Shown: piece after piece, positions 1-64,000 of the stretch
How the letters are laid out: the number at the start of each line of letters is the position of its first letter
Numbering within the stretch: the first letter of the stretch is position 1
Assembly: GCF_001194135.2 (NCBI RefSeq)
Contig: NC_068998.1
Span: 40,032,625 to 40,096,624, forward strand
DNA length: 64,000 nucleotides
From: Octopus bimaculoides
Lineage: Eukaryota
Reading direction: 5' to 3'
The notes under the pieces: model-generated
Seen by the model: only the letters and a program-made list of their open reading frames with translations
Database searches by the model: none
Told to the model about the DNA's origin: nothing
Translations under genes and position numbers: made by a program

Positions 1-46
1 TGTATGTATGTATGTATGTATGTATGTATGTATGTATGTATGTATG

Positions 47-91
<45 letters not shown>

Positions 92-269
92 TGTATTCAT
101 TGAGTTGAATAATGTAAATATGTCAAAATCATTCTTTTTTTCTAAGAAGTATTTATAGCATAAATGAAATCAATTGCTGCTACCAGAAATTGAAACACTA
201 GATCACAAACTTGGCTTGGCAACAGCTTGCAGCCACAAATGTCATCATGGGTACATTGTGAAACTATAA

Positions 270-780
270 ACTATAGGAGTTTCAGTATAGATTTGAAGAT
301 GGAAGATAAGTTATTACAGGGTAATGTACAAGATACAAGTTCTTTGGAATGGGTGTGGTTATAATTTCAGAAGAAAGCTTAATCTAAAAGAACGTTGTGT
401 ATGTACCACTATGAAGAGTATATTTTTTTCAATCTCTGAGGTGTATTTGTGGAATAGTTTAGATGTGTAACTAAAACAAATTACAAGCATTATTCGGTTG
501 AAGAAGATATATAAAGGAATTATTTTTAAGTGTTATAAAGGAGATGATGAAGAAGGGCTAAAGTTTTATTTCATTGACACCATGTGGATGTTAGAGTTGT
601 ACATAGAACCTGGTTAGTTGTGTTTATAAATTGTATTGAGTAGTACATAGAATTGGAATAGTTGTTTATAAACTGTATACATGAGTTAATGGATGAGAGA
701 GTGTAATAGACGTAGAAACAGATAAGTTTACACTTCTTCCTACTCATTTTTGAACATGTTATATTTAACGAGTGCTATTT
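270..780 (+). mobile_element. Old L2/Crack-like LINE 3' end
   Basis: FSIS.VYLWNSLD.*LKQITSI..LKKIYK..IF resembles the L2-group ORF2 C-terminus. Highly decayed. Confidence 0.5.
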
Positions 781-1188
781 ATTTAATTTGTTGTATAGGT
801 TTATTGTTCATTTCATTTTATTGTTCATTTCATTTTATTGTTATTCTCATTTCGTTTATCATCTGTTTCTTTGTTTTGCTTTAAGTTTTACTTGTTTGAA
901 GTCAAAATCCATTTGGCTTTATTCTTCATTTTACATTACACCAGTTCACCAAGATATATTGTCTGGAAGGGATATTATTGCAATAGACTAACTTCCTATC
1001 CAAGGGAAGGTTTCTCTCTCATTCACTAAACAATAAAAGTAGGTCTAAGCACTGATCCATCATAGCCCACTTGAAGCTTAGGAGACAAGTTCACGTACAA
1101 ATTATTTCCATTAGCTGCCCCTGAAATACATAGGCCTACTTGAGTAAAGGTAACTGAAGCTATAACAACAACACTGCTGCTGCCGCTG

Positions 1189-1263
<75 letters not shown>

Positions 1264-2019
1264 CCAGTACTACTTCTGTATAAATACTACCATATAAACT
1301 ATACTCAGTGAGTAACACCAATAAACTGCACTGGAAAATTTTTGGATTTCAAGTGCAGTACTCTTGTAAATGTACAGAAGAGAATCTTTTTTGCTCTGGG
1401 AATCTCCTTTACTAATGAATAAGAAGAAAACGATGAATGGCTAAGAAATGAGAAAAAGAGAAGGCAATTCAATGGAAGCTAAAATGTCATTTCTAGCTTC
1501 CAACAACTTGATCATTTAATGTTACATCCATTGCCTAATATTACTGCTCTATCTGGCTCCATTCTCTCTGGCTTGCTCTCAAGTTGTGTGGCCTTACCCT
1601 CCCAGCTATCCCTATCAAGCTTCTATCATGCAAATCTAATTCTCCCAGGAACTGATGGTTAATTGGAATATTTCATTAAAATTTTTTTCAAAACACTTGA
1701 AATCCTGTTGCTATGAGAGAGTTATGAATAGAAGGAGATTTCTTGAGAGGAGGTATTTTAATTTCTGATTTGCTCTGGTTAGTTTTTTTTGTAATGTTAT
1801 TTACTTTTATTTTATTTTATTATTATTGCCCAAGGTTCTTGAAGTTTTAAATATTTTTTACAAGAGAAAACATGATGAATACACTCTTACTTGCAAGATT
1901 CAAAGAAACAGTTAATGAAATAAAACTAACATTTCCCCTGTAAAATTTTACTTAGTATTTTAATCAATTATATATATATGAAAAAAGTCTAAATGTAAAT
2001 GCATGTTTATATATATATA

Positions 2020-2430
2020 GGTGCAGGTGTGGCTGTGTGGTAAGAAGCTTGCTTTCCAGCCACATGATTTCAGGTTCAGTCCCTCTGTGTGGCACCTTGG
2101 GCAAAATGTCTTCTATTATAGCCTTGGGCTGACCAAAGCCTTGTGAGTGGATTTGGTTGATAGAAACTGAAAGAAGCCCGTCTTGTATATATATATATAT
2201 ATATATATATGTTTCTGTGTGTCTGTGTTTGTCCCTCACCATCACTTGACAACTGATGTTGGTATGTTTATGTCCCCATAACCTAGCGGTTCAGCAAAAG
2301 TGGTTGATAGAATAAGTACTAGGCTTACAAAGAATAAGTCCTGGGGTTGATTTGTTCGACTAAAGGCAGTGCTCCAGCATGGCCACAATCAATTGACTGA
2401 AACAAGCAAAAAAATAAAAGAATGAAAGAA
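2020..2430 (+). mobile_element. tRNA-derived CORE-like SINE (family A), full length
   Basis: Head GGTGCAGGTGTGGCTGTGTGGTAAG..CAGGTTCAGTCCC, CORE-like GGCACCTTGGGCAA, internal (TA)n, 3' GACTAAAGGCAGTGCTCCAGCATGGCC..GACTGAAACAAG. Confidence 0.85.
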
Positions 2431-3034
2431 TATATATATGTAAACTGTGCTTGAGAAGACTCATCAAGCCATGTGAAACTGTAGTTATGGCCAGTGCCAG
2501 TGATGTGTAAAAGCACCCATACTGGTGACGTGTAAAAGCACCTGTACCAGTGACACATAAGAACACATGTCACAAGCGAAAGTACCCATGCCGGTGACAT
2601 GTAAAAGCACCCATGCATGTGACATGTAGAGGGCACCCACTACACTCTTGGAGTGGTTGGCATTAGGAAGAACATCCAGCAGTAGAAACCAAGCCAAAAT
2701 CATACTGAAATCTGGTACAGCTCTCCAGCTTACCAGTTCCAGTCAAACTGTATAACCCATGCCAGCATGGAAAAGAGCCGATAAATGATGATGATGATGA
2801 CAATGATAACATATATATATCATCGTTATCATCATCATCATTGATGCCATACTTGCCACTTTGCCATACTTACATGGGTGAGATGAAGCTCATTGAGGTA
2901 GATTTTCTATGGTTGGATACCTTTCCTATTGCCAGTCCTCACTTGTTTTGAAGCAAGATAATATTTTTCCATTGCCAGACATGTTTTCACAGAAGACTGG
3001 AAATGAATACCACCACAAGGATGTCACATGCATT

Positions 3035-3092
<58 letters not shown>

Positions 3093-3102
3093 NNNNNNNN
3101 NN

Positions 3103-3159
<57 letters not shown>

Positions 3160-3294
3160 TGCACACACATACACACTCGTTTTTTGTTTTTTTTATATGG
3201 TCATTATAATAAAAAAAATTAACATTAATCTGAAGGGTTCGTCTATACTTTTTGTAGAGTACAAGTTTATTATTCTCATACAAAAATGTTGTTG

Positions 3295-3339
3295 ACAGTG
3301 ACTTTGAAGTTTTCGCCAGCTAAGCCATTGTTGGACTGT
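3295..3339 (-). ncRNA. Second decayed copy of the fourth hammerhead family
   Basis: ACAGU CCAACAA uggcuuagcuggc GAAAAC UUCAAA GUC ACUGU. Shares the identical 24-nt AAAACTTCAAAGTCACTGTCAACA with the 12.0-kb copy. Confidence 0.45.
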
Positions 3340-3399
3340 ACACACACAAGCATGCATGCACACACACATGCACACACACACACACACATACACACACAC

Positions 3400-3801
3400 T
3401 AAAACATGAAATGAATGGATAGTATGGATATTACTATGTGTTTCAGTGCCAAATTTATTATTAACATATTCTTTTATATAGATTGGTATGCAGTAACATG
3501 TAGGATTATGTAATAAAGTATATGTATAAATTTATCACATCCTGAGGTAACGTTTCATAAATTATAAGGTGATACATACCACTTGAATAATGGTAACATA
3601 TTATTCCAGTGGTACATACCAACATCTCTTATGAAATGTTACCTGAGGATGTGACCAATTCACACAAACACTTTATTGCTTAATCTTATATAATCTTGCA
3701 TGTTATTGCATACCAAATTCTATGACGTAATAGGTTTATGATAAATTTGCTACTGAAACTCGTGTAGTAATATCCAAATTGTCCATTCATTTCATGTTTT
3801 A
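3400..3801. mobile_element. ~400-bp fully palindromic (fold-back/MITE-like) element
   Basis: Ends TAAAACATGAAATGAATGGA / TCCATTCATTTCATGTTTTA. The arms match inward to a centre at ~3595 (CCACTTGAATAAT-GGTAACAT-ATTATTCCAGTGG). A TA TSD is possible. Confidence 0.75.
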
Positions 3802-4006
3802 TTACAATAATTATACCACATTAAATATACCAATAAACCTCAGATACTTTTAGATTTGCTGAACACCTGGATACAAATGAAATATCTTTTTGCATTAATT
3901 TATCCATTAATCTAAATGTCTATTTACTTGAGTGTTTTTGAGTCATTCCCTCTAGCCAAAACTTGTGTGCTTCACAGTTGATTTGCCCTGACCCCACTAT
4001 CTTTCA

Positions 4007-4061
<55 letters not shown>

Positions 4062-4069
4062 TATATATA

Positions 4070-4777
4070 CACGAGGTCTGATCAATAAATATCTGGACTG
4101 TTACCATAGTAATGAAGCTAAAGCATGGAGAGTGAAGCCACTTGGCACAGATTGACCTTAAACTCTGCTGTGCATGTGCACTAAGCTTTAACATTCTACC
4201 TCACTTCCACTATTTACAGCAGTGCTTGCAAGGAAGGTGTGTAGCATGTGATCATCACATTGACCATGACAGAGAAAGTTGTCATGGTGATACCTGCTCA
4301 GAGGCCAATGCAAAGTTGCAGAAAGTATATGGAGAAGAGCGTATGAGCTGCACACAAGTGTGCAAGTGCTTCAGACGTTTCCAGTAGAACTAAGAAAACT
4401 ATCGCAGATGTGCATGCAGCTGTGAGGGGAAATCATTGAATTACCATCTGTGAGTTATCAGAGGATGTGCAGATTAATTACAGTTCAGTTCAGTTCAGTT
4501 CAGTTCTTTTATCACTGAAGATTTGGGTCTGAGACACATATCTGCCAAGTTTGTACCTAAACTGCTTTCAGCTGACCAGAAAGACATTCAGGTTTCAGTT
4601 GCACAAGATCTCTTTCATTGTGTCGAGAATGATGCAAAGTTTTTGAAAACTTTGCATAGGCCTCTGAGCAGGTATTGCCAAGCTTTTGGCAAAATTTGAT
4701 GCAAATTCTCTGCTCAACTTTATCTGTCATTGTCAACTCGATGATCACACGCTACATGCCTTCCTTCCAAGCACTGC
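4070..4777 (+). mobile_element. Mariner (irritans/Hsmar2-like) remnant with fold-back inversion
   Basis: TA-CACGAGGTCTGATCAATAAATATCTGGACT TIR. Transposase remnants AKLQKVYGEERMS.TQV..FRRFQ and TEDLGL..SAKFVPKLLSADQK..QDL...ENDAKFLKT. 4650-4777 is an inverted copy of the 5' region (MTDKVEQRICIKFCQKLGNTCSEAYAK on the minus strand). Confidence 0.85.
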
Positions 4778-5334
4778 TTAATTATTCAGTTACCAGCTCA
4801 GAAGAAGAGCAACTGGTTTTCTTAGACAGAACAAATACAATCTGATCCAATGTGTCTTTTCTATGTGTGGGCAAATAATAACTGACTTAGGCTGCTTGTT
4901 CATTACTCAAATCAAAGCCATATACTATACACATACACACACAAATAAGTAAAAATGAGGTAGGGAAATTAACTCAGTTGCCTGTGGCATGTATTTAAAC
5001 AATAAAAATGAACAAAGGTTTATTAAATACCATACAATATACATTCTTGATTGATTGAATTTATCTAATGGTGATAGTGGTGGTGGTAGAGGCACCTGTG
5101 GCTGCGTCTGCAAATATTGGCACATTGTTACAATTTCTTGGGGGAGAGAACAGTGGATTATATTGATCTAAGATATTTATGTTTTTTTTTAAATTTAAAA
5201 TATAAAGAAACATAACTAAATACTATGCTACAAGGCAGTTTATTCAATATTCTATCAATTCTGCTATCCTCCATCCAAATATTATTGTTAATAGTAGTGA
5301 TACTAGTAGTAATAGCAATAATAACAGTTTCAAA

Positions 5335-5745
5335 TTTTGGCACAAGGCCAGCAATTTCAGGGGAGGGGGCTAAGTTGATTATATCAACCTAAGTGCTCAA
5401 CTAGCACTTATTTTATCAACCCTGGCAGGATGAAAGGCAAAGTTGACCTTAGCAGAATTTGAACTCAGAATATGAAGATGGATGAAATGCCACTAAGCAT
5501 TTTGCCCAGAATACTAAAACTTCTGACAGCCTGTCACCTTAGTAACAACAACAACAACAACAACAACAATAATAATCCTTTCTACTATAGGCACAAGGCT
5601 TGAAATTCGGTACTTATTTTATTGACCCTGAAGGGATGAAAAGTAAAGTCGACCTTGGTGGAATTTGAACTCAGAACATGAAGACAGACTAAATACTGCT
5701 AAGCATTTTGCCTGGTATGCTAATGCTTTTGCTAGTTCATCACCT

Positions 5746-5777
<32 letters not shown>

Positions 5778-6343
5778 ATAAAAAAATAAAATACCCTGAT
5801 GCAGTACCAGGAACTGGCTTTTCTGGCTTCTGATCTGAACTGATCGGAAGTGTTATCATGTACATTGTATTGTCTTGGTATAAAAGATGGGCTACAACAA
5901 ATATTCTGCTCAATACCATAAATTTACTTTTCAGTTGCTTGACTGTAATCAGTTGAGCATGTCCCTTAGTGGCTGATGATATATGCACCTCTGATCATAA
6001 GCAGAGGTAGTGGGGGAGCATCATAGCTATGTATTGAGAGGAATTCTTTGGGGTTTGAATGATTCAGCTCTGGAAACATGGTAGTTTTGATCAACATCCT
6101 TAAACAACCCTTATTTAGGGACCTTTTGAGCAGAATGGGGAAAATTCTAACTGGGCTCCACCTGCAAGGTTATGCGCTGTTTGTCTTGATATGAGATCAC
6201 CATGTCGTGCACATATGGTTGTGTTGCATGTGCCTTGTGTACCCTTATCAGACAGGTAGTCATGATGGGTATACTGAGCTTTGTATATTCCCCCACCCCC
6301 GTGTCATTTTGATGGCATGCACTGCTCTCTCACTCAATAATAA

Positions 6344-6374
<31 letters not shown>

Positions 6375-6555
6375 ACTTTCTACTGTAGACACAAAGCCTG
6401 AAGTTTTAGGGAAGGGGATTAGTCAACTACATCGACCCAGTATGCAACTGGTACTTATTTTATCGACCCTGAAAGGATGAAAGGCAAGGTCAACCTCAGC
6501 AAAATTTGAACTCAGAACATAAAGAGCTGAATGAAATACCACTAAGCATTTTGTT
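5335..6555 (-). mobile_element. Three family-B SINE copies (5335-5540, 5578-5750, 6375-6555) around an unclassified ~560-bp repeat (5780-6340) flanked by (TAA)n
   Basis: Repeated GTACTTATTTTAT(C/T)GACCCTGAA(A)GGATGAAAGG(C/T)AAAGTCGACCT..GAATTTGAACTCAGAA, the reverse complement of the family-B body. Confidence 0.7.
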
Positions 6556-7059
6556 TTTCCACATTGGTTTGAGTCAGGTGGGTCATCACAGTTCGTGCAA
6601 TCTTGCATTACAGCACCAAAGAGAACCAGTTGTCTTTGATACTGTGTGTTTTTTAAGTGCATTTTATCGTGCTATTGACACAGTTCTTATTTCAAACTAT
6701 TATCCTTGGGGCATTGTTTTATGGCTGGGTGCCATCACCGTCAATGACATTTGTCTGTTTTTGAAGTAAAGGATCTCTTATTTCACATGTGTGTGAAAGC
6801 ACAAAATGAGCAGATGATTTATTGACAAGAGGCATGATAAGACTCATAGCACAATGGTAAAGAAACTCGTGCACACACACATATATAGTCATACATATAC
6901 ATACATAAACACACACACACACACACACACACACATCCCAAAGGATAAGTGAAATACTAAATGCGCAATATAAAGTGTTTTCTCATCTCCATTGGGACGT
7001 TTGCAAATAAATATGCTTGACGACCTCTTCAACACCACAGCTCTATGCAAAAAGATGGT

Positions 7060-7415
7060 AATTATCAATTACATTGTAATAGAGGAAACTAATGTAATTT
7101 TGATGAAGTGAGCTTAAACTCAGCCATTGGTCCTGATGGATTCTCAGTAATCCCCCTAAAAAGACTGCCAAACCACTGCAAATCCTCCTCCAATGCTTTC
7201 TTGCAAGTTGTAGACTTGCCAGAAAGTTAAAGAAGGGCAAAATATGTCCTCTCTATAAAGGGTGAAGTAGAGCAGATGCAAAACATTATAGGCCTGCCTC
7301 TGTAATCTCACATGTCAGCAAAGTCATGGAATGAATTGTCCAGAGGAAGCTGATCATATTCCTAGAAGATAATGACTTACTCCCTGACACCCAGCATGGC
7401 TTCTGCTCAGGAAAT
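7060..7415 (+). mobile_element. Decayed LINE reverse-transcriptase N-terminal fragment (CR1/Jockey-group)
   Basis: AIGPDGFS..LK..KICPLYK..ADAKHYRPASVISHVSKVME*IVQRKLIIFLEDNDLLPDTQHGFCSG with frameshifts. Confidence 0.8.
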
Positions 7416-7567
7416 TTACTCAAAACACTTTTGGTCAATCCAGAGTTATAGTAGAAGACACTTGCCTAAAGAGTCATACAGTGGGATTGAAGCCAAAACC
7501 ATGGATTGGGAAATGTATTTCTTAACCACACAGCCATGCCTGTACCCACACAAGAGAAACATATGGA

Positions 7568-7612
<45 letters not shown>

Positions 7613-8579
7613 ATGCAAGTGTGTATTGCAAATATATATATTTTAGTTCATGAAAATCGTAACATATTCTATATAGCCATTTATATTAATCATATGTATT
7701 ACTTGTAATATATGCAGTGACCATATATTGAATAAAATTTCTATATTGTGATATGTATATGTTTCACTGAAACAGCTTTATGGTCATAATGATATTTATA
7801 TGTGTATAGAATGCATGCTTCATTGATTATCGACAAAATATACTACTTTTGGAACATGAACTTTGATTAGAACCTAGCCTGGTAATATGTGATGTTGTAA
7901 CAAGTCTGTTTCAAATATATGCAATGCATGTTCTGTCAATGTATTTTTTAATACTAGATTAAGTTTATTTTTTTCTCAAAATGTTGTCATTTTTTATGGC
8001 ACAAGTATACTTAACATATATTGTATTATGTATATTTGTACATATGTATATGCGTGTTTGCATATAGATGTGTATGGGTGTTTATATATTTATATATATC
8101 TATCTTTCTCTTCTCTGTGTGCGTGTGTGTGCATGTGTGTGTGTGTGTGTACAGGTGTGGCTGTGTGGTTAAGAAGCTTGCTTCCCAATCATATAGTTTC
8201 AAGTTCAGTTTCACTGCATGACACGTTTGGCAAGTCTCTTCTACTATAGCTCTGGGCCAATCAAAGCCTTGTGACTATATTTAGTTAACAGAAACTGAAA
8301 GAAGCCTGTCACAAATGTGTGCATGTGTTTTTTAACCCAATGTTTACACACTTTTATTGATAACTTTGGGGCAAACATTATTTCACTTGGAAACAGAGAT
8401 GGCTATCCAGCTGTGGAAAATCTGCCTCAACAAATTACATCCAACTCATACTAGCATAGAAACGTAGACATTAAAATAATAATGATGATGATGATGATGA
8501 CATATGTGTAGATATGTTTCTATATATATGCATATATATATAGAGAGAGATGTATGTATAGATGTATGCATGAATGAAT

Positions 8580-9225
8580 GTATATCATCATCATCATTTA
8601 ACATCTGTTTTCCATTCTCACATGAGTTGCATGGTTTGACAGGAACTGGCAAGCCAGAGGGCTGCACCAAGCTCCAGTGTCTGTTTTGGCAGGGCTTCTA
8701 TGGTTGGATGCCCTTTCATCATCATCATTAACATCCATTGTCCATGCTGGCATAGGTTGGATGGTTTGACCTGGACTTGTAAGCTGAGGGGCTGCACCAG
8801 ACTCCAGTCTGATTTGGCATGGTTTCTACAGCTGGATGCCCTTCCTAACGCCAACCACTCTGAGAGTGTAATGGGTACTTTTGCATGCCACTGGCATAGG
8901 TACCAGTTGCATGGCCTTAGTATCTGCAGCGGCTGCGTTTTCACTTGGTTTGACCTGGGCATGTAAGCTGAGGGGCTGCACCAGACTCCAGTCTGATTTG
9001 GGGATGGTTTCTATGGCTGGATGCCCTTTCTAACATCAACCACTCTGAGAGTGTAATGGGCGTTTTTACATGCCACTGGCACAGGTGCCAGTTGCATGGC
9101 CTTGGTATCTGCAATGACTGCATTTTCACTTGGCTTGATGGGTCTTCTTCTCAAACACAGCATATTGCTGAAGGTCTCGGTCATTTGTCATTGCCTTTGT
9201 GAGGCCCAACACTCGAAAGGTTATT
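8580..9225 (-). mobile_element. Cluster of nested and tandemly duplicated family-C copies
   Basis: Two (CAT)n tails (~8585, ~8716) and an internal direct duplication with ~184-bp period (GGTTTGACCTGG at 8763 and 8947). Confidence 0.75.
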
Positions 9226-9233
9226 ACTATTTA

Positions 9234-9276
<43 letters not shown>

Positions 9277-9463
9277 GGCAAATTGAAAATTAAAAAAGTA
9301 ACAAAACAACAGAAGTTGGAAGGACACACATAAAATATATTAGCTTGATGCTCAGTATTAGATGGAAAAGGAGTGGGTGTATAACATCTTGAGCACATCT
9401 CTGTCAGAAAGAAGATAATGTCCACGAAAAGCATGTGTATGGTTACATAGCTGAATACAGGAG

Positions 9464-9503
<40 letters not shown>

Positions 9504-9745
9504 TATAAATATATATACACATAGACATCTTTAAAGTAAATCGACACTCCTCGTTATACTGTTTTACCTGTGTGGACACTAGCTAGTGCTTCAGGTTTGT
9601 TAATGTATTATGTACAAAGCATGTCTACTAAATACTAGATTAAATATTTAAATGCATCAAGTGACTTTATTTTCTTTCTAAAAATAAATCTTGCAAAAAT
9701 GATAGTTTTACTTTTGAGATTCCTGTGTACATGTATAACACACAT

Positions 9746-9787
<42 letters not shown>

Positions 9788-9900
9788 AGCCACACACACA
9801 CACACACACACATTTATATGTATATATGTATATGTATCTATTTATTATTTATATACATATGTGTATCTATATACATTTATCTATATACCTGTTTACATGA

Positions 9901-9947
<47 letters not shown>

Positions 9948-10123
9948 ACAGAGGCAGAGAAATCATATACATGTTCACATGCATGCATAGACACACACAT
10001 ATACACACGTATACACACACACACATAATCTATACATGTTGGAATAGATATCTATTTATGTGTGTATACATATCAGTGTTTATGAATGTTTACTTGGAAT
10101 TACGTGTATGTATGCATACCTAC

Positions 10124-10176
<53 letters not shown>

Positions 10177-10922
10177 TATATATATGTGGGGAGGTGATGT
10201 ATGAAATCATGCCCCGTCTCTTTAAAACTGTGACCAATTCCAAACACAAAGAGATGTTCCAGAAATACAAGTATAGAATGTTATTACTAAAATAGGTTCC
10301 TCGAGAATACCAAAGGTTATAGATTATTAATAATCCATGCAATATATCTTGCTAATTTAATTTGTGTGGTGAAGATGTACAACAGTGAACAAATCTTGGT
10401 TGTGTTCATAGCCAAAGTATTGCTATTGTTGTTGTTCTTGTTGATGCTGTTCTCATAAATAGCTTCTTTTTTTCATTTATTTATTTTTTTTTTTTTTGAA
10501 ATCAGCAATAGATGAAATATGGAGGTATGGCAGCCTTGAGATATTATAGTTTTTATTGAGTCGGTGTTGTTGTTGGTGTAACAGTTTTAGTTTCACACTG
10601 TGTTATATAGTATATTGTGGTGTAGAAAGAAATATATATATATCATCCTCATCATTATCACTTAACATTGTTCTCTTTTCCATACTGGCATGAGTGAGAT
10701 GGAATTTATTGTGGAAGATTTTATACAGCTGGATGTGCTTCCTGTCACCAATCCTCAACTGCTACCTAGCAAGGTAATATTTTCCCATGACCAGACATAT
10801 CTTTTTGTACACAAGACTGGAAATGAACCACCCTGCTTGTATGATGATGATGCTCATTCTCAACCATTACATGGTGTCAAGACAAGGGTATATACACATA
10901 GACATGCACATACTTATGCATA

Positions 10923-10955
<33 letters not shown>

Positions 10956-11374
10956 GACAGGATTCTTTGAATTTCCATCTATCAAATCCACTCACAAGTA
11001 TTTGATTTGCTGGGGGTTATAGTCCAAAACAGTTGTCAAAGGTGGTGTGCAGTGGGATGGAGTCTAATACCACCTGATTTGCCAGCAAACTTCTTAACCA
11101 CACAGTCACTGCTACCCATACGATACACATGTAATGTGAAAATGTAGTATCCTGTATTTTGATATTATAGTATGGTGCTGTTGAGCTCCATATCAGTTGC
11201 CTTGATTAAGCTGACCTATGATTTGGCAGGAAAAAATAAAGTTGGATAATTTTTGAACACACCTCATGTATGTATAAATTAATTTATTATTTTATGTGTT
11301 TCGGTCCAAAGGCTGTTGGCATGCTAGGGCACCACTAGTATTAGTATTGTTACCTTTTCAATGGCCATTCTCAT

Positions 11375-11685
11375 GTGGCTTTTGGTAAAGGAGGGAGTTT
11401 GACTTGCTACTCTCTGTTGTGTTGTAGGTTCATCTGAGATCTTGAACAGCAGATAGTCCAGGTACTTCTTGAAAACATCTAACCCCACTCCATGTAGATC
11501 TCACAGGTTTTTTGGTGAGATATTGAATAGTTGTGGACCTTTGAATACCAAGTTATTGCAGTACCTGTATTGTACTCAAGATGGGATGGGTGGGATCTTT
11601 GAAACAATGCAGTGGCATCCTGTTTGATGCTAAAGTTTGGAGCCAGCCCCTCTAGAATCTACCATATGGATATCACTGACATATA
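11375..11685 (-). mobile_element. Decayed LINE ORF2 3' end (CR1/L2-group)
   Basis: IW*ILEGLAPNFSI..HCIVSKIP..YCNNLVFKGPQLFNISPKNL*DLHGVGLDVFKKYLD..ISDEP..SNSLLYQ. Confidence 0.8.
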
Positions 11686-11957
11686 TACACTTCTTCAGGG
11701 CAAAATAGGTTATTACACTTAATGCTGTACACTTTAGGGTAGTGTCATAGTAGTGGTGGTTGTTATTGGTGGTTTTATGCCAGTGATTTTTTTAAATATT
11801 AGTGTAGTTTGGCTTTGTGTAGTATAGTGTTGTGTTGTATTGTGTAGTGTATTTTTAATGTACTATAGTGTGGGAGAGTGCTTAGATCTGTTCCATTATT
11901 TTTATATAGCAAGTAGATATTAGTTCATATCTGTTGATTTTTACAAGGCAGATGTTG

Positions 11958-12001
11958 ACAGTGACTTTGAAGTTTTGGCTTACCATTCATCATCAGACTG
12001 T
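11958..12001 (-). ncRNA. Decayed type I hammerhead motif (fourth family)
   Basis: ACAGU CUGAUGA ugaaugguaagcc AAAAC U-UCAA-A GUC^ ACUGU: perfect 5-bp helix I and 3-bp helix III with tetraloop, but G12->A and a poor helix II. Confidence 0.5.
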
Positions 12002-13257
12002 GGATTACTTCTATCAATTTGGTTTTATCTACTTTTTGGTAGTACTGTGAAAGAGAATTAGGTGTGGTATAGGTAGACAGGAAAAATGGTTGTATAGAAA
12101 GGCGGGGAATGAGGAAAGTTAGGAAGAAAGTATGTGTTTATAAGGTTAAGAGAAAATGTTGATGGAGATGGCTATTCTGGTTCGATAGAGGAATTATGTT
12201 ATTTAGGATTCAATCGGGTGTGTAAGGAAATGAGTAAACAGACATATCATCTTCAGATCACAACTGTGATAGTTGAAGTTATTTTGTGACTAATCAAGAT
12301 TTTTTTTGTATATGGATGTTCTTGTTTTAGGGTTTGGTTTAATATTAATTTGCACCTTGAGTTTATATGACCTCCACCTAAGCCTACTCCAGATTTTCTT
12401 TTCCTCTTCTATCTCTTATCACTTCTATGGTGTCTCATTGCTCAACATCACCCTTCCCACTAATCACTTCACCTGTCCCTTTGTCTCCAGAATGCCAACC
12501 TTTTGGATTCATTTTCCTGCTCACATTTTCTTTGCATGTGTTAGCTTACAGATTTTCAAGCTGAATGTAAACCACATAGATCTCTCCAATCTTGAAGGGC
12601 TGTGAATGACATAATTTGAGACATTTACCTCTTTGCAACATCACAGAAATGAAAATATACCAACGCTCAACTATTTCCATATCAACTACAGGTACCATTT
12701 ATATAAGAGTTTAGTCATTCCATCTGGCACCTCTTGGAAGTAGGAATATTACTGAACTGTTGTCAGTGGTGGTAGTAGTGGTGTTGTTTATATTCGTAGT
12801 GAGGGTGAAGTGTGGTACAGTAGGTAATTTGCCTTTATGGAAAGTCCACTTTCAGCTCTTGTTGTGAAGCATAGTGAATTGATGCAACAGTGGGTCGTGG
12901 TTCTGGTAATTAGTGTTGCAGTTCTGTTTTTATGCAACACAATCGTACTCTCAGACAATGGTCAATCCCTGAAGGCTGTCGGAGAGTTATGGAAGCTGGT
13001 TGTTGCAATTCCACATTTACTTGTGTGCACATATGTACGCATAGGCTCTTGTATGTACTTACATGTGCAAACATGAAAATGCACAAAAATATGAATATCA
13101 GTCTATAAAAAGTATAAGTATGCATGCATGTGTGTGCATGCAAGTGTATGTGTATGTGTGTGTTTATATATACATACACATAATTACTGTTAACCATATT
13201 AGCATTCATCTGTCTGTTTTATTATAATGACATGAGTTTCTGTAAGTAGCAATGCAC

Positions 13258-13296
<39 letters not shown>

Positions 13297-13543
13297 ACAT
13301 NNNNNNNNNNNNNNNNNNNNNNNNNNNNNNNNNNNNNNNNNNNNNNNNNNNNNNNNNNNNNNNNNNNNNNNNNNNNNNNNNNNNNNNNNNNNNNNNNNNN
13401 AGAGAGAGAGAGAGAGAGAGAGAGTATGTGTGTGTGTTAGAGAAATATATGAGTGTACGTTTGTATATATGTGTCCATATAGCATATAGCTACATATGCA
13501 TGTATGCACATTTATGTAACTTTGTATGCATGCAGCTGTGTAC

Positions 13544-13578
<35 letters not shown>

Positions 13579-14495
13579 TTAGTCCTGGTTTATATATATA
13601 TATATATAATTTGTTCTCTCTCTCTTTCTCTTCTGAATAATAGTGATAATAATAATAATAATAATAATTTTTGCAGTCTGCTTGATCTGTTTTGCTTGTT
13701 TGGTAGCAGTGGTTTCAGGTTCTTCATCTAATTCAGGGCTAATGCCTAGTTCCCTTGCGTATTTGCAAGCTTCCTTGAAAATAGAATGTAATTTTTTTTT
13801 GCTGCTTTTGTGTTTGCACACAAGCTACAGCATCCAGTCCTCTGTACAGAGCAGAATATTTGCTATAGCCCATCTTTTACACCAAGACATTTTAACACTT
13901 CCAATCAGGTAAGATCAGAAGCTATTAGAGCCACTGCCTGGTACTGCATCAGGGCTATTATCATCATTATTATTATTATTATTTATTTATTTTTAATCTG
14001 CATGTTTGTTACAATCACTTGCCAAGACACACCTAGTGTCCTAGTGTGAGTGAAGGATAAGTGATGTTACAGTATAACTGAAGGCCTGGGGAAGTGGCAG
14101 GGGCAGTTGCAAAATATCTTCATGTAATACAACACAGACATTTAAATTGATAGGGTTTTTCTAAGGATGTGGGCAGTACTTGTCAGCACAATCTTTTGGA
14201 TTTCTCTGAGACATGGTTCACCTGGGATATTATCTAGATGCTTCTAACATCCCGTTTTTATCATACCTAAGGCACCAACAATAACAGGAATCTTACAGAG
14301 CTCCAATGCCTGGACAGAAAGACAAGAAAACTACTAACATCACATGTTTAAGTCATCCACAGTTCTGATAAAATTTTTGACACTTGACCACCTGAACCCC
14401 GTTCCGAATCCCTACATAAACAACATATGTAAGAACAGACTTTAAGAAAATATATCTACTTATTTTATTGTTGTGTAGAACTTCTATTAATTAAT

Positions 14496-14668
14496 GGGTG
14501 CAGAGTGGCAAGCTGATGGAGTCCAGAGTGTTGCTTCCAAAACCACATGGTTCTGGGTTCAGTCTCCCTGCATGGCACATTTAGCAAGTGTCTTCAACTA
14601 TAGCCTCAGGCTGACCAAAATCCTGTGAGGGGATTTGGTAGACAGAAACTGAAAGAAACCTATTGTAT

Positions 14669-14700
<32 letters not shown>

Positions 14701-14970
14701 TTATGTGTGTCTGTGTTTGTCCCCACACCATTGCTTGGGAACCAATGTTGGTGTGTTTACGTCTCTGTAACATAGTGGTTTGGCAAAAGAGACCAATAGA
14801 ACAAGTAGTAAGTTTACAAAGAATAAGTCCTGGGGTTGATTTCTTGGACTAAAGAAACTTTTAAGGTGGTGCTTCAGCATAGCCACAGTTAGATGACTGA
14901 AACAAGTATCATCATCATCGTTTAACATCCGCTTTCCATGCTAGCATGGGTTGAAACAAGTAAAAGAATA
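14496..14970 (+). mobile_element. Family-A SINE, full length
   Basis: Collinear with the 2020-2430 copy. Confidence 0.8.
14909..14951 (-). mobile_element. 43-bp extreme 5'-truncated family-C retrocopy in the tail of a family-A SINE
   Basis: 11-bp TSD TGAAACAAGTA (14898-14908 and 14952-14962) flanks only the (CAT)n tail and terminal ~33 nt. Confidence 0.85.
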
Positions 14971-15411
14971 AAATGATATTTGTCCCAGCTTTCAATGTTC
15001 TAAGTTCAAATTCTACTGAAGTCAGTTTTGCCTTTCATCCTTCCTTCAGGTTCAATAAAACAAATATTAGGATAACCCCACCCCACCATGAAAATTGCAG
15101 GCCTTGTATCTAAATTAGAAACCATCAATCAATGAATTCCTGTTGCCAATGGTAGCAGTGTCATGGAAATGAGACAGACCAATTTAATTCTGAATTTGCA
15201 TGTTATAAATATCTATGAACTGATATTCCCTCTGTGGTTAGAAAAAGTGCAACCAATCCCTGACGAAGTGTTAATAAATTCTAAAACTAGTGAGGTAGAG
15301 ATCGATTTTTTTTTCCTGACTACAGAGACTAAAACCTGGTTTATTCACAATGTGTATTTTTCACAGAATAGCTAATGTTACTCTCTGTGTGTGTATGTGT
15401 GTGTGTGTGTA

Positions 15412-15462
<51 letters not shown>

Positions 15463-16087
15463 AATATATGTATTTGCAGCCATTTCTTTATCAAGGAACT
15501 GAATCTGACAGTTTGAATTGACAGGCATTTAAACTAAATTTCCGGTCATTGGAATTTCTCTTAACTTCCTATATATTTGCTTTCAGGAACTTTCATTATG
15601 AAAGAGGATCAACCTATTACATTCATTTATGCTGCTCTCTTTGTGTGTGTCTTAGTGTTTCTTAATCTATATCAGCTCTGATCAAACAAATCTATAATGA
15701 AAAACACTTTCAAGTCATGGCCATCACCTTTTACATTTTTCAATCCACATGAAACTAGGACAACATTATTCAATGTATCCTTCTCCTTTTAAGACAGTAG
15801 TTTATGATTTGAGGGAGATTTGGCCACTATTTCTTGTAGACTGAATAACCATGTGACTCTCAACCATTTTTAATGAAAGGTCTTTTAGTCTTTTAAAATC
15901 ATAAACACCTCTCAACTCAGTACTGCATCACACTTACAGTATGCAATACAGGTGTAATGGTTTTGGCATTTTTATTGCTCTCTTCCCTATCATTTGTATA
16001 ATGCTCTTTAAGAAGTGTTATTACCCCTCTTTGGGAAACACTGGTGTAGAGGTTCTCTTCCTTGCTTGATATATATATGTGTATATT

Positions 16088-16420
16088 ATCATCATCATCA
16101 TTGTTTAACGTCCGCTTTCCATGCTAGCATGGGTTGGACGATTTGACTGAGGACTGGTGAACCAGATGGCTACGCCAGGCTCCAATCTGATTTGGCAGAG
16201 TTTCTACAGCTGGATGCCCTTCCTAACGCCAACCACTCCGAGAGTGTAGTGAGTGCTTTTATGTGCCACTGGCATGAAGGCCAGTCAGGCGGTAGTGGCA
16301 ACGGCCACGCTCAAAATGGTGTATTTTATGTGCCACCTGCACAGGAGCCAGTCTGACGGCACTGGCAACGACCTCGCTCGAATGTCTTTTCATGTGCCAC
16401 CGGCACAAGTGCCAGGCGAC
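16088..16420 (-). mobile_element. Family-C (ATG)n-tailed retroposon, well preserved
   Basis: Reverse complement of the 57.7-kb copy: (CAT)n-GTTTAACGTCCGCTTTCCATGCTAGCATGGGTTGG...GCTGGATGCCCTTCCTAACGCCAACCAC. More decayed copies lie at ~2470-2800, 46300-46500 and 63380-63600. Confidence 0.85.
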
Positions 16421-17019
16421 TCCAGGTCATCAGTGTCACTCAGGCTCATCACAGATTTTGCATAAGACACATGTATAAAAGAAAGTAAGAGACGTAATGC
16501 AGACCGCAGACTTATATGTGCATGGATAATTTAACAGTAAGCAAGTTTACTGCTTCTAATGAAAGAATGCCTCAGGTTTTCCACAATATTTCTATCCCCA
16601 AATAGTTTATTTTTTTATATCTAGCACTATGTCTTTCTCCATTTCTAAGTTAAGGGTAAAAATAAGGCAACCATGCAAAGCACAACTGATCTTTACACAT
16701 AGACGCACAGAGTAACCGCAATCAAATAACGATAGCGGAGTACACAACAAACATCAGTGATCTGACTGTCACCAGTACTCTTCACAAGAGATGCCAGTTA
16801 GTCTTTTACACTTACCAGGCTCATTCATATTAGACCGAGTTGCTGGATAAATTTTCGTTCCTTTAAGAATATTCTAGAACAGAAACTTTTCATAGATTGG
16901 AATTTAAATCCTAATCTCTATAGGATTTCAAGAAAACATTGAATTACTTTTAATTTTTATGATCATAGATAACAACTCGGGTTGTAACTTCTGAGCCTGA
17001 GTCAGGCACATGTGAATGA

Positions 17020-17466
17020 NNNNNNNNNNNNNNNNNNNNNNNNNNNNNNNNNNNNNNNNNNNNNNNNNNNNNNNNNNNNNNNNNNNNNNNNNNNNNNNNN
17101 NNNNNNNNNNNNNNNNNNNNNNNNNNNNNNNNNNNNNNNNNNNNNNNNNNNNNNNNNNNNNNNNNNNNNNNNNNNNNNNNNNNNNNNNNNNNNNNNNNNN
17201 NNNNNNNNNNNNNNNNNNNNNNNNNNNNNNNNNNNNNNNNNNNNNNNNNNNNNNNNNNNNNNNNNNNNNNNNNNNNNNNNNNNNNNNNNNNNNNNNNNNN
17301 NNNNNNNNNNNNNNNNNNNNNNNNNNNNNNNNNNNNNNNNNNNNNNNNNNNNNNNNNNNNNNNNNNNNNNNNNNNNNNNNNNNNNNNNNNNNNNNNNNNN
17401 NNNNNNNNNNNNNNNNNNNNNNNNNNNNNNNNNNNNNNNNNNNNNNNNNNNNNNNNNNNNNNNNNN
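17020..17466. other. Assembly gap (largest of six)
   Basis: N runs at 3093-3102, 13301-13400, 17020-17466, 35356-35365, 41407-41506 and 51651-51731, mostly inside microsatellites. Confidence 1.
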
Positions 17467-17500
<34 letters not shown>

Positions 17501-19691
17501 AGTGTGTGTGTGTGTGTGTAGGTGTGTGTGGGTCTGTCTGTCTGTCTGTCTGTGTGTGTCTGTGTGTTTCTGTGGCAATGACTTTAATTTGAAAACAGTT
17601 GTGCCATTAGCAAAATAAAGATGTTTGATCAAGTATGCTTAAAGGCCTTGGTAGTGGTTGCAGATGGAACAAGCAAGGTTTACTTGGTCTGTGTACAACA
17701 CTAGAATCAAAATAGAAAACCAGCAATGGTCTGTGTTGGCAAATAGTAACTAAAGTTAGTGAAGTAGTATAAATTATTTTACTTTGAGAAAGAAGAGAAA
17801 TTTAACTGTTCAGCCCAGTACTCTTCTTAGGAGAGAGAGAGAGAGATGATTTCTACTGATAAACAGTGCTGGATAAACTGGTCAGTGCATGACATTTTCT
17901 ATTCCTTGGAAATTACTTGAAATGATAGTCAACTGTGCCCAAAATCTGAGCAATACTGTGCCTGTGAAGGTGCATGGTATGGTGGTTTGGCTTTGGACTT
18001 TGGACTATTAGGTTGTGGGTTCAATGCTAAGAACAGACAGCACCTTATGTATTTGAGTAAGACACTTTTTCTGTTGCTTCAGTCTATTCAACAGAAAATG
18101 ATTACCAGCAATCCAGAGGTTAACTCTGTCACAGACTGGTGTCCTGTTAGTGGGGTGTCTTCAATTCTCAATCATTTAAATGCCACAGAAACTTAGATAA
18201 ACTCCAGCTTAATGGACCTGTATGCTCCAGGTAGATTTTTAAAAATAATAGTATGGCTATTAACGTTGCAGTTATTCATGATTAACTTGAGTAACTGCAT
18301 CAATAGGATTGCTTCTTAGCAACCTTGGCGTTAGTCTCTTTAATTTTTGTTTTACTCTCCAAAGAAGAATAAGAAAGTATCTGAAACACTGGAGTTTTTT
18401 TTATTCCTTATAGCAAATTATCTCACTCTAATTCATTTTTATATATATATATAAGAACTTTTATGGATTAACTTTTGCTGACACAGACTACCACCAGATT
18501 TTATAGATTTGACAGTTTACCTTATGGATTAAAATAAGTTTTAGAATCATGGTGATTGAGGTATTATTACGAGTAAGTTTGTTGGTGCCATATTGAGCTG
18601 AGATTCTCATAGCCGAAAGCTTGTTTTGTCTTATTTATTTCACTTCTTTTTTTAGCTCTATTGTGAGTTGTTGCCAAGAAAATTCTTCAATCAGTTGCTA
18701 AGGATGGGGAGATGACTTTGTATTCTATAGCTGGTTGAGCCCCTCTTTAAAGTTTATTGATCATATTCAACAGGTGTGTATATGATGATTCATGCTATTG
18801 AGTTCAGGTGAGAGAAAGGGTCGCTTGGTAACCAGAATTATTAAATGGCTGACTCTGTAATAGCTGTCTTAGCACTTATGAGGTGTGGTCTTGAGGAAAA
18901 ACTGAGTCATAATCATCATCATCATCATCATCATAACAATGATGATGATGATGATGATCAACAACAATACCACAATCACCACCATCATTATAATTTTCTT
19001 TCTCAGCAAGTTTATCATTATTACAATAATAATAACAGCAGCTATCCTCATCAGCATCACCATCACTATCAACATCCATATCATCAATATTATTTATTCA
19101 AACTATCATAACTACTCCTACCACAACCACAACCACTATCATCAGTACTAATACCACCACTACTGTTATCAGTACAACCAACCACCACCATCATCATTAC
19201 CATCATCATCATCATCATCAGTGACTATCATTAATCCACCCCCATTATTACAAATTATCTTCACCACTACCATCATCACCATTACAGGGGGAACTAACTT
19301 TTACAGAGTTGCTTAACATTGCTAGAAATAGCAACCAAATTCTTTCAAATAACAACCTACCAAATTAGAAAAGAAGGATGCAGTGGACCATGTAATCATA
19401 AATTTGAAAAGAAAACACTTTGATCATAGGCCGACTTGATCAGGGTTGACTTAGGGTTAAATCTCAACAACAACAACATCACTGTAGTTATCACCAGTAT
19501 CCCTACTGAAATAATTACCAGCATTTCATGGTTAGTGCTTTTTAAAAAAATTTTGTATGGCTTAGTCAAAGGAGGGGGGACAGTGCTTTTGATTATTGCA
19601 GGGTCACCAAGACTGATGGGGGTGGGAAAGGACCTAAAAGTCATGGCTTAACCCATGACTTTTGGGGATCTGGTTCGTATATCATCAACTG

Positions 19692-19874
19692 TATGAACTC
19701 CACTAAAGGCACCCTAACCATATGAACTCCACTAAAGGCACCCTAACCATATGAACTCCACTAAAGGCACCCTAACCATATGAACTCACTAAAGGCACCC
19801 TAACCGTAAAGGTACCCAAAGGTCAGGTCAGGTTAGGTCAGGTCAGGTCAGGTTAGGTCAGGTCAGGTCAGGTC
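19692..19874. repeat. 29-bp minisatellite (4 copies) followed by an (AGGTC/AGGTT)n pentamer run
   Basis: Unit TATGAACTCCACTAAAGGCACCCTAACCA, near-identical copies with no spacers. Pentamer run at 19821-19874. Confidence 0.9.
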
Positions 19875-20459
19875 GTGGTGTTAGACTTGGTGATGAATTA
19901 AGTCTCCCACTTAAGAACAGACACAGTCCAACCAAAGGAGCTTTACAGGTTTTGTCTTATGTCACTGATATGATTTGGTAGATGACACTTACTGGGTATG
20001 TCATACTAAAAGAGTCTGGCCCCAAGGGTCAGGTAGTGGTGTTAACAGGGGTGACAAAGTAAAAGAAACAGTTGATTCAAAACTAAGTGCTGCCAGTGTA
20101 AAGACAGAGGTAGCAGCAGACAGCCATTCTGTGTAAAGAATCATTTGGTAATTCTTATATGATTTGGGGTTTACCTAAACAACCATCAAATGACCAAAAA
20201 ATAAAAATAAAAAATCAATGTAAAGAAGCAATTTAATTTACTAATGAGCTCAGATTGCTAGAAGAATATATTTGCATATCTAAAATGAAAACAAATTTTA
20301 CTCAGACAAATGAGAAAGAAAATAAAAATAGAAGAGAAGTGACTTTCCAATTTTTTTTTTTATATATTTTTAGTTGTGTTTAAAAATATGATTATTAAGA
20401 ACATCATTGTCATTATCATCATACCACCACCACCACCACCACCACCACCACCACTGCTG

Positions 20460-21865
20460 TTTATGGCAGAATCAGAACATTTTACAAAACACTTTTAGGT
20501 GTTTATTATGGCTCTTTAAATTCTCAGTTCAAATCACGACTTTTATCCTTCTGAGGTTGATAATACAACGTGCCAGTAAAGTACTATTGGTTTAAATGAC
20601 CAGATGCACAAACCCCCCATAAATTGAGTTCAAATCAAGCTTTGGTCAGTTTTGCCGTTCATCCTTCTGGGGTTTGTAAAATAAAGTACCTGTAAAATAC
20701 TAGGATTAATTTAATTGACCAATCCCTCCCCTAAATTTCAAGTTTTATGTCTATACAGAAACTATTATTATTGGGTTAGTGGATTAGCAAAATACTTTGT
20801 GATATTTTTCCAGCTCTTTACATTCTGAGTTCAAATCCTGCTGAGGTAAACTTTCATCCTTTCATCCTTGGGTAGAGTTGAGGATTAAAATAAGTATCAG
20901 TTAAGCACTGGAGTCATATCCATTGCCCCCTGATTGTTTCTAATTTAGGCACAAGGTCAGTAATTTTAGAGAGCAGTGGATTGGCAGAATTATATGAGCA
21001 TTGGAAGAAATTCTTAGTGACATTTAAGCCAGCTCTATCTGTTCTGAATTCAAATTGGAGTCATTGTAATCGATTAACCTTTTCCACCAATTTTGCAAGC
21101 CTTGTGCCTTAATTAGAAATTATTATTATTATTATTATAGGAACAAAGCTCAGGTTTGGTCTTATTCCTGGTAGGATTTATGTTCGTAGCAGGTTACTAC
21201 CTGTAACCTTAGGTATCCACACATTTTCGGCAGTCTTTCAAGTGCTTAGAACCCTCCTGATAATCCTTACTGTCACTAAGAAGCAAACTTTATGTAGGAG
21301 CTCTACTGGGCATTCTATTTCAATCTCCTTCAGCCATTTGTCTATATTTTGGCTTACTGTTCCCAACACACCAATTATTGTGGGCACGACCTTTACTGTT
21401 TGCATGCTCCAAATTCTTCCTATTTGTTGTTGTTGTTGCTGTTGCTGCTGTTGTAGGACTGGTAGAATCATTAACATGCCTGACAAAATGCTTAGCAACA
21501 TTTCTTCTGGCTTTACATTCTGAGTCCAAAATCCACAGTGACCAACTTTGCCTTTCATCCTTTAAAGGTCAATAAAATAATTACTGGTCTTGTACTTGGG
21601 GGTGATGTAATTGACTAGTCTCCTCCCCTCAAATTTCAGGCCTTGTCCCTATAGTAAAAAGAGTTACTATTGTTATTTAAGGTGGTGAGCTAGCAGAATT
21701 GTTAGCATGTCGGGCAAAATGCTTAGCAGCATTTTGTCCATCTTCATGTTCTGAATTCAAATTCCACCAAGGCTGGCTTTGCCTTTCATCCATTTGGGGT
21801 CGATAAAATAAGTACCAGTTGAAAATGGGGTTGTTGTAACCGACTTACCAAAATTTGAAGCCATT
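20460..21865 (+). mobile_element. Cluster of ~6 family-B SINE copies of varying age (clearest 21458-21660 and 21679-21862)
   Basis: Recurrent GAGTTCAAAT..GACTTTGCCTTTCATCCTT..ATAAAATAAGTACC motif. Other copies at 14985-15125, 25916-26130, 32071-32284, 61660-61760 (+) and 31830-32030, 61762-61975, 62250-62790 (-). Confidence 0.75.
21120..21405 (-). mobile_element. 3' end of a restriction-like-endonuclease LINE (R4/Dong-like) with (TAA)n tail
   Basis: Minus-strand VKVVPTIIGVLGTVSQNIDKWLKEIEIECPVELLHKVCFLVTVRIIRRVL* matches the C-terminal motif of REL-endonuclease non-LTR elements, followed by a short UTR and (TAA)n. Confidence 0.65.
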
Positions 21866-21879
21866 ATTATTGTTATTAC

Positions 21880-21918
<39 letters not shown>

Positions 21919-23482
21919 GTTAACATCCAACTGTCTATGCATTAAGATATTTTATTAGACAATTAAAAATTAAATGCTTTGTCTATAAATACATTGCTGT
22001 GACGATGATAGAATATGAACCAGTGACAGCTTTGTTTGATAGTCATGATATCCCTGTCCAGTCATTCATGTCCTCTACTCTCATATAAAACCAATAAAAC
22101 TTTGTTGTTACATCAGCACTAACCAATGAGGCCTCTATGCTGGGCTGCTTATTACAAGAATATTACTTCATAGGTTGTGTGGTAAGACTCCTTGGGTAAG
22201 ATACCTTTTTATGCTGGCTTCATTTGATGGCTGGTGTGTTGCTGTTGGAATTTTCTTCTAAATGTTCACAGAAATATTTGTTCCACATCACTAAGGTTCC
22301 AACATCAGATGCAAAAAGAAATGAAAGAAAAAATATATTGAATCAGTTTTAAAGAAATGGAAATTCCCACTCACCCACTCATACTTACCCACACACATTC
22401 ACATAAATCCATTCGTCGAAGAAAATGTTTATTTATATTTTATGATGACTGAATCCAGTCAAAAAGATGTGAGAGCTAACCTTATTGTTCATGTCTTTTT
22501 AGTTGTTGAAATCTCGCTATTCATTAATATAACGGCCATTGTAGCTGCCTTTGTATAGTGCACCATTGATTTGTGACCAGCTTGTGTGTATGTGTGTGTG
22601 ATACAGACATGATTAACAGCTCTCATCTTCTTTTGTCCCTTCAGGCTTTATATTGCAAGATGTTGCAGTAGCAGCAGGGGTGGTGGTGAACGGAACAAGG
22701 GAGGAGAAGGTCAGCAACAGTAGAACCAACAACAGCAACAACAGAAACATCATCAACTATTGAACTATTGTGGGTTGACAGTGGGTGAGGGTGTGGAGGA
22801 AAACTCTGCTCTGCTCATATCATCAGAGCATGGTCTACTGACTGACCCTTTTTCATCTGCTCATTGATACAGTTTTGCTAAGCATAATCTTTCAGCCAAA
22901 TCTGGCCACTATAATTGTCTATTATCTCTTTCGGTTCTACTGATTTGACGAATCTCTCATCTGCATCACAGGGTTATTATTATCATCGAAATGTCAGCCA
23001 GTCATCTTTCAGATGTTGCCAATGTATATATTGCAGATAGAACTGAAGAGAAGATGGACTTTTGAGATTTGCAGCCATAAGCCATTATCTGAGGTTATTT
23101 CCTCTTATTATAGCTTTTACTTAGTCCTTTAGTTTTTCGAGTAGAAATTGAATTATTTCAATTTACCAATTCTTCCTTAGATAATGCTATTCCAATAATT
23201 TACCACCTAACATTGTCAGCATTGACATTATACTAAATCATTCCACACCCACCTCTCTTTCTCCTTCTCTCTCCTTCTTTCTCATACACCTTCCTTACCT
23301 TTTAATGTATGTATATGTATGTGCATGTGTATGCATACATACACCTTTGTGTGTGTGTGTCTGTATATGTATATATATTAATATATATGTGTGTGTGTGT
23401 GTGTATGTGTATATACATGAATGTGCATTGTATATATGTGGGTATGTGTATATGTATGTATATATGTGTGTATATATATATG

Positions 23483-23520
<38 letters not shown>

Positions 23521-25317
23521 CATGCACATGCAGACACAACATATAATGTCCATGTATATTATATAAATGTGTATGTCTGTGAGAGTGGGTGTGTGTATGT
23601 GTGCGTGTAAATGTTTTAACAGAATATAGATGAGAGATTTATTGTTGATGCTAAGAACATTAACTGAGGACATAACAAGTAAATTTCTTCCTAAGTATGT
23701 CATTTACATTCCTACAACAAAATAAAGGAATGGAGTAAAAGTGTGCTAGGTAATTTAATATTTCTATTAGATCTGTATTTTATTTCAGTGATGTGTGTTA
23801 TTTTACTCAAGCACTATGTAATGACTGTGACCACAGTAGAATAACACCTTGCATTAGGGCTCCATCTCAGAATAAAGGTGTCTGACTAACTTTGAATCTC
23901 TGCTAACTAGACTATTTGTATCCTTTCAAACAGTGTCATTGTGATTATTACTACATATTACCAACGATAAAGTTTACAAATTTGGGTAAGCTCATTATGT
24001 ACTGTGGAGAGACTTGGTGAATACTGAGATTTCAAGCAAATCCCTTCTTTGATACAACAAACTTTTGAAGTAATATTCCAAATTTGTGAACTTTTGTTGA
24101 CAGAGACCTTCACTAGCTTCTTTGGATTCTGGTTTTTATTTAATGCTCCTCTTTAAGCAAAGGGTGAAGATGTACAACAGTTGAATTGGACTAGAAAACA
24201 CAGGATCAAACTCTAGAATAATTTGGTGGGTAGGGACCAAATAATATATTTTACTAAATGTCCAGATGTCCAAAATGAGATGTTGTTAATAAGATTATCA
24301 TTTTTAAATCTATAAAACTCATTCTTAGAGATGAAATAATCTTTTACTTTTTATTTTACATCCTCATTTGTTTCCCATCAGTTAGATGTCCAAACACATC
24401 ATCAAATGTCTTGTTCTTGGTTGTGTACAAAGAACCTTTATTTTTATACTAAGAGTGATAACTTTCTTCTCCACTAGGCCACTGATGAATATAACTGTAT
24501 CAGTAACCTGTCAAAACATAGTGCACATGTAATTACTAGAATTATTAATATTTAATGACACAGTCAATAGCCAGAAAAATGATAATCCTATTAAGATATT
24601 CTATATTTGTCAGCTTTTAAAAAATCACACACTCACAACTACTCTGCTTCATTCAGTGTTGAAATGACAAAAACGAAAAGAAAAAAAACAAAAACAACCA
24701 CTTCATTAGTGTTGTGAAACTGGAAGTGAGTGAGAGTCTGAGTTACTTACATGGACATGTGACAGCCACTGCACAGATGCACATGCATGCAGATTAGATG
24801 CTATTGTGGTTGCTATATTGGTTGTGATATATAATTTAGAATAGAAGGCTGAGTCATTACAGCATAAAACTGAATGTCTTGTGGTATTCTAGTTTCGTGA
24901 ACTTTGAGTTCCAGTCCCATCTGGGTCAACTTTAACCTTCCAAGGTCAATAAAGAGCCATTCCAGTATTAGGGCTGATTCTTCTTCTTTCTCACTTTCTC
25001 CCCTTCTCTCTGGAAGAAATTGGATGTGTTCAATCTTGGAGAGGGTTAGGCTATGTCAGGCTTTGATGCCCAAGATATACCATATGGCATAATGGCATGC
25101 TTGTGATACTGTCAGGTCTTGAGAAAGGAAGGAAGAATAATCTAGAGCGAAATTTTGGGGACAACAGTTTGGCATGTTTATGAGTTAATTTTTTACATTT
25201 GTAGAAAAGTAAATATTTGTAGGGAGAAGTTTGATAGTTTGAATGGCAAAGTGGACCTTCATTAGGTTTGAACCTATAAAGCCATTTACTGTAGTGCCTT
25301 ACACACACACACACACA

Positions 25318-25362
<45 letters not shown>

Positions 25363-26339
25363 ACTTAGGCACAACGTCACACAATTTGCTGGGATGGGGT
25401 GTGAAAAAACACTATATTAAGATCAACCATGGAAGGATGAAAGGTAAAAATTGCTTGGCATTTTATTCCTCACTCCATTGATCTTACCAATACGCCTGTT
25501 CTTTTTCCATAGGATGATTTCTTATATTGGTAATTACTCATGTTTGGATGTTTGCAAACGAATTAGGGAAGGCTGTGGGATTTTGCAGCTCAAAGCTCTT
25601 CTTATCTTAAACATGAAAAGCAGAAAGGTAACTGATTCCTTTGTGGTAAATTAAAGAAATCATTGTAAGTTATCTTGTCAAGGATCACCACACAATTCTT
25701 GGTTGTAAGGATTGGACTCATGGGTTTGTCTTTTTCTGCTTTCTTATTTTTGTTTTTGTAATGCAATTACATCTATTATTATATGCAGGGTTAAAGATGG
25801 AAGAACTCACTTTACTATCTCATGCTTATACATTGGAATTATAGACAATTCATTTATTTATACCAACTTTTGCCTATTTGGTTGAAACCACCTGTTAATA
25901 GTACAAGGGAGATTTAAGGTGGTGAGTTAGCAGAATCATTAGCATACCGGGTAAAATGCTTAGCAGTATTTCATCCCTCCTTACATTCTGAGTTCATATT
26001 CCACTAAGGTTGACTTTGCTTTTCATCCTTTCAGGCTCAATAAAATAAGTACCAGTTGAGCACTAGAGTTGATGTACTCAACCAAATCCCTCCCTCAAAA
26101 TTTCTGGCCTTGTGCTAAAATTTGAAACCAGTAGTATAAGGGAGATAATCCATCCCTAATTACAGAAGGACCAGAAGAAGTGGATGATGAAGGGGGCATG
26201 AGATGTGAAATGAAGTTGGTAGGTTTTAGTTGTCTCACAAGTGATAACAGGTTGTTGATTGTTCTGTGTTGATTTTTTATTTTGAACACAACCGACACCT
26301 TTTGTTTCCAACACCCTCACATTCATGGCATTTGAACTA

Positions 26340-27110
26340 ATGAGGAACCTTTTACTTATTCACTTGACAAACTGAAGATACTTCAGACCCCCAACAATTA
26401 TTGATATTCTACAATGCAAAGCTGAGGCCACAGTTGAGTATTGCTTTCACATCTGGGATGGTGCTGCGGCATGCACAAACATCCTAGATTGCATCCAGAA
26501 AAGTGCCACCTATCTGATTGGCATAAAGTCACTCACAGACACACTTCAGTCTTTGGTTCACTGTCTACTCCCTCTACCTTTTCTTTATTTATGCGCCCTT
26601 TTAAAGCCTAGCCAGGCTCATTGGCCCGGTTTCCTGGTTTCTATGGCATATGTGTTCCCCCCAGCTGGACGGGATGCTAGTCCATCACAACGTTACTCAA
26701 GAAACAAGAAGAAAGAGTGAGAGAAAGTTGGGGCGAAAGAGTACAACAGGGGTCGCCCCCCCCCCTGCCGGAGCCTTGTGGAGCTTTAGGTATTTTCACT
26801 CAATAAACACACACAACGCCCGGTCTGGGAATCGAAACCGCGATCCTCCGACCGTGAGTCCACTGCCCTAACCACTGGGCCTACCTTTTCTACCACTACT
26901 ATAATGGCTTCTGCACCATGGAGTGGCTGGACGAGTGCCACTGTCATTCAGAAATTCTTGTCTTACTCATCTCTCCTCTACTTTTCTTCACTGTTGTGTC
27001 CAATACCCCAAGCTCCAAACTAATCCTTGTGTCCAGTCCTTCCTTCCTAGAATGTCAACCTTCTGAAATTTCCTCCTTGCTCTTACATGAAGGTATTGGT
27101 TGACTGGCAA
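26340..27110 (+). mobile_element. Decayed LINE ORF2 C-terminal fragment (Jockey/CR1-group)
   Basis: PQQLLIFYNAKLRPQLEYCFHIWDGA..ILDCIQKSATYLIG..LQSL, continuing after the SINE as FYHYYNGFC...QSFLPRMSTF. Confidence 0.75.
26585..26880 (-). mobile_element. tRNA-derived SINE (family E), young copy inserted in a LINE fragment
   Basis: Head GGCCCAGTGGTTAGGGCAGTGGACTCACGGTCGGAGGATCGCGGTTTCGATTCCC on the minus strand, CpG-rich. 11-bp TSD CTACCTTTTCT (26574-26584 and 26881-26891). Confidence 0.9.
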
Positions 27111-27897
27111 AGGTGCTGGAAAAAAGTTCATGCTAAAAAGTGGTTGCAGTTTGTTAAAGACTTTCAGCTGTAAACATCTTGCAAAAGAAAAAAAAAATTG
27201 CAGCATGCTCTACTGCCACTTGTGCGTGTGTACATGCACGTGTGCATATGTATGAGTGTCTCTGCGTGTCCATGTACATATGTGTATGTATAAGTGTGTG
27301 TGTATGTGTGTGCTAGATGACAAAGCGAACAACAAGTTAAAACCTTGAGACCCATCCAATCCATATAAGTATGAGAAAAAGGAAATGAAAAATGGCAATG
27401 ATGTTGATGAAGATGATGTTACAGTAGAAAAGTCAAAGACTCAGTTTTCAGAGAAACAGCAGTATTAATAATAATGATATCCAATCTCTAAATACATCAA
27501 CAACAACAGTAACAAAACCGACCCATGTATCCAGAGTTAATAATAAAGAATCAAACTCATTATTCCGTATACATATTCATGTACATCATGTGTCTTATTT
27601 CTGTTGTGTATTGACCATGCAGTTTAATTAGTTTGGTAGCCAGCTGTTGCTGACATTGTTGGTGTAAACTTGCTGTTTTACCACTCAGTCAATACAGCGT
27701 CTAAAATATTCATCTATTGCAAGTATTGCAACAGGCTGTGTAGAAAACTGCTTTCATAAATCTCAATAGAAACATGACTGGAGAATTTTTATCTCCTTCA
27801 GCAGAGAGCTCTTCTTTTACTATTCTTCATTTTTATTACAATTCAAGTCAGTTTTTTTTTTCTTCCTTCTGTTTATTTTCATCTTTATGATGATGAC

Positions 27898-27930
<33 letters not shown>

Positions 27931-28784
27931 CATTATTATTATTATTATTATTGCTATAGTTGTTAATGTTTGAATTTTGTGATTTTGCTGCTCTTCATTT
28001 TTTTTTCTTCTTTTTTTTTATTTTTACCATAAGAGTTTCTCAATAACTCATCGTATTTGTTTGTCAATACAAATTAATTTCTATTAGTTAGGATTTGTAT
28101 CCAAATCTATCGATCGGTCATTGCTTGGTTTTGATGAAAATGTCAATAAGGCTCGTTTCCATGCCATCCATTTCTTTATCATAGCTTTTTTGTCCAACCC
28201 GATCTTTGTCATACTGCCATTCAACATTGTATAGTTGGCATTTACTGCTTGATGAACTTGTGTCTCAATTGAACTAGTTATGACATATAACATATCTATG
28301 TATTTACATATGTCAGTCTAGCCAGCTACCTGAATGCCATCTGTCTGTCTGTCTATTTATCTGTCTCTCTCTCTCACTATTTGAATTTCACTTCTTTGCT
28401 TGTCTGCCACTCTCCTATACTGTATACAGATCTGTCTAATATATAAGCTTATAGATCTAATTTTTGTATATCTATCTATATCTCTCTTTTTATTACAACG
28501 CTTACCTACCTATCTGCCTGTCTGTATGTTATCTACCTTTGTATATCTAGCTCTCAGCCCTTTCTCTCTCTATCTCTCTCTGTTTTTCACCTCTCCCCCA
28601 TTCTCCCCTCTCTCTTTTTTCTATCTGTTGTCTGTTTCTTAAAACAACTTAACATTGGTATTAAAAATCCATCTAAAAAAAAAATATTCCAAATTTCAGA
28701 ATGTTTCCAATTTAAACATTAAAACAAAAGACAAGACATATGAGTTAGAGTGAGAGTGAGAATGTGTGTAAAACACGTTAACAA

Positions 28785-28823
<39 letters not shown>

Positions 28824-28965
28824 CATCTTGATGTTGGAATTTAATGATGGCAGTTCCTGGGTTTTCATTTAAAGCTTGTGAACTGAAGTACTTCTATTGC
28901 TTCCATGACTATAACCACCATCACCACAACAACAGCATCAGCAAGCTTACATGCATACACACTCG

Positions 28966-29000
<35 letters not shown>

Positions 29001-29133
29001 GTAAGCATGCATACACACCCAGACCACCATTGTCCCACTCTGGACTAACACTGTCGTACATTACTATCATTTACTACTTCCTAGCTTCTATACTATTAAA
29101 ACTATTACTACTAAGAAAATAATAATAATAATG

Positions 29134-29170
<37 letters not shown>

Positions 29171-30002
29171 TAATACTTCCTTTCTTTTCTTAATCTTGCT
29201 TGCCTTGTAGATGTTGTTTGTCAAAGTCAGCTTTTCCACTGAAAGGTCAGCTTATAATTCTAAACACAAAGAATTTCACAGAAGTCCTAGATGGCTGGCA
29301 CAGCAGAGGAGTAGAAGAGTGGTGAAAGGAGGGCATTGGGTGTTAGGTTAGAGCTGAATGTGGCAGCAACATAACCAAAATATATTTTATGCTTCATTGA
29401 TCGCATTGACTATTGATCTCTTACTGTAGCACAAGGGTCATACATTTATAGAAGGTATGTATAGGTGTAGGCATAGCTGTGAAGTTAAGAAGATTGCTTC
29501 ACAATCACATGGGTCTGGGCTTCAAATCATTGCATAGCACTTTGGGCAAGTGTTTTCTACTGTAGTATTGGTTCAACTAAAGACTAGTGTGCAAAATCTG
29601 GTAGATAGATACAGTGTGTGTATACACGTATGCACACATGTGCACATGTGTATATATTTATAAATGTATGTATAGTCATCATTGTTTTACATTCATTGTC
29701 TGTGTTGTCATGAGTTAGACAGGACCTCTAACTAAGATGTATTGGTAGTGAGCAGGCTTAGTCACCTTGTTCTCATTTCATTATTGCTTGGCTTTTATAG
29801 CTGGATGTCTTTCTTAACTGCAACCACTTTACAGAATAGATTATGATGGGTGCACGTTTTATGACACCATGAGAAATGTAGCCATGTCGTTGTTGCATAT
29901 AAAGAGGTATGTGTGTGGGTATACATACATACATACATACATACATACATACACACACCCATGCACACATACATACACATATCTTTTTATTCATGACATA
30001 TA

Positions 30003-30345
30003 TGGGTACAAGCATTGCTGTATGGCAAGAAGTTAGCTTCCTAACCACTTGTTTCTGGGTTCAGTCCCACTGCATGGCACCTTGGGCAAGTGTCTTCTGT
30101 TATAGCCTTGAGCTGACCAAAGTGTTGTGAGTGTATCTGATAGATGAATACTGAAAGAAGCCCATCATATATGTGTGTGTGTGTGTCTTTGTTTACTTCT
30201 CTATAACTTAGTGGTTCAGCAAAAGAGACTGATAGAATATGCACCAGGCTTTAAAAAGTACATGCTTGACTAAAACCTTTCAGTGTGGTGCCATGGCATG
30301 GCCACTGTACAAAGACTGAAACAAGTAAAATACATGAAATAAAAG
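30003..30345 (+). mobile_element. Family-A SINE
   Basis: Collinear with the 2020-2430 copy, with internal deletions. Confidence 0.75.
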
Positions 30346-30745
30346 CTGTAGTCATGGGCTGAAAGGCAGCATTAATGTACCAAACAAAAATGCTCTGTGA
30401 TTGTTTTGGTTATATCAATTTTGTTGTCCTACCTTATAAGGTTAATAAAGCAAGCACTGGGGATGGGGGTCAGGTGATATAATTGACTAAACATCATTGC
30501 AAATAGTACCCCAGCATGGCTATAGTCCAATTACTGAAACAAATAAAAGAGTAAAACAGTGACTGGTTGATTGATTACTGAGTCTCCTCTAAACTATATG
30601 ATTGATAGTTATTTTATTGATTATGTGAAGGAAAGAAAGATAAACCTGAGTTAACTCTGATGAATTTGAAGTCAGATCAAATTGAAATGGAACTAAAGAC
30701 CGTCATATTACTATTGCCATCCCCATTATGCTGAGCAACAGGCCA

Positions 30746-31195
30746 TGCTATTTTGTGGTGATTCTGCACCCTGATACAGGATGCAGAGATTCACAGCATA
30801 AAATTCAATACTTACCAAAGCTAATGGCAGACAGATCTCTGGTGTAGCGCTATGAAACACATCTTATCATGGCCACTTGAAGCCTGCATGTTTCTTTAGA
30901 GGGAATGTGGAGGTCTTGACAAAAAAGGCCTGCATATTCCCTGATTATAAAGCAGTATAGGGGTCATTTGGTTTTAGTGCTATTTTGTGGAGATTCTGCA
31001 CCCTGATAGAGGATGCAAAGATTCACAGCATAAAATTCAATGCCTACCAAAGCTAATGGTGTAGTGCTGTGAAACACATCTTATCATGGCTACTTGAAGC
31101 CTGCATGCTTCTTTAGAGGGGGTGTGAAGGTCTTGATAAAAAAGGCCTGCATTTTCCCTCATTATAAAGCAGTATAGGGGTCATTTGGTTTTAGT
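30746..31195. repeat. Two-copy tandem duplication, 232-bp period
   Basis: Copies start TGCTATTTTGTGG at 30746 and 30978. The second lacks 15 bp, a deletion with TGG microhomology. Confidence 0.9.
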
Positions 31196-32309
31196 GAAAT
31201 TTAGATCACATCCATTAAATGATTTCTGTTTTCAAATGTTCAGCTTTATTAAGCACCATACTGCTGTTATACCACACTGAGTATGCCATACTAGATATGT
31301 TTTAAAAAGTATATTGGATAGTCATTACTTGAACATCTTTTGATCATAATTCTGCTGACCTGCTGGATAACAGCTGAGATGAGGTTAAACAGCAACAGAG
31401 CTACACTTTTCTTTTGAGCTAATAAAGAAATTTCCTTACTGCTTGACTTGATCAATATAATGGCCAGATCTACTAAACTGCCATCTTTTAAACAATAACC
31501 TTGTTTCAAGTATGAAATATTATGGCTGTACAGGCAAGAAATTTAAAGATAAAAATATAACATGATAGAAGCCAGTAAAATCAAGCATCTGCTTATTTCT
31601 CTGACCATGAACTTCTTATCACTACTGCTATTTTTTTTTTAATATTTTAGTCAGAAAGGCAGAGCCCATGACACTTTGCAAGATCTTTAAGATTGGTGAG
31701 AGGAAGGAAGGAAGGTATCCTGGTAACATACCTGGTTTTAGGGCCAGGTATGTTCTGGTCCTAATATTAAAAGTATTCAGAGTGTCAGGTTGGGGTGTTA
31801 AACTGGTCAACTGATTAACTTTACCACTCAATTAGGCCATGGCATTATTTGAACTTAGAATGCAAAGAGCTGGAACAAAGTATCCCGTCTGACATTCTTA
31901 CAGTTCCACTAATCCATTACTCTCAATTGTAGCTATTTTCATCGACTCTGAGTTGACCTTGTCAGGATTTGATCTCAGAGTGCAAAGAGTCAGCACAAAT
32001 ATCAAGAGGCATTTTAATTGATTTGCTAACAACTCTGCCAGTTTGTTGTCTTAATATTTAATACTTGAATAGGGTGGCGAGCTAGTAGAACAGACAGCAC
32101 ACCTGGCAAATGCTTAGTAGCATTTCGTCTGCCTTTATGTTCAGGGTTCAAGTTCTGCTGAAGTCAGCTTTGCCTTTCATCCATTCAAGGTTGATAAAAT
32201 AAGTACCAGTTGAGCACTGGTGTTATTGTAATCAATTTACACCCTGTCTCCGAAATTGCTGGCCTTGTGCTAAAATTTGAAACCTAATTTTAAAACTCAA
32301 AACATCTGG

Positions 32310-32675
32310 GAATGTGCTGAATAGGAACTATCCTGGATTACCTGAAATGATATGAACTGTCATCATTAGAGTTTATTGATCCAAGATTGTCCCGAGTTAT
32401 CTAGCAACCACACCAACTAGTAACATCTTTGGGACTGTCCAAAGCTGTTTAACAACAACATCAAACTTTAGGGTCTACTGAAGCAGAACATCCAGGGTTG
32501 CCTAAGATGAACAACTTGCATCATTTTTAGGGTCTATTGAAGCAGAACTATCAACAATTACTAGCTCATTAGAGTTAGGTAAAGCAGAACTGTCCATGGT
32601 TATCTATATCCTTATCATCTTTAAAGTTTACTAAAGCAGAACTGCCAAGATTAATCTTAACAACAACATAAATGC
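32310..32675. repeat. Degenerate ~40-60-bp minisatellite
   Basis: AAGCAGAAC anchor at 32481, 32540, 32582 and 32634 with CATC..TTTAGGGTCTA upstream. Weaker copies extend to ~32320. Confidence 0.6.
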
Positions 32676-33278
32676 TCCATATTTAAACTGTAGAGCTTTA
32701 TGTTAGATCTCTTACCAGTAATGTAGTTTGTCTTGCTCTCATGTTTAAAGTGTGTGTTAGATAATACTTTTAAAGATTACAAAGATCTATAATTATCCCT
32801 AGTTTCATGTCAATAAGAGATAATTATCTCTTGGATAGGGTGTCAGTTTGTCACAGGACACTTTTCCTATAAGAACTGAACTTAACATTACAGGCTAACA
32901 AGATACTTCTCAGTTTTTTAGTACTAAATTATAGCATCTACAGTACCTACTTCAAACCAATAAGGTGGGACTCTATGTGATCATTTGACCTGCTAAAAAT
33001 AGCCACCAGATATCCTCAAATCACTCCATACTGTTTTAAAATGGGAATAACATGTTGACCAATGTAGTCCTGGATATACGAAAAGATGGGGTGGTCATGG
33101 CTGAAATGCCTTTGATCATAGATCTGCTTAACCAAGGCTAATCTGTGGTTAAACAACAACAACCTTTGAAAACTAAGTGTTTAGGCTGTGGACAAGAAAA
33201 ATAAGAACAGTTACAATGGTTGCAAATATAGCCATGTAATTCAGTTCACTTTACAACTATGTGGTTCTGGGTTCTCTC

Positions 33279-33318
<40 letters not shown>

Positions 33319-33947
33319 TCTCCCTCTGATACTTGATGGACATCTTTGAAGAAGCTGAATGCAAACTCCATTGCTGGAAAATGAACAAATATACACAGAC
33401 CAAGTGAGAAAACATATTTAACAATTAGGCTCTTTCTAGACATAGCTGAAGGAGGGGTTGGAGCACATTGGTGAGAGATGAACAGTATAGAGAGGAAACA
33501 TTTGTTTATATATATAACACCTAAGTTCATTGTAGTTGTTGTCAACAGAGAGAGAGAGCAAATCTCATTGCTGAAAAATGAACAAGCATACACAGTAAAC
33601 ATGCATATATACATTTAACAATGAAATCCTTTCAAGTCATTATCAAAAATAGGAGTAGACCAAATTGCTGAGAGAAGAACAAGTAAGAAGAGTGGGAAAA
33701 TAAGGACATGGGTGGAACTTTCAGCCAGTGCTGTTTAGTTGAGATAGTTGAAGAAGATTATAGTGGTGGCAATGGCAGGAGCATCACTGTGTAATAAGTT
33801 ATGGTATATTCCATAGAATGCTACTTTCATAGACATACACAAAACTGTTTAGCTTATAGACAGTGAAAACATAACGTTAATGTCTCCTTATTTATAATAT
33901 TTATGTCATTGCTTATAAGTTTCTAATGGGCTAAATATCCCTTAAAC

Positions 33948-34243
33948 CAGGGATTTTCAAACTTTTTGACTTGCGGACCCCTTTATATTTCAGGCTTTAC
34001 CTTAGGGGCCCCCTTATAAACGCTTATGAAATTTATACATAAATATTTGCTTAAGATAACATATATTTTTACATTTATTTATTTAACAGTATTTAACAAA
34101 ATAAGTTTATTGTCAATTAAAAGATTTCGATTAAAAAACATATAAAATCAAATTGCCCATAAAAAGTAGTTGCTGTCCACGGACCCCCTGTCTTGTCCTT
34201 GCGGAACCCCTGTGGTCCGCGGACCACATTTTGAAAACCCCTT
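33948..34243. mobile_element. hAT (Charlie-like) MITE
   Basis: TIRs CAGGGATTTTCAAA / TTTGAAAACCCCTT. Exact 8-bp TSD CCTTAAAC (33940-33947 and 34244-34251). Confidence 0.9.
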
Positions 34244-34679
34244 CCTTAAACCACACCTCAGTATCTTAAAAAAGGGAGATACATTAAATAATAAAACCTT
34301 ATTCTTTAAAAAAAGAAGGAAGGTCTTAGCTGGAATGCTTTTGATCATATTTGCTTTATCTAAGATGATCTGGGGCTAATCACCACCAACAACAAACAGA
34401 AATATGAGGAGAAAGTACAATGGCAGAATTGAACCTACCTACTTTTTGTTACTATCCCATTTTATTATTGCCTTTATCCACTTAACCATTTCACCTCTAC
34501 AACCAGTTCTAAATTACTGCAATGTTCCTTCCATACCGACTGCTTAACAACTGTCATAGATGTTGCCTTTGGCAATTGCTTTGACTAAATAGATATTTGC
34601 TCAGTCAGGCTTGTCAGGCTTTTACAATGAACTCACTCTCTTAGGTTCATTAATATGTACACATCATTACATTATATAC

Positions 34680-34743
<64 letters not shown>

Positions 34744-35130
34744 TCACACATATACTGGCTCTTAGCTAAATGATTCTTTTTTTCCAGTGTGCTGATAGAC
34801 TTCTTCCTTGAAGCTCTTCAATTGATTGAGTTCTTGAGTTGAGTTGTTGTAAAAAGAAAGGTAAAAGTAAATAGGAAAACAACAGTCTTGATAATAATAG
34901 CAATGACAATGATGACAGCAATCATCATCACCATGACCATCACCACCATCACAATAACAACAATGATACAATGTCTCTAAATTATACTACTTATTTCTTC
35001 TATTTCTGTTTCAATATACAGAGCTTCAATTATGGATTCTCATTGGAAAGAAAGAGAAGAGGCAGGGTGGAGCTTATATATATATATATGTATGTATGTG
35101 TATATATATATATTTGTATATATATATATT

Positions 35131-35167
<37 letters not shown>

Positions 35168-35784
35168 GAGAAAATAGGAGGAAAGAGAGTCAAGAAAGGA
35201 CAACATCAGAAAATATGGGGCGGGAGTGAGATATTGAGAGGTAAAATGAATGGAGTGAATGAGTGGTAGGAGAAATTAATAATGATCTCTTCCATCAGTA
35301 CAAGGCCATGAATTTGGAGACATCTTGGCCAAAGTTGTAATTCAGTGCTAGCAGCNNNNNNNNNNCCTCTGTTCCCTGCCGCTCAGCTATTTATCTAATA
35401 AACTCTATTGACAAATCAATGAAAATGCCTCTGCATAGTTGTTCAACCTGTTTGAAGTAGCAGTCAAATTCTCCCTCCAATTACACTCTACTGTTTTCAA
35501 TGAAGAAGAATTTGTTGTACAATGCAGAGTCTCTAATGTACACACAAATAAATGGGATGGTCAAGGTTGGGATTCCTTTGATCATAGGTCTGTCTGCAAA
35601 ATACAGGTTGACCTGGGATTGAACAACAACATTATTAGCACTGTTGACTCAGCCACCTCAGGAACTCATAATAACTATGACCTTATCTGGTGCTTTGTTT
35701 TACCACCATCACTGCTGCCCCCAGCACCACCACCACCACCACCACTACCACCATCTGGCTCTTGGTTTCTCTTAGCAGAATCAC

Positions 35785-35895
35785 CTCTGTTGCAAGCGTT
35801 AAGGCCAGGTCTCCAGTCTGGGGATAAATAATGTGACATTCTGATGGGTGCCCCACTCCTCTTACATCAGCAACCCATGCATTGCCCTTCAACCT
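35785..35895 (-). CDS. Candidate 111-nt internal exon of an unidentified gene (RLKGNAWVADVRGVGHPSECHIIYPQTGDLALTLATE)
   Basis: Pyrimidine-rich acceptor TTGCTTTTCTTTTATGACTTAAACAG and donor GAG|GTGATT, phase 0/0. It is the only one of six frames open across the segment. No family is recognised. Confidence 0.3.
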
Positions 35896-37470
35896 CTGTT
35901 TAAGTCATAAAAGAAAAGCAAGCAATAACAGCAGCCATAACAACAACATTAACAACAACAACAACAACACTAGTTAAACATGGAATATAATTTCAGTAAA
36001 AATTTAATGACGAAAAAAATGATAATAATAAATGTTTAATTATCTTAGTTAAAATTAATCTAAATTGTTTGATTAATTTTACAATTTTAATTTCAATATT
36101 CCAAAAACTGTCATTTTACACTTTTTGCTATTGTTAGTCTGGGATGTGTGTGTGTGTGTGTGTGTGTGTGTGATGGAGTTTGTGTGTGTATTTGTAGTGT
36201 CTGCATAGCGGCACGTGTGTCTTTGTGTTGTTTATGTGTTTTTGTGTATGTATGTGTGTGTTTGCAAATGTGAATGCATCTATATAGCTGTGTATGTGTT
36301 TTGTGTTCCTGTATGTGTGTTTTATGTGTCTGCATGTATGTGAGTGTGTCTACAAGAAAGTTTCTGCATATGCATATGTGTGTGTTTGTGTCTACATATC
36401 TGTGTATCTACAAGTACACCTGCAAATGTGTTTGAATGTGTCTGCATGTATGAGTATGTATGTGTTTGTGTGAGTGAGGGAGTGAATACAAGCAGTATTT
36501 CTCACCTTTCTCTCTGTCCTATTAGTTCTTCTATTACCTTCTTTCTGTTGCTCTTTTCTTTTACTGTGGCTCATTCTTTTCCATTTTCAGCCATTCTTTC
36601 AGCCTCTCTACTTTTTTACCATCTTCATTATTTCTTTTTACTTTGTGTCCTGCTATACTGATCCTTTTCACTTCTTTTTCCATCTTTTCATCATTTTTCT
36701 CTCATGCGGTTAAACTGTGTTGATCACAAATAAAGTATGCCCACCACAACTAAACTGTACCTAAACAGCTTATATAATAATGGAAAATAAGACAAATGGT
36801 TTCTATTTTTTCCCAAGGTTTTTTTTTTAGTCATTGTATCAATCCCAGTACTTTCGTTTCGTACTTATTTTATTGAACTCTAAAGGTGGATCAGCAAGGG
36901 CACAAGAGAATGCCAACAGAATGACACCGAATTCCAGAGTGTATTTTTGTTTGTCACACCTCTGGCAGTCTACACTATATGTGTGTGTGTGTGCACGTAC
37001 ACACACAGATTTCTTGCATATTATATATTTACTTTGTGTATTTTAAATATTAATGTATTAGAACCTTGTGGTCAAGAAGTTTGCTTCTCAGTCACAGAGT
37101 TTCTGGTTGAGTTCCACTCTGTGGCACATCTACTATAGCCCCAGATTGAACAAAGCCTTGTAAGTGGATTTGGTATATGGAAACTGAAAGAAGCCCATCA
37201 TGTATAGGTATATATATTTGAATATGTAAGTGCAGGTATGTGTGTTATCCATATCTCCTTGTTTTGACATCACGTGTCCAGTCTTCTGTGAAAAGCATGT
37301 TTGGGCATGGGGAAATAACACCTTACTTGGAAGCAAGTGAAAGTGGGCAACAGGAAAGGCATCCAGCTGTAGAAAATCTGGCTCGATAAACTCTGTGCTA
37401 CATCATCGTTTTAATGTCCACTTTTCAATGCGAGCATGGAAAAGTGTAAGTTAAAACAAAGATTATGATG

Positions 37471-37511
<41 letters not shown>

Positions 37512-39640
37512 GTCTGTATATGATCTGTTGGTAATTGTATATTAAGGTATGATAGTCTGTGTATCTGTGGTTTAGCTCTTTGTGTCTGTATGCATATATT
37601 TGTTGGCATATATATATATATATATATTGGTGTATGTATTTATTTGTGTCTTGTTGTCTTGTGTATATACGTATGCTGATCTGTATTCCATTGTGTACAT
37701 TGATGTTTTGAGTGTATTAGTGTTTTATTTGTTGTTGTTGTGTGTGTGTACATTGCTCTGTATAATTATCTTTATTGTGTATTGCAATGATATATTGGTT
37801 TATATGTCTCAACAGCAATTGGTGAGTGAGCATATATATGTGTGTTGGCATGTATGTATGTGTTGCTATGTGTGTTGGTGCAATGTGTATATTTGTACCT
37901 GCTTATCTTAGTCTGTTCATGTGTGTGCGTATGTGTGTGTTAGCCTTATGTGTCTGCAAGTGTATGCTTATGTTGGTCTGCATATGTATAAATGTGTTTC
38001 TATTGATCTGTATGTGAAAATTTGTGTATGTATATTGTGTGTGTGTATGTCTTAGCCTTATGTGTCTACATGTGTGTGCTCATGTTGGTCTGCATATGTG
38101 TAAATGTGTTTCTGTTGATTTGTATGTGAAAATTTGTGTATGCATATTGTGCGCATGCATGTGTATGTGTGTGTGTGTGTGCGTGTGTGTGTGCATAAGG
38201 CTGCAAATGTATATTTGAGTGTGTGTGAATGTTGAAATTCTGTTATCTGCATATTTACTAATGTGTATGTGCTGCTGTCTGCATATATTGGCGTGTGTGT
38301 GTAAACATGTATGCAAATGTGTGTATATATATATCAAGGTTATGTTGTATTTGTATGTTAATATGCATATTACAGTTTGTCTGTATGTGTGTATGTTAAT
38401 GTTAGTATGTACGTGCACCTCCATGTGCTTGTGTTGATTGGTTAGTTAATTTCATTTCATTTTAGTAATCAGTTTTCATAAGTTTAATTAGATTCAAGCA
38501 AATGAACAATTCTCTGGGAGAAGTTCGTTAGTGAAGAATTTTATATAATTCCTTTATTATGAGTGTCAGTTAGTGGAGAAGATTTCTGGTTTTTTCTTCC
38601 TTCATTCTCTCTTCTATTCTTCAGTCTTCTTGTTTTCTTCAATATCCCTGCTCAGTCTTTTATCCCCCAGAAGATTTCCTTAAACCTTAAAGTCCATTAT
38701 AACAACAAACACAGTTTTGTTTTTTGTTTGTGTTCTGTTAATGTTATTTATTTTTCATTTTTTTTTTTTGTGATTTTGTTTATTTTATTGACTTCTCTAA
38801 CAGCACCATCCTACCTATGTCATGATAGATTGTCGCCAGTCATCTGAAGAATGCTTGGTCACAAAATCACTACAACACACAGCTCATCTCATTCCTGTCA
38901 TACAAGAGAGGAAGATGGCAAAAACTAAGGTCACATGACCTGCAGGCTATAGATGAGAGTGAGCAGGGGGTTTTATGATGTTGGTAATTAAGTGCTTTAA
39001 AGACAGATGTCTGGGCGATGCAATGGATACAGCAATATCTCTTATCTTGCAGACAATGAAATATCTTCAGCTTGTTTCCTGTATTTGCTTTGGTAGTAGG
39101 TGTGTTGAACAAGAATAATAAAATAATAGAATGATGGAATAAGTGAGTCATCCACTGATGGGAAGATGGGGAGTTTTTCTACGCTTCACTGTGCATTTCA
39201 AGTGAAAGATGTTTTAAAAAACTGTCTCATTTTAATTACATTGTGGATGCATTCATTCTTTACTAAACCATAATTTTGCCAAAATGCATATTCATGGAAA
39301 ACATGCAGATATATATTGGCAATGAGAGATAGGTGAAAATTTAAGACAGCTCGGAGCCCCATGTGACTGATAAGAGGTGGTGTCTTGATTCAGTTTCTTG
39401 ACATAAGATTGATTAATCTCCCCTTGGATAAAATGTTACACTTTTTTCAGATAACTTTCTCAGAAGATCCAACATCTAGTGATTGTTTATCTCTAGCTTA
39501 TCACTGATCTAGCAAACCAAAAGCTTTCTAGGTGTGATCATTCTATCCTTTTATATATTCGTGACTACATTATCAACGACCTTCCTTTTTAAGAGAGAGA
39601 TTTGGCTGCTCTTTCTAGCAGAATGAACAACTGCTTTAAG

Positions 39641-39894
39641 CAGTTGTTCTCAACCGGGGTCCATTTGGTCCTTGGGGGTTCATATAAGATTCTTTGTTAA
39701 AATTTATCTGAAATAAATAAGTTATATTTCTACAATTCACAAAATCTTTTAGCAATTTTTTATATAATTCCTAATGATATTTAATTACAAAAATAGAGTA
39801 TTCGTTTTTAAACATCTAACGGCTAGGAGAGTCCATCCAAGTGAAATGGGAATCAAAGGGGTCCACAGGTAAAAAAAATGGTTGAGAAACACTG
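39641..39894. mobile_element. hAT MITE
   Basis: TIRs CAGTTGTTCTCAACC / GGTTGAGAAACACTG. 8-bp TSD GCTTTAAG / GCTTAAAG. Confidence 0.85.
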
Positions 39895-40184
39895 GCTTAA
39901 AGGTTCTCTTATTGACCCAAAATTTGTTATCTTGCTGATAGATGCATTAGCATTTACCTCATGGTGCAAAGTCTCAAATAAAAATTTCATAAGACTAGTC
40001 TGTCTGTCAGGGCTGCCTACAGTTTTGTGACACTGTGCTTAATTCTGTTTCCTTGTGTTAATTAGATAAGAGATAAATTTCCTCCTGGCTAAAGCACCAG
40101 TCTGTTGCAAGTAACTTTTCTGCAAGAAGAAATAAATTCAGTAATGCAAGTCAATGAATAACTAATCAGATTTACAATGCAGCT

Positions 40185-40199
40185 GCTGCCCCCTACTGG
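40185..40199 (-). promoter_or_regulatory. Candidate CTCF-binding motif
   Basis: CCAGTAGGGGGCAGC matches the CTCF core consensus CCASYAGRKGGCRS in AT-rich, non-repetitive sequence. Confidence 0.4.
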
Positions 40200-40671
40200 T
40201 ATGTTTTCAGATTTACAAGGATTTCAGTGGTTTGGGTTAAGTATTTGAATATGAACAGAATGTTGTACCAGTGAACCAAAGATAGGAAATGAACTGCTGG
40301 TCTCTTGGCCAGTACTCTATTGACTTAGCCATCTGCATTTGCACTCTCCTTGAGATTAAGGACAAGGCTAAACTCTGCAGAGTGGGGGAGGCATGGGAAT
40401 GCCATGGGGTTGCATGGTTTTCAGTACACTTGTATATACACATATCATGCACATACACCTACCACTCTTGTATATAATATATAATCACTAGTCTTGTTTA
40501 ATATATACATCATGCACATATACCTACATATATACAGATATCAGCACATACCTGGTATCTTATGTATACACATGTTTATTCCTCTGTATATATACCTACA
40601 AGTCAATGGCCTCACATAGATTTGTTTATACTTACAAGTAATACAACTACATTCTGCAAAAACATCACAAA

Positions 40672-40713
40672 AAATGCTACTCAGAGTTTCATGTTTGCAT
40701 TTGTCTGACAATT
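40672..40713 (-). ncRNA. Decayed inverted copy of the same hammerhead motif
   Basis: AAUUGU CAGACAA AUG-CAAA-CAU GAAAC UCUGA GUA GCAUUU: perfect 3-bp helix II and intact GAAAC/GUA, but the first core segment is mutated. Confidence 0.5.
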
Positions 40714-41257
40714 GTGATTATGAATAGAACAAGAATTAAGGTTATATGTATAAATATATTATACAATTTACATTGACAGATACACGTTTGAAGGTTTCAT
40801 TTCATTGGTCATTTTAACTAATGGATTTTTTTTTGGTTTTTTTCAGAAACGATGATATAAAATTAAATATCGTATTGTTTAAAATCAAAGAAAACCTTAC
40901 ATCAAAAATAAACTTTAGTTTAGAAGGAAAAACGTTCATGCCTGGAGTAAATTTTAATCAAACTTCTTTTAACATTAATTAATTTTAATGTATTTTAATT
41001 AATTTTAAATTAATTTTAATTAAACTTATTTTAACATTAATTAATTTGCTCTGGGCATGTATGTGCTACCTTCTAAACTAAAATTTACTATTGGTTTAAG
41101 GTTTTTCTTGATTTTACACAATATGATATTTAATTTTATATCACTTTTAGTTGAAACCACCGGTGAAATGAAACCAAATTCAAATGTGTAACAGTCAACG
41201 TAAATTGTACAATATATTTATACATATAACCTTAATTCTTGTCCCATTCTTAATCAC

Positions 41258-41299
41258 AACTGTCCGACGAATGAGAATGTGAAACTCTGAGTAGCAGTT
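41258..41299 (+). ncRNA. Type I hammerhead motif with variant core (CCGACGA)
   Basis: AACUGU CCGACGA AUG-AGAA-UGU GAAAC UCUGA GUA^ GCAGUU: 6-bp helix I, weak 3-bp helix II, helix III ACU/AGU, GUA triplet. The only core deviation is U4->C. Confidence 0.6.
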
Positions 41300-41506
41300 T
41301 CTTTGTAATATTTTTGTAATGTTTTTGCAGCTTTAATGATAAAGAATATATGTATGTATATATATATATACATATATATATACATACACACACACACACA
41401 TATATANNNNNNNNNNNNNNNNNNNNNNNNNNNNNNNNNNNNNNNNNNNNNNNNNNNNNNNNNNNNNNNNNNNNNNNNNNNNNNNNNNNNNNNNNNNNNN
41501 NNNNNN

Positions 41507-41537
<31 letters not shown>

Positions 41538-42415
41538 CATACATATATTTATATATTGATATTTACACACACACACTCTTATACAAACAAAATATTCATA
41601 AATATAAACTCACTTTTCTATGTACAGATTGATACAAGCATGCTCATCTACAACATACATGAAACTCACATTCACAAATACGTGCACAGTGAAACATGTA
41701 TATACATCTAGACTTAGCCTTACTCGTACATGCACCTGCATCTATAATTCACTCACCTGTGGACACATAGGCATAAGCATACATCCTTTTACACAGACAT
41801 GCCATGTCATACATCTCTTCCCCAATACCCATGCCTCCACGTCATCTCAATAGCATTTCTCCTAATGAAACACAGAGAACATTGCATTAACTTCATGGCG
41901 GATTAAAGATTTTATTTGTTCTAATTTTGGTGTTCCATCTTTCTGTTTATAGTTCAGAACTTTCTATAATCCACAAACAAAAATATTAATTTCGATTCCA
42001 TTTGATCCACTGTTGTTTTACAATTGATTGGAAGATTGGGTAATTTTTCAAGAGTTTTCAACTGAATAGTTTATTTAATTGAATTCATGTGGGTGTAATG
42101 AGTGTGTATAATGTATAGTGAATGGGTGTCTGATTTTGTGTTCAGGGTATGTATGGGATGTATGGTGGTAGGAAAGGGAATTCATTTAGCAGAGAAATAT
42201 TTTTGTAAGTTTTTCTTAGCAATATTTTGGTATTTCTTTCTCTTAAAAGGAAGTTGCAATCAATGTAATCAAAAAGTTTTTCACCCTTTCCTTCATAACC
42301 ACAGGCCAAAAAGTAAGCTTCTGTGCTGTTGTTAAATCTGCTAGAAAATACAGCCAAATCTCCCTCAAATCACTCCCTATTTTTTTTTAAATAAGGTAAA
42401 AACACATTGGACAAT

Positions 42416-42705
42416 ACATTATTTACATTTGACGGATATTTGTCCTCATTTTGTTTGTTGTTAACACAACGTTTTGGCTGATATACCCTCCAGCCTTCAT
42501 CAGGTGTCTTGGAGAAATTTTGAACTTGGGTTCTCATTCCTAAGGTATTTTTCAATGTTATTATTATTGTTCAGGTCGCTGCTTGGAATCGAACTCGGAA
42601 TCTTGGTGTTAGTAGCCTGTACTCTTAACCACTACACCATATGCCCACAGTATATGGCGTAGTATAAATAATGTACATAATTCCTCATCTCTTAAATATA
42701 GAACT
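42416..42705 (-). mobile_element. 290-bp tRNA-headed retroposon carrying a minimal hammerhead, inserted in an older repeat
   Basis: 12-bp TSD ACATTGGACAAT (42404-42415 and 42706-42717). Minus strand has an A-box TGGTGTAGTGG (42629-42639) and B-box GAGTTCGATTCC (42585-42596), followed downstream by the hammerhead motif at 42463-42508. Confidence 0.8.
42463..42508 (-). ncRNA. Minimal (helix-III-less) type I hammerhead motif with G12->A substitution, probably inactive copy
   Basis: GACAC CUGAUGA A GGCUG-gaggguauau-CAGCC AAAAC GUU^ GUGUU: 5-bp helix I, 5-bp helix II, one extra A after A9, palindromic AACGUU in place of helix III. GAAAC reads AAAAC (plus-strand T at 42475, a CpG-type change). Confidence 0.65.
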
Positions 42706-43410
42706 ACATTGGACAATGTTACTTTGGATAAGCAAAAAGACAAGTGGATTATGGCTGGAATGCTGAAGTTTCAACAACAACAAGCCATAAGTTATTTCTG
42801 TGCTAAGTAAGAACATAATCATTTCTCAATTGCAAGGTTTGCCATGTATGCAGTTCTAGTCACAAAGTGACCATGAAATAAACCTGCCTGTTTGACATAA
42901 TGCTAGTTTGTTTCACACACTTATGTATATACAAATTTTTGTATATGCACACTACTCAGACATGCATAAACTTATATTAATACATACATATAATTAATTA
43001 TTCCTCTGGTTACACAAACATGTTATTCACAAATAAACAAGCTCAATAATTTAAAATCATTCAAGTCAGCAGATCACTTGCTGATTCTCCAGTGCTTACA
43101 GTGGTGAAATATGCCATATCTGAATCAACAAGAAAGGTCTCTATCACTTACAAATTTCACCTTTACAGTCTTAAAAAAAGATGGCTACATTGAATTATGT
43201 TGTCCTTTGTACAGTGTGAATGAAAAATGTTGAGACAATCATATCAGAAATGTCTTTGATTTTATGTTTGCTCAGTTAGGGTTGACCTAAGGTTAAACAG
43301 CAACACGTTCTTGAATCTATGTGTCCACGAAAATTGAAGCTAAGCATTTTCACCTGGTACAATGTATTATCATAGGCAAAAATACAAACTCTTGATGTCT
43401 TGGTTGATTA

Positions 43411-43810
43411 GGTACAGGCATGACTGTGTGGTAAGAAGTTTGCTTCCCAACTACCTGGTTCCAGGTTCAGTCCCACTGCATGGCACCTTGAGCAAGAGTT
43501 TCTACAATAACCTTAGACTAACCAAAGCCTTGTGAGTGGATTTGGTAGGTGGAAACTGAAAGAAGCTCATTATATGTATGTATGCATGTATATCTTTATA
43601 TGTGTATGTGGGTGTGTCTTTCTGTCTGTTTTTGCCAAAACCCACCCACTACTGCTTAACAACCAGCAAAAGAGACTGATAGAATAAGTATCAAGTTTTA
43701 AAAAAATAAGTACTTATGTTGATTCATTCAACTAAAATCCTTCAAGGTGGTGCCTGAATCCCTGGCTGCAGTCTAATGACTGAAACAAGTAAATGATAAA
43801 TGATAAAAGC
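43411..43810 (+). mobile_element. Family-A SINE, full length
   Basis: Collinear with the 2020-2430 copy. Confidence 0.8.
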
Positions 43811-44263
43811 TGTTTGCCTATATAATCAAATATAACCATATTCTATGGATAAACATATGAACATTAAAGCAACCCATAATATCTGCCCTCCATTTCTGTA
43901 GACATACTGACATCTTATATATACCCACATTCTTTGCACTTTCACTAGCATTTCATAATATTTGCCCACAGTTTCACAAATATCTTAACATCCTTTAATA
44001 TTTATCCACAATACTTAATCTGCCTCCATGTCATATTCGCTAGCAGTCTCTACATCATCCCACTTTATTGCCCATTTACGTTATGCATACACCAGCATGC
44101 TTTATTTGCCTGTAATACATTGATATCTCATTAATATTGCCTACTTTCTCTCCAGTTGCAACAGCATTGTATTTTTACTTGTAATATCTAAACAAGTAAA
44201 GGTTAGTGACAGGAAGGGCATTCAGTTGTAAAACAAAGCCTCAATAATATCTTCATTTAACTC

Positions 44264-44478
44264 TAAGGCAGTGAGCTGGCAGAATCGTTAGCACACTGGG
44301 AAAAATGCTTAGTGGCATTTTGTCTATGCTTATGTTCTGAGTTCAAATTCTGCTGAAGTCAACTTTGCCTGTCATCCTCTCAGGGTTGATAAAATGAGTA
44401 CCAGTTGAACACTGAGGTCATTTTAATCAACTAAATCCCTCCCCTGAAACTGCTGGCCTTGTGTCAAAATCTGAAACC
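44264..44478 (+). mobile_element. Family-B SINE with long TSD
   Basis: AAGGCAGTGAGCTGGCAGAATCGTTAGC head and GAGTTCAAATTC B-box. 18-bp TSD AATATCTTC(A/T)T(T/C)TAACTC (44246-44263 and 44479-44496, 2 mismatches). Confidence 0.85.
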
Positions 44479-45511
44479 AATATCTTCTTCTAACTCATGC
44501 AAACATGGGAAAATTGATATAAAAATGAATGAATGGACAAACCAAATGTTATTATGTCACCTCTTAATGAATATTTAATGAACATTTTATATTTATATGT
44601 GATATAAAATGCATTTATATTTGCCCACATTGTCTCTTACATACTCACTAAAATATCATATTTACTTTTACCCCTCAATGCCCTATATGCCTATATCTTC
44701 ATATTTGCACACACACACACACAGACATGACAACTACACGAACACGACTTTCATCCCAGCATTCATAATATTTGCCTATTAACCATAATGTATACATATA
44801 ATGAATGACCATTGTTTTAACTGACTTACCTAAAGGAACAGTTGAATAAAAAAACAAACCCATTCATTGCTAATCACTGATTGTTTAGTTAGATCTTTTT
44901 TCCGTTTCTTTTCTGTTTTTTTTTCTTCTTATAAAACATTTGTTTTTGTCTTCTGCCATTTCCAATAAACTGAAAACTGGATTTGTGTTTTATTTTCTTC
45001 CATTAGAAGCGATTTATCTTTTTTTTATATGTATATATTTTATATTATTTTGTTTTTGCTCTACTTCAGTTTCTGAAATCTTTTGGAAATTAATGGAAAT
45101 TCTTTTAATGTTTTTCAACTTAATCAAATTTACTATTGTTCTTAAATACAAGCATATACACATGCAATCATGTGTGTGTGTGTGTGTGCATGTGTGTGTG
45201 AGTGTGCATGTGGATGTATTGATACACTTTTATATGTATATGGGTGTGTATATGCAGCAGCATGTGTGGGTGGTTGTAGGTGTGTATAATATAAATATAT
45301 ATATATATATATATATGATAGCATGGGAAAATGAACATGAAACAATGATTATAATATACTCTTTAAATGCATGTAACGCATACGCAAGCATGCATGTGCA
45401 TACATATACACACATCTGTCCATATGGACCCTTGTATTCAAATATTAAGATATGTATATATGCATGCAATATTGAATTTCAGTGAAACACACACCTGCAT
45501 GCATTTAAGTG

Positions 45512-45573
<62 letters not shown>

Positions 45574-46523
45574 CAGTTGTATCCCACCTACATGTAACAT
45601 TACACTTTTCACCCTCTCTACTCCAAGAAATCGAACTGCAACTCCTCTTCTAAATGCATCTTTCTCTTACTCACATCTCCTCTTCATAAATAATGATTGT
45701 TTTCCAATCCCTGTTCTTGCACTCACTGCTGTGCTCACTGTATTGCTGTTCCCTACACCCCCAACATCGACATCCACACCCTAATTTTCCAACCAGGTTC
45801 TATGCTCATATTTTTGTTACTTATGATTATACCCTAGCACTAGATCATCTCTCTTCTGTTCTCTCTTCAACTTTTGCTATTTCCTACTCTCTCCCCCTCT
45901 CTCTCTCTCTCTCTTTCCCTTTGGTCACTCTCTCTTTCTCCTTCTCTTGTTTTACCTCTGACTAGATAACCAAGCATCACCTTTACATCAGCACACTTGT
46001 TTCTAGCCGCTTTCTTGTACCACTCTCTCAATCTCTATCTCTTTTCTCTCTCTCTCACTGGGTAACCATGTACCTCCTCAGTAGCAAGACACCTATTTCT
46101 GCCTCTCTATTTCTGAGTTACCCTCTAACCCTTCATCATTTGATACTGGATGGCCTTCTCTAATGCCCCCGCTGTTGTGGCAAGACACCTGCTACTGTCT
46201 CTGTCTCTTTGTCACACTAACATTTCATCCTCGGACACAAGTTTATCTCTTCAAATACCCTGCCCCTCTCATACTTCCTTGTCTTGTGAGTTAATTGGTT
46301 TCCCTGCCATTGCTAGTGACACATTAAAAGCACTGTAAAGTGGTTGGTGTTTGGAAGGGCATTCCGTTTTAATAATCATGCCAAAACTAACCTTACCTGA
46401 GTTAGTGCCACGTGATAAGCACTCAGTCAACTCCACAACGTGGTTGGTGTTAGAAAGGGCATCCAGCGGTAAAATTCCTGCCAAGACAGACACAGTAGCC
46501 TAGAGTAGTTTTTTTCTTTCCAG

Positions 46524-46555
46524 TAGGTTGGTGCATAATTATTGCGGCTTTTTTG
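46524..46555 (+). mobile_element. Solo mariner terminal inverted repeat remnant (Hsmar1/MADE1-like)
   Basis: TAGGTTGGTGCATAATTATTGCGGCTTTTTTG resembles the cecropia-subfamily mariner TIR (TTAGGTTGGTGCAAAAGTAATTGCGG). No partner TIR was seen. Confidence 0.55.
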
Positions 46556-46586
46556 CAATAAATTTTATTCAACAAAATCAATAACT

Positions 46587-47225
46587 TATATATATATATA
46601 TAAATTCAGAAGAGTGGTACAACAAGGCACCAATATTTACTGGAAAATAGCAATCGATACAATTATGACGCTATTGTATAGCTTCACTGCGTATATACTG
46701 GTAAAAATGTGTGTATGCAACAAACATGAAAAATTTGTCTTACCTCTAGGAAGAACATTCGATAAATGGACAACCCAGAATAGGATAATGCAGGACTGGT
46801 TTCAGACTCTTCAAATACGTTTCACAACGTAAACTTGATCAGTCTTCATCAGCTGCATTTACCTAGACAATATTTCAAATGTTGCCACATCAATGCCAAG
46901 TATACTCGCCTGAACGCTTAGCCGTTAACAGAACTGAGAACAGTGAAGAAGTTATCAATGAAAAATATTTCAATACAAATGTATTAATTTCCAGCAAAAT
47001 AAAGCCCTATAAGGGTATATATATATATATAAATTCAGAAGAGTGGTACAACAAGGCACCAATATTTACTGGAAAATAGCAATCAATACAATTACGACAC
47101 TATCGTATAGCTTCACTGTGTATATACTGGTAAATATGTGTGTGTGCAACAAACATGAAAAACTTGTCTTACCTCTAGGAAGAACATTCGATAAATGGAC
47201 AACCCAGAATAGGATAATGCAGGAC
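46587..47225 (-). mobile_element. Retrozyme-like ~1.5-mer tandem repeat (429-bp period) carrying the hammerhead
   Basis: 46602-46796 and 47031-47225 are direct repeats (195 bp, 8 substitutions counted, mostly transitions), each preceded by (TA)n. The offset is 429 at both ends. On the minus strand the upstream copy starts at the GTC cleavage triplet (47223-47225). Confidence 0.7.
46781..46865 (-). ncRNA. Type I hammerhead ribozyme with intact catalytic core
   Basis: Minus strand reads UAGG-UA-AAUGCAG CUGAUGA AGACU-[32-nt hairpin capped by GUGA]-AGUCU GAAAC CA GUC^ CUGCAUU-AU-CCUA. Helix I is 7 bp + 2x2 loop + 4 bp. Helix II is 5 bp, extended by UCAAG/UUUGA and UACGUU/AACGUA. Helix III is minimal and quasi-palindromic (ACCAGU). 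Predicted cleavage is between 46794 and 46793. Confidence 0.85.
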
Positions 47226-47641
47226 CTTTATTTCCTTTATACAACTACTTGCATGGATTAATAACTATTTTATTTATATGATATGTGATGCTCAAATCTA
47301 TTTAGCACATTAAAAAAGGTCATTACCTAACCAAATTAAGATGTTTATGAGCCAGGCATTATTTCTGCTTATTTCTGATGTGAATGTATTAGCAAAATCC
47401 TTTTTATTAGCAACTTCATCAGGAGCCAGCTGCAGATTGGCAGTCATACTAAGAATAGATGTAAATATATACAAATCAGTGGGGGAACCTGAGGATTATA
47501 AGGAAGACCAAAAACCTCTTATTCAGTCGCAAACAACCTGTCTTGTAAATATTTAACCTTTATATTCTTATGTATTACAGCTATTGACTGTAATTAAATT
47601 TAAACTTATGTATTACTCACTGCCAACTTCATAGTTCTTAA

Positions 47642-47825
47642 CCCAATCGCATTGAGATTGTTAAATGTAATGTTTATTTATATACACTGTTTTGAATTAA
47701 TCACTGCTTATCTCATAGCTTCAAAATTTCAATGATATAATTGGTTATTTTTAGAATGACATTGTGGGATACGTGTGAGAGGCCAGATTTGACTAGTTTG
47801 AACAAAAGCAGGTAGAATATGTGGG
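47642..47825. mobile_element. piggyBac-type MITE, internally deleted
   Basis: TTAA-CCC ... GGG-TTAA termini. Confidence 0.55.
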
Positions 47826-48101
47826 TTAATATATCATAAGGGATCAAGCAGTATCAGCCCCCTTGGGAACCACTGCTGTAAGACAAACATTTCTGTCATA
47901 TTTACAGGCTACTGGTTTGTTAGGTGTCCAGCTGATTAATATAGATTCCAGTGCTTAATACTAGATCCAATTAATATGGATTCCAGTGGTTATTACTAGG
48001 TCCGAGACACAAAGAGATGAGTGTGTCAGATGGGTGTAAGTGGTGGTAGAATGCAACTAGTTTGTTCAGTAGAGGTTGCTTCTAGTAGTAGTAGAATAGA
48101 T

Positions 48102-48376
48102 CAGTGATTCTTAATCTTTTTGATTTTGTAGCACACTGGAGATTAAATGAAAAGAAAAAATTTACTGGCATACTTCAAATATAAAGTTATTAAAAAAACT
48201 GTTTTAAGTTAAAAATTTTTTTAAATCTGTGGAAAATTATTGCTTGTGTTGTTTATTAATTATCCTTGTGTATAACAAAATATGTTTTTCAAGACACTCA
48301 AGTATTATTATGGATTTTCTAAAGCCTAAAGTTATACATTTTTCAAAATCTGCAGTACATTATTTGAAAATTACTG
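48102..48376. mobile_element. Old hAT-like MITE
   Basis: Degenerate TIRs CAGTGATTCTTAA / TTTGAAAATTACTG. The TSD matches at only 5 of 8 positions. Confidence 0.45.
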
Positions 48377-49313
48377 AAATGGACAGTGAATAGATAGCAC
48401 ATCTGTAATTGTATTGTGTCATGATACAATTTGCTGTTCTCTTTTTGTAATCAATAACAAATATTGTATTTATAGCAACGAGAAACAATATTGTATTTAT
48501 TTCTTCATATCTTCCCCCCCCCTCCTTGTTAAGGGAAAAAAAGGCCTCTTTATTCTTTCTAAAATGAATAAATAAATGTCACACATGCCAAACCCTATAA
48601 ATTACAAACAATTTAAGACAACAAAATCTCCTTGACCTTGCTAGAAATAAGATAAATCACTCTCAAATTATTCCCTGTTGTTTGAATAAATGGAAGGGCA
48701 ATTTGGATAATGTATTTCTGGTTACATTTTGTATAGTAAAAAAAAAAAAGCAGGATGGTCAGTCAGTCACAGCTGGAATGCCTCTGGCTATATAGATCTG
48801 CTTGATCAAGACTTACCTGGATCAAAACAACAGTTACAGATCACAATGATTCAACTACTCTTACAATTACTCTACATAAACACATGTGATTATAAATAGA
48901 AATAATAATAACAATTCATTACATAGCCCAGCAGGCTAGAAATTTGTAATAGAAGGGACTCAGTTAATTGAAATGACCTTAGTACATGTGCAGTACTTTA
49001 CTTCAGCAAAACTGGATAGTTGAAAGGCAAAAATCAATCTCAGCTGTATGTATTTTTAAATTCTGAGCTTAGAAACATGAAGCTAAATACTGTAAGGCTT
49101 TTAGTCTGGTACTATATTGTCTCTGCCTATGCCAAATGATAATGATAATAATAATGGTTTCTTTATTAACCACAAGGGTAATAACAATAATAATAATGAT
49201 AATTCTTTTATTTACTGTCAGGGCACCAATTGAATATGTAACAAAAGTGAAAACAAAGTGACACAAAGGACATGTATTTCATTCTTTTGTAAGAATAGTG
49301 ATTTCTTTCATTG

Positions 49314-49375
<62 letters not shown>

Positions 49376-50011
49376 GTAATCACAACAATAATGATAATGA
49401 AGATGATAATGAAGAAGAAGCATGTCAAATTTTCTCTGGAATAACATTTTTGTTCTACATTAAAAAAAAACAAAAAAACACATATATATAAACCAAAGGG
49501 GAAGATTCACTGATATTTCTCATTAAATTTCTTTTATTTCTTTCCTCTTCGTATTCCAGCATCCAAACCTTCTGGCAAATTTCAAAGAATTGAATTGTTT
49601 TTTTTTTTTTCTCTCTTTCTCACTTTCTTTTCTTTTCTTTCTTTTTCCTATTTTGCTGTTATTTTCTCTTTAGCAACTTCTGTTTTCAACATAATTATTT
49701 AATCATGAAAAACATTAAAATTAAAAAAAAAAAAATGGCATCGACATATAAGGGTTTTTTTTTAAATTTGAATTTTGTAGTTTGTTTCTTTGTTTTTTTT
49801 TAAAGTATTTATTTATTTATGTAATTTAAAAAAAAAAAACTAACCAAAAGGAGGAAAACATTACAAACTAAGAAATTTTTTTATTTTTTGCAAAAATTTC
49901 TTTAAAGATGGAAAAAAAAATTTGTTTGAAATATTTATTATTCATAGAAGACATTTGTTTTTGGTTTATTTTGCTGGTTGCAGGAGATAAAAGGATTAAA
50001 TAATAATAATG

Positions 50012-50063
<52 letters not shown>

Positions 50064-50296
50064 TAATATATTTATAAGGCTGTTGAGGATGATTTCTTGC
50101 ACAAAATGATTTCTTTAAACAAAATAATGATCAATGGCAATAATAATGATTTCTTGCAGTGACACGAGACTACAATTGTATAGTAGAAGGGCAAGAGTTG
50201 ATTGAATCAACCCAGTGTATTACTGGTACTTATAAGTCTGATAAGATTTCTACTTGGAACATGTGTAGACATAACTAAATTCTGCAACAGCATATT

Positions 50297-50650
50297 TTGT
50301 GTGGTCAGAAGTTTGCTTCCTAACTTCATAGTTCCAAGTTCAGTCCATTGCATGGCACCCAGGCAAAATATCTTCTACTATAGTTCTGAGTCAACCAAAA
50401 CCTTGTGAATGGATTTGGTTGACTGAAACTGAAAGAAGCCCTTTACACATGTATGTTTATATCTGTGTTTGCATCTTTGTGTTTGTTCCTCATCACCGTT
50501 TGATAACTGGGATTGGTTTGCTTACGTTCCTGTAAATTAGCAGTACCACACTTAAAAATAGATAAGTACTTGGGCCAACTCATTTGACTAAAACCGTTCA
50601 AGCCAGTGGTCCCAGCATGGCTGCAGTCCAACCACTACAAGCAAGTAAAC
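50297..50650 (+). mobile_element. Family-A SINE
   Basis: Collinear with the 2020-2430 copy. Confidence 0.75.
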
Positions 50651-52843
50651 TATGAAAAACAACTGTTCTTTGTAATAAGGCTTTCTAACAATTCCTCAAA
50701 ATTGCATTTGTGAATTTAAATGACAACAGTATATTACTGGTATATATTTCATCAAACCAGACAAGATGAATGTATCTGAGTATGCACATGGAACATGGTA
50801 AAATTTATAAAAGCTAAGAAAGCATCTGTCGTAAGACTTTTCATTTGCATCTACCACACTCTCTTGCCATATACACCAGTCAGAGAAAAACTGCCTGCTC
50901 TTTGTAGCCAAAGAAAGGCAGTTGGGTAATCATAGTGTTTAGCACAGCTGGTAACCATTTCACAAAACAACACAAGTCAACAATGCTTGGAACAAATGCA
51001 TGCCGAGTAGTTTCATCACTTTGTGTGTATCCCAAATAAACATGGTTTGCACAGCACTGCTGTTCTTTTAGAGTTTATTATCTCTAACCAACAAAGCCCA
51101 CTACCCAGGTCAGTAGCATTATATACATATATATATACTTATATATATTGTATTTAAACTAGCAATAACTGGTAATACTCCAGATGATTTTAGATGAGTA
51201 TTGCTTTAAATTAATTTAATTCAAATTAATGTTTATCAATTATGTATCTCAACTACATAATTATGGAATTAATTATGCTCAGTCTAAATGAAACAGCTGT
51301 TGAAAGTAATTAAATCATGTTATATCTGTGGAATTTATGCTTCTCTCTCTCTATATATGTGTGTCTGTGTCTGTGTGTGTGTGTTTGTATATGCACATGC
51401 ACATACACATACAGAGTTGGCCAAAAGTCACCTGACAGTAAATCAAAATTCTGTATTGACTCAAATGGAAAAATGTGTCACTCAAGAAGGACTTCAGTTT
51501 GAACTATTTTCATGATGTTTCATATTTAGATGCTTTTATTAAATTCAGTCAGTTGGTAAACATAAATAAATCTTTGAATGAAATGGCTTTGGTTTATTGT
51601 CTTGTGACTTTTAGCCAACACTGTATATATATATATATATATATATATATNNNNNNNNNNNNNNNNNNNNNNNNNNNNNNNNNNNNNNNNNNNNNNNNNN
51701 NNNNNNNNNNNNNNNNNNNNNNNNNNNNNNNNGATAGATAGATAGATAGAGAAAGAAAAGGTAAACAAGAACAATTTTTAACTCAAGGCATCAATTGTAT
51801 TTGAACTGAATGAGTCTTTAGGCATCAAGTTCATATGAGTTGGAACCATTGCAACAGTGGTAATAGAGAAATTTGAAAAAGAACATTAGCAGGTCAAAGC
51901 TTATTGTTTTGCTCCAAGTACTGATTGAGGGAACCTCTGATCAAAGATATTGCACTTATGAGCAACCTGTGCTCTACTCAGACTTAATATCTTTCAGTTT
52001 TTGTCATCCATATGTACATTGCTATTTGTAGCTGCTTAAGTGGCCATACAGAAGCTCTCTCTCTCTCTCTCTCTCTCTGTCATTGGCTCAGTAGATCAAA
52101 GGTTGTAACAGTAGCTGAGTGAAAGCTGCATACCAGATAGATAGATATTTTTGCATTTAGCCGTGGTCTGAATATATTTAAATATTTGTTTTGAGGATAT
52201 CATTCCAGATATATGTATAGCATTTAAAGCACTGAATTTTTAATTAGATTTTAATGTAGTTGAACTCTTTGATTCTCAGAAGCCACCCAACAGATTTCAA
52301 TCAGTTATCATATTAAACTTCAGCTTACACGTCTTAGTGTTTGAGTGTATGATTGCCAGAGTGTTTATGTATATATGTGTAAGTGTGTTTATGTATGAGT
52401 GTCTGTAAGTGGACATGAACTTTCTTCATTCTGATGCTTATTATTCTGTTTGTAATTTACGTCCCACCTGGCTGTTGCCACTATATTATTCTTGTAATAA
52501 GATCTGTGGAATTCCATGTTTTCTTGGGATTATTTTCTAAAGTGGCAATGGCAGAAGTGGGAGAAGATGTGATAGATAGGTCATATCTGTTACTATTGGA
52601 AATGTTAAGAAAACACATTTCTGGTGTTGCTGCTGCTACAGTGGTGGAAGTGGTGATGGTGGTGGTGGGTTTTCCTTCCTGTGTGGACTTTGTCTACTGG
52701 AAGCTTTGAGCTTTGAGCAAGAAACACGATTACCTGAAATTTTTATCTTCAATTGAACAAATATAACACTGTGTGCACATCAGTGAACTCTATCTGTCTG
52801 TTTATCTATCCATCTCTTTCTCCCTCCTCTACCCTCTCTCTCT

Positions 52844-52892
<49 letters not shown>

Positions 52893-53739
52893 GAGAGAGA
52901 GAGAGAGAGACCTCCCCCACACACACACACATACACTAGCCTAATACCCACCATATGGGCAGAAAAGTTAAATATTAACTTAAATTTCTTTTTCATGTCT
53001 TAATAGAATATTCAAATGATTTCAGCTGCATGAACAGTCTACAACAGTCCCATGATTAAAATGGCTTGAAACATTTTAAGTGTCACTGACTTTTGTATGA
53101 ACATTGTAGTATATAAGAACAAAACTATTCAAAAACAAATACTTATTATGCAGTATTCATAATGTTAGGTTGGTGTAGTAGATAGTACAACTACACTGTT
53201 TACAGCAGATGCAGTGTGCGAATACTGCAGGTGATGTTACGACTTTTAGGCATGAGCATGACTTTGTGGTTAAGAAGTTCACTTCTCAACCACATGGTGG
53301 GAGGTCTAGGTTAAGGTTCACTGTATGGCACCTTTGGAAGTGTCTTCTATTTTATAGCCTGAGGTTGACCACAGCCTTATGAGGGGATTTGGTTGATAGA
53401 AATTGAAAAGAGTCCATCATATATGCATATAAATGCACATCTGTGTGTATGTGTGTTGCATGCACATTTGTGTGTTTGTGTTTAACATTTACACTTCTGA
53501 AATCACCAAGATACAAGCTGTGACATTGTTGTCATTTCTCCTGTTAAGAAATTGTCTACTGGTTTTGCAACTTTGGAAATGTATGCAATAAGAGCTCCCT
53601 TACTTGAAAACAGGTTGGGGATTGACAACAGGAAGGCCATCCAACTGTAAAATAACAGCTCAATAATACAATCATCTAACCCATACTAGTATGGAAAAGA
53701 AAAAAAGCATAAAAGCAAAAAGAGTAAAAAAGAAAAAAG

Positions 53740-55374
53740 TCCTAATCAATATTCTCTGCAAAAGAGTAATGTTCATTCTTTGTTTTTGCCATAACTAAAT
53801 CCACTTCAATTTTCTGAGAGAAGCATTTATTGTTCTGAGGTGGATGCTGACCTTCAAAAGACTTGTATTTTGAACTTTCAAGAAGAAATTACTGCTTTTG
53901 TATTTGGAATGTCAGCACATGATAACCTGTATTTCTGTAATCTGGTGTCCATAAAGGGAAACCTGTAAATATTTCCCTTTATGGATACCAGAAGCAATAA
54001 CAGCATAAATAGCTATTTTGTTAAGATGCTCAACAAAACTGTTCAGGTTCCATTGCCATGGTCATTAGCTGCATAAAAATTTTGGAGAAGTGCACTGGGA
54101 GCACATCCTTTAAAAAACAATCTGTATTAAATCATTCCACTCAAGCAATTTGTGTTTAAAATTTCAGTTGAGTAAAGATGTACCTTATTACTATTGAATG
54201 TTGTTTCATTGCTTAAATATGTTTTTATTTGATATGTAAAGCTGTCTATCAAAATGTCATTAACTTTTGTAATGCCATTGTTAGTTTGACAAGGAACTGC
54301 ATGCTCACAGATCTTGTCCACAGGTTTAGTTTTACTGGAGGTTTGCAAAACTATATTGTTGCAAAAACATCTTTGAATTTGCGCAGGAAACAAAATTACC
54401 TGAAATTTGTATCTTCAATTGACCTTACTAGTTTGGCTCTTGTAAAGTGTTCTCAACTTTTACCTATCCATATTTCTGGTGAGTTGCATCATCTGAGGTT
54501 CTTCCTAAAGCAAAGAGTTCTTGAAGCATTTATTCATTACTTCCGCATGACCTTCATTCATGTGGTACAACTGGAAGAATTTAGTACCAGTCACCAGAAA
54601 ACACCATTATAATTCTGTTAAAAAAGTTTATCAGTTTCATGGATATCATAAAATTTGTGATCCAGAAACATTAGCACACCGGACGAAATGCTTAGCAGTA
54701 TTTCGTCTGTCTTTATGTTCTGAGTTCAAATTCCACTGAGGTCGACTTTGCTTTCATCTTTTTGGGGTCGATAAATTAAGTACCAGTTGCATATTGAGGT
54801 TGATCTAATCGACTGGCCTCCTCTCTGCAAAATTTCGGGCCTTGTGCCTAGAGTAGAAAAGAATTTGTGATTCATTACCTCAAATACTTTCTTTTAACTG
54901 TAGTTACTTCATCTATGCTGACTAAACCTGTTCGGCTGATTAGCTAAGCAGTTGCACTCCTTTATGATATGTCACAATTTGAATGCCCAGTTATCTTTAA
55001 AGGCACTTTGAAGGGAGAATGTATAGTTTAGCCATTAGGTGTTGCAGCAATTTCTGGTGTTACTGTTGCAAGAGAAATTTTGTTTTCATATTGCATTCTG
55101 GCAAATATTGTTAAGAAAAAGACGCTTTCGTTATTTCTTTCTAGAATATCAAGTCAATAAATTGTCCACATACTTCCTTAACTGATGTGATAATGCATTT
55201 ATAAACAGGCTGCTGTTCTGTATTCAGTACAGGAATGCTGGTGTCCATTATCTGTTTTAGCTGTTCTGTATTATATTCTAACTCTTCTATGGTATGGTCC
55301 AATTGTATTTTCATAGTTTCCGAAAGCATTTTACTAAGAATCCTGTCTATTGGTTGTACTTTAACACAATGCAT
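53740..55374 (-). pseudogene. Helitron Pif1-family SF1 helicase domain, disrupted
   Basis: ORF 55141-55374 (ELEYNTEQL..LNTEQQPVY) precedes motif I. Motifs Ia/Ib/II lie at ~54.9-55.1 kb, motif III GDWY*ILPV at ~54.57-54.61 kb, and ORF 54127-54393 ends EILNTNCLSGMI. The C-terminal motifs are heavily decayed. Confidence 0.85.
54662..54861 (+). mobile_element. tRNA-derived SINE (family B), slightly 5'-truncated, inserted in the Helitron helicase
   Basis: B-box GAGTTCAAATTCC and body GAGGTCGACTTTGC..TTTGGGGTCGATAAATTAAGTACCAG. 10-bp TSD AATTTGTGAT (54652-54661 and 54862-54871). Confidence 0.9.
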
Positions 55375-55433
55375 CTTGTCTTCACCTAAAGTATAGGAGT
55401 GATAGTTCTAGACAGTTACGGGATTGGATGGTC

Positions 55434-57600
55434 TTATATATATAAAAGGATTGTTGTAAACACCTGGTGACATGCCTTTCCAACTGACACATTGGCTCTT
55501 TCTTTTATCATGTTATGACTTACTCTATCAGTACCAATTTTTGCAAGCTTCTTGATGACATAATTACATCTATTGTTCTTAAAACTTGTTGGTCTTGGTT
55601 TATAGTATAGTAGCATTCTTATGAAGTTGAGCTCTACTTAATGAGGTTTGAGATTGATGACAGGAATCCTGCCAGTCATATTATTCAGTCTGTCACTTTC
55701 CACTACACCTCCAAACATCTTTCTCTTAATTACTTCATATTTTCTTGCAAACTTTTTATTGAAGCATCTGCAATATTGGAAGATATCTAAATAAAGTATA
55801 TTGTTTGCTTTTAGAGCAGCAACATTAAGTTCAAAGAGTCCACTCAACGTAGTCACCACTAGCCTGTAGTTTGCCACATCATTTGCTTCATTAGGTTCAA
55901 GAAGAACAATTTGATCATACTGTAAATGCACTGGAAGCTTTTGTATAGGAGAATATCAATTGTTATATGGGAAATTTCATTGAGGCCCTAATAAATGATT
56001 GTGATACTGATATATCATGTGTTTGAATCTCATCTAAAACCTGCTCTCCCCTTGACTTTTGAACTAGGACATGAACCAATCCTTTGGTAACATGCTTGTA
56101 GAAGTTCTTCACTGCCTTTATGCTCTTCATACTTTGTTTTGAGTGTAAGGTTATACAATACGACCTTACAACTGAACTTTGCAGGTTTGCACAATGGAAG
56201 ATGCACATTTATGTTCTGTTAGGTTTCTATAAAAAGGCTTGGAATTTTCAGTCAACAGTCTAACTTGAAAATTGTTTTAGAATCCTTTTTCACATTTATA
56301 ATCTGTTCCTTCACCCTTTCACCAGACATACATAGATTATTAAAACTAGTATTTCTACCAGACTAAGGATCATATTCTTTTTAACTTCATCAAACAACAA
56401 AGAATGCCTTTCTTTATCTGGAATCTCAGCACAAATAAATCAATCAATATAAGCCAATTTGGGATTTATTTCCTTGTGTGAAGATAACAAGAACTTGAGC
56501 ATGGCAGTCCTTCCTTCAGGTCCTCTTTCATACATATATAAAGCAATTACTTTTCCAAGGTAATCATCTTCAAGTAAATCATGAAAAGCTATTTCAGATT
56601 TTGTGGAAACAATGTTACCATATTATCTGGTTGATCATTTGGTTTTTAAACCTGGTAAAAGGGTTGACTTAAATCTTATTCCAATTTGGATTTGTTATAA
56701 AAGTAATGAAGAAACCTGGCTTATCATAGTATCTGATGATACTCGTGAAATCTTGAAATGCTTCTGCATACCACCTTGGTGATTCATACAAACTTACTGG
56801 TAATATGATTTTGTTTCCTCACTCTGATTTAATTGTCTCTCTTCACACAACATCCACAAGTCTTTTGTACTTGTCTGCACAAATTGATTTTTTTGTTATA
56901 ATTATACCACTTTAATCTTTGCTTTATTATCTTAATAAAGCCATCAATTGCATATTGCTGGAAGTTTTCACAATTTCAAAATTACATTGAAATTTTTTTG
57001 AGAGTGTACATTCAATCTGTAGTAGCTGTACAGTATGGAAGAAGTCTGGTTATTATTTCTGATACTCTTAACATATAAATTACTAGCAAAAGGAAACCTG
57101 AAAACCTGATGTGAAGGACATTATAACTTTGATGTATTCCATTTATATTTCAAGCTGCTTCTGTATTTATGTATTACTACAGCCAGACTTTCTATTGCTT
57201 CATTGAACAGCAGAGCAACCACTTTGTATTGGGCATGAAATAGTGCTCCTTATGGTCACCATTTTGGCTTCTTGTTCTCAGTACTACTTTAATCTCTTCT
57301 CTTTTGGTGATCTCAGTAGCAAACTTGAAATCTCTTTGGTTCAATTTAAGGTATCTTGCAACTTAACTATCACATCAAAGTTCATTGTCGGATTTTTTTT
57401 CGTATGTTGTAAAAAAAAAAATCTATGCAATCTTTAGTCACACATTTTCACATGGAATAAGTGACCTTTTGATGCAACGAGTTTGACTGTAACCTGATAT
57501 TGTTGTTTCCTGATAACCAAGAGAAGCCATGGGATTGTTGTAACTTGTGATTTTGTCAAGGAAATGAATCCATCTGGAGGGATGAATTTAATATTACCTT
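55434..57600 (-). pseudogene. Helitron Rep (HUH endonuclease) domain and adjacent conserved region, disrupted
   Basis: Motif 1 region FITFITNPNW (~56.68 kb). The HUH motif is frameshifted as GGACTGCC-ATGCTCAA (~56.49-56.51 kb). SIKAVKNFYKHVTKG..DEI..FPI (ORF 55963-56208) and VHL..TTL..FELN..GRI (ORF 55638-55931) follow. Confidence 0.9.
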
Positions 57601-57608
57601 TAGAACAA

Positions 57609-58063
57609 GCTGGCTGAATCTTTAGCATGACAGACAATATGCTTAGCAGCATCCCATCCTTCTTTATGTTCTGAGTTCAAATTTTACCAAGGTGGAAAGC
57701 GAAACCGTCAATGGCACTTGTGCCCAGCATCGCCTTCCTGGCACTTTTGCCGGATGGCAAGTGTAAAGACATTTGAGCGAGATCATTGCCAGCTGGACAT
57801 CCAGCTGTAGAAAGTCTGCCAAATCAGATTGGAGCCTGGTGTAGCCATCTGGTTTCACCAGTCCTCAGTCAAATCGTCCAACCCATGCTAGCATGGAAAG
57901 CGGACGTTAAACGACGACGATGATGATGATGATGTGGACTTTGCCTTTCATCCTTTCAGAGTCAATAAATTAAGTACCAACTGAGTACTGGAGTGGATGT
58001 TATCGATTAACCTCTCCTCCAAACTTGCTGGCCTTGTGCCAAAACTTGAAATCAGTATTAGCA
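57609..58063 (+). mobile_element. Family-B SINE inserted in the Helitron and itself interrupted by a family-C retroposon
   Basis: 9-bp TSD TTAG(A/T)ACAA (57600-57608 and 58064-58072). The SINE sequence breaks at GGTGGA and resumes at GTGGACTTTGCC. Confidence 0.85.
57697..57933 (+). mobile_element. Family-C (ATG)n-tailed retroposon (RTE-like 3' end), 5'-truncated
   Basis: Ends CCAACCCATGCTAGCATGGAAAGCGGACGTTAAACGACGACGATGATGATGAT. 5-bp TSD GTGGA (57692-57696 and 57934-57938). Confidence 0.85.
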
Positions 58064-58912
58064 TTAGTACAACAGTGGTTTGATATTTTACTTTGTGGAT
58101 TGCAAAAGCTGTGCACTTATCCTTGTTATTCTCTTTGAAAAGTCCTGGCTTTGTACTGTCAGTTATTGACTGTGGCAGTACTGATTCTTGGAAAGAAGCT
58201 TAATTCAAGTTAACAACATGCATCTTTTCTTTCAAAGTTTTATGAAAGCAAGCTTGAGCATTGTTACCATTCTGTCACCTTCCAGACAAGTCTTCCTTTC
58301 TTCTCTTTGATTTAATCAGGCATCAGTTCTATAGTTTTTATTAGCTGCTAGGTGGATGTTTGTTTCTTCTTCATAGTCTTTTAATCAAGCAGCAGCCATA
58401 CAGTTTATGTTTGCTACTAGATGGGTCTTCCTTTGTTTTTCACCTTTACCTGTATCCTGATGATGCTTCCTTTTGAATTTTTCCATTCTACTATGATATT
58501 GCCATTACAATAACTTAAGGAGGTTCAAAAAATGTTCTGTATTTGTCATTTCTAGAGTATTTAGGAAGTTGAAAAGGATCTCTGAAAACCATCTTTTTGT
58601 AAATGAGCTATTAGTGGAGTCTAAATTTTTATAGGTGGTTGCCATTGGGGATTAAAACTGAATTTTTTTGAGGGAGAAGGGACATGAACTTCTATGGAAT
58701 GGGAAGAAATAAGACACTTGTTCCCATTATTCTCATGGTAAGTTTTGACTATTAGTTATTAACTGTAGCAGTACTGACTCTTGGAAAGAAGCACAATCTC
58801 AACCTCTTCATACTCCCTTTATTTTCCCAATCTTTTTCTCTTACTTTCTCTCTTCCAGAGTGATTCTTTTTATTACTCTCTCATTTTTTCCTTCCTCTCC
58901 CTCAACTAAGTA

Positions 58913-58946
<34 letters not shown>

Positions 58947-58974
58947 AGAGTGTTAGGTGTGATGTTGAACATTT

Positions 58975-59014
<40 letters not shown>

Positions 59015-59514
59015 TCTTTCTCTGCTTACACTCCTTACAAAGGGAACGCAAATTTCACAAATTGGCAGTAAACAAATATCCTAAGGCAACTTGTAAAATG
59101 CATATGATATATTAATGTTGAAAAATATTTCTCATAACAAGAAAATACTTCATGTGTAAAAGGTTTTAGAGAAGTTAATAAAAATAGACAAAAGACTATA
59201 TCTATTTCAATGTATTGATATATATGTATAAAATATATACTTAAATCTCATACTTAAATCTATTTAGCACAATAAAATCGAAGCTAGGGGACTTGTCTGT
59301 TGATATAAAAAATACATATATTCAGGCAATAAAGTATCTGACCTGATGCACAAATGTATTCCTATTAACAAAGTATAGTTAAACAAAATGAACATTACAA
59401 AATACCATCTGATTACCAAATGTTATATTAGGTGAGAGATGGCATGGCTTGTACCATTAAGGACTAAAAAGTTTCTGACATACTCTGTGGTAGTCAGCTT
59501 GTTAACATTGGAAT

Positions 59515-59900
59515 GGGCATGGCTGTGTGGTTTAGAAGCCCACTTTGCAATTATATGGTTTCAGGTTCAGTCCCACTGCGTGGCACCTTGGGCTTCTATT
59601 ATAGCTTGAGGCTGACTAATGCCTTGTGATTGAATTTGGCAGACACACAGAAACTGTGTGGAAGCCCATCATGTGTGTGTGTGTGTGTTTAAGTTTGTTT
59701 CCTTATCACTACCTGACAAGTGTTGGTTTGATTATGTCCCCTGTGACTTAGCAGTTCAGCATTAGAGGTCAATAGAATAAGTACCAGGCTTTAAAAAAAT
59801 ATGAGTACTGGCAATCAGTTTGTTCAACTGAAAACCCTTCATGATGGTGCTCCAGTATGGCTGTAGACCAATGACTGAAACAAGCTAAAAGAAAAAAGAA
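59515..59900 (+). mobile_element. Family-A SINE
   Basis: Collinear with the 2020-2430 copy. Partial copies also lie at ~7460-7545 (-), 8152-8310, 11000-11120 (-), 29462-29600, 37065-37200 and 53248-53420. Confidence 0.75.
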
Positions 59901-62045
59901 CTAACTTGGTCATGTGACAGTTAAGTATTCCTGCCACCAATATCACACAACAGCAATGATAGAATTGAATTTATTGACCCTTTTGTTGTTAAAAGCCAGC
60001 ACCCTAACAACCTACTCAGCTGCTGGCAATATAGAAAAATTTAATTGTTGTTGATGATGATGGTATAGAAATCTGTCCAGTATTGAACTCCACTTAAATA
60101 TGACAAAAATTTTAATGTTTTAACCATTGATTTACCCATTTTTATTTTTTTTCACTATTTCATTGATTTTATTTTATGTTGTGTTGAGGAGCCAGATTTA
60201 ATCATTTTTCAATTTAATTTCATAACTTTCCTTCTTTCTTTCTTGTTCATAAATTGTTTTGAATTTAATCAATCAGTGATTTCATTTTTTTTTTTTTGCA
60301 CTCCTATTTTTATGTCTTTGTATACATCATGCGAGCATGGGTGGTGATGGTTTATGCAAATCTGGACAGTTGTATATTGTTGAAGTAATTGCATTTTTTT
60401 TTTAACCCCTTTCTCCCACCATGCCAATAATCAAGATGTCTGACCCTTGCTACTGTTAATTACTTTACTGTAAAATAGTACTGGCAATAGTACCTAGGAA
60501 TTAGTCTAACCAGGAAGAGTAAACCATGTACAGTTATGTCTTGGTTAGAGGTACCACCATCACAATGGTGGTGGGGTAGTAGTGGTGTTGTTGTTGTTGG
60601 TGGTTGTAGTAGTAGTAGGAGGAAGAGCCAAAGCAGCAGCAGCATTAGTAAAGGGTTTGATATCGTTACCATGTGGTCTGTAGAATAGCTTCTTAAATGT
60701 CTCAACTGCCATTGGGCATCACTCTTGAATAAACTTTGCAGAATCTGACCTAACTAGAAATAACCTATCACTAAAATAAATCTGATCTTTTATTATTATT
60801 ACTTTATTTTCTCTGAGAGAAGCATAGAAACATAAAGATTTTTTCAAAGGTTTGTGTGATGGGACAACTGGCTGATTTAATAATATGGAGGTGATTTAAA
60901 TCTTGCTTGAGGTGTTGTTTTATGCTCTTAGGCACAACATACATTATTCTGTTTGTTTCAAAGAATGCTGCAATTTTAGCTTTCTTGACTGTTTGATCCT
61001 TGCAGAGTATGCAGCTATTAAACAAATGCTCTAATATTCCTTTATGCGCATGTGTGTGTGTGTGTATGTGTGTACTGGTAGGGAAAAAAGCTAACTTGCT
61101 CTTTCCCTGGTCCACTACAGGGGCTAACTAGTGACAGTAAGCTGTGTATAAGAGGGTTGCAAGTAGGTGAAAAGAGCTTTGTTCTTAGCTACTGCTGCAG
61201 TAGAAACATCACACCACCCTGTATAAATGCAGAGTTGTGTACATGATGCACTCACTAAATGGATGTATGTGTATGCATGTATCATGATTAATATAAGACA
61301 AAGCTTCCAGGTAAAACAAATATATACAACCTGGTTTCAATTCCCAGTTGTTGCTTACTCATTTTATATATAGCATTAATATTTTAAGAAGAGACCAAGC
61401 TATCACATCTTCCATCACTGTCTTATTGGAGTCAAGAAGACTTTATCAGTTGCTGGATATCACTGAACATGAAAGCTTTAACTAGCTATTGATTTACTTC
61501 TTCATATTAAAGCAGTTGATTATTAAATATTTGATAATATTAATAATGATGATCATGATGGTTTTTGACCACAAGTTTGTGGAGAAGTGTATGTGGATTA
61601 CATCAGCTTCACTACTTGACATGTACTTTATCAATATTGATTTCTAACAATGGAAGGTGACAAGCTGGCAGAACTGTTAGCACACTGGGTAAAATGCTTA
61701 GTGGTATTTCATCCATCTTCACATTCTGAGTTCAAATTATGCCAAGGTTGACTTTGCCTTCTGGTTTCAAATTTTGGTACAAGGCCAGTAATTTTGAGGG
61801 AAGGGGTACATTGATTACACCAGTCCTGGTGCTCAGCTGGTACTTATTTTATCAATCCTGAAAGGATGGTAGGCAAAGTCGACCTCAACAGAATTTGAAC
61901 TCAGAACATCAAGATGGACAAAATTCCACTGAACATTTTGCCCAACAAGCTAATGATTCTGCCAGTTAACCACCCACCACCACCACCACCACCCTTCTAA
62001 TATTGACATATGCTCATAAATTTTGGAGGAAGTGCAGTTAATTAA

Positions 62046-62250
62046 CCCTTTTGATACCAGCCTGCCTGAAACAGCTTCTGGCTCTAGTACAAATGTCTTG
62101 TTTTCAAAAACTCTAAATTAAAATCTTTCACAATTTATGTTCCTAACAGTAGTTAATGATAACTAAGTTATTTTATTAAATTCTTTGTTATATTTAAAAT
62201 TAATTGAAAGAAACACAGAGCATCTCAACAGAAATATGGTAGCAAAAGGG
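62046..62250. mobile_element. piggyBac-type MITE
   Basis: TTAA-CCCTTTTGATACCA ... TGGTAGCAAAAGGG-TTAA (TIR 13/14, TTAA on both sides). Confidence 0.85.
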
Positions 62251-64000
62251 TTAAATGAATTAGAGTATACTACTGGCACTATATTTTTTCAACTTTGGAA
62301 AGATGAATAGGAAAATTCACCTCAGCACAATTTGAACTCAGAATGAAAAGGGACATAACTAATTACTGCATGGCATTTCATTGGATGCTTTACCAATCCA
62401 CTCTTCTCCACCAGCAACATTATTTTGCCAATCTACTCCCTTCAACAACAATAATGATTGTTTATAATTTAGAGACAAGACCAGTAGTTTTGAAGAAAAG
62501 GTGTTAATTGATGCCATGGACCCCAGTACTTGATTGGTATTTTATTTTATCATCCCTGAAAGGATGATAAGCAAAGTTGATGGTAATTTGAATTCAGAAA
62601 GTAAAGAACCAGAACAGTATCCACCAAGCAAGAAATTTGAGGAGTGGGTTTGTTCGTTTGAATCAACCACAGCACTGTGCTGGTGTTTTATTTTATTGGC
62701 CTCAGAAGGATAAAAGGTGAAGTTGACTGTGGTGGATTTGAACTCAGTCTGTAAATAGTTGGAATGAATACTATGAGGTATTTTATTGGATGTTTTAATT
62801 ATTTTGCTGTAATTTTAACACAAGGTCACCTATTTTGAGTAATGAGTATAGAATATTTAATTCAACTCTCTAGGTGTTTATTTCATCTCAGTAGGAATGA
62901 TAATGTAACCTTTAGTTAAATAAAAACATAGGATAATGTAACTTAAATACTGCAGTACTCTGTTACTTCTGAGACCCAACCACACATACACAAATATTTA
63001 TTTGTTATTGTACCTTTGCCTATAAATATGTTTATATATATATATAAGTTTGTATAGGTGTTAATACATACACATATATAAGTTTACATCTATATGTGGT
63101 TGAATATTGCAAACAACTCCACTCATGTAATTTTGGCTGGTCTCAAGAGAACCTCCAAGTTCTGCATTTTTAACCATGGCTACACTCACACATATATAAG
63201 GTTTGAATGTGTATATGATACCAACTCTGAATGGAAACAAACTTTCTGACAATTAAGCACTATTCAGTTGCAGACCTGACTAGATATGGGTATATAGTAT
63301 ATGTAATGTAATATATATGTATGGGGGTATTAATAGTTTGTATATATATTTATGTAAATATAATGTGTGTGTGTAATCATCACTTAACATCCATGTTCCT
63401 GGTTGGTATGGGTTGAATGGCTTGACAATCTGATATGTATCCAAGGACTGCATGCACTTTGTGCTCATAATCCACATACACTTCATGCTCCAGTGTCTGA
63501 TTTGGTGCGATTTCTATGGTTGGATGCCCTTCTTAATACCAACCACTTTACACCATGGGTAAGGTACATTTTTCGTTCCAGCACTACTGTTGAGTTTGCC
63601 ATGCAGCTCGCAGAACTACAAACCCTGATGGGAGCAGTCAGCTTCATGCTAGGGGACAAGAGGATTGAACTATGAGAAGTGGGGAGGGGTGCACATTGCA
63701 GGTCTTATAGAGGATCTGCATGGTCACTATATGTATACATTGTAGCACTGTGATATTTATTAATATATGATAACAGAAAAAACACAATCAACTCAGTACT
63801 GTTACAAAGTGGATATTTATGTGTTAAACAGTATCAATATGTTTGTGACACAATTTTTAAAGATCATGATGTACACACATGGATAGTCAAGTGCATATGG
63901 TTTGAATAATAAACAATGGTGAAACTGTGCAGTAATGGCAGTGTAAGTAACATACTGTACTATTTAAAGTACATATGCAGACACACATACACACTCACAT

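What the first reader, a model, noticed from the sequence alone, without database searches (positions are those of the whole stretch)
46587..47225. Hammerhead ribozyme with an intact core in a 429-nt tandem repeat: candidate cephalopod retrozyme / circRNA element
Seen: all conserved hammerhead nucleotides (CUGAUGA, GAAA, GUC) with 11 bp of helix I and a long GUGA-capped helix II on the minus strand (46781-46865). It sits between two ~96%-identical 195-bp repeats spaced 429 bp apart, and the upstream copy begins at the GUC cleavage triplet, so the element boundary coincides with the predicted self-cleavage site. Established: metazoan non-LTR retrozymes (newt satellite 2, Schistosoma Sm-alpha) are short tandem repeats with type I hammerheads that release monomers which circularise. 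Hammerheads with a tiny palindromic helix III, as in Penelope-like elements, cleave as dimers. Inference: this is a >1-mer retrocopy of a 429-nt self-cleaving, possibly circular RNA. ACCAGU is one CpG-type change from the perfect palindrome ACCGGU. I cannot check whether the family is already described.
Basis: partly seen in the sequence, partly recalled or inferred. Interest (0 to 1): 0.88.

Follow-up and report, generated by a model that had tools for sequence, protein, structure and literature searches.

The report
Hammerhead ribozyme in retrozyme-like repeat
A small self-cutting RNA motif (a hammerhead ribozyme) really is encoded here, inside a one-and-a-half-copy 429-bp repeat that looks like a worn genomic copy of an already known kind of mobile element (a retrozyme), so the feature is real but ordinary.

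Summary
On the minus strand, 46866-46774 encodes a type I hammerhead. All core nucleotides are present, helix I has 7+4 bp, and a 42-nt helix II is capped by GUGA. Helix III is vestigial: one A-U pair around a CCAG loop. It lies in a 639-bp block of 1.49 units with a 429-bp period. The 210-bp repeats are 96% identical, and the upstream copy starts at the GUC triplet.

My descriptor found only this motif in the window. It found nothing of equal quality in 300 shuffles. The Rfam model scores only 22.7 bits against a threshold of 52, with E=0.4 for the whole window.

The best reading is a decayed retrocopy of a non-autonomous, Penelope-type retrozyme whose ribozyme works as a dimer. Five of the eight differences between the copies are CpG decay, which fits CCAG being a decayed CCGG palindrome. 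With CCGG restored, the predicted dimer structure is a double hammerhead.

The locus holds one complete ribozyme, so it cannot release a monomer itself. No other family copy was found in the window, and none could be retrieved from elsewhere. Copy number, covariation, expression and host taxon therefore remain untested. I class it as a new member of a known kind, of modest interest.

The parts
46587..47225 (-). Whole element: 1.49 units of a 429-bp period. On the minus strand it reads copy A1, then the unique segment with the hammerhead, then copy A2.
47016..47225 (-). Upstream 210-nt copy (A1). It begins GUC|CUGCAUUAUCC, which is an orphan cleavage site plus the helix I 3' strand with no catalytic core upstream. 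It ends in (TA)8 at 47031-47016.
46797..47015 (-). 219-nt single-copy segment of the unit. Its 3' part carries the 5' strand of helix I, the catalytic core and helix II.
46587..46796 (-). Downstream 210-nt copy (A2). It begins with G16.2-U16.1-C17 and the helix I 3' strand, and ends in (TA)8 at 46602-46587.
46774..46866 (-). Type I hammerhead ribozyme motif. CUGAUGA is 46852-46846, helix II is 46845-46804 with the GUGA loop at 46825-46822, GAAA is 46803-46800, the CCAG loop is 46799-46796 and UC is 46795-46794. Predicted cleavage is between 46794 and 46793.
46577..46586 (-). Candidate target-site duplication, 3' copy: AGTTATTGAT, immediately after the terminal (TA)8. Weak evidence.
   Evidence: p about 0.02, post hoc
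47257..47266 (-). Candidate target-site duplication, 5' copy: AGTTATTAAT. It is separated from the element start by 31 nt (47256-47226) that show no similarity to the unit.

Best explanation
This is a decayed genomic retrocopy of a short (429-nt), non-coding, non-autonomous retroelement of the metazoan non-LTR retrozyme type. Such elements are now regarded as Penelope-like-element (PLE) dependents.

Proposed mechanism:
1. The source element is transcribed as a multimer. Shown here: the inserted block has a 429-nt period. Inferred: that the template was a multimeric or circular RNA.
2. Its type I hammerhead has a vestigial helix III (A-U plus a tetraloop, ancestrally the palindrome CCGG). It therefore cleaves after GUC mainly when two ribozymes pair through helix III as a double hammerhead. 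Inferred from thermodynamic modelling and from the newt/axolotl and PLE precedents.
3. A PLE-type reverse transcriptase started cDNA synthesis internally, at or next to the (UA)8 tract 210 nt downstream of a cleavage site, on an AT-rich target. It copied back through one full unit and stopped at or near the next hammerhead cleavage site. This gives 1.49 units. Inferred from the anatomy and from Frangieh 2024.
4. Since insertion the two copies have diverged by 3.8%, mostly by CpG decay. One such change turned CCGG into CCAG.

The locus has one complete ribozyme and a weakened dimer helix. It is most likely a dead copy, not a present-day source of circular RNA.
For: - Motif: the core and helices are present and unique in the window. 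The descriptor gives 1 hit, against 2 relaxed and 0 equal-quality hits in 300 shuffles. The fold has z = -4.6. The best Rfam match is a hammerhead family; the site is identical to its consensus over UGCAGCUGAUGA, GAAAC and GUCCUGCA.
- Periodicity: a 210-nt repeat at 429-nt spacing. A simple tandem duplication would give two whole units, so this pattern points to copying from a multimeric or circular template.
- Boundary: the 5' end lies 3-4 nt from the cleavage site.
- Non-coding: no Pfam match for the element's open frames and no PLE reverse transcriptase or GIY-YIG nearby.
- Composition: GC is 34%. Element CpG o/e is 0.65 against 0.18 for the window, so the element is younger than its surroundings.
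- Self-pairing: the 429-nt monomer folds at -116.4 kcal/mol with z = -4.4. The body without the ribozyme has z = -2.9.
- Decay: 7 of 8 differences are transitions and 5 of 8 are at CpG.
- Dimer: with CCGG the dimer minimum-energy structure is the double hammerhead at -62.7 kcal/mol. The extant CCAG gives -52.6.
- Literature: retrozyme definition and mussel elements of 350-390 bp (PMC7229834). A helix III of 1-2 bp with a palindromic 2-4 nt loop acting as a dimer (PMC4209133). PLE partial tandems, tails and (TA)n/AT-rich targets (PMC8557442). Internal initiation of reverse transcription (PMC11167929). Retrozymes as PLE derivatives with many monomeric or partial copies (bioRxiv 10.64898/2026.07.22.740005).
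Against: - There is only one locus. No other copy of the unit is in the 64-kb window and none could be retrieved elsewhere. Mobility, family conservation and helix covariation are therefore untested.
- The Rfam score is 22.7 bits, far below the gathering score of 52, and E = 0.4 at window scale.
- The 10.1-11.1 pair is A-U, not the highly conserved G-C.
- Helix II is unusually long and has no obvious loop for the canonical loop-loop contact.
- The minimum-energy monomer fold pairs core CUG with loop CAG, which would be an inactive conformer.
- The homology starts at GUC or GGUC, not at the first nucleotide after the cleavage site. A template with a self-cleaved 5' end does not explain the boundary exactly.
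- The candidate target-site duplication is weak (p about 0.02, post hoc). The 31-nt 'tail' is not element-derived.
- For the one PLE tested in vitro, hammerhead cleavage was not needed for insertion.
Confidence: 0.6

Rival explanations
1. A chance hammerhead-like motif lies inside an unrelated local duplication, for example repair or slippage between (TA)n tracts. It would have no ribozyme history and no mobile element behind it.
For: The Rfam score is sub-threshold, with E = 0.4 for the window. The relaxed descriptor does occur in shuffles at about 0.007 per window. Extrapolated to a gigabase genome, that predicts some chance motifs (my inference). Both copies end in (TA)8, a recombination-prone tract. 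Only one locus is known.
Against: No shuffle reached helix I >=7 bp together with helix II >=5 bp. The motif also has 4 more helix I pairs and about 11 more helix II pairs. It matches the conserved metazoan helix I sequence CUGCAG/CUGCA. The repeat boundary falls within 4 nt of the cleavage site, about a 2% prior. A repeat of 210 nt at 429-nt spacing is not what a simple tandem duplication gives. The element's CpG content, 3.5-fold above background, marks it as a younger insert.
Confidence: 0.1
2. It is a fragment of an autonomous Penelope-like element: a solo pseudo-LTR or heavily 5'-truncated partial tandem of a coding PLE, not a dedicated non-coding retrozyme.
For: PLE insertions are typically 5'-truncated partial tandems with hammerheads in the pLTR, AT-rich or (TA)n targets and 30-40-bp tails. 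The dimer-type helix III and the long helix II are PLE-like traits.
Against: The template period is 429 nt, far shorter than a PLE unit of 3 kb or more, and it contains no ORF. No reverse transcriptase or GIY-YIG remnant was found in the stop-free segments of the window. Helix I is long (7+4 bp), unlike the 4-5 bp of minimal PLE hammerheads. The putative tail has no similarity to the unit.
Confidence: 0.17
3. It is a SINE-like, pol III-transcribed retroposon carrying a hammerhead, as in Schistosoma Sm-alpha, mobilised by a LINE rather than a PLE.
For: The size (about 430 nt), the AT-rich sequence, the type I hammerhead and the microsatellite-like 3' end are compatible with this.
Against: ARAGORN finds no tRNA-like region. 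I saw no convincing A and B boxes in the right order by eye. There is no poly(A) or LINE-type tail. The 1.49-unit periodic structure is not what SINE insertions look like.
Confidence: 0.05
4. It is a host-exapted, functional cis-acting ribozyme, like the intronic HH9/HH10 of amniotes, conserved for RNA processing at this locus.
For: The best Rfam match is HH9, and the helix I sequence is nearly identical to the HH9 consensus.
Against: The score is far below the HH9 threshold. The helix III loop has decayed. The two flanking copies are diverging at CpG sites, a neutral-looking pattern. No gene context was detected in the window.
Confidence: 0.03

Closest known systems
Metazoan non-LTR retrozymes (Cervera & de la Pena 2020, PMC7229834), e.g. 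Mytilus galloprovincialis repeats of 350-390 bp
   Same: A short non-coding unit of a few hundred bp with low GC, a type I hammerhead and a highly self-paired predicted RNA. The mollusc examples also lack the canonical loop 1/loop 2 contacts. Genomic copies range from monomers or partial units to multimers.
   Different: Only 1.49 units with one complete ribozyme. At 429 bp the unit is slightly above the 170-400 nt first described, but inside the 51-972 bp range of the 2026 preprint. No expression, circularity or copy-number data. Invertebrate retrozyme hammerheads were reported to cleave well as monomers, whereas this one has the dimer-type helix III.
Newt satellite 2 / axolotl HHR_Amex1 hammerheads
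   Same: Type I topology. Helix III is reduced to a single base pair capped by a tetraloop that is palindromic (here, one step from palindromic). Activity is expected as a double hammerhead in multimeric transcripts.
   Different: The loop here is CCAG, not a perfect palindrome. Helix II is 42 nt instead of about 4 bp plus a loop. The 10.1-11.1 pair is A-U. The host is different (probably a cephalopod) and there is no sequence similarity outside the core and helix I.
Hammerheads in the pseudo-LTRs of Penelope-like elements (Cervera & de la Pena 2014, PMC4209133; Craig 2021, PMC8557442; Frangieh 2024, PMC11167929)
   Same: A dimer-type helix III with palindromic character, a longer than usual helix II, a partial-tandem insertion architecture, an AT-rich or (TA)n insertion context, and a 3' end consistent with internal initiation of reverse transcription.
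   Different: No RT/GIY-YIG ORF in the unit or nearby. Helix I is much longer than in minimal PLE hammerheads. [quoted passage not shown] The tail and target-site duplication are unconvincing.
Rfam Hammerhead_HH9 (RF02275) and the Hammerhead clan CL00010
   Same: It is the best covariance-model match. The site is identical to the consensus over UGCAG-CUGAUGA, GAAAC and GUC-CUGCA.
   Different: 22.7 bits against a gathering score of 52. There is a 33-nt insertion in helix II. Helix III is shortened to 2 unaligned nt. The outer part of helix I is shortened. There is no intronic or amniote context.
Schistosoma Sm-alpha SINE-like hammerhead repeats
   Same: A dispersed or tandem short retroposon with a type I hammerhead in a lophotrochozoan-grade invertebrate.
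   Different: No pol III promoter or tRNA-like part was detected. The helix II and helix III architecture differs.

Membership tests
Hammerhead ribozyme, type I | Conserved core: C3 U4 G5 A6 N7 G8 A9, G12 A13 A14, A15.1-U16.1, H17 | tested here: met
   CUGAUGA at 46852-46846, GAAA at 46803-46800, U at 46795 and C at 46794
Hammerhead ribozyme, type I | Helices I and II flank the core in type I order, with helix I open | tested here: met
   Helix I has 7 bp, a 2x2 loop and 4 bp. Helix II has 5 bp, a tandem GA/AG, 6 bp, a bulge, 5 bp and a GUGA loop. The motif is unique in the window, with none of equal quality in 300 shuffles.
Hammerhead ribozyme, type I | Helix III, either in cis or as a palindrome that allows a double hammerhead | tested here: inconclusive
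   In cis there is only A15.1-U16.1 around the CCAG loop. As a dimer, ACCAGU forms 4 of 6 pairs. The modelled double hammerhead is -52.6 kcal/mol, against -62.7 when CCGG is restored.
Hammerhead ribozyme, type I | G10.1-C11.1 pair at the base of helix II (highly conserved) | tested here: not met
   The pair is A10.1-U11.1 (AGACU...AGUCU). It still pairs, but it is not the canonical pair (PMC4209133).
Hammerhead ribozyme, type I | Covariance-model score at or above the Rfam gathering threshold | tested here: not met
   No hit at gathering. The best is HH9 at 22.7 bits against 52, with E = 0.0062 in 1 kb and E = 0.4 in 64 kb.
Hammerhead ribozyme, type I | Helix covariation across family members | not testable with these tools
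   [quoted passage not shown] No eukaryotic genome collection is available. The metagenome and viral scans gave only chance hits.
Hammerhead ribozyme, type I | Self-cleavage after H17 | not testable with these tools
   This needs in vitro transcription or mapping of RNA 5' ends.
Non-LTR retrozyme | Tandem repeats, from dimers to multimers, with a hammerhead in each unit | tested here: not met
   The block is 1.49 units with one complete hammerhead. The upstream copy keeps only the GUC and the helix I 3' strand. Partial or monomeric derivative copies are described for such families.
Non-LTR retrozyme | Short non-coding unit (about 170-400 nt; 51-972 bp in the 2026 survey) with low GC | tested here: met
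   The period is 429 bp and GC is 34%. The open frames have no Pfam match and no protein homologues.
Non-LTR retrozyme | Highly self-paired monomer RNA | tested here: met
   The 429-nt monomer folds at -116.4 kcal/mol with z = -4.4. The body without the ribozyme has z = -2.9. These are predictions only.
Non-LTR retrozyme | Multiple genomic copies (a repetitive family) | not testable with these tools
   There are none elsewhere in the 64-kb window. The source genome is not searchable here.
Non-LTR retrozyme | Expression as linear and circular RNA of unit length | not testable with these tools
Penelope-like element (autonomous) | Single ORF with a telomerase-like RT and a GIY-YIG endonuclease between pseudo-LTRs | tested here: not met
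   The 219 nt between the repeats hold no ORF. Of the window's 150 stop-free segments of 70 aa or more, I judged none RT- or GIY-YIG-like by eye. The Pfam scan of ten of them gave only a sub-threshold Mos1 HTH far away.
Penelope-type insertion signature | 5'-truncated partial tandem, a 30-40-bp tail at one end, an AT-rich or (TA)n target | tested here: inconclusive
   The partial tandem and an AT-rich 3' junction are present. The candidate duplication AGTTATTRAT has p about 0.02, post hoc. The 31-nt spacer is not similar to the unit (p = 0.58).

The most novel reading that the evidence does not exclude
The locus is a young offshoot of a still-active, undescribed cephalopod retrozyme family. 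On this reading, the 5' end of its genomic copies falls inside the helix III loop or at the cleavage site of the hammerhead, and the 3' end falls at an internal (UA)n tract. If that pattern recurred across many copies, it would be direct genomic evidence for two things: that ribozyme-processed multimeric RNA is the template, and that reverse transcription starts at a defined internal site, as shown in vitro for one Penelope-like element. That would link ribozyme cleavage mechanistically to PLE-type integration. The unusually long, GNRA-capped helix II would then be a selected family trait.
Probability: 0.15. Interest if true: 0.55.

Novelty: new member of a known kind. Interest (0 to 1): 0.3.

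Why it matters
If confirmed as a family, it would add cephalopods to the animals known to carry hammerhead retrozymes. So far the held literature offers only a count of 235 Rfam hammerhead hits in the giant squid genome (PMC6962438). It would also give a mollusc example of the dimer-dependent helix III otherwise described for amphibians and Penelope-like elements. The junction anatomy here could help test how these elements are copied: the 5' end lies next to the cleavage site and the 3' end at an internal (UA)8. As it stands, this is one decayed copy of a known class. It is useful for annotation (a repeat, not a gene or regulator) but not surprising.

Tried and rejected
1. Rfam at gathering thresholds on the whole window gave no hit. 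In E-value mode the only relevant match was the sub-threshold HH9 hit. About 110 spurious miRNA, snoRNA and other matches came mostly from microsatellite-rich, low-complexity sequence.
2. A search for more copies in the window found only (TA)n noise (blastn word size 7, E<=10). The hammerhead pattern and descriptor scans found only this site.
3. Family copies elsewhere. The exact pattern GTCTGAAACCRGTCCTGCA gave 27 loci in metagenome contigs and 1 in viral contigs. All are chance matches, mostly in GC-rich, apparently microbial DNA, with no CUGAUGA upstream.
4. I translated all frames of the element and searched the protein collection, hoping for spurious ORF calls on related contigs. Nothing was found.
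5. Taxon and source. Exact look-ups of two window ORFs found nothing on record.
6. A PLE-type 'tail' derived from the unit is rejected, because the 31-nt spacer has no similarity to the unit. The target-site duplication is kept only as a weak candidate.
7. Autonomous PLE, tRNA-SINE and exapted-ribozyme readings were considered and down-weighted.
8. The bacterial promoter/terminator scan is irrelevant for a eukaryotic locus and showed no enrichment.

Full report
**What is in the sequence.**
Reading 46300-47500 on the minus strand and running the repeat finder confirm a 210-nt direct repeat. The copies are at 47225-47016 and 46796-46587 and start 429 nt apart. They are 96% identical, with 8 mismatches. 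Each copy ends in an identical (TA)8 tract. A 219-nt single-copy segment (47015-46797) lies between them. The block is therefore 639 bp, or 1.49 units of a 429-bp period.

The 3' end of the single-copy segment and the first nucleotides of the downstream copy spell a type I hammerhead:
- helix I 5' strand: UAGG-UA-AAUGCAG
- CUGAUGA at 46852-46846
- a 42-nt helix II at 46845-46804: AGACU/AGUCU, a tandem GA/AG, 6 bp, a UU bulge, 5 bp and a GUGA loop
- GAAA at 46803-46800
- CCAG at 46799-46796
- U16.1 at 46795 and C17 at 46794
- helix I 3' strand: CUGCAUU-AU-CCUA

Predicted cleavage is between 46794 and 46793. The upstream copy begins GUC-CUGCAUU, so the repeat homology starts 3 nt before the cleavage position. 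Position 47226, just upstream, is G, where the downstream copy has the A of CCAG.

**Is it more than chance?**
I wrote an RNAmotif-style descriptor requiring helix I >=5 bp, CUGANGA, helix II >=4 bp, GAAA, up to 12 nt, and then UH.
- It finds exactly one site on both strands of the window, this one.
- In 300 dinucleotide-preserving shuffles of the whole window it hit twice. It never hit with helix I >=7 bp and helix II >=5 bp.
- The 96-nt region folds at -30.5 kcal/mol, z = -4.6.
- Under random 5' truncation, a boundary within about 4 nt of the cleavage site has roughly a 2% prior (my arithmetic).

Against this, Rfam reports nothing at gathering thresholds. In E-value mode the best match is Hammerhead_HH9 at 22.7 bits against a gathering score of 52. 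E is 0.0062 for a 1-kb search and 0.4 for the full window. The alignment shows why. The site is identical to the consensus over UGCAG-CUGAUGA, GAAAC and GUC-CUGCA. It is penalised for a 33-nt insertion in helix II, a helix III reduced to 2 unaligned nucleotides, and a shortened outer helix I.

The covariance model alone would not call this a ribozyme. Descriptor statistics plus the boundary coincidence make chance unlikely.

**Ribozyme anatomy and likely activity.**
Helix III in cis is a single A15.1-U16.1 pair around a CCAG tetraloop. This is the architecture described for most metazoan type I hammerheads: a 1-2 bp stem with a 2-4 nt palindromic loop, active as a dimer (PMC4209133). It is also described for axolotl HHR_Amex1 (PMC7229834).

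Thermodynamic modelling gives:
- hammerhead-constrained monomer: -27.2 kcal/mol
- minimum-energy monomer: -30.5 kcal/mol. This fold pairs core CUG with loop CAG, which would be an inactive conformer.
- two copies of the extant sequence forced into a double hammerhead: -52.6 kcal/mol
- with the loop as CCGG: the unconstrained dimer minimum-energy structure is the double hammerhead, with a 6-bp intermolecular helix III, at -62.7 kcal/mol

Two further departures from canon may lower activity. The 10.1-11.1 pair is A-U rather than the conserved G-C. The very long helix II offers no obvious loop at the usual distance for the helix I/helix II tertiary contact.

**Evidence of decay and relative age.**
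Seven of the eight differences between the copies are transitions. Five are CpG<->TpG/CpA. The window is strongly CpG-depleted, with o/e 0.18. The element has o/e 0.65, with 12 CpGs in 639 bp. The element is therefore younger than its surroundings and is losing CpGs. The G at 47226 in the upstream junction agrees with it, but that is only one nucleotide of evidence.

**What kind of element.**
- The unit has no ORF with a Pfam match and no protein homologues in any frame.
- GC is 34%.
- The 429-nt monomer, taken from cleavage site to cleavage site, folds at -116.4 kcal/mol with z = -4.4. It closes through helix I. The body without the ribozyme still has z = -2.9.

These are the described features of metazoan non-LTR retrozymes. 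Mussel elements of 350-390 bp are the closest described mollusc example (PMC7229834).

A repeat of 210 nt at 429-nt spacing is not what a simple tandem duplication produces, since that would give two whole units. It is what copying from a multimeric or circular 429-nt template gives. The partial tandem resembles Penelope-like-element insertions, which are 5'-truncated partial tandems with AT-rich or (TA)n targets (PMC8557442). The only PLE studied in vitro starts reverse transcription at an internal site of its RNA (PMC11167929). A 2026 preprint argues that animal retrozymes are non-autonomous PLE derivatives and notes many monomeric derivative copies.

My proposed history is as follows. A multimeric transcript served as template. 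cDNA synthesis started at or beside the (UA)8 tract, 210 nt downstream of a cleavage site. Copying ran through one unit and ended at the next ribozyme. This history is inferred, not shown. The 3-4 extra nucleotides at the 5' end do not fit a template whose 5' end was made by self-cleavage.

**What this locus can do now.**
It holds one complete ribozyme and one orphan cleavage site with no catalytic core upstream. A transcript of this locus could be cut once at most. It could not release a unit-length RNA. With the weakened dimer helix, it is most likely a dead copy.

**Flanks.**
AGTTATTGAT follows the element directly (46586-46577). AGTTATTAAT lies 31 nt upstream of it (47266-47257). A match this good occurs in about 2% of controls, and I found it post hoc. 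The intervening 31 nt show no similarity to the unit (p = 0.58). A PLE-type tail plus target-site duplication is therefore only a weak possibility.

None of the window's 150 stop-free segments of 70 aa or more looked RT- or GIY-YIG-like by eye. A Pfam scan of ten of them gave only a sub-threshold Mos1 HTH. There is no tRNA-like sequence.

**What could not be tested.**
- No second copy of the unit or of any hammerhead is in the window.
- The searchable nucleotide collections are microbial or viral. The exact-pattern scans gave 28 chance hits with no CUGAUGA upstream.
- Exact look-ups of two window ORFs found nothing on record, and a protein search with transposon-like fragments found nothing. 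The host taxon is therefore unverified.
- The only pointer to the taxon is a repeat I recalled from memory as an abundant Octopus SINE-like element. It matches 12 places in the window at 69-86% identity. That is a lead, not a test.

**Comparison with the literature and verdict.**
Type I hammerheads in short repeats are well known in animals, including molluscs. For cephalopods the held literature gives only a count of 235 Rfam Hammerhead_1 hits in the giant squid genome (PMC6962438). Searches for cephalopod retrozymes found nothing more specific.

However, this is a single decayed 1.5-unit copy of a known class, with the family-level and experimental tests still open. I rate it a new member of a known kind, with modest interest.

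Noticed in passing
window 2020-2298, 14531-14787, 43415-43621, 30017-30192, 50298-50544, 8152-8310 and six more: Twelve copies, at 69-86% identity, of a roughly 280-bp repeat that I recalled from memory as the abundant Octopus SINE-like element. This is the only pointer, and a memory-based one, to a cephalopod origin.
   Followed up: partly
window 46337-46387 and 46437-46487: Two 51-nt direct repeats 100 nt apart at 76% identity (GTGGTTGGTGTT..GGGCAT.C..). They lie about 100 nt downstream of the element on its minus strand. Similar translated motifs recur at about 8600-9200 and 63390-63700, so this is probably another short interspersed repeat.
   Followed up: no
whole window: There is strong CpG depletion (o/e 0.18 at 35% GC), while the hammerhead element has o/e 0.65. 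The background value is low for an invertebrate and may deserve a check against the genome-wide figure.
   Followed up: partly
window 4136-4384 and 4478-4696 (+): A mariner/Mos1-type transposase remnant. HTH_48 scores 21.6 bits, just under its cut-off of 24.1. By eye, the next open segment also looks like mariner N-terminal sequence.
   Followed up: partly
window 26376-26717 (+) and 55144-56208 (-): By eye, these stop-free segments resemble a non-LTR reverse-transcriptase C-terminus and a helicase-like transposon protein. Neither had a Pfam match at E<=0.01 or a homologue in the protein search.
   Followed up: partly
window 3093-3102, 13301-13400, 17020-17466, 35356-35365, 41407-41506, 51651-51732: Runs of N (assembly gaps), most of them next to microsatellites.
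   Followed up: no
window 23456-23526, 29908-29978, 52829-52906, 3035-3143 and many more: About 110 sub-threshold Rfam matches, mostly to miRNA families (mir-297, mir-466, mir-1277 and others) plus some snoRNA-type families. Those I checked lie on TA/CA-type microsatellites, so I take them for low-complexity artefacts rather than genes.
   Followed up: yes
window 47935-48003: A 35-bp tandem duplication (2 copies, 88% identity), about 700 bp from the element and unrelated in sequence.
   Followed up: no
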